Below are positions 1-30,409 of a DNA stretch of 30,409 bases, in pieces; positions within the stretch are counted from its first letter, which is position 1; each line of letters starts with the position of its first letter. The DNA comes from an uncultured Planctomycetales bacterium (GTDB lineage: Bacteria; Planctomycetota; PLA2; JAEUHO01), in contig CAZJJQ010000001.1 of assembly GCA_964546345.1 (NCBI GenBank), forward strand, positions 1 to 30,409, written 5' to 3'. The position numbers were made by a program, and so were the translations under genes. A model generated the notes under the pieces. The model searched no databases and was not told the DNA's origin. It saw only the letters and a list, made by a program, of their open reading frames with translations.

Positions 1-588
1 CAGGCTCGGCGACGGGTCCGCCGCCACGGTCCTGCCGAGCCACGCGACGCCCTCGGCATCCCGCAGCCCCCCGAGCGCGTCGGCGACGTGCGCCGCGAGG
101 CCGGCCTCGCGCTCGAGCAGCCGTCGATACAACGGGACGAGGACCGCCGTCAGCTTGCGCGTGGTGCGCTCCTTCTCGCCGGCCGCGTCCCACTCGAGGT
201 TGTACACCCCTGCGTAGCGCGCCTCGACGGCGGCCACGCGCCCGAGGAGGTCCTCGGCCTCGCCGTCCACGACCTTCCACCCGGCGGCGAGGGCGTCCGC
301 CTCGCCGACCGATGGCGCATCGGCCAGCGCCCCGACGGCCGCGTCCCGCGCGCCGAGCGCCGCCTCGATGGGCCCGGCGAGGCGCGCGACGAGGTCGTGG
401 AACGGCTTCGCCTCGATGACGATCCCCGGCGGCAGGGCCGCCGTGACGTCCTTCTCGAGCTTCCCCGCCGCGGGCAGTCGCAGGGGCTTGAACGCCTCCC
501 GAACTGCCTGTGCGCGGTCCCCCGCGGCCGCGACCGGCGCCGCGAGGAGCAGCACGCACGCGAGCGCGAGGCGGGGGGCCCGACCCAT
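1..588 (-). CDS. Exported hypothetical protein, partial (runs off the left edge); helical, possibly HEAT-repeat-like
   Basis: Not in the ORF track because it has no stop in the window. ATG at 588; I translated 196 open codons (MGRAPRLALACVLLLAAPVAAAGD...VAWLGRTVAADPSPSL). Signal-peptide-like N-terminus, G/C-ending codons, TAGGCT 6 nt upstream. Confidence 0.8.
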   Translation of the reverse strand, partial: MGRAPRLALACVLLLAAPVAAAGDRAQAVREAFKPLRLPAAGKLEKDVTAALPPGIVIEAKPFHDLVARLAGPIEAALGARDAAVGALADAPSVGEADALAAGWKVVDGEAEDLLGRVAAVEARYAGVYNLEWDAAGEKERTTRKLTAVLVPLYRRLLEREAGLAAHVADALGGLRDAEGVAWLGRTVAADPSPSL

Positions 589-594
589 GCGGAG

Positions 595-600
595 AGCCTA
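595..600 (-). promoter_or_regulatory. Putative -10 hexamer (TAGGCT), leaderless-type
   Basis: Exactly 6 nt upstream of ATG 588; no SD. Confidence 0.5.
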
Positions 601-780
601 TCCCCGTCCCCGCGCGCCGTCCCTTCGCGGCGAGGCGACGGGGAGCGTCGCGGTCGGGGCGGGAGGGCGCGGGATGAAGGCGGGGGGGAGGTGGGGGGCG
701 CGGGGGGGAGGGGCAGATGCCGACCCGGCGACCTGAAAGCCGGTCTCGATCGAGTCCGTCCGGCCCGACGGACCGCCGGT

Positions 781-786
781 TACGCT
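781..786 (+). promoter_or_regulatory. Putative -10 hexamer (TACGCT), leaderless-type
   Basis: Exactly 6 nt upstream of ATG 793; no SD. Confidence 0.55.
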
Positions 787-792
787 CCTGCG

Positions 793-2004
793 ATGCCGCC
801 TCCCCCGAACCCCTTCCGCGCGCACTTCACCCTCGATCCGCAGGTGACGTTCCTCAACCACGGCTCGTTCGGCGCCTGCCCGCGCCCCGTGCTCGAGGCG
901 CAGGACCGCTGGCGGGCGCGGCTCGAGGCCGAGCCGGTGCGCTTCATGGTGCGAGAGCTCGAGCCCGCGCTCGACGCGGCGCGCGAGACGATCGGCGCGT
1001 TCGTGGGCGCCGACCCGGACGACCTCGCGTTCGTCCCCAATGCGACCACGGGGGTGAACACCGTCCTGCGCTCGATCGCGCTGCGGCCGGGCGACGAGCT
1101 CCTGACGACGGACCACGTCTACAACGCGTGCGCGAACGTGCTGCGGGCCGTCGCGGCGGCGTCCGGCGCGCGCGTGGTGCTCGCGCCCATCCCCTTCCCG
1201 TCGAAGGGGGCCGACGAGGTCGTGGACGCGGTGCTCGCGCACGTCCGCCCGACCACGCGCCTCGCCCTCCTCGACCACGTCACGAGTCCCACGGGGATCG
1301 TCCTCCCCATCGAACGGCTCGTCGCCGAGCTCGCTCGGCGCGGGGTGGACGCGCTGATCGACGGCGCCCACGGCCCCGGCATGCTTCCGCTCGACCTCCG
1401 GCGGCTCGGCGCGGCGTACTACACCGGCAACTTCCACAAGTGGGTGTGCGCGCCGAAGGGCGCCGCCATGCTGTGGGTGCGACGGGACCGGCAGGCGCAG
1501 GTGCGGCCGCTGGTCATCAGCCACGGCGCCAACTCGCCGCGCACCGACCGCGCCCGCTTCCGCCTCGAGTTCGACTGGGGCGGCACCGACGATCCGACGC
1601 CGTACCTCTGCGTGCCCGAGGCGCTGGGCTTCCTCGGGGGCCTCCTCCCCGGCGGCTGGCCCGCGCTGATGGCCCACAACCGCGCGAAGGCGCTCGCGAT
1701 GCGCACACGGCTCGCCGCCCGCCTCGGGGCCACGCTCCCGTGCCCCGACGACATGATCGGCACCCTCGCGACGATTCCGATCCCCTCCGCCACCCGTCCT
1801 CCCGCGGCCGGCGCCCCCGTCCCCGCCTACCAGACCGCGCTCCAGACCGCGCTGGTCGAGCGCCATCGGGTCCAGGTCCCGATCATCGAGTGGTTCACGC
1901 CCGTCCGCCGCTTCGTCCGCATCTCGGCCCAGGTCTACAACGACCCCGCCGAGTACGACCGCCTCGCGGACGCCCTCCTGGCCGAGCTCGCCGCGGGCAG
2001 CTGA
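793..2004 (+). CDS. PLP-dependent class V aminotransferase-fold enzyme (isopenicillin-N epimerase CefD / Egt2 / L-cysteine desulfhydrase-like)
   Basis: Motifs FLNHGSFGACP, FVPNATTGVN, IDGAHGPG and GNFHKWVCAPKG (PLP Lys). The start is moved from the track's 88 to ATG 793, because the upstream part is the shadow of the minus-strand gene. Confidence 0.9.
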   Translation: MPPPPNPFRAHFTLDPQVTFLNHGSFGACPRPVLEAQDRWRARLEAEPVRFMVRELEPALDAARETIGAFVGADPDDLAFVPNATTGVNTVLRSIALRPGDELLTTDHVYNACANVLRAVAAASGARVVLAPIPFPSKGADEVVDAVLAHVRPTTRLALLDHVTSPTGIVLPIERLVAELARRGVDALIDGAHGPGMLPLDLRRLGAAYYTGNFHKWVCAPKGAAMLWVRRDRQAQVRPLVISHGANSPRTDRARFRLEFDWGGTDDPTPYLCVPEALGFLGGLLPGGWPALMAHNRAKALAMRTRLAARLGATLPCPDDMIGTLATIPIPSATRPPAAGAPVPAYQTALQTALVERHRVQVPIIEWFTPVRRFVRISAQVYNDPAEYDRLADALLAELAAGS

Positions 2005-2034
2005 TCGCGATCCCGAGGTCCCCGAGGCTCTCCG

Positions 2035-2490
2035 TCAGTCCTTCGTCCCGGGGGCAGGCGCGCCCTTCTGGACCATCGCGCCGATCAGGAAACGCGTCGT
2101 CGCGAGGACCGTCTCGCCCACGCGGAACTCGACGCCGAACCAGCCGCCCGCCTTCACCGTCAGCGTCTTGAAGCCTGCCGCGATCACGTTCTGTCGGCCC
2201 TCGTAGCCCTTGTTCACCGTGAGCCGCCCCGGCAGGTCCACCAGCGTCACGCTCGGGTCGCCCACGGGGAAGATGCGGAAGTGCACCTTCGCCTCGCCCG
2301 CCCGGTGGGCGCGCACGAACGCGGCGAACGTCAGCGGCCCCGCGTCGCCCGGGAGCTTCAGCACCGGCACGATGTCGAGCACCTCGCGCACGCTCACCCC
2401 GCCCGTCTTGCTCCCGGTCACCTCCCGGCACACGAGGAGGGCGTGGACCTCGATCTGGGGCGACTCGTCGGCGGGGGCGGCGTCGTTCAT
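2035..2490 (-). CDS. Small beta-rich hypothetical protein (resembles DUF6941-type proteins)
   Basis: C-terminal 151 aa of track ORF 2035..4404 (MNDAAPADESPQIEVHALLVCREV...GWFGVEFRVGETVLATTRFLIG). Protein-like composition only from ATG 2490. The family label is from recall and weak. Confidence 0.75.
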   Translation of the reverse strand: MNDAAPADESPQIEVHALLVCREVTGSKTGGVSVREVLDIVPVLKLPGDAGPLTFAAFVRAHRAGEAKVHFRIFPVGDPSVTLVDLPGRLTVNKGYEGRQNVIAAGFKTLTVKAGGWFGVEFRVGETVLATTRFLIGAMVQKGAPAPGTKD

Positions 2491-2498
2491 GGGGGGCC

Positions 2499-2504
2499 AC
2501 GCTA
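2499..2504 (-). promoter_or_regulatory. Putative -10 hexamer (TAGCGT)
   Basis: 8 nt upstream of ATG 2490; no SD. Confidence 0.4.
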
Positions 2505-2652
2505 CCGCCCCCCCGCGCCCCCCGGAATCCCTGCCCCGGGCGTGACCCGCCCGTGAACGCCGGGTGACGGGAGCGAGACGCACGTGGGTGACCCTCGTGC
2601 CGGGTCGGTCGGGCAGGCCGCGCGGTCGCGCCGCGCGGGTCGGGAGGGTCGC

Positions 2653-4497
2653 GTGCGGCGGATCGTGGGCGGCATCGTCCTCGGGCTCGGCCTCGGCGCC
2701 GTCGCGTGTGCGCTGGCGGGCGGACGCGCGGGAGAAGCGCCCGGGTGCGCCGACGGCGAACGCGGCGTGGGAGCGGGAGAACCCGCACGGGAGGAGCAGT
2801 CCGCCGAGGAGGTGGGGGGCGGCGGGGGGAGGGACCTCGGCGCGCGGTGCGAGCCCCCCTCGGCGACGCGTCTGGCGGCCCGCGGGCGATGTGGACCGGC
2901 GTCCGGAACCACGGCCGGGGGCGAGGACGCGGGGCCGCTCCCGAGGACCTCGTGGACGCTCGTGCTCGAAGGGCACGATGGAAGCGGATCGTCGGACGCG
3001 CTCCGGCGCCAGGCGGCGCCTTGGGAACCGCCGGCCGCTCCCTCCGCAAGCCGCGCCGAGGGGGGGCCGTTCGAGCGCGGTGGTCCCGACGTCCTCGAGC
3101 GCGTCTACGACGTCGCCGGGGCGCTCGTGCGAATGGCCAACGACCCTCCCGAGGTCCGCGTGGCGTGGACGACAGGCGAAGCGGCCGTGGGTGCGCAGCT
3201 CGAGCATCTCGGGGCGCGCCTGTACGACCGCACGGGCGAGGCCGCATGGCGAACGCCGGGCGCGGGCATCGGTGTCGATCCCGAGGTGAACGTGAATCCG
3301 GGGCTGCACGTGCGGCAGACCGCCGACGTGTTGGCGAAGATCGAGGCGGCGCTCGACGAGATCCTCCCCCTCGGAGGCGACGCCCGGACGGTCCGCGTCT
3401 GGCGGGGCCGGACCGTCCTGGGCACGCTCGCGGTCGGGGAGGCCCGGCGGCTCGATGCGGAGCCGCGGATCCTGGACGCGACGTCCTCCCCCGCCGTGCG
3501 CGGGGCCGTCGAGCTCGACGTGCCCGTGGAGCGCGTGGTGACCGGGTTCCTGGGAGACGCGCACGTTCTCGTCGCGGACTACGACGTCGAGATCAGCCAG
3601 GCGGCGCAGATCAGGGGCCCGCTCCTCGACCTCGGGCACGACGGACTCTCCGTCCGCGCGCGTCGGGTGGCGTCGAGCGACGAGCTCGAGGTGGAACTCC
3701 GGGAGGGACGGGCGACCCTTCCGCTCGCGACGTTCTCCACGTCCCTGGCGGGGGGATCCGCCGGCGGCGCGGACACCGTGGTCATCGAGCTCCCGCGCAC
3801 CGGACCGCGGGTGCTGCTGCGGATCCCCGCGCGGGAGGGCGAGACGTGGCTCGTCGGGCTGGGCGAAGACCGTGCCGCCGTCGTGGAGGTGGGGGCCTCC
3901 GTCACGGGAGCGGGGGCGATCCGGCGCGGGTGGATGCGCCTCCCTCCGTCGAGGGACGACGCGGCGGACGAGCCGGCCACCGAGCTCGTTCCGCCGCGTG
4001 GTGCCGTCGCCGTGCACCTGCTGCGTCCGTCGCGGCGCGAGGGCGAGCCGGCCTGGTCCACCGGGGTCGTGCCCCTGAGGCCGCATGCCGTGGCCCTGCA
4101 CGGCTTCGACCGCACGCGCGAGGAGGCGCTCCCGGCGGGGGCGGAGCCGTACGGCGCGGGTAGCGCCGACGAGCTCGAAGATCGTGTCGCGGTGCTGCGC
4201 GGGGGGACGTGCGTGTCGGGGCGGTGGGTCGGCGGCACGCCGCACGGGGAGGCCTACGACCTCGTGCTGTCGGTCGCCGAGACGGCGGGGACGCGGCCCT
4301 CCCCGCCCCTCCTCGGCGGGCCGGAGGGGTCCCCCTCCAGGCGCACGGCGCTGCTGCCTTCGTTCCGACGCGCGGTCGTGCCTCTGCGGATCGTCGTGCC
4401 GCACGGCGGCGTCGGACGCCGGACCGTGACGCTCGATCTCGGGAACGGCCCGCAGCCGTGGACGGTGTCGCTGTCGGGGGGCGTACGAGCCGAGTAA
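2653..4497 (+). CDS. Exported hypothetical protein with degenerate secretin-like segments
   Basis: GTG 2653 follows GGGAGG and starts a hydrophobic N-terminus. LHVRQTADVLAKIEAALDEI resembles a secretin N3 segment. VADYDVEISQAAQIRGPLLDLGHDGLSVRARRV...VIELP...EGETWLVG resembles a secretin C-domain segment. Confidence 0.6.
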   Translation: MRRIVGGIVLGLGLGAVACALAGGRAGEAPGCADGERGVGAGEPAREEQSAEEVGGGGGRDLGARCEPPSATRLAARGRCGPASGTTAGGEDAGPLPRTSWTLVLEGHDGSGSSDALRRQAAPWEPPAAPSASRAEGGPFERGGPDVLERVYDVAGALVRMANDPPEVRVAWTTGEAAVGAQLEHLGARLYDRTGEAAWRTPGAGIGVDPEVNVNPGLHVRQTADVLAKIEAALDEILPLGGDARTVRVWRGRTVLGTLAVGEARRLDAEPRILDATSSPAVRGAVELDVPVERVVTGFLGDAHVLVADYDVEISQAAQIRGPLLDLGHDGLSVRARRVASSDELEVELREGRATLPLATFSTSLAGGSAGGADTVVIELPRTGPRVLLRIPAREGETWLVGLGEDRAAVVEVGASVTGAGAIRRGWMRLPPSRDDAADEPATELVPPRGAVAVHLLRPSRREGEPAWSTGVVPLRPHAVALHGFDRTREEALPAGAEPYGAGSADELEDRVAVLRGGTCVSGRWVGGTPHGEAYDLVLSVAETAGTRPSPPLLGGPEGSPSRRTALLPSFRRAVVPLRIVVPHGGVGRRTVTLDLGNGPQPWTVSLSGGVRAE

Positions 4498-4532
4498 CGA
4501 AGGGGGCCGCTTCCGCGGCCACCAACCTCGGG

Positions 4533-4538
4533 TACGGT
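4533..4538 (+). promoter_or_regulatory. Putative -10 hexamer (TACGGT), leaderless-type
   Basis: Exactly 6 nt upstream of ATG 4545; no SD. Confidence 0.5.
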
Positions 4539-4544
4539 GTCCCC

Positions 4545-6716
4545 ATGCGCTTCCGGCACGCGGTGCTCGCCCTGCTCGCCCTCGCCTCGGCGGGGACGCC
4601 CCCGCCCGCGCACGCGGGCGACCCGCCGGCGGCGGCGGGCGGCGCGGGCACCCTCGTCGAGGGGCAGACCGCCTCGATCCGGATCCCGCGCGGCACCGAG
4701 CGGTGGCTCGGCCGCTTCGAGGTGCCGGTCGGCGCGAAGGCCCTGCACGTCTTCGCGTCGTCGCCCGTGGACGTCGATCTCGAGCTCCGCCCCGGCGTCG
4801 TGCCGGCGACGGAAGCCGCGACCCGGGGCGACGACGACGACCTGGTCGCCGAGGGAGAGCTCGGCGACGAGCACCTCATGCTCCCGGATCCCCAGCCGGG
4901 GCCGTGGACGCTGATCGTGCGCCACCCGGCGTCCCGCCGCGGCTTCGCGCCGGTGGACCTCGCCTTCGCCGTGACCGGCGGAGGCAGGCCCGAGGTGCTC
5001 CTCGAGGGCCAGGGCATGGACCTCGGGAAGGTCTCCGCCTGGCCCCTGCGGGCCGTCGCCTGGTGGCCTGCCACCCGCCCCGAGCTCGTCGTGACGGGGC
5101 CGCGAGGGGTGGCGGTCCGGGCGAGCGGCCACGAGGCTCCCGGCGGGCGGGGATCCCGCGCCGCGGCGCGCGGGGCGGCCCTCCGCCTCGGCGAGGCGGA
5201 CGGCGTCCCGCGGGGGCTCGTGCCGCTCGAGGTCCTGCCCGAGACGCGCACCCTGCGTGGGCAGCTCGAGATGTCGGTCGAGCCGGCGCCGAAGAAGGTG
5301 GGGCCGCATGCCCTCCGGCTCGGAAGTCCCCTCGAGTTCAAGGTGACCGAGGAGGACAAGGCGTCCCGCGTCGCCTTCCGGCTGGAGGTGCCTCCCCGGT
5401 GCCCGGGGGTCGATCTCACCGTCGTCGGTGACAAGGACCAGGACTTCGACCTGTACGTGCGCCGCGGCAAGGGCATGGAGAGCCCTTCGGAGGACGCCGA
5501 CTACATCGCCCTCCGCACGGGCGACGAGGACGGGGTCCATCTCGGCGGCACCCGCGGCCTGCCCGCCGGCACCTACGAGATCCTCGCGGAGGTCGTGGGG
5601 TCCCCCGACGCCCCGCGCGCGACCCTGCTGGCGGAGGAGCGGTCCTTCGCCGACGCCTCCCCGCGCCTCACGCAGGGTCCGGGGCGGTCGCTGCCCCTCG
5701 GCGTCTACGCGAACGGCCACTTCGAGTCGTTGGACGCCTACGCCTCCTGGTTCCAGGTGACGCTCCCGGCGGGAGCGAGGACGCTCGAGCTCCAGCTGGT
5801 GGACGCCTCGAGCGACCTGGACCTCCTCGTCGTCCGACCGGACACCGGGGAGATCGTGGGCCGCTCCCTCGAGGAGCGGGTGGACGAACACCTGTCCCTG
5901 CCCCTGACCGGGGAGCTGGCCGGCCTTGGGAGGCTCACGGTCGGGGTCGCGAACCGGCTCGGAACCGAACCCGCGGTGCGCTTCCGGGTCGCGGCGTCGG
6001 CCGACGGTCGTCCGGAGATCCCGAAGGACCTCCGGTTCCCGCCCTTCCACCGGTCGGAGGAGCTCAGCCCGACCGAGCGCATCGCCGAGTGCGTGGCGGA
6101 GGTGACGGTGCGCAGCGGAGGGGGCAGCGCGGTCTGCGTCCATCCCTCCGGCTTCCTCGTCACCTGCAGCCACGTGCTCGAGGACGAAGACGAGCCGGGG
6201 GGCATCCAGTCCGACGACATCCTCATCGCGTTCCCCGACGACTTCCGCCAGGCGCCTCGCCAGCGGTACGTGGCCCGGCGGATCGCTTCCGACCCGACGC
6301 TCGACCTGGCCGTGCTCCGCATCGTGTCCGACGTGTACGGCCGGCCCGTGTCGAAGGACCTGGCCCTGCCCTACGTCCGGTGGGGGACCCCCTCCGCCGT
6401 CCGGCTCGGGGAACCCCTATGGGCTGTGGGCTACCCGGAGTCCGGCTCGGAACGGTCGCGAACCGGGGTGATCGTCTCCCGGGGCGTGGTCTCGGGGCTC
6501 GAGCTGGAGCGGGGCTCCCTGAGCTGGATCAAGACCGACGCCTGGATCGGGCATGGCCATAGCGGTGGGGGTGTCTTCACCGAGGACGGGCGATGGGTTG
6601 GGGTTGCATGCGCAACCATGGGGGATCACGAGTCGATGGCGCTGATCCGTCCCCACACCGCCATCCCCTGGCTGTGGCGCCTCCCTTGGCTTGCGCTCTC
6701 CGCGAAGCGCAAGTAG
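4545..6716 (+). CDS. Secreted trypsin-like (S1) serine protease with N-terminal PPC-like (pre-peptidase) domains
   Basis: Signal peptide MRFRHAVLALLALASAG. About three PPC-like repeats (DVDLEL...PGPWTLIV; DFDLYVRRG...PAGTYEI; DLDLLV). Catalytic triad motifs VTCSHV, DLAVL and GHSGGG. Confidence 0.85.
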   Translation: MRFRHAVLALLALASAGTPPPAHAGDPPAAAGGAGTLVEGQTASIRIPRGTERWLGRFEVPVGAKALHVFASSPVDVDLELRPGVVPATEAATRGDDDDLVAEGELGDEHLMLPDPQPGPWTLIVRHPASRRGFAPVDLAFAVTGGGRPEVLLEGQGMDLGKVSAWPLRAVAWWPATRPELVVTGPRGVAVRASGHEAPGGRGSRAAARGAALRLGEADGVPRGLVPLEVLPETRTLRGQLEMSVEPAPKKVGPHALRLGSPLEFKVTEEDKASRVAFRLEVPPRCPGVDLTVVGDKDQDFDLYVRRGKGMESPSEDADYIALRTGDEDGVHLGGTRGLPAGTYEILAEVVGSPDAPRATLLAEERSFADASPRLTQGPGRSLPLGVYANGHFESLDAYASWFQVTLPAGARTLELQLVDASSDLDLLVVRPDTGEIVGRSLEERVDEHLSLPLTGELAGLGRLTVGVANRLGTEPAVRFRVAASADGRPEIPKDLRFPPFHRSEELSPTERIAECVAEVTVRSGGGSAVCVHPSGFLVTCSHVLEDEDEPGGIQSDDILIAFPDDFRQAPRQRYVARRIASDPTLDLAVLRIVSDVYGRPVSKDLALPYVRWGTPSAVRLGEPLWAVGYPESGSERSRTGVIVSRGVVSGLELERGSLSWIKTDAWIGHGHSGGGVFTEDGRWVGVACATMGDHESMALIRPHTAIPWLWRLPWLALSAKRK

Positions 6717-6783
6717 GGCCCGGGTGAAGGAAACGCAAGGGCCGTGCCGGTCATCCGGGGGGGTGGCGCGACCGACGGAACCG

Positions 6784-6792
6784 TGGTAGATT
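6784..6792 (+). promoter_or_regulatory. Putative extended -10 (TGgTAGATT)
   Basis: TG-n-TAGATT, 9 nt upstream of ATG 6802; no SD. Confidence 0.45.
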
Positions 6793-6801
6793 CCACGTCT
6801 T

Positions 6802-7260
6802 ATGGCACGCACTGCGAGCGCACGTACTCCCAAGAAGTCCCCGCCCCCGCCCCCCGCTCCGGCCCGGGTGGCCAGGTACACGGTCAACAAGGCCGTGCTG
6901 GCGCGCAAGGTCTGGATCCTCGGGTGCGAGGAACCGCGGATCGTGTCGGCCGTCGCCTACCTCCGCAAGGCCGGGCACGACGCCCGAGGGGGTGAGCCCG
7001 GTGGTGACATCGGCACGGCGCTGCGTACGGAGCGCCCCGACCTCGTCGTCATCGACATGGCGGACCAGGCCGACCGCGGCAAGCACGTCGCGGTGCAGCT
7101 CCGCGCCGATCGTGGGACGCGTCAGCTCCCCATCGTCCTCGTCGGCGTTGCCTCCGCGGACGGGCCCAAGCTCGACCGGGCCGTCCCCGGTCCGACCCGT
7201 CGCTACGCCGGGGCGCTCGACTCAGCCTCGGTCCTCGAGGCGATCGTCAAGGACCTCTAG
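6802..7260 (+). CDS. Stand-alone atypical receiver (CheY-like) domain protein
   Basis: RPDLVVIDM (phospho-acceptor Asp position) and TRQLPIVLV fit the receiver fold. The conserved Thr/Ser and the Lys-Pro are not evident. Confidence 0.7.
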   Translation: MARTASARTPKKSPPPPPAPARVARYTVNKAVLARKVWILGCEEPRIVSAVAYLRKAGHDARGGEPGGDIGTALRTERPDLVVIDMADQADRGKHVAVQLRADRGTRQLPIVLVGVASADGPKLDRAVPGPTRRYAGALDSASVLEAIVKDL

Positions 7261-7638
7261 GCGCCGGAAGCCCTGATCCCGTGCACCCGCGCGGGACCCC
7301 AGCGGCGCGAAGCCAGGTGGGCGTCGTGCGCCGGCACTCGGGACGTAGGTCCCGTGTGGATGCGGAATACGGCGTCGCCAAGGTGTGCGGCCTTCCCCGC
7401 CGCGGACGCCGGCGCCCGTACGTGGTGCCGGGGGGGCACCTCACCCTGCATCGGCCGTCGGGGCCAGGCCCCCGGCGAACGCGCGGCGGCGGGGCCAATC
7501 GGATCCGTGCCGCGTACCCCTCGCGGCGTCCATCGTGTCGAAGGGCCTCCACCGATCGCGGTCGGGGTCGGTCTGCCCCCCGGCGCCCCCCCGATTCCCC
7601 GTGACGTCCGCATCCGCTGCCCTCCGCGCGACCGCGGG

Positions 7639-7644
7639 TACGCT
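7639..7644 (+). promoter_or_regulatory. Putative -10 hexamer (TACGCT), leaderless-type
   Basis: Exactly 6 nt upstream of ATG 7651; same hexamer as at 781. Confidence 0.55.
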
Positions 7645-7650
7645 CTCCCC

Positions 7651-8823
7651 ATGAGCGACGGTCCCGGCACGCGGTCGGTGCACGCAGGAGAGCGACCCGA
7701 TCCTTCCACCGGGGCGCTGAACACCCCGGTCTATCGGACGAGCACGTTCCGATTCGACACGACCGACGACCTGCGGGCGGCCTCCCGGGGGGAGCGCCCC
7801 GGGTTCTACACGCGACACGGCCACCCCAACTTCGAAGCCGTCGAGCGGAAGTTCGCCGCGCTCCACGGCGCGAACGACGCGGTCCTGTTCGGGTCGGGGA
7901 TGGCGGCGTTCGCGGGGATCGCGCTCGGGCTGCTCCGGGCCGGGGACCACCTGGTCTCCCTCGCCGACCTGTACGGCGGGACCCGGGTCCAGCTCCTCGA
8001 CCTCGCCGCGAGGTTCGGGATCCACACGACGTTCGTCCCGCTCGACGACGCGGCGGGGCTCGCGCGCGCCCTCCCCGGCGCGCGGATGCTTCTCGCCGAG
8101 AGCCCCACCAACCCCTGCCTGCGGGTCGTGGACGTGGAGGTGCTGGCGGCAAAGGCGCACGCGGCGGGGGCCCTGCTCGTGTTCGACAACACGTTCGCAA
8201 CCCCCCTCCTCCAGCGGCCCCTCGGCCTCGGCGCCGACCTCGTCTGGGAGAGCGCGACGAAGGCCCTCGGCGGCCACAGCGACCTCCTCGCGGGCCTCGT
8301 CACCGGCCGCGACGACCTGCTCCCGGCGGTCCGCACCGCCCGCAAGGTGTACGGCGGCATCCTCGACCCCGACGCGGCCTGGCTCCTCGAACGCGGCATG
8401 AAGACGCTCGCCGCCCGCGTCGAGCGGCAGTGCCGCACGGCCGCCGAGGTCGCGGCCTGGCTCGAGCGTCACCCCCGCGTCGCACGCGTGCTCTACCCGG
8501 GCCTGCCCTCGCACCCCGACCACGAGGTCGCGCGGCGCGTGCTCCGGGACGGATTCGGCGGCGTCGTGACCTTCGGCTGCGCGGGGGGGCTCCCCGCCGC
8601 GCGCGCCGTCGCCGATCGCGTCCGCCTCATCGCGAACGCGCCGAGCCTCGGTGGGGTGGAGAGCCTCCTCTCCCTGCCCCTGTACACGAGTCACGCCTAC
8701 CTTTCGCCCGACGAGCGTTCGGCGACCGGCGTGACCGATGATCTGATACGACTGTCCATCGGGCTCGAGGACGCCGCGGACCTCCGCGCCGACCTCGACC
8801 AGGCCCTCGGAGCTCCCGCATGA
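7651..8823 (+). CDS. Trans-sulfuration PLP enzyme (cystathionine gamma-synthase/lyase, methionine gamma-lyase family)
   Basis: TPVYRTSTF, YTRHGHPN, FGSGMAA, ESPTNP, DNTFATP, SATKALGGHSD (PLP Lys), SLGGVESL, RLSIGLED. The exact reaction cannot be assigned from motifs. Confidence 0.92.
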   Translation: MSDGPGTRSVHAGERPDPSTGALNTPVYRTSTFRFDTTDDLRAASRGERPGFYTRHGHPNFEAVERKFAALHGANDAVLFGSGMAAFAGIALGLLRAGDHLVSLADLYGGTRVQLLDLAARFGIHTTFVPLDDAAGLARALPGARMLLAESPTNPCLRVVDVEVLAAKAHAAGALLVFDNTFATPLLQRPLGLGADLVWESATKALGGHSDLLAGLVTGRDDLLPAVRTARKVYGGILDPDAAWLLERGMKTLAARVERQCRTAAEVAAWLERHPRVARVLYPGLPSHPDHEVARRVLRDGFGGVVTFGCAGGLPAARAVADRVRLIANAPSLGGVESLLSLPLYTSHAYLSPDERSATGVTDDLIRLSIGLEDAADLRADLDQALGAPA

Positions 8824-9614
8824 AGTCGTGCTCTGCGTCCGCGCGCCTCGCGCGCCGTGTCGTCGTCGCGTTCTGCCTGGGTCTGGCCGTCGGCTGCGGC
8901 GGCGGGGGCTCGGGGACCCGCGTGACCACGCCCCCCGGCGGCGGGGGGAGCGGGGGAGGCGGAGGCGGCGGCGGGGGTGGTGGGGGCGGCGGGGGCACGC
9001 CCGCCATCCCCACCCCGAACAGCGTGGACTTCACGGTGGACGCGGCAGCCCTGGCGTCCTCGGTCATGTTCACGGACGACACGTTCACCGCCGACGGCTG
9101 CGCGTACGTCGAGGGCGTCATCACCGCCACCGGCCTGCGCCGCCTCCTCAGGTTCAGCACGGTGATCGTGAACTACGGCGACACGGACGCGCACATCGGC
9201 AACCCGCACGCGCCCGTCCCCCCCCTGACGGCCGCGGACTTCGTCTACAGCCCCTGCCACGGGCACTTCCACTTCGAGGGGTGGTCCAACTACGAGCTGC
9301 GCAACGCGCAGAACCAGATCGTCGCCATCGGCCACAAGCAGGCCTTCTGCCTCCTCGACTCCATCGACTACACCCACACGAAGCCGAGCGGCGGCTACGA
9401 CTGCGAGAACCAGGGGCTCACCGCGGGTCACGGCGACCTCTACGACCGGGCCCTCGACGGCCAGTGGGTCGACGTCACGGGCCTGGCCGAGGGCGACTAC
9501 ACCCTCTACGTCAGCGTCAACGCCAGCAACAAGGTGATCGAGACCACGAACGCGCACCCGAACCAGGTCAGCGTCCCGGTGCACGTCCCGAATCCGAGCC
9601 TGCCGATCCGGTAG
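8820..9614 (+). CDS. Lysyl oxidase (LOX)-family lipoprotein
   Basis: CHGHFH (Cu-binding His triad), GHKQAFCL (LTQ Lys), GDLY (LTQ Tyr), QWVDVTG...GDYTL. Lipobox-like LAVGC followed by a Gly linker. ATGA overlap with the upstream gene. Confidence 0.85.
   Translation: MKSCSASARLARRVVVAFCLGLAVGCGGGGSGTRVTTPPGGGGSGGGGGGGGGGGGGGGTPAIPTPNSVDFTVDAAALASSVMFTDDTFTADGCAYVEGVITATGLRRLLRFSTVIVNYGDTDAHIGNPHAPVPPLTAADFVYSPCHGHFHFEGWSNYELRNAQNQIVAIGHKQAFCLLDSIDYTHTKPSGGYDCENQGLTAGHGDLYDRALDGQWVDVTGLAEGDYTLYVSVNASNKVIETTNAHPNQVSVPVHVPNPSLPIR
8937..8996 (+). repeat. Low-complexity GGN run encoding a Gly4-Ser-Gly15 linker
   Basis: Codons read directly; mixed GGC/GGG/GGA/GGT. Confidence 0.9.
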
Positions 9615-9684
9615 CCGGGGGGGATTGGTAGCGGAGCCGCATCCCCCGCGATCCTCAAGTCCGTGTGCCAAACTGATTTCTCGC

Positions 9685-9712
9685 TTGCCGTCCCCACAGC
9701 CCGAGGTAGGCT
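9685..9712 (+). promoter_or_regulatory. Putative sigma70-type promoter of efflux module 1
   Basis: TTGCCG-16 nt-TAGGCT, ending 9 nt before ATG 9722, in a locally AT-richer patch. Confidence 0.45.
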
Positions 9713-9721
9713 TCCGAACCG

Positions 9722-10231
9722 ATGACCCCGCGGCTACCCACGTTGCTTCTGCTGGCGGTGGCCCTTTTCACAGGCTTCGTGCCGCTCCGTCGCTGCCACG
9801 CCTCCGAAGGCGGCAGCGGCGTCGTCGCGCTCGGCCAGCACGGGCACGCGCACGGCGACTCGGGGGAGTCGCACGCCCCGGCGGACCCTGCGTGCGGCGC
9901 AGCGCACGCGCGGCTCCACGCCCAGGGCATCCCGCACACGCACGCCGAGGGGCACGTCCACGGCGAGGAGGGCTGCCTCCACGACGTGTGCGGCTGCGAG
10001 CACGACGACTCCACGCCGGCGACCCACGAGCGGTGCTGCGTGGACACGCCGTTCGACGCGGGGCTCGCCTCCGTGTCGGTCGTCTTCGCCCCGGCCGCGC
10101 TCGCGCCCGACAGCCTCGTCTCGAGCGCCCTCGCGGGCGCCACGGCGGCCGCCCCCTCCCTCCTCGCCCCCCGCGCGGACGCGCCCCCCGACGCGCTCCG
10201 CAGCGTACGGACCACCGTCCTCCTCCGGTGA
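9722..10231 (+). CDS. His/Cys-rich exported leader protein of efflux module 1
   Basis: Signal peptide; 14 His and 7 Cys in 169 aa; C-terminus RADAPP...TTVLLR. Confidence 0.75.
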   Translation: MTPRLPTLLLLAVALFTGFVPLRRCHASEGGSGVVALGQHGHAHGDSGESHAPADPACGAAHARLHAQGIPHTHAEGHVHGEEGCLHDVCGCEHDDSTPATHERCCVDTPFDAGLASVSVVFAPAALAPDSLVSSALAGATAAAPSLLAPRADAPPDALRSVRTTVLLR

Positions 10232-10280
10232 CCCCGGCGGCTTCGTGCCGTCGTCGTGTCGTCCCGTGATCTGGAGGAGG
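10219..10280 (+). promoter_or_regulatory. Putative anti-SD/SD helix over the MFP ribosome-binding site
   Basis: CCTCCTCCGG (10219-10228) is complementary to CTGGAGGAGG (10271-10280): 10 bp with one G-U. Internal 7-bp hairpin 10235-10253. Confidence 0.5.
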
Positions 10281-10288
10281 GTCTTGTC

Positions 10289-12034
10289 GTGGCCATCGAG
10301 AGCAGCAGCGCGGAGGGTGCGGTCGTGGTCCGAGGCGGTCGGGGCCGGGTAGCGGGAAGGTTCCTGACGGGGCTCGTCACCGCGCTCCTGGTCCTCGGCG
10401 TCGGGTTGATCGGCGGCTACGTCGCCGGGAAGCAGTCCTCCTCGGCGGGCGCGGGTGGTCACGGGGAAGGCGAGCACGCGGGCGAGGCGCCCGGGGAGCA
10501 CGCCGCCCACGAGGGCGCGCCGAGCCTCACTCCGCAGACGCTGGCGAACCTCGGCATCGAGACGGGCGAGCTCAAGGCCACGGAGTTCGTGCGCTCGCGC
10601 GAGGTGGCGGCCGTCGTCGTGGAGCCCCGGGGCGCCCGTCGGCGCGCCTACGCGCCCGTGGCGGGGCTGCTCCGCCGGGTCTTCGTGCGCCCCGGTTCCG
10701 TCGTCAAGGCGGGAGATCCGGTCGCGGAGATCCTCCGCGATCCCTTCCCGCGCCCGACCCTGACGCTCACCGACTCGCTGCTCCGGAGCCTCGACGAGGA
10801 GTTCCACCGCGCGGTCGCCGAGCTGCGCACGTCGTCGCTCGCCCTCGAGCTCGCCCACGCCGAGCTCGAGCGCGTGCGCAAGATCCTCGGCGCCAGCGCG
10901 TCGCCCACCTCCCTCCCCAGCAAGACGGAGATCGACCTCCAGCGCGAGGCTCAGCGCGCGCAGCGCAGCCTCGAGATCGCACGGGAAGAAGCGCGCCGAC
11001 ACGGCCTGACGGCCGACGAGGTGGCGGGCATCGAGGCGGGCACCCAGCCCGCGCCGAAGGCGCCCGACGTCCACCGGGTCCTCGACGCGCGCCTGTTATG
11101 GGGCCCCCCCGCGGATCGCGTCGTCGCGCTGCTCCCCGAATCCATCCGGTCAGCGCCCTTCATCGTAGCCCTGGTCGGCGAGTTGTTCGCCGCAGGACTC
11201 CTGTCCCCCGAGCTCGAGGACGCCCTGCGAACGCGGCCCGGCATCCGGGATGCGTTCTTCGACGTCGCAGGGTTGCTCCAATCGGGTGAGACGGTCGAAG
11301 GGGTGCTCTCCCTCGCGTCGTTGGGCGCCTTGCGCCCGGCAGTCCTCGTCCTGGCACCCGCCGATGCTCCGGACTGGGATGTGGTCGTGCTCGGCGTCGT
11401 GGCTGGCGCCCACATCGACCGAGGCGGGGAGGTCGCCACGCTGCTCGCTCCGCATCGGATGGCGCTGCGTCTGGCCCCGACGGGGGACGATGTGGTTGCG
11501 ATCGAAGCGTCCCTGGCCGGGGGGGAAGCGCTCGTCGCCGAGCCGCAGCAACTGGGCGTCGGCCCCACGCTGTCCGGGCTTCGCGTCACGCGATTCGAGC
11601 CGCCTGCGGAGGCCGGAGGGCTCGCAGCGCCGCTGGTCGAGTTCGACAACATCCCGCTCGCGGTGGCGCCCGCGGCCGGGGACTCCTCCGCGGCACCGGC
11701 CCCACAACCCCGGTCCTGGCGGTTTCGCGAGGGTGCGCGATACCGCGTCCAGGTGCCGCTCAAGCACATGCCCGACAGGTTCGTGCTGCCCGCGGGCGCG
11801 CTCATCACGAGGGGCGCCGACCAGGTGGTGGTGGTGAAGGAGGGACGGACCTGGCGCCAGGTCCCCGTACACGTCGAGTACCTCGACGCGCGCGTGGCCG
11901 TGGTCCCTGCCGCGAACGGCGGCCTGTTCGCCGGGGACACCGTCGTGATGCGCGGCGCGTACGCGCTGGCGCTGGCCCTCCAGGCGGCGGCGGGCGGTGG
12001 GGGCGCCGATCCCCACGCCGGCCACAACCACTAG
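10289..12034 (+). CDS. RND membrane fusion protein (MFP), unusually long, with His-rich termini
   Basis: GTG 10289 is 8 nt after GGAGGAGG. Single TM; RAYAPVAG...VRPGSVVKAGDPVAEI lipoyl-like half; C-terminal FVLPAGAL...VPVHVEY...GLFAGDTVV; tail DPHAGHNH. Confidence 0.85.
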   Translation: MAIESSSAEGAVVVRGGRGRVAGRFLTGLVTALLVLGVGLIGGYVAGKQSSSAGAGGHGEGEHAGEAPGEHAAHEGAPSLTPQTLANLGIETGELKATEFVRSREVAAVVVEPRGARRRAYAPVAGLLRRVFVRPGSVVKAGDPVAEILRDPFPRPTLTLTDSLLRSLDEEFHRAVAELRTSSLALELAHAELERVRKILGASASPTSLPSKTEIDLQREAQRAQRSLEIAREEARRHGLTADEVAGIEAGTQPAPKAPDVHRVLDARLLWGPPADRVVALLPESIRSAPFIVALVGELFAAGLLSPELEDALRTRPGIRDAFFDVAGLLQSGETVEGVLSLASLGALRPAVLVLAPADAPDWDVVVLGVVAGAHIDRGGEVATLLAPHRMALRLAPTGDDVVAIEASLAGGEALVAEPQQLGVGPTLSGLRVTRFEPPAEAGGLAAPLVEFDNIPLAVAPAAGDSSAAPAPQPRSWRFREGARYRVQVPLKHMPDRFVLPAGALITRGADQVVVVKEGRTWRQVPVHVEYLDARVAVVPAANGGLFAGDTVVMRGAYALALALQAAAGGGGADPHAGHNH

Positions 12035-12047
12035 CCCGGGCCCGATC

Positions 12048-15000
12048 ATGATCAACCTCAATCGGATCATCGCCGGCAGCCTGCGCGGACGCCGGACCGT
12101 GGCCGCCCTCGCCCTGGCCGTCTCGATCTACGGGATCTGGACGGCGCTCTCGCTGCCGGTGGACGTGCTGCCCGACCTGAACCGCCCCACCGTCACCGTC
12201 ATGACGGAGGCCCACGGCCTCGTCCCGGAGGACGTCGAGCGCCTCGTGACGCGCCTCGTCGAGCAGTCGGTCAGCGGCGCGACCGGCGTCACGCGGGTGC
12301 GCTCGAGCAGCGGCCTCGGGCTCTCCGTCGTCTTCGTCGAGTTCGGGTGGGACACCGAGATCTTCCGCAACCGGCAGATCGTCCAGGAGAAGCTCGCGTC
12401 CCTGAGCGGGCAGCTCCCGCCCGGGGTCGAGCCCACCATGGCGCCCATCTCGAGCATCATGGGCCAGGTGCTCCAGGTGGGCATCCGAAGCGAGTCGGGA
12501 GACACGGATCCCGCCGCGCTTCGCGTGATCGCGGACACGATCGTGCGCCCCCGCCTCGTCTCGGTCGCGGGCGTCGCCCAGGTGGTGCCCATCGGCGGCA
12601 GCCCCCGCCAGCTCCAGGTGGTCGCCGACGCGCGCGCGCTCCGCGCGTTCGACGTCGGGCTCCACGACGTGGAGCAGGCGATCCGCCACGCCAACGTGGC
12701 GGGATCCGGCGGGGTGCTGCCCCTCGGCACCGAGGGCCCGCTCGTGACGGTCCCCGGCCTCGTCCGGGGCGCGCACGACCTCGAGACCGCGGTCGTGCGG
12801 AGCGACCCGATCCGGCCCGTCCTCGTCTCGGACGTCGCGCGGGTCGAGTTCGGGCCCTCGCCGATCAAGGCGGGCGAGGCCGGCATCATGGGCAAGCCGG
12901 GCGTCATCCTCACGGTCTTCAAGCAGCCGTCGGTCGACACCGTCGCGCTGGTGGACCGCGTCCGCGAGGAGCTCGCCGCCCTGCAGGCCTCCCTGCCGAA
13001 GGACGTCCTGGTGGTGCCGGGCATCTACGACCAGGCCGGCTTCATCCACCGCGCCATCGACAACGTGTCGGACGCGGTGCGCGACGGGGCGATCCTCGTC
13101 GTCCTCATCCTGTTCCTGTTCCTCCTGAGCCTCCGCACCACGGTCATCACCCTGACCGCGATCCCGCTCTCGATCGCCGTCACCGCGCTGGTGTTCAAGG
13201 CCTTCGGCGTGTCCATCAACACCATGACGCTCGGCGGGCTCGCCGCGGCGATCGGGGCCCTGGTGGACGACGCGATCGTGGACGTGGAGAACGTCTACCG
13301 CCGGCTGCGCGAGAACCGCGCCGCCGGATCGCTCCTGCACCCGATCCTCGTCATCTACCGGGCGTCGAGCGAGGTCCGCAAGCCGATCCTCGTCGGCACG
13401 CTGCTCGTCGTCGTCGTGTACGCGCCGCTCTTCGGCCTCGCCGGGATGGAGGGGCGCCTGTTCGCGCCCATCGGCGTCGCCTACATCACGAGCATCCTCG
13501 CGTCGCTGGTCGTCTCGCTGACGGTCACGCCCATCCTGTGCCTCTGGCTACTGCCGAACGCGAAGGGGACCGCCCGCACGAAGGACGGCTTCCTGGTCCG
13601 GGGCGTCAAGGCCGCGGGGGGGAGCCTGATGTCCTTCTCCTGCCGGCATCCGTGGTCGGTCGCGCTGGTCATCCTGGCCGCCGGGATCTCCTCCGTGGCG
13701 GTGTTGGCCACCCGCGGCACCGAATTCCTACCCCCGTTCAACGAGGGGACGGCGCAGGTGAACCTGATCCTGCCGCCAGGCGCGAGCCTCGAGACATCCG
13801 ACGCGTTCGCGCGGCGACTGGAGAAGGTCCTTCTCGAGGTCAAGGGTGTCGCCGGTTTCGGTCGAAAGACGGGCCGTGGCGAGGGGGACGAGCACGCCGA
13901 GGGCGTGAACATGAGCGAGGCGATCGTCTCGTTCGACCCTGCCTCCGGACGCTCTCGCGAGGACACCATCGCGGACATCCGGGAGCGGCTCGCCCACGAG
14001 TTCCCCGGCGTGGCGACCGAGGTGGAGCAGCCGCTTGCGCACCTGCTCACCCACATGCTCTCGGGCGTCAACGCCCAGGTCGCCATCAAGGTGTTCGGTC
14101 CGGATCTGACGGCGCTGCGCGATCTTGCCAAGGACATCGAGCTGGCCGTGAGGCCGGTCCCCGGCGTGCGCGATCTCATCCTCGAGCCCCAGGTCCTGAT
14201 GCACCAGGTGAACGTCACGCCCCGCCGCGATGCGATGGCCGCGCGAGGCCTGAAGATGGAAAGCGTGGCCGAGGCCGTAGAGCTGGGCCTCGAGGGCGGC
14301 GAGATCGACCGGATGACCGTCGGGCAGATCTCCTACCCGATCATCCTGCGGCTGCGGCCGGAGGACCGCTCCGATCTGCAGGCGGTCGGCAACCTCGTCC
14401 TCGAGACCGAGCACGGAGAACGGCTGCGGCTCTCCGAGGTCGCCGACGTCCGCGTCGGCTGGACGCCGAACAACATCAACCGGGAGAACGTGAGCAGACG
14501 CATCGTCGTGCAGCTCAACGTCGAGGGCCGCGCGCTCGGGGATGTGGTGAAGGACCTCGAGAAGGCCCTCGAGCCCGTCCGCACGCGGCTGCGCGGCATG
14601 CCGGGCTACACGGTCCGCCTCTCCGGCCAGTTCGAGGCGCAGCAGGAGGCGTCGCGTCGTCTGGTGCTGCTGACGCTGCTGTCCTTCGCGGCCATGTTCT
14701 TCATCCTCTACGGCCACTACCGCTCGTTCAACCTCGCGTGGCAGGTCATGGGCAGTATCCCCATGGCCCTCATCGGCGCCGTGGTGCTCGTGGTCTACAC
14801 GAAGCAGACCGTCTCCATCGCGGTGCTCGTGGGCCTCATCTCGCTCGCGGGCATCGCCGCCCGCAACAGCATCCTGCTGATCGACCACTACCTCCATCTC
14901 ATGCGCGAGGAGGGCATGCCCTTCGGCGTGCCCATGATCTTGAAGGCCGGCAAGGAGCGCCTGATCCCGGTCCTGATGACGGCGCTCTGCGCCGGCATCG

Positions 15001-15308
15001 CGCTGGTGCCGATCGTGATGACCCCCGACCGGCCCGGCCGCGAGCTCCTCTATCCCGTCGCCACCGTGATCCTCGGCGGGCTCGTGTCCAGCACGCTCCT
15101 CGACCTGCTCGTGACGCCGGGGCTGTTCCTCGTCCTCGGACGGCGCGCGGCGGAGGCCCACACGAAGCACCGCGAGCGCCGCGACCGCGTCGCCGAGGAG
15201 CTGATCGAGGAGCTCCACCCCGACGCCCCGCCGACGGGCCCGGCCCCCGGCGCCCCCCCCTTCCCGTCCCTTCCCCTCTCTCCAGGAGCCGTGCATGCGC
15301 ATCCGTGA
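12048..15308 (+). CDS. Heavy-metal efflux RND permease (CusA/CzcA family, non-CzcA TM4 type)
   Basis: LPVDVLPDLNRPTVTVMTEAHG, TM4 GGLAAAIGALVDDAIVDVEN, EFLPPFNEG, GIAARNSILL, RLIPVLMTAL; 1086 aa from ATG 12048. Confidence 0.95.
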   Translation: MINLNRIIAGSLRGRRTVAALALAVSIYGIWTALSLPVDVLPDLNRPTVTVMTEAHGLVPEDVERLVTRLVEQSVSGATGVTRVRSSSGLGLSVVFVEFGWDTEIFRNRQIVQEKLASLSGQLPPGVEPTMAPISSIMGQVLQVGIRSESGDTDPAALRVIADTIVRPRLVSVAGVAQVVPIGGSPRQLQVVADARALRAFDVGLHDVEQAIRHANVAGSGGVLPLGTEGPLVTVPGLVRGAHDLETAVVRSDPIRPVLVSDVARVEFGPSPIKAGEAGIMGKPGVILTVFKQPSVDTVALVDRVREELAALQASLPKDVLVVPGIYDQAGFIHRAIDNVSDAVRDGAILVVLILFLFLLSLRTTVITLTAIPLSIAVTALVFKAFGVSINTMTLGGLAAAIGALVDDAIVDVENVYRRLRENRAAGSLLHPILVIYRASSEVRKPILVGTLLVVVVYAPLFGLAGMEGRLFAPIGVAYITSILASLVVSLTVTPILCLWLLPNAKGTARTKDGFLVRGVKAAGGSLMSFSCRHPWSVALVILAAGISSVAVLATRGTEFLPPFNEGTAQVNLILPPGASLETSDAFARRLEKVLLEVKGVAGFGRKTGRGEGDEHAEGVNMSEAIVSFDPASGRSREDTIADIRERLAHEFPGVATEVEQPLAHLLTHMLSGVNAQVAIKVFGPDLTALRDLAKDIELAVRPVPGVRDLILEPQVLMHQVNVTPRRDAMAARGLKMESVAEAVELGLEGGEIDRMTVGQISYPIILRLRPEDRSDLQAVGNLVLETEHGERLRLSEVADVRVGWTPNNINRENVSRRIVVQLNVEGRALGDVVKDLEKALEPVRTRLRGMPGYTVRLSGQFEAQQEASRRLVLLTLLSFAAMFFILYGHYRSFNLAWQVMGSIPMALIGAVVLVVYTKQTVSIAVLVGLISLAGIAARNSILLIDHYLHLMREEGMPFGVPMILKAGKERLIPVLMTALCAGIALVPIVMTPDRPGRELLYPVATVILGGLVSSTLLDLLVTPGLFLVLGRRAAEAHTKHRERRDRVAEELIEELHPDAPPTGPAPGAPPFPSLPLSPGAVHAHP

Positions 15309-15765
15309 TCTGGCCCTCGGGGCCCTCCCCCTCCTCCTGCTCTCCCTCGGCGGCTGCGGCGACAAGGCCGCCCCCGAGAAGGGCGCCGCGAAGCCTCCCG
15401 CCGACGCCGACGCCCACGCTCACGCGAAGGCGCCGCACGGCGGCGAGCTCCTCGAGCTCGGCGAAGAGGAGGCCCACCTCGAGATCGTCCACGACGCCAA
15501 GGCCGGAGCCGTGACGGTCTACGTGCTCGACAAGGATGGGAAGACGCCCGTCCCGACCGCGGCCCCGACGATCGTCCTCGCGACGAAGGACGGGCCCAAG
15601 GACCTCGTGCTGACGGCCGTGAATGCGAAGCCGGACGGCACCGCCGACACCTGGCAGGGCGCCCACGAGGGGCTCAAGGCGGAGCCGCCGGACGGTCGCA
15701 TCCGCGTGACGGTGCGCGGCAAGGCATACCAGATGCCGCTCGAGAGCGGCGGTCACGGTCACTAA
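15295..15765 (+). CDS. His-rich lipoprotein, putative periplasmic metal-binding accessory
   Basis: SD AGGAG; lipobox LGGC; HAHAKAPHGGELLELG...HLEIVHD; C-terminal GHGH; 14-nt overlap with the RND stop. Confidence 0.8.
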   Translation: MRIRDLALGALPLLLLSLGGCGDKAAPEKGAAKPPADADAHAHAKAPHGGELLELGEEEAHLEIVHDAKAGAVTVYVLDKDGKTPVPTAAPTIVLATKDGPKDLVLTAVNAKPDGTADTWQGAHEGLKAEPPDGRIRVTVRGKAYQMPLESGGHGH

Positions 15766-15828
15766 GGCGCCTTACGGAACGCCGCCCCGGGGACGCTCCC
15801 CGGGGCGGTCGAGGCGCTCGGAGTCGTC

Positions 15829-17049
15829 ATGAACGCACGTACCGGAGTCCGCGTCGGCGTCGCCCTCGCGGCGACCCTTGCCTCCCTCGGCTGCGCGCGA
15901 TATCGAGCCGCACCGCTCGACGTCGGCCGCCCGCTCCGCGCGGATGCCGCTTCCGTCCCCTCCGTGGGGACGTACGAAGCCGCCGTGGCCTTCGCGATCG
16001 AGCACAACCCCGACCTCGCGGCGCTGCGCGCGCACGCGATGGCTGTGAACGTCGACCCGCCCCGCGAGCCCGTGGAGGGCTCGGGGGGCGTCGACTCCGA
16101 CCACCGGGGCGAGATCGGCATCTCGGTCGACGCGCTCTCGCTCCTCGGGCTCGGCACACGCCCCTACGAGGTGGCGCTCGCCTGCGCGCGCCGCAACGAG
16201 GCCTACATGGCGCATCACGAGCGGGCGCGTGCCATCGCCGGCGAGATCGCCGAGGTCCTCTCCGTCGAGCGGGCCCTCGGCGCGCTGGCCGAGCCGGAGT
16301 ACCGGGTGGACGTCAGCGCCTTCGTGCGCGCCGGCCTCGAGGCAGGCTCGGCCGAGACGGCGGCCGCGGCGACGGGAGCGGCCTGGAAGGCGGAGCAGGC
16401 CGAGCGCGTCGCCGAGCGGACGAGCACTCGGCTCGCGTGGATCCGCGCGCTCGGGTTGCCGTCCGGGTCCCAGGTGCGGGTCGTGCCCGTGCCTGCCGCG
16501 TGGCCCGAGGTGCCGGAACCGTCGCCCGCGGCGCTCGTCGCGTCGCGCGCCGACATCCAGCGACGGATCGCCGCGTTCGAGGCTGCGGACCGCGAGCTCC
16601 GGCTCGCCGTGCGCGGCCAGTACCCGTCCCTGATCCTCGAGCCGGGGCTCGCCTTCGACCCGGCCACGCTCTTCGGGGCCGTGAAGCTGCGGCTGCCGAC
16701 CGGCATGTCCGGCGCAGTCCGGGCCGCGGAGTCGGCGCGGGAGGCCGCGAGAGCCGAGGTGGAGTCGGCCGTCCTGGACGCCCTGCGCGAGGCCGGCGAG
16801 GCGCGGGCGCGCTGGACGGCGGCGGGCGCGGCGCTCTCGGCGGCCCGGAAGCGCGTGGATGCGTCGTCGGCGCTGCTTGCGAGCTCGCGTCTACGTCTCG
16901 AGGTGGCCTCGGGATCTCCCGTCGAGACCGTGCTCGCCGCGGACGCGGTGGTGGACGCGGCCGCGGGCCTGCGCGCCGCCACCGTCGAAGAAGCGCGCGC
17001 GCGGACGCGCGCGGCCCGCGCCGCCGGCTGGCCCGGACTTCCCCGGTAG
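15829..17049 (+). CDS. Divergent TolC/OMF-family outer membrane lipoprotein
   Basis: Lipobox SLGC; AVAFAIEHNPDLAALR; SRADIQRRIAAFEAADRELRLAVRGQYP; Ala/Arg/Glu helical repeats; operon context. Confidence 0.8.
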   Translation: MNARTGVRVGVALAATLASLGCARYRAAPLDVGRPLRADAASVPSVGTYEAAVAFAIEHNPDLAALRAHAMAVNVDPPREPVEGSGGVDSDHRGEIGISVDALSLLGLGTRPYEVALACARRNEAYMAHHERARAIAGEIAEVLSVERALGALAEPEYRVDVSAFVRAGLEAGSAETAAAATGAAWKAEQAERVAERTSTRLAWIRALGLPSGSQVRVVPVPAAWPEVPEPSPAALVASRADIQRRIAAFEAADRELRLAVRGQYPSLILEPGLAFDPATLFGAVKLRLPTGMSGAVRAAESAREAARAEVESAVLDALREAGEARARWTAAGAALSAARKRVDASSALLASSRLRLEVASGSPVETVLAADAVVDAAAGLRAATVEEARARTRAARAAGWPGLPR

Positions 17050-17097
17050 TCCCTGGCCCCGATCTCGGTCCCATGTCGTCGCGCTCCCACTTCCTGG

Positions 17098-19314
17098 ATG
17101 CCGCAGGTCCGCGTGGCGCGTGACGACCTCGTGATTCGCGTCCACGGCATGGACTGTGCCGAGGAGGTCGCCCCGCTCCGGCGGGTGCTGGGGCAGCTCC
17201 TGGGCGGGGAGGAGCGCCTTCGGTTCGATCTGTTGACCGGCACGCTGTCCGTCGTGGACGGCGAGCCTCGGATCGCGATGGACGCGTTGCTCGCCGCGAT
17301 CGCGAGCATCGGCATGCGCGGGGAGGCCTGGAGTCCGCGGATGCCCGCGAGCGAAGCCGGGCTCACCTCGGGCCGCCGGGGTCGGGCGATCCTCACGATC
17401 GCGAGCGGCCTCTCGGCCGCGGCCGGCTTCGCCGCGCACGCCGTCGTGGGAGGTGGGATCTCGGCCGCCCTCGGAGCGGAGGGGGTCGCAAACGCTGCCA
17501 CGGTACCCGTCGTGGCGCGCTTCTGCTATTCCCTCGCGATCGTCGCGGGGCTCGGCGCCGTGCTGCCCAAGGCGTGGGCGGCGCTGCGCCGGGTGCGGCC
17601 GGACATCCACCTGCTGATGGTGATCGCGGTGGTCGGGGCGGTCTGGATCGGCGAGTGGTTCGAAGGCGCGACGGTGGCGTTCCTGTTCTCCCTCTCCCTC
17701 GCCATCGAGGCCTGGAGCCTCGGTCGTGCCCGCCGGGCGGTCGGGTCGCTGCTCGACTTGACGCCGGAGACGGCACACCTCCTCGGCGACGACGGCGCCT
17801 CCGAGGAGGTCCCGTGCGACGCGGTCCCGGTGGGAGCACGGATTCGGGTCAAGCCCGGCGAGCGACACCCGCTCGACGGGGTGGTCGTCACGGGGGCGGG
17901 CGTCGTGAACCAAGCCCCCATCACCGGAGAGAGCATCGCCGTCGAGAAGGGGCCGGGTGATCCCGTCTTCGCGGGCACGCTCAACGGCGACTCCGCGTTC
18001 GAGATCCGTACGACGAAGCTCGCGGGCGACACGACGCTCGCGCGCATTGCCCTGCTGGTGGGGGAGGCCCGTTCGCAGCGGTCCGCCTCGGAGCGCTGGG
18101 TGGATCGGTTCGCGCGGATCTACACGCCGGTCGTCCTCGGCCTGGCCCTCCTGGCCCTCGTCCTCCCCCCGACGCTTCTAGGCCGGGGATGGGACACGTC
18201 CCTGTACGAGGCCCTGGTGCTGCTGGTGATCGCGTGCCCCTGCGCGTTGGTGATCTCGACCCCCGTGAGCATCGTCGCAGGCCTGACCGCGGCGGCTCGC
18301 CACGGGATCCTGGTCAAGGGGGGAGAGCATCTCGAGCGGGCGGCCCGCCTCGACGCGATCGCCTTCGACAAGACGGGAACGCTCACCGAGGGGAGGCCGA
18401 CCGTCGTCGAGGTGGTGCCCCTCGACGGGCACACCGATGGGGAGCTCCTGGCCCGCGCCGCCAGCCTGGAGCTCTCGAGCGAGCACCCCCTCGCCAAGGC
18501 CATCCTCGCGAGCGCGGCGGAGCGGGGTCTCAAGACGAGGCCCGCCGTCGGGCTCCGCATCCTCCAAGGCAAGGGCGCCACGGCGCGAGTCGAAGGCGTC
18601 GAGCTCTGGCTAGGCTCGCACCGCTACCTCGAGGAGCGAGGCGAGGAGACCCCCGACGTGCACCGCCGCCTGGAGGCCCTTGCCGTCGGGGGACGCAGCG
18701 TCGTCGTGGTGGGGGACGCGACTCACGTCTGCGGGCTCATCGCGATCGCGGACCGTGTGCGCCCGAACGCCGCGGGGGCGGTGCGGGCCCTCCGGGCCTC
18801 GGGCATCCGTCATCTGGTCATGCTGTCGGGCGACAACGCCGCCACTGCCCGAGCGATCGGCGATCTCGCCGAGATCGACGAGGTGCGGGCCGATCTGCTG
18901 CCCGCCGAGAAGGTCGCCGCCGTCGAGGCGCTGATCCTGCGCTATGGCACCGTGGCAATGGTCGGCGACGGCGTCAACGACGCGCCCGCCCTCGCCCGGT
19001 CCAGCCTGGGAATCGCCATGGGGCGGGGGGGCAGCGACGTGGCGATCGAGTCCGCCGACATCGTCCTCGTGTCGGACGATCTCGCCAAGCTTCCGTGGCT
19101 CGTCGCCCACTCGCGCAGGACCCTCCGCGTCGTGCGCCAGAACATCGTCTTCTCCATCCTGGTCAAGCTCATCTTCGCGGTGCTCACCGTCATCGGCGCC
19201 GCCCGCATGTGGGCCGCGATCGCGGCCGACATGGGCGCCTCGCTCGCCGTCATCGCCAACGGGCTCCGGCTCCTTCGCGCCGGAGCCGACCGACCTGTGG
19301 GCCGCGACTCCTGA
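17098..19314 (+). CDS. cadA: P1B-2 heavy-metal (Zn/Cd/Pb)-exporting P-type ATPase
   Basis: N-terminal HMA with GMDCAEE, TGES, ACPCALVIS, DKTGT, SEHP, GDGVNDAP, TM7 Lys (VKLIF) and TM8 Asp (ADMG). The exact start is uncertain (no clear SD). Confidence 0.92.
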   Translation: MPQVRVARDDLVIRVHGMDCAEEVAPLRRVLGQLLGGEERLRFDLLTGTLSVVDGEPRIAMDALLAAIASIGMRGEAWSPRMPASEAGLTSGRRGRAILTIASGLSAAAGFAAHAVVGGGISAALGAEGVANAATVPVVARFCYSLAIVAGLGAVLPKAWAALRRVRPDIHLLMVIAVVGAVWIGEWFEGATVAFLFSLSLAIEAWSLGRARRAVGSLLDLTPETAHLLGDDGASEEVPCDAVPVGARIRVKPGERHPLDGVVVTGAGVVNQAPITGESIAVEKGPGDPVFAGTLNGDSAFEIRTTKLAGDTTLARIALLVGEARSQRSASERWVDRFARIYTPVVLGLALLALVLPPTLLGRGWDTSLYEALVLLVIACPCALVISTPVSIVAGLTAAARHGILVKGGEHLERAARLDAIAFDKTGTLTEGRPTVVEVVPLDGHTDGELLARAASLELSSEHPLAKAILASAAERGLKTRPAVGLRILQGKGATARVEGVELWLGSHRYLEERGEETPDVHRRLEALAVGGRSVVVVGDATHVCGLIAIADRVRPNAAGAVRALRASGIRHLVMLSGDNAATARAIGDLAEIDEVRADLLPAEKVAAVEALILRYGTVAMVGDGVNDAPALARSSLGIAMGRGGSDVAIESADIVLVSDDLAKLPWLVAHSRRTLRVVRQNIVFSILVKLIFAVLTVIGAARMWAAIAADMGASLAVIANGLRLLRAGADRPVGRDS

Positions 19315-19405
19315 CCGTGGACCACGAGAGTCCGTCCCGATGCCGCCAGTCTGTGCCTGCACCTCCCCTTTCCCCTCTCCCTGCCCCCCCGGAGGTTCCC
19401 TTCCC

Positions 19406-19945
19406 ATGCGCGTCAAGATGCTGATCTTCGTGACCCTGCTCGCCATGACCCCTCACATCGCCCAGGCCGAAGACAAGCCGCCGACCGCCGCACCGACGCC
19501 CGCCCCCAAGCAGGAGTTCGTCTACCTCGAGTTCACCGGAGTCGAGGAGTCGGAGCTGCCGGCGGTGATGGACGCCCTCGTCCGGCTCGACGGCGTGAGA
19601 TCCGTCGCATGGACCGCTCCTGGCAGAGAAGCGAAGGTCGTGCGGGAGCCCGGCAAGGCCGCCCACTCGCTGCTCGTGAAGGCGGCCCTCGACTCGGGCG
19701 CCGCGACCGCCGGCGTCGTCCCGATCACGGTCGCTGCGTTCAGATTCGACAAGATCCTGCATTGCCCGAGCTGCGTGAAGAAGGTCAACCGTGCGGTGCT
19801 CGCGGTTCCTGGAACCAAGGAGTCCGCGGTCGCCGGGGCCTTGGACCGCGTCACGGTGGCTTACGACTCTCGGGTCGCCAAGCCGCAGGCAGTGCTGGAC
19901 GCACTGGCCAGGGCCGAGTTCCCCGCGACGGCGTCGACTCCGTAG
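19406..19945 (+). CDS. Exported tandem HMA-fold protein (second domain with CxxC)
   Basis: GGAGG SD; signal peptide; ferredoxin-like pattern twice; LHCPSCVKKVNRAVLAVPG...VTVAYD in domain 2; no Cys in domain 1. Confidence 0.8.
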   Translation: MRVKMLIFVTLLAMTPHIAQAEDKPPTAAPTPAPKQEFVYLEFTGVEESELPAVMDALVRLDGVRSVAWTAPGREAKVVREPGKAAHSLLVKAALDSGAATAGVVPITVAAFRFDKILHCPSCVKKVNRAVLAVPGTKESAVAGALDRVTVAYDSRVAKPQAVLDALARAEFPATASTP

Positions 19946-19967
19946 GCCCGCGTCCCGAGTCGTAGGC

Positions 19968-20000
19968 CCGCCGCGACGCGCACCGGTCGCGTCGCGGTGG
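19968..20000 (+). terminator. GC-rich hairpin after module 1, possible terminator
   Basis: Perfect 10-bp stem CCGCGACGCG (19971-19980) / CGCGTCGCGG (19988-19997), extendable to 13 bp with one G-U; no U-tract. Preceded by an 11-bp direct repeat CGTAGGCCCGC (19941, 19961). Confidence 0.45.
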
Positions 20001-20339
20001 CGCAACTGGACCGGGCGGCGGACGCCTCGGCTGCCCGGTCGGTAGCCTCGCGTGCCTGTCGCTGCGCCTCCGCGTCGTGCTGTTTCGCGCAGGAGTAGGA
20101 CCGCCCGGAGTCCGACCGGGCGCACTGCGCCGTGGCGGGGCGCCCCGTCACAAGTCATGTCGTCTCCCAGACCCGCACGTGGTGCCGATTCCCCTCCCCA
20201 TCCGCGGGAAGGCCCTGGTGGCCGTTGTTCCAGAGACGGTGACGTTCGGGGCAGCGTCGGGGCGTCGTGGCGGCGGACCCCAAGACGTATGGGGCGCTCC
20301 GGGTCGTGCGCATCCTCGAGCCACCCACGTTCCAGAGTG

Positions 20340-20660
20340 TCACGAAGCGGTTCGGCCCATGCCCAGCAGCCGGGCCATGTCGCCCGTAGTTCGTTGAAGT
20401 CGGTGTAGTCGTACGAGCTCTTGGATTCGGTGCATGTCGGTCCTGTGCGCGTCCATGGGGCCCTCCCGGACGGAGTGTGTCCGGGGGAGGGTGCGGCGCG
20501 CGGCGTGGCCACGGGCACGAATGCGGGCCCGAGCGCGCGAGTGGATCCGCTTGGCCGAGCTGGGTGGTCCTGCTTGGCCGACCTGGACCTACGTCACCGC
20601 GCGCCCGGGGTGGACCTGCTTGCCCGAGCTACGGTGGTCCTGATAGCCCGGCCTGCGACA
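20340..20660 (-). mobile_element. Decayed IS21-family left end with istA 5' fragment
   Basis: The minus strand begins TGT at 20660, followed by four ~18-bp repeats. Then GGGAGGG and a 38-codon ORF (20456-20340) MDAHRTDMHRIQELVRLHRLQRTTGDMARLLGMGRTAS, which resembles the HTH N-terminus of IS21 IstA proteins as I recall them. No catalytic domain or istB. Confidence 0.65.
20541..20651. repeat. Four imperfect 18-bp direct repeats (consensus GTGGWCCTGCTTGSCCGA)
   Basis: Copies at 20541, 20564, 20610 and 20634; spacings 23, 46 and 24 nt. Confidence 0.85.
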
Positions 20661-20830
20661 CACCGCACGCTGGCGCCCTGCCTCGGCCCACGGGACAGTC
20701 CGCGCGCGTCGGGATCGTACGGCGTCGGTCGGTCCTCGCCCCCCGGCGCCCGAATGCCGAGGACGCTCGCGCCCGGGGGGGGCGCAGCCCCTGTATTCGC
20801 ATGACGGGGGAGTCGAAGAGGATCGGCCCG

Positions 20831-20839
20831 TGGTAGGAT
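20831..20839 (+). promoter_or_regulatory. Putative extended -10 (TGgTAGGAT) of module 2
   Basis: Overlaps ATG 20838 and lies 7 nt before in-frame GTG 20847, which may be the real leaderless start. Confidence 0.45.
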
Positions 20840-21230
20840 GGGACTCGTGACCCTCGGCGCCCGCCTCCTCGTGCTCCTGCTCGCGATCGTCCCTGCGATC
20901 TGGGGCATGTGCCCTTGCAGCATCGCAGAGTGCTGCGCCGATGAGGAGGGGTGCTGCTCGGACGAGGATCCGTGCGGGAACGAGTCCGCGCCAGGTCGCG
21001 AGCCGTCGCCGCAGGGCCCGTGTAAGGGGTGTGCCCTGATGGATGCTGGGCATGGCCTTCTGCCTCCGATGCCCTGCCCCTCGATCCTCGCGCACGTCGT
21101 CTTCGCCTGTCCCACGCCCGCACCGGAATTGGACGCCTCGGCTGCGTGTGTGTCCATTGCGCTGGCTGCCGACGTGCGTGCCCCCGGGCCACCCCGCGGG
21201 CATGCCGCATCCATGGTGCTGCTGATCTAA
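20838..21230 (+). CDS. Cys-rich leader protein of efflux module 2 (alternative start GTG 20847)
   Basis: Hydrophobic N-terminus; 12 Cys including CPC, CC, CC and CKGC; C-terminus RAPGPP...SMVLLI. Confidence 0.75.
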   Translation: MGLVTLGARLLVLLLAIVPAIWGMCPCSIAECCADEEGCCSDEDPCGNESAPGREPSPQGPCKGCALMDAGHGLLPPMPCPSILAHVVFACPTPAPELDASAACVSIALAADVRAPGPPRGHAASMVLLI

Positions 21231-21288
21231 GCGACGCGAGCCAGCCGCCGTCCCCGGACGGATTCCATCTCATGGAGGCACTCGCATG
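21201..21288 (+). promoter_or_regulatory. Putative anti-SD/anti-start pairing over the OMF translation start
   Basis: GCATCCATG (21207-21215) pairs with CATGGAGGC (21271-21279) at 8 of 9 positions. CATGC (21201-21205) pairs with GCATG (21284-21288, includes the ATG). Internal 5-bp hairpin 21248-21261. Confidence 0.4.
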
Positions 21289-22737
21289 TTTCGCTCTTGT
21301 TCTGCGTCAGCGTTCGTCGGCAGTGACCTCGCTTCGCACTCGATCCGCTGCTCGCGGAACGAGATTGCAGGAGAGGAGTCGTCGATCCGAGCGGGTCGAG
21401 GCACCGCAGCGATCCGTCGATCCCTGCTGCTCCCCGTCCTGTTCGTGCTGTCCGCGTGCGCCCAGGCGCGCCCCATTCCGCTCGACCTCAGGTCGTTCGA
21501 GGCGGGACTCCCCCGTGCGCGCCGTGAGGCCGTCCCAGCGCCCGCCTTGGCTTGGCGGGGGGCGACGAGCCTCACCCTCGCCGAGCTGCGCGCGGCGGCC
21601 GACGAGACGAATCCGGAGATCGCAGCCGAGCGCAAGGAGATCGACGTCTCGACCGCAGCCATCTGGGAGGCACGACTCTACCCCAACCCCACGCTCCTGC
21701 TCGAGTATGAGGACTTCCCCGTCGGGAGCCGCTCGAACGGGACAGCTCGCGTTGGGGTCCGGGTCCCGCTCGTCATCGGCGACCGCCTCAAGGCCGGCTC
21801 CCGTGCGGCGGAGAAGGAACGGGAGGTCGTCGCGCTTCGCTTCCTATGGCGCCGACGCGAGATCCTCCTGGGGGTGCGCAAGGCGTACATCGACCTGCTC
21901 GCGGCGAGGCGAGCACGCGACGCGGCGCACGAGTCGCGTGACGTTGCCCGGAGTCTGCTCGACGCTGCGGAGGCGCGGCTTGCCGCTCAGGCAGCGCCGG
22001 AGGTCGAGGTGCTCAAGTCGCGCATCGAGCTGTCCACAGCCGAGGCCGAGCTTGAGGCGGCCGAGGCTTCGGTCTCGGCGGCAGGTCGCACGCTCGAGGC
22101 CTCCATCGGCCCCGCGAGCTTGGCAGCGGATCGTGTCGTGGGAGATCTCGCGCCCGGATACGCCGTTCCGACGTTTCAGGACCTCCGCGCTCAGATCGAA
22201 GGACGTAGCGCGCTGGAGGAGATCGCCCGCGCGGAACTGGCCGCCGCGGAGGCGCAGATCTCCGCCGCGCGGGCCGAGAAGACGCCCGACATCGAGCTGG
22301 AGGCGAAGGCCGGACGGAACGGCGACGGAGAGGGCGTAGGAAGCCTCGGCATCGGGATCCCCCTGCCCTTCAACAATCGCAACCAGGCGAAGGTCGCTTC
22401 ATCGGAAGCGAGATCGCTCCAAGCCGTCGCACGCGTCCAGGCTGCGCGCCAGGAGCTGCTGCGGCGCCTCATCGCGGTGCACCGCGATCTCTCCACGGCG
22501 CAGGCGCGGGTGACGCGCCTATCCACCATGTCCGTCCCGACGGCAGAGACGAGCCTCTCCCAAGTGCGCCTCGGCTTCGAGAAGGGCAAGCTCGCCTACC
22601 TCGACGTGATCGACGCGCGCAGAAGCCTGAGCGAGACCAAGTCGGCGCTTGCGGCAGCGCTGGCCCAGCTGAACACGGCCGCCGCGGAGCTCGAGGCCCT
22701 GACGGGGCTCGAGCTTCCCCCCATCCCACCCAAGTAG
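21286..22737 (+). CDS. czcC: CzcC-like TolC-family outer membrane protein
   Basis: GGAGG SD; lipobox VLSAC; ADETNPEIAA, ARLYPNPTL, GIGIPLPFNNRNQ, GFEKGKLAYLDVIDARRSL; upstream of czcB/czcA-like genes. Confidence 0.85.
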   Translation: MFRSCSASAFVGSDLASHSIRCSRNEIAGEESSIRAGRGTAAIRRSLLLPVLFVLSACAQARPIPLDLRSFEAGLPRARREAVPAPALAWRGATSLTLAELRAAADETNPEIAAERKEIDVSTAAIWEARLYPNPTLLLEYEDFPVGSRSNGTARVGVRVPLVIGDRLKAGSRAAEKEREVVALRFLWRRREILLGVRKAYIDLLAARRARDAAHESRDVARSLLDAAEARLAAQAAPEVEVLKSRIELSTAEAELEAAEASVSAAGRTLEASIGPASLAADRVVGDLAPGYAVPTFQDLRAQIEGRSALEEIARAELAAAEAQISAARAEKTPDIELEAKAGRNGDGEGVGSLGIGIPLPFNNRNQAKVASSEARSLQAVARVQAARQELLRRLIAVHRDLSTAQARVTRLSTMSVPTAETSLSQVRLGFEKGKLAYLDVIDARRSLSETKSALAAALAQLNTAAAELEALTGLELPPIPPK

Positions 22738-22748
22738 GAGGAGTCCTT

Positions 22749-23219
22749 GTGAAGACGAAGCTGTTTCCCCTCATGACCCTCGCCGCCCTGCTCGTCGCGG
22801 GCGTCGCCCTCGCCGGAGAGCCCTCGGCGAAGCGTCGCGAGGACAAGGATCGCATCGAGATCCCCGGCACGATCGTCAGCATCGGTGCGACGCTCGAAGG
22901 CTTCGGCGCCAACGCCGAAGACACCCTGTACACGAAGGGCGCACAGGGACTGCTTGCTCCCGACGGCACGCTCTGGACCTTCGTGAAGAACGCCAAGGGC
23001 TTCGGCGTCGTCACCAACGAGAAGCTGCGCGGCAAGGAGATCAAGGTGCTCGGCTGGAAGTACCCCAAGGCCCAGTACGTGGAGATCGCGCGGTACGCCG
23101 TCAAGGAGGGCGAGAAGTGGGTGCCGTACGACTTCTGCAAGAACTGCGGCTGGGAGGCCAACCACGACAACAAGGACACCGACCTCTGCGAAGACTGCCG
23201 CGCGGACGCGGGGAAGTAG
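22749..23219 (+). CDS. Exported hypothetical protein with a C-terminal Cys4 (CKNC...CEDC) motif
   Basis: AGGAGGAG SD, GTG start, signal peptide, strongly G/C-ending codons. Confidence 0.85.
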   Translation: MKTKLFPLMTLAALLVAGVALAGEPSAKRREDKDRIEIPGTIVSIGATLEGFGANAEDTLYTKGAQGLLAPDGTLWTFVKNAKGFGVVTNEKLRGKEIKVLGWKYPKAQYVEIARYAVKEGEKWVPYDFCKNCGWEANHDNKDTDLCEDCRADAGK

Positions 23220-23222
23220 AAC

Positions 23223-24533
23223 ATGCTCCGCGCCCTCTTGGCGGCCCTCCGCGGACTCGTCAGCCTCGGTGTGCTCGGCGGGATCGCGCTCGCGTTCTAC
23301 GCCGTGGGTCATGACGGCCGCCTGCCATGGCAGCCCGAGGCGACGCATGGCAAGGACTGGTGTGACACGCACCAGGTACCCCTTTCCACCGACGACAAGT
23401 GCAACCCGAAGCTCGCTCGGGGGGGACTCCTCGTCGCCCGCGAGCACGAGCCAAAGGACGGGGAGTGTCCCAACACCGTCGTCCGGATCACCATGCCGCC
23501 CGACGTCGCCGAACGGGTCGGGATCCAGCTGATCGAGGTGCAGCCCAGGAGCGTGTCCGAGTCCCTCAAGACGACGGCCGAGACCGCATACGCGCCGACG
23601 CGTTACGCGCGCGTCGCCCCGCGGAGCGCGGGCATCGTCCGCGAAGTGCGAGCGAGCATGGGCCAAGACGTCGTGGCAGGGGCGGTCTTGGCCATCGTCG
23701 AGGCTCCCGAGATGGGTCAGGCCGCGACGACCTACCGGCAGGCGGTCGCCCAGCTGCGTTTGCGCGAGAAGACCCACGCGCAAGAAAAGGAGCTGACCGA
23801 GAAGAAGATCTCGTCCGGTCATGACCTGCTCGTCGCGACGGCCGAGCTCGAGGAGGCCCGGCTTTCCGCGTCGGCGGCACGCCAGCACCTGCTGACCCTG
23901 GGGCTCGGGGCCGACCGGATCGAGACCCTCGAGGGCACGGAGGATCCGGTCTCGACGATCGAGGTTCGGGCTCCGTTCGACGGCACGATCCTCGACGCGA
24001 GCGCGGTGCTCGGCGAGAACGCGGGACCGGACAAACCACTGTTCAGCGTCGCCGACGCCTCGCGAATGTGGCTGTCGATCGATGTCTACGAAGCCGATGT
24101 CACGAAGGTGGAGAAGGACCAGCGCGTCACGTTCACCATGGACGGCATGCCGGGGTTGCGTTTCACGGGGAGGATCACCGCGCTCGGCGGGTCGGTGGAC
24201 GAGCGCACGCGCACGCTGCGTGTGGTCGCCGAGGTCAAGAACCCACAGGGGGTCCTACGGGAGCACATGTTCGGTCACGTGGACATCCAGGTGAAGCCGC
24301 CCGAGCCGAAGCTGATCGTGCCCCGAGACGCCGTGCAGACCGATGGTGACTGCTACTTCGTGTTCACCTCCGCCTCGGCGAACGTCTTCCGGACGCGACC
24401 CGTGGACCTCGGGATCGCCTATCAGAGCGGCTACGAGATCAAGGGAGGCCTCGTCGCCGGCGAGAGAGTCGTGACCGTCGGGAGCTTCTCCCTCAAGTCG
24501 GAGGTGCTGCGCGGGGAGATGGGCGCGGGTTGA
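23223..24533 (+). CDS. czcB: CzcB-like membrane fusion protein with an N-terminal WCxxH...C motif
   Basis: ARVAPRSAGIVREV, EVRAPFDGTI, ADASRMWLSIDVYE, VDERTRTLRV, LIVPRDAVQ, GLVAGERVVTVGSF; DWCDTHQVPLSTDDKCNPKL. Confidence 0.9.
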   Translation: MLRALLAALRGLVSLGVLGGIALAFYAVGHDGRLPWQPEATHGKDWCDTHQVPLSTDDKCNPKLARGGLLVAREHEPKDGECPNTVVRITMPPDVAERVGIQLIEVQPRSVSESLKTTAETAYAPTRYARVAPRSAGIVREVRASMGQDVVAGAVLAIVEAPEMGQAATTYRQAVAQLRLREKTHAQEKELTEKKISSGHDLLVATAELEEARLSASAARQHLLTLGLGADRIETLEGTEDPVSTIEVRAPFDGTILDASAVLGENAGPDKPLFSVADASRMWLSIDVYEADVTKVEKDQRVTFTMDGMPGLRFTGRITALGGSVDERTRTLRVVAEVKNPQGVLREHMFGHVDIQVKPPEPKLIVPRDAVQTDGDCYFVFTSASANVFRTRPVDLGIAYQSGYEIKGGLVAGERVVTVGSFSLKSEVLRGEMGAG

Positions 24534-24574
24534 TGCGTGGAGAAGTAACGCCGCGGTCGCGGCGATAGGACGCA

Positions 24575-27500
24575 ATGCTCAACTGGATCATCGAAGTCTC
24601 TCTCCGGCACCGGAAGCTGGTGCTGGTCCTCTCCGCCCTCGTCGCGGCGCTGGGCGTCTACTCCGTCCAGCACCTGTCGGTCGACGCCTTCCCCGACGTC
24701 ACCGATGTCATGGTGCAGATCAACACCGTCGCCCCCGCGCTGGGGCCCGCAGAGGTCGAGCAGCAGATCAGCGCGAAGGTCGAGCAGGTGATGGGCGGGC
24801 TGCCCCGCCTGAAGCTGGTCCGGTCCATGTCGAAGTTCGGGCTCTCGCAGGTGACGCTCGTCTTCGAGGACGGGACCGACATCTACTTCGCCCGCGCCCA
24901 GGTGCTCGAGCGGCTGCAGGCGGTGGAGCTTCCACAGGGCCTCGAGCGGCCCACGATGGGGCCAGTAGCGACGGGCCTTGGGGAGATCTACCACTTCCTC
25001 GTGACGGCGCCGGGGGGCGACCTTGGCGACACACGCACGCTCACGGACTGGGTGATCAAGCCACAGCTCCTCTCCGTGCCGGGTGTCGCCGAGGTGAACG
25101 CCTGGGGCGGCCTCGAGATGCAGTTTCAAATCGTCATCGACCCGATGCGCCTCGTGAAGTACGGGCTCGCCGCACGAGACGTGGTGGAGGCGGTCGAGCG
25201 GTCGAACGCAAACGTTGGGGGAGGGCTCGCGCGCGCCTCGGGCGAGGACTTGCTGGTGCACGGGGTCGGCATCGTGACCAACGAGGCCCAGATCGGCGCG
25301 ATCCCGATCCGCTCCGAGGACGGGCGCTCGGTCCGCGTCCGTGACGTCGCCGACGTCGTCCGCGGGCACGAGACCCGCCGGGGCGTCGTCACGGCGGACG
25401 GCCGGGGCGAGGTGGTGCTCGGGCTCGGGTTCATGCTGATGGGCGAGAACTCCCACGTCGTCGCCGGGCGCTTGCGGGAGAAGATGGAGGAGGTGAAGAA
25501 GACCCTGCCCGAGGGGACGAAGATCGACGTCGTCTACGACCGGACAGACCTCGTCGATCACGTGATCGGGACGGTGAAGCGCAACCTCTTCGAGGGCGCG
25601 CTCCTGGTGATCGCCGTGTTGTTCGTCTTCCTGGGCAACTTCCGGGCCGCGCTCATCGTCGCCGCGGCCATTCCGCTGTCGATGCTCTTCGCGTTCAGCC
25701 TCATGGTCCGCGCGGGGATCGCAGGCACCCTCATGAGCCTGGGTGCCCTCGACTTCGGCCTGATCGTCGACAGCTCCGTCATCATGATCGAGAACTCGGT
25801 GCGCCACCTCGGCGCGGCACCTCCGGGACAATCGGTGGCCGAGATCGTCGCCCGCGCCTCGAAGGAGGTGCGCAAGCCGACGATGTTCGGCGAGCTGATC
25901 ATCATGATCGTCTACCTGCCGATCCTCGCCCTCGAGGGGGTCGAGGGGAAGCTCTTCAAGCCGATGGCCCTGACGGTTGTGTTCGCGCTGCTCGGCTCGA
26001 TGTTCTTCTCCCTGACCCTCATGCCGGTGCTCGCGAGCCTGGCGTTGGGACGCAGCGGACGCGCACATCACGAGCCGTGGGTCGTGCGAGTGTTCAAGTG
26101 GATGTATCGACCCCTCGTGCGATTCACCGTGGACCACCCGATCGTCACGATCAGTGCCGCCCTGATCGCGGTGGCCGGCACCGTGCCGATCGCCATGGGT
26201 CTTGGCTCCGTCTTCGTCCCCAAGCTCGACGAGGGATCCATCGTGATCAACACGGTGCGATTCCCCGGCGTCTCGGTGGACGAGAGCGTGCGCATAGGCA
26301 CCCGGATCGAGCGCTTGATGCTCGAGCAGTTCCCGAACGAGGTGGCACGCATCTGGACGCGGACGGGGACGCCGGAGGTGGCGACCGATCCCATGGGGCT
26401 GGAGGTGAGCGACGTGTTCGTGATGCTCCGGCCTCGCGAACGGTGGACCGCGGCCAGGACCCGTGAGGAGCTCGAGCAGAGGATGCGCGGCGTCCTGAAG
26501 TCGCTGCCCGGCATGGCCTTCTCGTTCACGCAACCCATCGAGATGCGGTTCAACGAGATGATCTCCGGCGTGCGCACCGACGTCGGGGTGAAGGTCTTCG
26601 GGGACGAGTACGACGTTCTCAAGGAGTTGGCCACGAAGGTCCAGACGATCCTCGCGGGCGTCCGCGGAGCCGCGGAGCCTGCCGTCGAGCCGGTCGCCGG
26701 CCAACCGGTCCTGGAGGTCACGCTGGACCAGGAAGCGCTGTCCCGGCACGGGCTGCAAGCGAAGGATGTCCTGGATCTCGTGGAAGCTGCGGGCGGGCTG
26801 GAGGTCGGCGAGATCCGCACCGGTCAGCGACGGCTCCCGCTGTCGATTCGCCTTCCGGAGAAGTTCGTCAACAACGTGGACGTCTTCTCCACGCTCATCG
26901 TTCCAACGCCGGATGGCCAGCGGCTGCCGCTCAAGAGCCTCGCCAAGGTCGAACGCCTGTCCGGTCCTCTGGTGATCAATCGAGAGTGGGGCAAGCGGCG
27001 GGTCGTGGTGACGACCAACGTCGTCGGCCGCGACCTCGGGAGCTTCGTGTCCGAGGCATCGGAGCGAATCGAGGAGAAGCTGGGCGACGAGCTTCGCAAG
27101 CGCGGCTGCCGCGTCGAATTCGGAGGTCAGTACGAGAATCTCGTTCGCGCCTCCAAGACGCTCAGCTACGTCGTGCCGATCGCGCTGCTGCTGATCCTCG
27201 TGCTGGTCTACTCCACGTACGGCAACGTGCGGGACTCGCTGCGTGTCTTCACCGGCGTACCCTTCTCTCTGGTCGGCGGGGTGCTCGCGCTCCACTTCCG
27301 CCACATGCCTCTGAGCATTTCGGCGGGAGTCGGTTTCATCGCTCTCGCCGGAGTCTCCGTCCTGGCCGACATGGTGATGGTCTCGACGATTCGCCAGATC
27401 CTCGCTCAGGGCGTCGGTGTTCGCCAGGCCGTGCTGGCCGCGGCCGAGCAACGTCTCCGCCCCGTGCTCATGACCGCCCTGGTCGCCAGCCTCGGCTTCA

Positions 27501-27745
27501 TCCCGATGGCCTTCAACACGGGCATCGGCTCGGAGGTGCAGCGGCCGCTGGCGACGGTCGTCATCGGCGGACTCATCTCCTCCACGATCCTGACGCTGTT
27601 CGTGCTTCCGACGCTGTTCGCGGCATTGCGCGTCCGTCAGCGACGGGAGCCATCGCCGCCGGAGCGACCCGCACCGGGGCAGGCCCCGGGCTCCGAGCCG
27701 GGCGTGCACGAGCCGTCGGCCGCCCCCCCCGCTGCGAAGCCATGA
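24575..27745 (+). CDS. czcA: CzcA-type heavy-metal efflux RND permease
   Basis: DAFPDVTDVMVQINT, MGPVATGLGEIY, TM4 SLGALDFGLIVDSSVIMIEN, FVPKLDEG, QPIEMRFNEMISG, RLRPVLMTALVASLGFIPMA, EVQRPLATVVIGG. Confidence 0.95.
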   Translation: MLNWIIEVSLRHRKLVLVLSALVAALGVYSVQHLSVDAFPDVTDVMVQINTVAPALGPAEVEQQISAKVEQVMGGLPRLKLVRSMSKFGLSQVTLVFEDGTDIYFARAQVLERLQAVELPQGLERPTMGPVATGLGEIYHFLVTAPGGDLGDTRTLTDWVIKPQLLSVPGVAEVNAWGGLEMQFQIVIDPMRLVKYGLAARDVVEAVERSNANVGGGLARASGEDLLVHGVGIVTNEAQIGAIPIRSEDGRSVRVRDVADVVRGHETRRGVVTADGRGEVVLGLGFMLMGENSHVVAGRLREKMEEVKKTLPEGTKIDVVYDRTDLVDHVIGTVKRNLFEGALLVIAVLFVFLGNFRAALIVAAAIPLSMLFAFSLMVRAGIAGTLMSLGALDFGLIVDSSVIMIENSVRHLGAAPPGQSVAEIVARASKEVRKPTMFGELIIMIVYLPILALEGVEGKLFKPMALTVVFALLGSMFFSLTLMPVLASLALGRSGRAHHEPWVVRVFKWMYRPLVRFTVDHPIVTISAALIAVAGTVPIAMGLGSVFVPKLDEGSIVINTVRFPGVSVDESVRIGTRIERLMLEQFPNEVARIWTRTGTPEVATDPMGLEVSDVFVMLRPRERWTAARTREELEQRMRGVLKSLPGMAFSFTQPIEMRFNEMISGVRTDVGVKVFGDEYDVLKELATKVQTILAGVRGAAEPAVEPVAGQPVLEVTLDQEALSRHGLQAKDVLDLVEAAGGLEVGEIRTGQRRLPLSIRLPEKFVNNVDVFSTLIVPTPDGQRLPLKSLAKVERLSGPLVINREWGKRRVVVTTNVVGRDLGSFVSEASERIEEKLGDELRKRGCRVEFGGQYENLVRASKTLSYVVPIALLLILVLVYSTYGNVRDSLRVFTGVPFSLVGGVLALHFRHMPLSISAGVGFIALAGVSVLADMVMVSTIRQILAQGVGVRQAVLAAAEQRLRPVLMTALVASLGFIPMAFNTGIGSEVQRPLATVVIGGLISSTILTLFVLPTLFAALRVRQRREPSPPERPAPGQAPGSEPGVHEPSAAPPAAKP

Positions 27746-27813
27746 AGTCCGCGTTCCGCCGGCCCATGCGCACTGGCGCACTCAGCAACCCATACCCCCC
27801 TCCCGGAGCTCCC

Positions 27814-28362
27814 ATGCGTATCGCCATCCTGGTCTTCTCGCTTGCCCTTCTCTCCGCTGCCGTTCCCGTGGGCGCAGTCCTCGCTCAGGACGCACCGGCA
27901 CCCGCCCCTGCGCCCAAGCTCGAGTGCCTCTACCTGGAGTTCGCGCCACTCTCGACCCTGGACGTGGTCACGGTCGGCAAAGCACTCACAGCCGTCGTAG
28001 GCGTCAAGTCCGCCGAGTGGACCGTCAGTGGATCCGAGGTGAAGGTGGTGCGTGAGGTCGGTGCTGCGGCGAGCGACGCGCTCATCGCCGCGGCGAAATA
28101 GGCCGGCGCGAAGTCTGCGGTCGTCGTGCCGATCAGGTCGACCGTGTTCGTGTTCGCAAAGCCGTTGCACTGCGCGGGGTGCATCGGAGCGGTCAACAAG
28201 GCGCTCCGAGACCTGAAGGGCGTCAAGGAGGTCGCGGTGACTGAGGCGCTCTCTACCGTGATCGTTGCGTACGACACTCGCACAGTGTCCCCGAGTGACG
28301 TCGAGTCCGCGCTCGTGGCCATCGGGAAGCCCGCCACCGCGGAGACCCCCAGCACCAGGTAG
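27814..28362 (+). pseudogene. Exported tandem HMA-fold protein interrupted by an in-frame TAG at codon 96 (28099-28101)
   Basis: Track ORFs ending 28101 and starting 28126 are in the same frame. Read through, they align end-to-end with 19406..19945 (YLEF, VVRE, GA..A.VVPI, LHCxxC, VAYD). Confidence 0.8.
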
Positions 28363-28667
28363 GCCGCGGCCCGCGCGGTCCGCCAGGATGATCCGGATCC
28401 GCAGTCCCGCCCTCCAGGCAGCGCTTCGAAGCCGTTGCACGCCGATCTCCCCGTCATCCACGGTCGAGAGCAACCGCGCCACACGGCCTCGATCGACGGC
28501 TTGCAGAGGCCGCAAGCGGATCGAAGAGGGACTCTCCCAGGCGGGGAGGCGTGAGCCTCCGCGCTGGTTGAGCCCGTCGGCCCCGACTCCGATCCGTGGC
28601 CGGGCGCCTTCGTCGAGGAACCGATTGGCGCGCCGGTCTCTGACGCGTTCGCGGACGGCGCCCGGAA

Positions 28668-29564
28668 CTACTTGGGCGGAAGGAGCGGCTCCCACACGGA
28701 GCGGATCGCGCGCGCGAGCTCGACAGCGTCTCCTTCGGCCGCGAAGTGGCAGAAGACGAGTTCGGGGCTCGTGCCGAGCATGTGGTTGTGGATCGCGACG
28801 ACTCGGATCCCGTGCTTTCGATAGCCGTCGATCGCCTGTTGAAGCTCGCTTCGCAGAAGGCAGGTATCACCCATGAGCATCGTGAATCCGCACTCGCAGG
28901 GCGCGAAACCAGCCCAGCAGGCGGGGACCGCGCCGGCCAGCACGGGCTTTCCGTCGAGCGTCGTTCCGAGGTGCGGGTGAGGCAGGCCGACCTTGTACAT
29001 GCCGTCTTCCAGCAGTGTCCCGGGACGGCCCATCGCGGCGGACACCGCGTTCCAATCTGGCTTCGGGGCCATCCGGTGCTCACGCTTGGGGAGTGGGTGC
29101 TCCTTCTTCATCTCATCCCACGCCTTGCGAATCGTGGTCGCGAGCGCAGACGTCGCGCCCCGTCCCTGAAAGTGAAGGAAGAAGAACGTCGGACTGCCAC
29201 CGAGCATGTGGTTGTGGATGGCGACGACCTCGATCCCGCCCGCTCGCAACGCGTCGAGGACCGGGTTGACCTCCTCGCCCAGGAGGCACGTGTCCCCCAC
29301 GACGGACGACTCCGCAGGCGTCCCCATGAACGCCGCGTACGTCAGGACCGAGGACGGTGGCACGGGGAAGCCGAACTCGTTCCGGAGCTGCGGCTGCGCG
29401 CGCGGAACGTCGATCCGGTAGGTTCCGTCAGGGAGCACCTTTCCCGCGATGCCGAGCAGGTCACCGATGGGCTTCCAGTCCGGAGCAGGGTCGTCCGCCC
29501 CCGCCGAGGTCAGAAGCCCGGCGACCCCAACGGCGACAGCGAGAACAACGAGGATCTTGCGCAT
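28668..29564 (-). CDS. Exported protein with two DUF1259 (LppY/LpqO-like) domains
   Basis: GGAG SD before ATG 29564; signal peptide; the motif GDTCLL...AIHNHMLG...FxHF occurs twice. Confidence 0.85.
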   Translation of the reverse strand: MRKILVVLAVAVGVAGLLTSAGADDPAPDWKPIGDLLGIAGKVLPDGTYRIDVPRAQPQLRNEFGFPVPPSSVLTYAAFMGTPAESSVVGDTCLLGEEVNPVLDALRAGGIEVVAIHNHMLGGSPTFFFLHFQGRGATSALATTIRKAWDEMKKEHPLPKREHRMAPKPDWNAVSAAMGRPGTLLEDGMYKVGLPHPHLGTTLDGKPVLAGAVPACWAGFAPCECGFTMLMGDTCLLRSELQQAIDGYRKHGIRVVAIHNHMLGTSPELVFCHFAAEGDAVELARAIRSVWEPLLPPK

Positions 29565-29775
29565 GACGACTCCGGAAGCAGAGGGCATGATTCTCGGGGT
29601 GGCCGAGGGGTGCACGGTACCCATTCCGCGCATGCTCGTCATGCGCGTAGGTATGGGTGGGGCGCCGGCAGCACCCGCCTGCGGGCGCTCCGCGACGGTC
29701 GCGATCGCGGTACCGCGTGCGCCACCAGCCCGGTTCGCGTCCCCTGCCCGCGAGCGGTCACGCAGGGGGTCAAGA

Positions 29776-30057
29776 TCAGAAGACGATCGTTCGGTCAGCC
29801 CACAAGGTCCAGTCGGTCAACTGGTCCATCGTGGAGCGCGCGGCCCCGTCGAGCAGGTCGCCCTCGGTGATCCCCCGCGCATCCATGCACGAGCCGCACA
29901 CGTCGATCTCGCCCTTGCGCGACGCGACCGTCAGCGGCATGTCCCCTACGTTGTAGTAGCCCGCGGGGACCTTCTGGCCGCGCCTGGCGCATGCGACGGC
30001 GTCACCCATCAAGAAGGCCCTCACAACCTCGCCCTCCCGGCGGGCGAGGCTGCCTGC
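29776..30057 (-). pseudogene. 5'-truncated DsrE/YchN-family sulfurtransferase-like gene
   Basis: AGSLARREGEVVRAFLMGDAVACA...GYYNV...VCGSCMDARG...STMDQLTDWTLWADRTIVF. The usual ~25-aa N-terminus (ILNDxPYGxExSYNxLRL-like) is absent in all three upstream frames. Confidence 0.75.
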
Positions 30058-30342
30058 CTCCACGGGGCGAACCGGTGCGCCCGAGCATGGCCGGCCCCCG
30101 GGTGTGCATGGCGGCCGGCCCCCCCGGTTGCTACTGACACGAGATGCTGCGGGCGAGCTAGGCCAGTTCATCGGGCGTCTAGCACCGGTCCACCTCGGCG
30201 TACAGCCGTCGGCGGCCGTCTCTGCCCTCCTGGCGACCGGCGAGGCAGCGACTTGGGAGGCGGCCTCGGCGCCCGTGAGGGGGGAACTCGACGAGGAAGC
30301 TCGAGCAGACCGTCCGGCCCGTGGCCCGCTCCGCGAGGACAG

Positions 30343-30409
30343 GCCGCCGCCGGCCTGCGCGCGGCCACCCTTGAGGAGGCGCGTGCGCGGGTGCGCGCGG
30401 CCCGTGCCG
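30343..30409 (+). pseudogene. Fragment of a paralog of the module-1 OMF C-terminus
   Basis: Encodes AAAGLRAATLEEARARVRAARA versus AAAGLRAATVEEARARTRAARA at 16957-17022 (20/22 identical). The upstream part of this frame is not OMF-like. Confidence 0.7.

Follow-up and report, generated by a model that had tools for sequence, protein, structure and literature searches.

The window analysed here, a stretch of 30,409 nucleotides from a wastewater planctomycete, carries two efflux operons for heavy metals, and in each the first gene is small, rich in Cys and His and, judging from its sequence, predicted to be exported. How, then, are these pumps switched? A sequence-only reading had proposed that both genes are leaders whose translation controls the operons, and its observation that no regulator is visible holds: Pfam and NCBIfam models found none across the window, where a sub-threshold CheY-like receiver (6802-7260, E 0.05) is the sole hint of one. 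None of the usual metal-sensing regulators is adjacent at two longer syntenic loci that were examined, one of which has a sigma-70-family gene ~3 kb downstream. A distant regulator elsewhere in the genome is possible, because the MAG is 82% complete and in 910 contigs. The two modules comprise the following genes.

9722-10231, + strand: leader 1 ORF, first gene of module 1 (169 aa, 14 His, 7 Cys)
10289-12034, + strand: long MFP/adaptor, atypical for its length (582 aa, His-rich C-terminus, start GTG 10289)
11997-15308, + strand: RND pump 1, HME-type, CusA-like, TM4 motif AIGALVDDAIVDVEN
15295-15765 (within 15295-17049), + strand: His-ended lipoprotein of module 1, syntenic in relatives
15829-17049, + strand: outer-membrane factor (OMF) of module 1
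20838-21230, + strand: leader 2 ORF (130 aa, 12 Cys; possible alternative start GTG 20847)
21286-27745, + strand: module 2 overall (OMF, Cys4 exported protein, MFP, RND pump 2)
21286-22737, + strand: OMF of module 2, start ATG 21286
22749-23219, + strand: Cys4 exported protein of module 2
23223-24533, + strand: MFP of module 2
24575-27745, + strand: RND pump 2, CzcA-like, TM4 motif DFGLIVDSSVIMIEN

Both small ORFs are real and have the ligand counts that had been claimed for them, and the GC3 of leader 1 (0.93) is in line with the window's real genes. Their ends also read as described, RADAPP being followed by 13 aa with a final VLLR in leader 1 and RAPGPP by 11 aa with a final VLLI in leader 2, and the same applies to the spacers, 57 nt from TGA (10229-10231) to GTG 10289 and 55 nt from TAA (21228-21230) to ATG 21286, each containing a small hairpin. 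Metatranscriptome contigs from four studies matched leader, spacer and MFP exactly, and none of them matched on the upstream gene.

Leader 1 belongs to a family that is so far without a name, found mostly in Planctomycetota, with 7 close homologs and, in a profile search, ~40 clusters at ≤50% identity, its members being 117-182 aa long. At every locus of the family that was examined (~20 loci, of the 40 clusters), the leader lies directly 5' of an MFP of ~570-600 aa, and the RND pump gene follows wherever the contig is long enough. The features of leader 1 are given below.

9722-9802, + strand: predicted signal peptide or signal anchor, residues 1-27, with an AF2 helix at 5-19, ending in the family-conserved VPLRxC.A that includes the invariant C25
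9836-9847, + strand: Q-H-G-H codons, ligand motif (His40 invariant, His42 in at least 90%)
10034-10039, + strand: CC motif, C105 and C106 (C106 invariant); in the AF2 model strand 106-110 adjoins strands 22-27 and 32-36
10172-10189, + strand: RADAPP codons, PP 48 residues C-terminal of C106, with 13 residues following it
10217-10231, + strand: V-L-L-R codons and TGA, of which 10217-10228 form the anti-SD strand

Both leaders carry a putative export signal (a positive n-region, a hydrophobic core of 15-16 residues and small residues at -3/-1), to which the modelled helix of leader 1 lends support. What the family keeps invariant is the signal peptide, the ligands C25, H40, H42 and C106 and the C-terminal V-L-L-R before the stop. 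In the AF2 model the four ligands gather in a small three-stranded sheet (pLDDT ~80), and this N-terminal Cys2His2 mini-sheet could be part of a stable protein. The last 60 residues receive no fold and are predicted to be disordered, and the ESM Atlas model of the whole protein has a pLDDT of 0.42.

The sequence-only reading had placed an arrest motif, RxxPP or RAPG, in the tails and called for a test of its conservation, and the motif proved not to be conserved. The Arg is gone in distant relatives of leader 1, whose counterparts of RADAPP read RPDAPP, GDGPP and AANPP, and a tail PP near the end occurs in 25 of 44 family members; relatives of leader 2 read RGPG and GGPP. Membership of the RAPP/RAPG arrest peptides (ApdA, ApdP, ApcA) was rejected, as the motifs of leaders 1 and 2 vary among relatives. 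From the aligned sequences, the conserved tail element is V-L-L-R/I rather than the proposed motif: V-L-L-R before the stop is retained in 39 of 44 members of the leader 1 family, despite synonymous variation (Leu as CTC, CTG or CTT; Arg as CGG or CGC). We know of no precedent for VLLR as an arrest or pausing motif. Where the PP is present, it lies 11-13 codons from the stop in the two leaders and 10-17 across the family, and 48 (leader 1), 52 (leader 2) or 45-55 (family) residues after the Cys; the distance from Cys to the C-terminus is looser, 56-77.

It had further been claimed that the last codons of each leader can pair with the SD of the next gene, and this found support in module 1 and not in module 2. 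In module 1 GUCCUCCUCCGG (10217-10228) pairs with CUGGAGGAGGGU (10271-10282) in a 12-bp helix that is matched or beaten by 0.36% of the 27-nt windows of the same 30 kb, i.e., within the top 0.4%; the 7 bp of module 2 are at chance level, being matched by 26% of background windows. The helix belongs to a larger element.

10199-10294, + strand: conserved RNA element of the last 10 codons, the spacer and the MFP gene start, with fixed synonymous sites and a near-invariant spacer
10235-10253, + strand: 7-bp hairpin with a UUCGU loop, enclosed by the long-range helix; the stems at this place differ in other subfamilies
10271-10282, + strand: SD strand of the MFP gene
10287-10293, + strand: start-codon strand UCGUGGC, which in the MFE structure pairs with 10203-10210, including a rare GTA codon

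Of the 9 invariant codons at positions 160-169, 8 show a single form across 7 homologs; elsewhere this is so for 15 of 48 (Fisher p 0.002). Among the close homologs the leader protein is 53-76% identical, yet the spacer hardly varies, and the sole change in the hairpin falls in its loop. The order of anti-SD, hairpin and SD is the MFE topology in all 18 leader 1-family loci folded. Covariation of the anti-SD/SD helix, which had been put forward as a check, did not appear: RNAalifold returns generic anti-SD:SD pairs only, with a covariation term near 0. The folding energy of both regions is not better than that of dinucleotide shuffles (z -1.1 to +0.4), duplex tests across loci did not separate self from non-self, and an Rfam 15 search of the whole window gave no match at the gathering score. 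Moreover, CTC is the most used Leu codon here (57%), so that CUCCUC could partly be codon bias. In module 1 the final codons and the spacer make up a conserved RNA that covers both the SD and the start codon of the next gene, and therefore translation of leader 1 very likely gates downstream translation.

Module 2 is built differently in its spacer, and the relevant features are the following.

21021-21032, + strand: CKGC (CXXC) motif, conserved in the leader 2 homolog
21177-21194, + strand: RAPGPP codons, PP conserved and RAPG not
21216-21230, + strand: V-L-L-I codons GTG CTG CTG ATC and TAA
21231-21285, + strand: spacer 2, with outer stem, hairpin 1 and SD hairpin
21236-21240 with 21281-21285, + strand: outer stem of spacer 2
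21248-21261, + strand: hairpin 1 of spacer 2
21264-21276, + strand: SD hairpin of spacer 2, UCCAU-CUC-AUGGA

Spacer 2 is 84% identical to that of the homolog, while the protein is only 48% identical, and its SD hairpin has one compensatory change, from U-A to C-G; the tail/SD pairing shifts to another register in the only independent homolog. An SD hairpin internal to the spacer fits module 2 better than pairing with the leader's tail. That the two leaders share little sequence is right overall (hhalign probability 54%) and wrong for their tails, which are homologous, because one relative's L2-type leader ends PPPGVRTVVLLI.

The observed anatomy, its conservation and the constraint at the RNA level find their best explanation as a whole in a reading to which we give about an even chance of being right: both small ORFs would be relatives, divergent and unannotated, of the metal-sensing CutF/CruR (DUF2946-type) leader proteins, and the pump's translation would be coupled to the leader's, with metal tuning it. 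The nascent leader chain would be exported during its translation, and the Cys/His site (in leader 1, C25, H40, H42 and C106) would leave the translocon with the last 50-60 residues still in SecY and the ribosome. Metal occupancy may then alter the dwell time of the ribosome on a C-terminal module consisting of Pro or PP, 8-13 residues ending in V-L-L-R/I, and the stop codon. The anti-SD strand of the module 1 helix, in which the start codon is buried too, is formed by the final four codons, and a ribosome sitting or terminating on these would free the MFP ribosome-binding site. In module 2 this task probably falls to the structure within the spacer, with an outer stem that starts 6 nt past the stop codon. 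A bolder version, in our judgement a long shot, sees in the invariant V-L-L-R-UGA tail, together with a Pro 8-13 residues before it, a novel nascent-peptide module by which termination would be slowed on the anti-SD codons. The module would be tuned by the metal-dependent folding or disulfide status of the Cys2His2 mini-domain, which lies ~62 residues upstream and would be at the SecY exit, and some UGA readthrough into the adaptor gene would be part of the switch, given the strictly in-frame spacer in 18 of 18 loci.

Several other explanations have to be weighed against this one. The small proteins might be stable, membrane-anchored or periplasmic metal-binding accessories of the pump (sensors or chaperones resembling CzcI, SilD or CusF), the RNA helix ordinary translational coupling, and the promoters run by a distant transcription factor. 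The sheet of four invariant ligands, a size that is big for a pure leader, the constant co-occurrence with the unusual long MFP and the incomplete genome are all in keeping with such a role, in which VLLR could serve as a docking peptide. Yet the disordered C-terminal 60 residues and the low whole-protein score sit badly with it, the frozen synonymous sites and invariant spacer imply a cis RNA function besides the protein, CutF and CruR are short-lived proteins of similar size (PMC9973294; PMC9426467), and no regulator adjoins the genes in the window, nor one of the usual metal-sensing kind at the two syntenic loci, so that we consider it rather unlikely, though by no means negligible. Unlikely, too, is the switch that the sequence-only reading itself had envisaged, with arrest at RADAPP/RAPGPP keeping the anti-SD/SD helix (OFF) until metal on the exported part relieves it and the ribosome, on reaching the stop, melts the helix (ON). 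Its geometry is possible, the PP lying 30 nt before the anti-SD and out of a stalled ribosome's reach; conservation at the RNA level starts at codon 160, approximately where a ribosome stalled at PP would have its front edge; the Cys-to-PP spacing is tighter than that to the C-terminus and equals the spacing in DUF2946; and copper relieves the arrest of CruR (PMC9426467). However, neither the Arg nor, among leader 2 relatives, RAPG is kept, 19 of 44 members have no tail PP, and the invariance of VLLR is left without explanation; besides, in CutF of the Rhodobacter capsulatus cutFOG operon, the one detoxification system to have been characterised, stalling lasts longer with metal instead of being relieved by it (PMC9973294; bioRxiv 10.1101/2025.02.05.636593). 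The support for stalling as OFF and relief as ON does not exceed that for a CutF-like scheme in which a ribosome dwelling on the last codons means ON.

Very improbable, in our view, is recoding of the UGA after VLLR, by selenocysteine or programmed readthrough, to give leader 1 and the MFP as one polypeptide. Leader and MFP do share a frame in all 18 loci (spacers of 45, 48, 54, 57 and 72 nt), every L1 leader ends in TGA followed by a hairpin, and the genome has SelB and SelA above cut-off; but the 3-nt indels could be explained by GTC-type triplet repeats, the spacer of one locus contains a second in-frame TGA, the three codon positions of the spacer have a GC of 0.78/0.60/0.72, against a GC3 of ~0.9 in genes, the distance from hairpin to UGA and the loop vary among subfamilies, a strong SD is followed by a start codon at normal distance, 0 of 44 relatives encode Cys where the UGA stands, and the MFP body of a fused product would stay on the cytoplasmic side. 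A bacterial selenoprotein gene (UGA plus SECIS) was rejected on the variable hairpin distance, the second in-frame stop, the low spacer GC3 and the lack of Cys homologs.

If CutF/CruR-type leaders with coupled, metal-tuned translation are indeed what these genes encode, periplasmic metal itself would switch heavy-metal RND pumps on at translation in a widespread wastewater planctomycete lineage, a transcription factor would be unnecessary for the switching, and the principle would reach a phylum and a motif set missed by current family models and published filters. The VLLR tail is one element where constraint on the peptide and constraint on the RNA could be cleanly separated by experiment, and ~40 clusters of "hypothetical proteins" would acquire a testable role. 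The principle as such is already known, since genes for CutF-like proteins have been reported ahead of OEP, HlyD_D23 and ACR_tran (RND) genes (Öztürk 2023, PMC9973294); the sequence-only reading had made no mention of CutF.

As for family membership, neither leader matches Pfam DUF2946 (PF11162) at E ≤0.01, and a six-frame genome search gave no match at E ≤10; DUF2946 is nevertheless the only recurrent Pfam family among the relatives, with sub-threshold matches in 8 of 44 (best E 0.011), and in the hhalign profile-profile comparison the motif regions alone align. The spacing of ~45 residues between Cys and Pro motifs that marks DUF2946 is found in both leaders, canonical members having 45-49 from Cys to the first Pro (13 bona fide proteins of the same phylum). 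In these 13 proteins R[AG]PP is followed by 2-7 aa, far fewer than the residues after RADAPP and RAPGPP here. Leader 2 has a CXXC; leader 1 and its family carry CC or C.C (CCVD). [quoted passage not shown] The description of the pair as putatively exported Cys/His leader ORFs of CruR/CutF-like build is, on these sequence features, supported.

With SecM, MifM and VemP the leaders may share the exported nature and a ribosome position that controls a stem over the downstream SD, and, as in arrest peptides, conserved residues are scattered through the last 10-15 residues. Those proteins sense secretion force rather than metal, motifs such as FxxxxWIxxxxGIRAGP are absent here, and stalling would be our inference. 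CzcI, SilD and CusD of Cupriavidus metallidurans, placed among the CutF-like proteins (PMC9973294), are likewise small exported Cys/His proteins heading HME-RND operons (czc, sil, cus), although CzcI, by its description, is set apart from the present leaders in having no C-terminal proline motif (PMC9973294). CruR (Bp2923) of Bordetella pertussis resembles the two leaders here in export signal, Cys-to-Pro spacing and its place at the head of a metal operon, and leader 2, with its CKGC, also in the CXXC, and suggests by analogy the sensing of metal by a nascent chain; in contrast to them, it has RAPP 3 residues from its end, a 162-nt spacer and Rho-dependent termination, and it represses an importer (PMC9426467), whereas here exporters follow a long tail and a 55-57 nt spacer with a sequestered SD. 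CutF, for its part, ends in PPPRL and stalls 2-3 codons from the stop, while the PP here is 11-13 codons off and missing from many relatives, V-L-L-R before the stop is the invariant element, leader 1 is longer than the study's 150-aa filter, a Pfam DUF2946 match is absent, and the anti-SD strand falls within the coding tail. Like CutF, however, each is a small, putatively exported protein whose Cys motif precedes a C-terminal Pro motif by ~45-50 residues; it is followed by a short spacer with a stem-loop over the next gene's SD, and stands before a metal detoxification gene of the kind that CutF controls.

The two small exported Cys/His ORFs that head the modules have the architecture of CutF and CruR, the known DUF2946-type copper-sensing leader proteins, and the 3' end of leader 1 with the spacer behind it is under RNA-level constraint, the RNA covering both the ribosome-binding site (SD) and the start codon of the following adaptor (MFP) gene. 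On these three grounds, translation of the end of leader 1 would gate initiation at the MFP gene.

The window, with a G+C of about 73%, comes from a MAG assembled into 910 contigs and 82% complete. Third-position G+C told the real genes from numerous open frames and gives the following layout.

Genes of the two modules (window coordinates, strand, product)
9722-10231, + strand: leader 1 (module 1)
10289-12034, + strand, GTG start: long MFP (module 1)
11997-15308, + strand: HME-type RND pump 1 (module 1)
15295-15765, + strand: His-ended lipoprotein (module 1)
15829-17049, + strand: outer-membrane factor, OMF (module 1)
17098-19314, + strand: ZntA-like P1B ATPase (module 1)
19406-19945, + strand: exported HMA protein (module 1)
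20838-21230, + strand: leader 2 (module 2)
21286-22737, + strand: OMF (module 2)
22749-23219, + strand: Cys4 exported protein (module 2)
23223-24533, + strand: MFP (module 2)
24575-27745, + strand: RND pump 2 (module 2)

The sequence-only reading had seen no regulator beside either module, and indeed the window yielded no DNA-binding regulator, the sole hint being a sub-threshold receiver-like ORF at 6802-7260. Within the gap of about 0.9 kb between the modules (19946-20837), no ORF has a GC3 typical of genes, Rfam gave no match, and no site resembles a promoter or terminator. Because the TM4 segment is CusA-like in pump 1 (AIG...DDAIV..EN, approx. 12414-12461) and CzcA-like in pump 2 (DFG...DSSVI..EN, approx. 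25748-25795), modules 1 and 2 may handle monovalent and divalent metals, respectively. The module 1 MFP is atypical, with 582 aa, weak Pfam/NCBIfam adaptor matches and a His-rich C-terminal GGGGADPHAGHNH, and an MFP of this long type is the next gene after each leader examined in the leader 1 family. The modules end with exported HMA-domain proteins (19406-19945 and 28102-28362; Pfam E 1e-8 and 1e-9), and a relative has a similar protein at its syntenic locus (L028:3265-3993). That relative also keeps, in synteny (L028:5125-5736), the small lipoprotein with His-rich ends that follows the RND gene and matches no family. The exported protein between the module 2 OMF and MFP (CKNC-x13-CEDC) likewise has no family match; a 161-aa ORF in L061, a locus carrying a leader 2 homolog, is of similar size and stands in the corresponding place (L061:10945-11430).

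The features that had drawn attention to the leaders proved accurate: leader 1 has 14 His and 7 Cys and leader 2 has 12 Cys, RADAPP is followed by 13 aa and RAPGPP by 11 aa, the tails are VLLR and VLLI, and the spacers of 57 nt (module 1) and 55 nt (module 2) each contain a small hairpin. Neither leader matched Pfam or NCBIfam. For leader 1, a word-based search gave seven close homologs (53-76% identical), genome searches added more distant ones from the same order, protein-based scans brought just one new locus, and 40 clusters came out of a profile search against 1.8 billion representatives; none of these relatives bears a name, the protein atlas giving unnamed clusters alone. At each locus of the family with readable DNA or gene context, an MFP gene of 570-600 aa lies directly after the leader, the RND pump gene comes next where the contigs reach, and one relative also showed the small lipoprotein gene.

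In the 44-sequence alignment of this family, P21, C25, H40, C106 and L167 are invariant, G38, H42, V166, L168 and R169 are kept in at least 90% of the sequences, and 39 of the 44 proteins end exactly in V-L-L-R. Since the Leu and Arg codons of this tail differ among subfamilies (CTC, CTG, CTT; CGG, CGC), it is constrained as a peptide and, in the window's subfamily, as RNA as well. Leader 1 and leader 2 aligned in hhalign with a probability of 54%. Because the C-terminus of a relative's L2-type leader, PPPGVRTVVLLI, equals the L1 consensus tail except for Ile at the Arg position, the two leaders are, judged by their tails, one superfamily. In L061, a 142-aa ORF (729-1157) of the LLI-tailed type, with the C-terminus SPPRATPPTQSTARLATSALLI and a 119-nt spacer, stands first in another RND operon (OEP, CzcB, ACR_tran).

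The proposal that each leader's last codons pair with the next gene's SD is supported for module 1, whereas for module 2 the pairing is at chance level. In module 1, the strands 10217-10228 and 10271-10282 form 12 contiguous base pairs, a helix that 0.36% of the window's 27-nt segments equal against that SD region. Where seven non-redundant close homologs all agree in amino acid, they also agree in codon at 8 of 9 positions in residues 160-169 versus 15 of 48 elsewhere (Fisher p 0.002); the GTA codon, rare at 1.6% of Val codons, is kept in 6/7 of them, and the spacer is nearly invariant, the only change within its 7-bp hairpin falling at a loop position. For CTC in VLL, which is the major Leu codon, the codon-choice test was marginal (p about 0.05). 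In the MFE fold, 10203-10210 pairs with the start-codon region 10287-10293 and the VLLR codons pair with the SD around a hairpin at 10235-10253, a topology found in all 18 of the L1-family loci folded, while the inner hairpins and the bases near the stop codon vary by subfamily. Covariation did not come to the support of this helix: RNAalifold on 15 loci retained 7 generic anti-SD:SD pairs alone, with a covariation term near zero. Self and cross pairings were not separated by RNAduplex over 13 loci, a test that is too permissive, and with ungapped helices self was best in 4/13. Folding energies of both leader regions were no better than those of dinucleotide shuffles, no Rfam family matched, and scans for sigma-70 promoters and intrinsic terminators, which do not cover planctomycete promoters, found none in either leader region.

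For module 2, where the comparison rests on two independent sequences, the best tail/SD helix has 7 bp, is equalled by 26% of background segments and does not recur in the homolog. Between the pair, spacer identity is 84%, versus 48% for the leader 2 proteins, and the spacer contains an SD hairpin of its own with one compensatory change (UCCAU-CUC-AUGGA vs UCCAC-CCC-GUGGA). An outer stem, GCGAG/CUCGC, spans from 6 nt past the stop to the start codon; a terminating ribosome would be expected to reach it.

The window stretch was found in numerous activated-sludge and wastewater runs, the organism being common in such metagenomes. Four metatranscriptomic runs, each of a different study, have contigs that match the window exactly; these sit on leader 1 and continue across the spacer into the MFP gene (e.g., 10201-10843 and 10118-10302), with none on 9300-9700 and the upstream lysyl-oxidase gene uncovered. 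Since contigs show neither transcript ends nor levels and DNA carry-over is possible, the pattern does no more than agree with a transcript starting near leader 1.

As to how the end of leader 1 would act, we tentatively lean towards a ribosome that dwells at the last codons or the stop and thereby would free the SD (ON), the mode of action of CutF and SecM. It is favoured by the invariance of VLLR, by the stop codon lying within the helix and by the distance from Cys to the C-terminus, whose interquartile range is 60-64.5 residues. The main rival, which we regard as somewhat doubtful, is a stable accessory protein with ordinary translational coupling. Structure prediction (AF2) bears on the protein itself: mean pLDDT rose from 46 with 10 sequences to 63 with 44, the confident part (about 80) comprising the signal helix and a three-stranded sheet (22-27, 32-36, 106-110) predicted to draw the invariant ligands close together, and the C-terminal 60 residues scored low; the ESM Atlas's own model reached a pLDDT of 0.42. 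The predictions fit a mini-domain for metal binding with an unstructured tail behind it, compatible with a stable or an unstable protein.

In the sequence-only reading, a stall at RADAPP/RAPGPP would leave the helix closed (OFF) until metal relieves it. The Cys-to-PP spacing is DUF2946-like, the gap from PP to the anti-SD is 30 nt and RNA conservation sets in at codon 160, all of which speak for such a stall; it fails, however, on motif conservation, and we consider it rather improbable. The Arg of RxxxPP gives way to other residues in distant members (GDGPP, GHGPP, AANPP), 25 of the 44 proteins have PP in their last 20 residues, and the others have single prolines, e.g., VPxG or PVPRxP, with the last Pro 5-16 residues (commonest 10) from the C-terminus. 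Recoding of UGA, as selenocysteine or as a readthrough fusion of leader 1 and the MFP, would draw on the reading frame that the two genes share in 18/18 loci (window 10229-10291 and the related loci L014, L015, L017, L019, L025, L027-L029, L051-L053, L055, L057-L060 and L062), where spacers measure 45, 48, 54, 57 or 72 nt, in each case a multiple of 3, and every leader stops at TGA. The genome also encodes homologs of SelB (C157:3827-5719) and SelA (C409:1735-3108) that exceed NCBIfam cut-offs, which makes selenoprotein synthesis by this organism probable. We nonetheless judge such recoding unlikely.

We regard the leaders, on their sequence features, as acting in the manner of DUF2946 proteins. 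Elsewhere in the host genome, on a separate contig (C264:2995-3351; L030:1483-1929, minus strand), stands one bona fide DUF2946 gene, a third and canonical leader-type gene with CALC, 44 aa and RGPPPPTRR, lying directly upstream of the gene for a 451-aa exported protein; 13 further DUF2946 proteins of the phylum read CXXC, 43-47 residues, R[AG]PP and 2-7 residues. The Cys-to-PP distance is alike, at 48 (leader 1), 52 (leader 2) and 45-55 residues (L1 family), whereas the tails after PP are longer (10-17 residues vs 2-7) and leader 1 has CC instead of CXXC. Both leaders stay below the threshold of the Pfam DUF2946 model, weak matches to which occur in 8/44 L1-family relatives, the only family to recur, and in hhalign of the leader families against the 13 proteins the motif regions alone align (probability 14% and 0.2%). 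The leaders are thus probably distant relatives, and only putative members, of DUF2946. In CutF, the single characterised case, PPP lies two residues from the C-terminus, so the geometry really differs from that of leaders 1 and 2; among the frequent neighbours of CutF-like genes, Öztürk et al. 2023 (PMC9973294) name OEP, HlyD_D23 and ACR_tran genes. New here are a planctomycete clade missed by the Pfam model, an invariant VLLR tail that also serves as anti-SD, a long distance from the Pro motif to the stop and an in-frame spacer between leader and MFP.

Follow-up and report, generated by a model that had tools for sequence, protein, structure and literature searches.

The window analysed here, a stretch of 30,409 nt from an uncultured Planctomycetales bacterium, carries an apparent metal efflux operon headed by a small Cys-rich open reading frame (ORF), hereafter the leader ORF (Table 1). 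Its product contains 12 Cys residues and is 130 aa long if translation begins at ATG 20838, or 127 aa if it begins at GTG 20847, the start in a near-identical database protein (P0001, 99% identity). The stop codon is separated by 55 nt from the ATG (21286) of an outer-membrane factor (OMF) gene preceded by a Shine-Dalgarno (SD) sequence, and the operon runs on through a small exported protein and an adaptor to an RND pump. The TM4 motif of this pump is one that we take to be typical of the divalent-cation type of HME-RND pumps, and it points to metals of the Zn/Cd/Co type and away from Cu; genes for a Zn/Cd-type P1B ATPase and for an HMA protein are located upstream in the window. A consensus scan of 19900-21400 found no promoter or terminator. 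The spacer 19950-20835 proved to be single copy in a genome-wide search and is thus not a repeated mobile element.

Table 1 Features of the leader ORF, the operon that it heads and the OMF start region (positions in the window)
Feature	Positions	Strand	Basis or remark
Exported Cys-rich, CutF-like upstream ORF (export predicted)	20838..21230	+	ORF list, homologues, profile search
N-terminal export signal (predicted): R9, hydrophobic core, conserved P-A-x-W-G end	20853..20906	+	alignment, AlphaFold helix
Cys-rich ligand region (putative): C25-P-C27, C32C33, C39C40, C45, C62-K-G-C65	20910..21032	+	alignment
R-A-P-G-P-P codons, residues 114-119	21177..21194	+	cgt gcc ccc ggg cca ccc, read in the leader-ORF frame
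11-residue tail ending S-M-V-L-L-I, plus stop TAA (21228-21230)	21195..21230	+	alignment
5' arm CATGCCGCATCCATG of the earlier note's helix, within codons 122-126	21201..21215	+	pairs with 21271-21288 in the MFE fold of the 21195-21295 frame only
3' arm CATGGAGGC-actc-GCATG	21271-21288	+	SD and ATG inside
Intergenic multi-branch structure masking the SD (predicted)	21230..21295	+	folding
Pairing AGCGA : TCGCT in the intergenic structure	21230-34 : 21291-95	+	folding
Pairing GCGAG : CTCGC in the intergenic structure	21236-40 : 21281-85	+	folding
Pairing GCC : GGC in the intergenic structure	21244-46 : 21277-79	+	folding
Hairpin in the intergenic structure	21248-61	+	folding
Hairpin TCCAT-ctc-ATGGA	21264-21276	+	in MFE folds
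SD GGAGG (21274-78), 7-nt spacer, OMF ATG 21286	21274..21288	+	anti-SD duplex -9.3 kcal/mol
OMF (OEP/TolC family) lipoprotein gene	21286..22737	+	Pfam OEP 3e-46
Rest of operon: 156-aa exported protein without family match, CzcB-type adaptor, RND pump	22749..27745	+	Pfam/NCBIfam
CzcB-type adaptor	23223-24533	+	
CusA/CzcA-family RND pump	24575-27745	+	TM4 motif LDFGLIVD...IEN
Second leader-like ORF, 169 aa, His/Cys-rich	9722..10231	+	translation, folding, hhalign

A conserved gene family of narrow distribution

The surroundings of the leader ORF invite the suspicion that the frame is open by chance in GC-rich DNA and encodes nothing, the region being 70% G+C with three overlapping ORFs of >200 aa on the opposite strand, and the ORF itself having a GC3 of only 0.79 (in the order GC3>GC1>GC2). 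This explanation, to which we give practically no credence, was refuted by full-length homologues with 29-48% identity, present in many genomes and metagenomes, whose motifs, ends and synteny are conserved. A word-based search returned one of them, P0002, at 48% identity (E 6e-27), a profile search across 1.84 billion protein representatives gathered 29 clusters, 20 of them with E<=1e-10, and further full-length matches were found in related genomes. As judged from these homologues, the leader ORF is a real conserved gene and not a short leader. The name "leader" given to it in the earlier note misleads for a conserved protein of 127-130 aa.

A profile built from 27 family members matched 8 of the 16 genomes sampled from the taxonomic family to which the window belongs and 1 of 6 from a sister family, and none of the other 378 sampled Planctomycetota genomes; on this sampling the leader family is almost wholly confined to one Planctomycetota family. 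By their taxa, the nearest Atlas clusters also belong to Planctomycetota. No Pfam or NCBIfam model matched any family member. Related loci were also sought with a 4-sequence alignment, which re-found only those of genomes G019 and G010, the 27-sequence alignment having no usable conserved stretch for this kind of search. The comparison of leader loci at the DNA level spans 13 genome loci, whose intergenic spacers are strongly divergent from one relative to another.

Conserved features of the encoded proteins

Members of the 27-sequence alignment are 121-152 aa long and share R9, a signal core ending in P-A-x-W-G and followed by C-P (WGxCP), the motifs CPCC and C62xxC65, a P-A-P stretch, the proline motif G-x-P-P and an extreme C-terminus of the form TVVLL[I/V]. 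P19 and W22 are invariant (27/27 members), as are C40 and C65, and C25 and C62 are nearly so. In the window's protein R9 and a 14-residue hydrophobic core ending in A-I-W-G form the presumptive export signal, which is modelled as a helix and kept across the family. With the family alignment as input, AlphaFold gave an overall pLDDT of 63.7, too low for a fold search, and the sole confident part was this signal helix (residues 6-23, pLDDT 85-90). Everything beyond the helix is predicted to be unstructured and of low complexity.

Spacing within the proteins is constrained to different degrees. The segment from C25 to C65 varies in length (standard deviation 5.8 residues), and the distance from C65 to P119 stays at 52.6 +/- 2.5 residues even as the linker between them lacks conserved sequence. 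P119 is followed by 10-18 residues up to the C-terminus, with a mode of 11. In the window's protein 48 residues lie between C65 and R114, and 52 lie before the proline pair.

These features could belong to an ordinary accessory protein, that is, a small exported or membrane-anchored Cys-rich metal binder acting as chaperone, buffer or partner of the OMF or adaptor and co-expressed with the pump; we consider this, the main rival to the explanation favoured below, somewhat unlikely. Small periplasmic accessory proteins such as CusF, CzcE and CzcI are common in metal RND operons and offer a precedent, and several of the conserved Cys motifs lie far upstream of any segment that would reside in the ribosomal tunnel. 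The proline motif would then be part of a Pro/Ala linker and the hydrophobic C-terminus a docking strand or a degradation tag. An unstructured, low-complexity protein fits such a role poorly, however, and so does a linker that is constrained in length and not in sequence.

The proline pair rather than RAPG

The earlier note had read codons 21177-21194 as R-A-P-G-P-P and had taken RAPG for an arrest motif of the ApcA type. The codons are exactly as described and in frame with the ORF. The arrest core of ApcA is indeed R-A-P-G, where Pro occupies the P site and Gly the A site, but RAPG gives no arrest in ApdP or SecM contexts; RAPP and RGPP are versatile (PMC7897499, PMC12992588). The exact tetrapeptide is limited to the window and G010 among ~30 relatives. 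Other members of the close-relative clade carry R-x-P-G in the form of RGPG or RPPG, RPLG also occurs among close relatives, and distant members show DPGGPPP, GGAPPP, GPAPP, HGPP and, once, RAPP at the same place. In a proxy proteome of the genome (~1.2 million residues) RAPG was observed 148 times against 138 expected, which puts the exact tetrapeptide at chance level; 5 of 2704 ORFs of the same genome have it within their last 20 residues. The motif is thus ApcA's own, yet its chance frequency, its presence in so few relatives and its context-bound activity speak against reading it as an arrest signal here.

By alignment, the conserved element at this place is a proline pair (G-x-P-P, with P119 encoded at 21192-21194 and invariant among the 27 aligned members) and not RAPG. 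Two observations weaken the pair as a marker of sensing: 14% of the ORFs in the same GC-rich genome have PP among their final 15 residues, and the pair is absent from the distant members G013, G022 and G032. The hydrophobic tail is retained in these three and may thus be the more essential element. TVVLL[I/V] persists more than any other feature, even where PP is lacking, and this favours the accessory-protein explanation. The tail also tolerates Leu-to-Arg changes in some members (VLRI, VLRF, VLLR).

RNA structure at the OMF start

The earlier note had further proposed that the stretch 21201-21215 pairs with the SD and start codon of the OMF gene in a long-range helix, which would alternate with the local hairpin TCCAT-ctc-ATGGA. 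Both elements can be found: the complementarity between 21201-21215 and 21271-21288 covers the SD and the ATG with a duplex energy of -14.0 kcal/mol (RNAduplex), and the hairpin overlapping the SD is real and appears in MFE folds. Their action as a switch was not borne out. The long-range helix is the MFE structure only in the narrow 101-nt frame 21195-21295, where it is no better than shuffles (z = -0.03). Around 21170-21310 alternative folds beat it, the MFE structure consisting instead of a coding-region hairpin and the intergenic multi-branch structure (z = -1.41), and in longer frames the partner of the SD shifts again.

We modelled four ribosome positions on the window's transcript, and in all of them the SD was predicted to be locally paired, with a probability of being unpaired of 0.05-0.07. 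Masking by a ribosome on RAPG, on PP or on the stop codon left this accessibility unchanged, the SD being kept masked by the pairs GCC 21244-46/GGC 21277-79 and the hairpin 21264-76 (local structure 21244-21279). Accessibility from SD to AUG fell at the 28th percentile of shuffles of the upstream part, that is, not lower than shuffles. The geometry of the ribosome points the same way. With Pro 21183-85 in the P site it protects the mRNA to ~21198-21200, so a ribosome stalled there would miss the arm at 21201-21215; with P119 in the P site protection reaches ~21207, which would free no more than the 5 bp over the ATG.

The earlier note's exact model, in which ApcA-type arrest at R-A-P followed by G (P site 21183-85) toggles the RNA between the long-range helix and the hairpin, is consequently very unlikely in our view. 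In its favour it has a core motif known from ApcA (PMC7897499, PMC12992588), a helix that exists and is the MFE structure in one frame, and a clade of close relatives with R-x-P-G at this position. Besides the chance-level frequency of RAPG, its failure outside the ApcA context and the folding results, it faces homologous loci whose anti-SD lies at the stop codon and not in codons 122-126. The more general idea of cis control fared better, in that an upstream ORF that is predicted to be exported, is rich in metal ligands and ends in a proline motif stands, whereas the RAPG and helix specifics do not.

The start of the OMF gene itself deserves a caution. The N-terminal ~36 residues that it encodes lack conservation: two of the three orthologues align from residue 37-38 and the third from residue 17, and the signal peptides of the orthologous OMFs are 16-20 residues long. 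GC3 is 0.70 in 21286-21384 and 0.84 in the rest of the gene. The frame contains no ATG, GTG or TTG closer to the lipobox, and an in-frame ATC stands at 21385, 6 nt after GGAGAGGAG. If initiation took place at this ATC, the pairing proposed in the earlier note over the SD and ATG would be irrelevant.

Across the related loci a trend towards a masked SD emerged. In 11 of 12 loci the SD was predicted to be less accessible than the mean of the shuffles, and in 4 it fell at or below the 3rd percentile (Fisher's method on 11 loci, calculated by hand and treating the loci as unrelated, p ~0.005). The main partner of the SD lay between -16 and +24 nt of the small-ORF stop codon in ~10 of the 12, either in the tail codons (G007, G027 and the window's second leader-like ORF) or just 3' of the stop (G013, G016, G019, G026, G003 and G032). 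A mask representing a stop-bound ribosome raised SD accessibility in five loci (G013, from 0.33 to 0.62; G016, from 0.12 to 0.35; G003; G007; G032), and a mask on the prolines changed nothing. An anti-SD at the stop codon would suffice for plain translational coupling with no sensing at all, as an accessory protein would have it.

The same data raise the possibility of a pause at termination, with TVVLL[I/V] at the peptidyl-transferase centre, G-x-P-P ~11-13 residues back at the tunnel constriction, and a TnaC-like slow release of the peptide that holds the ribosome on the stop-proximal anti-SD. The constrained distance from P119 to the C-terminus, the conservation of the last residues, the position of the SD partner close to the stop in most loci and the effect of the stop-bound mask in five of them would all suit it. 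We nevertheless think it quite improbable. VVLLI is unlike the termination-arrest motifs that have been described, none of which resembles it to our knowledge; the Leu-to-Arg replacements fall within the supposed arrest segment; the stop-codon mask is without effect in the window; and the basis of the proposal is purely geometric.

Genomic context of related loci

In efflux operons the leader-family gene invariably comes first, and 11 of the 13 loci of relatives have, 45-115 nt 3' of it, a gene for an OMF-like lipoprotein that is preceded by an SD. The transport system further downstream differs: an RND system follows in the window, and in G019 the operon goes on with a MacB-type ABC exporter. 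By its gene neighbourhoods, the small ORF moves between different efflux systems. An accessory protein is hard to reconcile with a gene that is invariably first and is paired with unrelated inner-membrane pumps.

True orthologues of the window's OMF gene were identified in G019 (on another contig), G020 and G009, and an ArsR-family gene lies immediately 5' in 3 of 3 (two recognised by Pfam HTH_5, the third from the translated upstream sequence). tblastn detected no ArsR remnant in the window. With ArsR genes at this place in the orthologous operons, the small ORF holds a regulator's slot, a further point against the accessory explanation.

The contig's other efflux module is likewise headed by a small ORF, at 9722-10231. 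Its C-terminus reads A-P-P, ten residues (DALRSVRTTV) and then L-L-R, and its tail codons are the predicted pairing partner of the next gene's SD. Its likeness to the leader family is confined to the final 14-16 residues (hhalign E 0.044).

Discussion

We hold with moderate confidence that the leader most likely acts in cis, as a nascent-chain sensor of metal comparable to CutF and CruR. The ORF 20838/20847-21230 would give an exported, Cys-rich and largely unstructured mini-protein at the head of a CzcCBA-type metal efflux operon. During its translation and export the Cys motifs WGxCP, CPCC and CxxC would meet metal outside the ribosome, and G-x-P-P, ~52 residues onward, would slow or arrest elongation at the peptidyl-transferase centre. 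The dwell time of the ribosome in the last part of the ORF would then decide the use of the masked OMF SD 55 nt downstream, with only those ribosomes that are freed from the pause and reach the stop codon opening it. The relatives suggest this direction of control. Their anti-SD lies at the stop codon, with the prolines 33-48 nt upstream in typical members, so that a ribosome stalled on the prolines would not melt the helix; with the anti-SD beyond the reach of a ribosome paused there, the pause would keep the SD closed and release would open it.

Several lines of evidence argue for a nascent-chain sensor, namely the constrained length of a linker of free sequence, the fit to the CutF-like rules (see below), the synteny at the operon head, the family-wide trend towards SD masking, the occupation of an ArsR slot and a second leader-like ORF with a similar ending at the head of the contig's other efflux module. 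The combination with an RND system in the window and a MacB-type ABC exporter in G019 is as would be expected of a portable cis module. Against it stand the modelled SD masking in the window, which is no stronger than in shuffles and does not respond to ribosome position, the frequency of PP near C-termini in this genome and the lack of PP in some distant members. A CutF-type model also leaves the conservation of the extreme C-terminal residues unexplained, since these are made only after the supposed stall.

A more specific form of the sensor, which we put forward as speculative and distinctly unlikely to hold in full, is a lineage-specific 'release-to-activate' device, a portable post-transcriptional metal switch that would take the place of ArsR-type repressors in efflux operons of the RND and MacB types and would answer to divalent metals, not copper. 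The chain would be held at G-x-P-P ~11 codons before the stop, with the stop-codon anti-SD keeping the first SD closed; metal-driven folding of, or pulling on, the exported Cys region would free the ribosome; and the freed ribosome would run to the stop, perhaps pausing again on TVVLL[I/V], and open the SD. If functional, nascent-chain metal sensing would be a convergent, modular stand-in for ArsR-type repressors, and the leader a compact test case for the coupling of a stop-distant pause to downstream initiation. For annotation, the family gives a name to a gene at the head of efflux operons that would otherwise be called 'hypothetical'.

Comparison with known systems

Both CutF (PMC9973294; bioRxiv 10.1101/2025.02.05.636593) and CruR (PMC9426467) are upstream ORFs whose exported products combine a Cys motif with a C-terminal proline motif, and both exert copper-responsive control in cis over the gene that follows. 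CutF-like genes have been defined by rules (Ozturk et al., PMC9973294), namely fewer than 150 aa, PP among the final 15 residues, a signal peptide and a same-strand gene lying downstream, and OEP genes are their commonest downstream neighbours (PMC9973294). The leader ORF fits this rule-based definition, its signal peptide being predicted from sequence: the product has 130 aa, P118-P119 is followed by 11 residues, and a same-strand gene begins after 55 nt. The Cys metal motif of CutF-like proteins also has its counterpart in the conserved C62xxC65, C25 and C39C40, which would be the metal-binding residues. Our literature search found no tested CutF-like gene ahead of an efflux OMF.

With CutF of Rhodobacter capsulatus (cutFOG) the leader shares its place as the small first gene of a metal operon, its size below 150 aa, a predicted Sec-type signal, a Cys motif, a proline repeat in the last 15 residues and, after a short spacer, a same-strand gene with an SD that is base-paired (here by prediction). 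Unlike CutF, to which it has no detectable sequence relationship, the leader family has G-x-P-P instead of PPP, continues for 10-18 residues after the prolines and ends in the conserved hydrophobic TVVLL[I/V]; it stands beside a divalent (CzcA)-type pump or a MacB-ABC exporter, and it belongs to Planctomycetota. In CutF a stem-loop shields the SD of the next gene and the stalled ribosome opens it, whereas masks for a PP-stalled ribosome leave the SD paired here, and in typical relatives the anti-SD lies at the stop codon, 33-48 nt past the prolines.

CruR (Bp2923 of Bordetella pertussis; Pfam DUF2946/PF11162; Roy et al., PMC9426467), for which arrest has been demonstrated (PMC12992588), is likewise an upstream ORF with an export signal and a CXXC motif, a ruler of ~45-50 residues from CXXC to an R-x-P-P-like motif, and a place as first gene of metal-homeostasis operons. 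In the DUF2946 layout CXXC and RAPP are ~45 residues apart (+/-2) and RAPP ends ~3 residues from the C-terminus; the corresponding values of the leader are 48 to R114, 52 to PP and 11 after it. CruR itself differs in having RAPP 3 residues before its end, in working through Rho termination and in targeting a TonB-dependent importer. The PF11162 model gave no hit at E<=1 in any of the 27 leader-family members, and hhalign of the family against a seven-sequence DUF2946 alignment was not significant (probability 0.2%). With no detectable homology to DUF2946, the likeness is architectural. Genome-wide, the only PF11162 hit above cut-off was another ORF, on contig C264, with CALC, 44 residues and RGPPPP.

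ApcA of Rhodococcus erythropolis and the Sec/YidC monitoring substrates (Sakiyama et al., PMC7897499; Fujiwara et al., PMC10987492) resemble the leader in having an N-terminal export or membrane signal and, in the window's copy, a C-proximal R-A-P-G. ApcA-type substrates sit directly upstream of sec or yidC genes, whereas the leader precedes an efflux OMF (OEP); the leader family moreover has a Cys-rich, putatively metal-binding region, does not conserve RAPG and comes from another phylum.

The experimentally characterised examples that we found in the literature, CutF and CruR, are copper-sensing and come from Proteobacteria. The leader family presents the same architecture in an unrelated Planctomycetota sequence family, placed before a Czc-type RND pump or a MacB-type ABC exporter.

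Genomic context of the small ORF

The position held in the window by the small Cys-rich ORF is filled in orthologous loci of the outer-membrane factor (OMF) gene by an ArsR/SmtB-family regulator. Such a regulator gene lies directly 5' of the OMF in all three of its closest orthologues, and two of these three regulators match Pfam HTH_5. The spacer that separates the small ORF from the HMA gene (19946-20837, ~890 nt) contains no intact gene and is present as a single copy in the genome. In the frame 19997-20389 third-position G+C stays high, yet the frame is interrupted by stops, and the spacer may represent the remains of a pseudogene.

Coordinates of the features discussed
Feature	Location	Strand	Remarks
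Short helix-turn-helix-like ORF	20340-20456	-	spacer 5' of small ORF
ATC in frame with OMF	21385		6 nt past GGAGAGGAG (21370-21378)
156-aa exported protein	22749-23219		between OMF and adaptor genes
Second leader-like ORF, 169 aa	9722-10231		heads the window's other efflux module
Closest OMF orthologue loci	L036 (G019:C103), L037 (G020:C13), L038 (G009:C5)		regulator upstream of position 1501
Small ORF, OMF-like lipoprotein and MacB-type ABC genes	L019:8001-14301 (G019:C109)		MAG Planctomycetota bacterium SJ703
DUF2946 (PF11162) gene, 26.9 bits	L021:1483-1929	-	contig C264 of the same genome (G000) as the window

The OMF start and the pump operon

Counted from ATG 21286, the first ~36 residues of the window OMF are not conserved among orthologues, and GC3 across this stretch is low (0.70). 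Initiation at the in-frame ATC would instead yield a normal lipoprotein signal peptide of 24 residues. Further downstream, the 156-aa protein had no match in Pfam or NCBIfam; the placement and spacing of its gene point to an accessory pump component in the periplasm.

The leader family beyond RND pumps

In locus L019, the genes after those for the small-ORF homologue and the OMF-like lipoprotein encode an adaptor-ABC fusion and two MacB-type permeases, and the leader family (the small ORF and its homologues) is thus not bound to RND pumps. The ~410-aa lipoproteins 3' of most family members match Pfam OEP weakly (E-values of 0.0018 in L013 and 0.11 in L019) or not at all (L017, at E≤1). Window ORF 15829-17049 scores 7e-8 against Pfam OEP. 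A conserved A-C-x-x-Y-R-P start is common to these proteins, which appear to form a divergent OMF subfamily.

A second leader-like ORF and a DUF2946 gene in the genome

The second leader-like ORF encodes a signal peptide and numerous His and Cys residues, and its C-terminus reads A-P-P, ten residues, L-L-R; its tail codons GTC CTC CTC CGG are predicted to pair with GGAGGAGG of the next gene. The genome also carries one bona fide member of DUF2946, the Pfam family of CruR, and the gene downstream of it encodes a secreted protein of unknown family. This DUF2946 protein is itself rich in His and Cys, with a CALC motif followed, after 44 residues, by RGPPPP four residues before the C-terminus.
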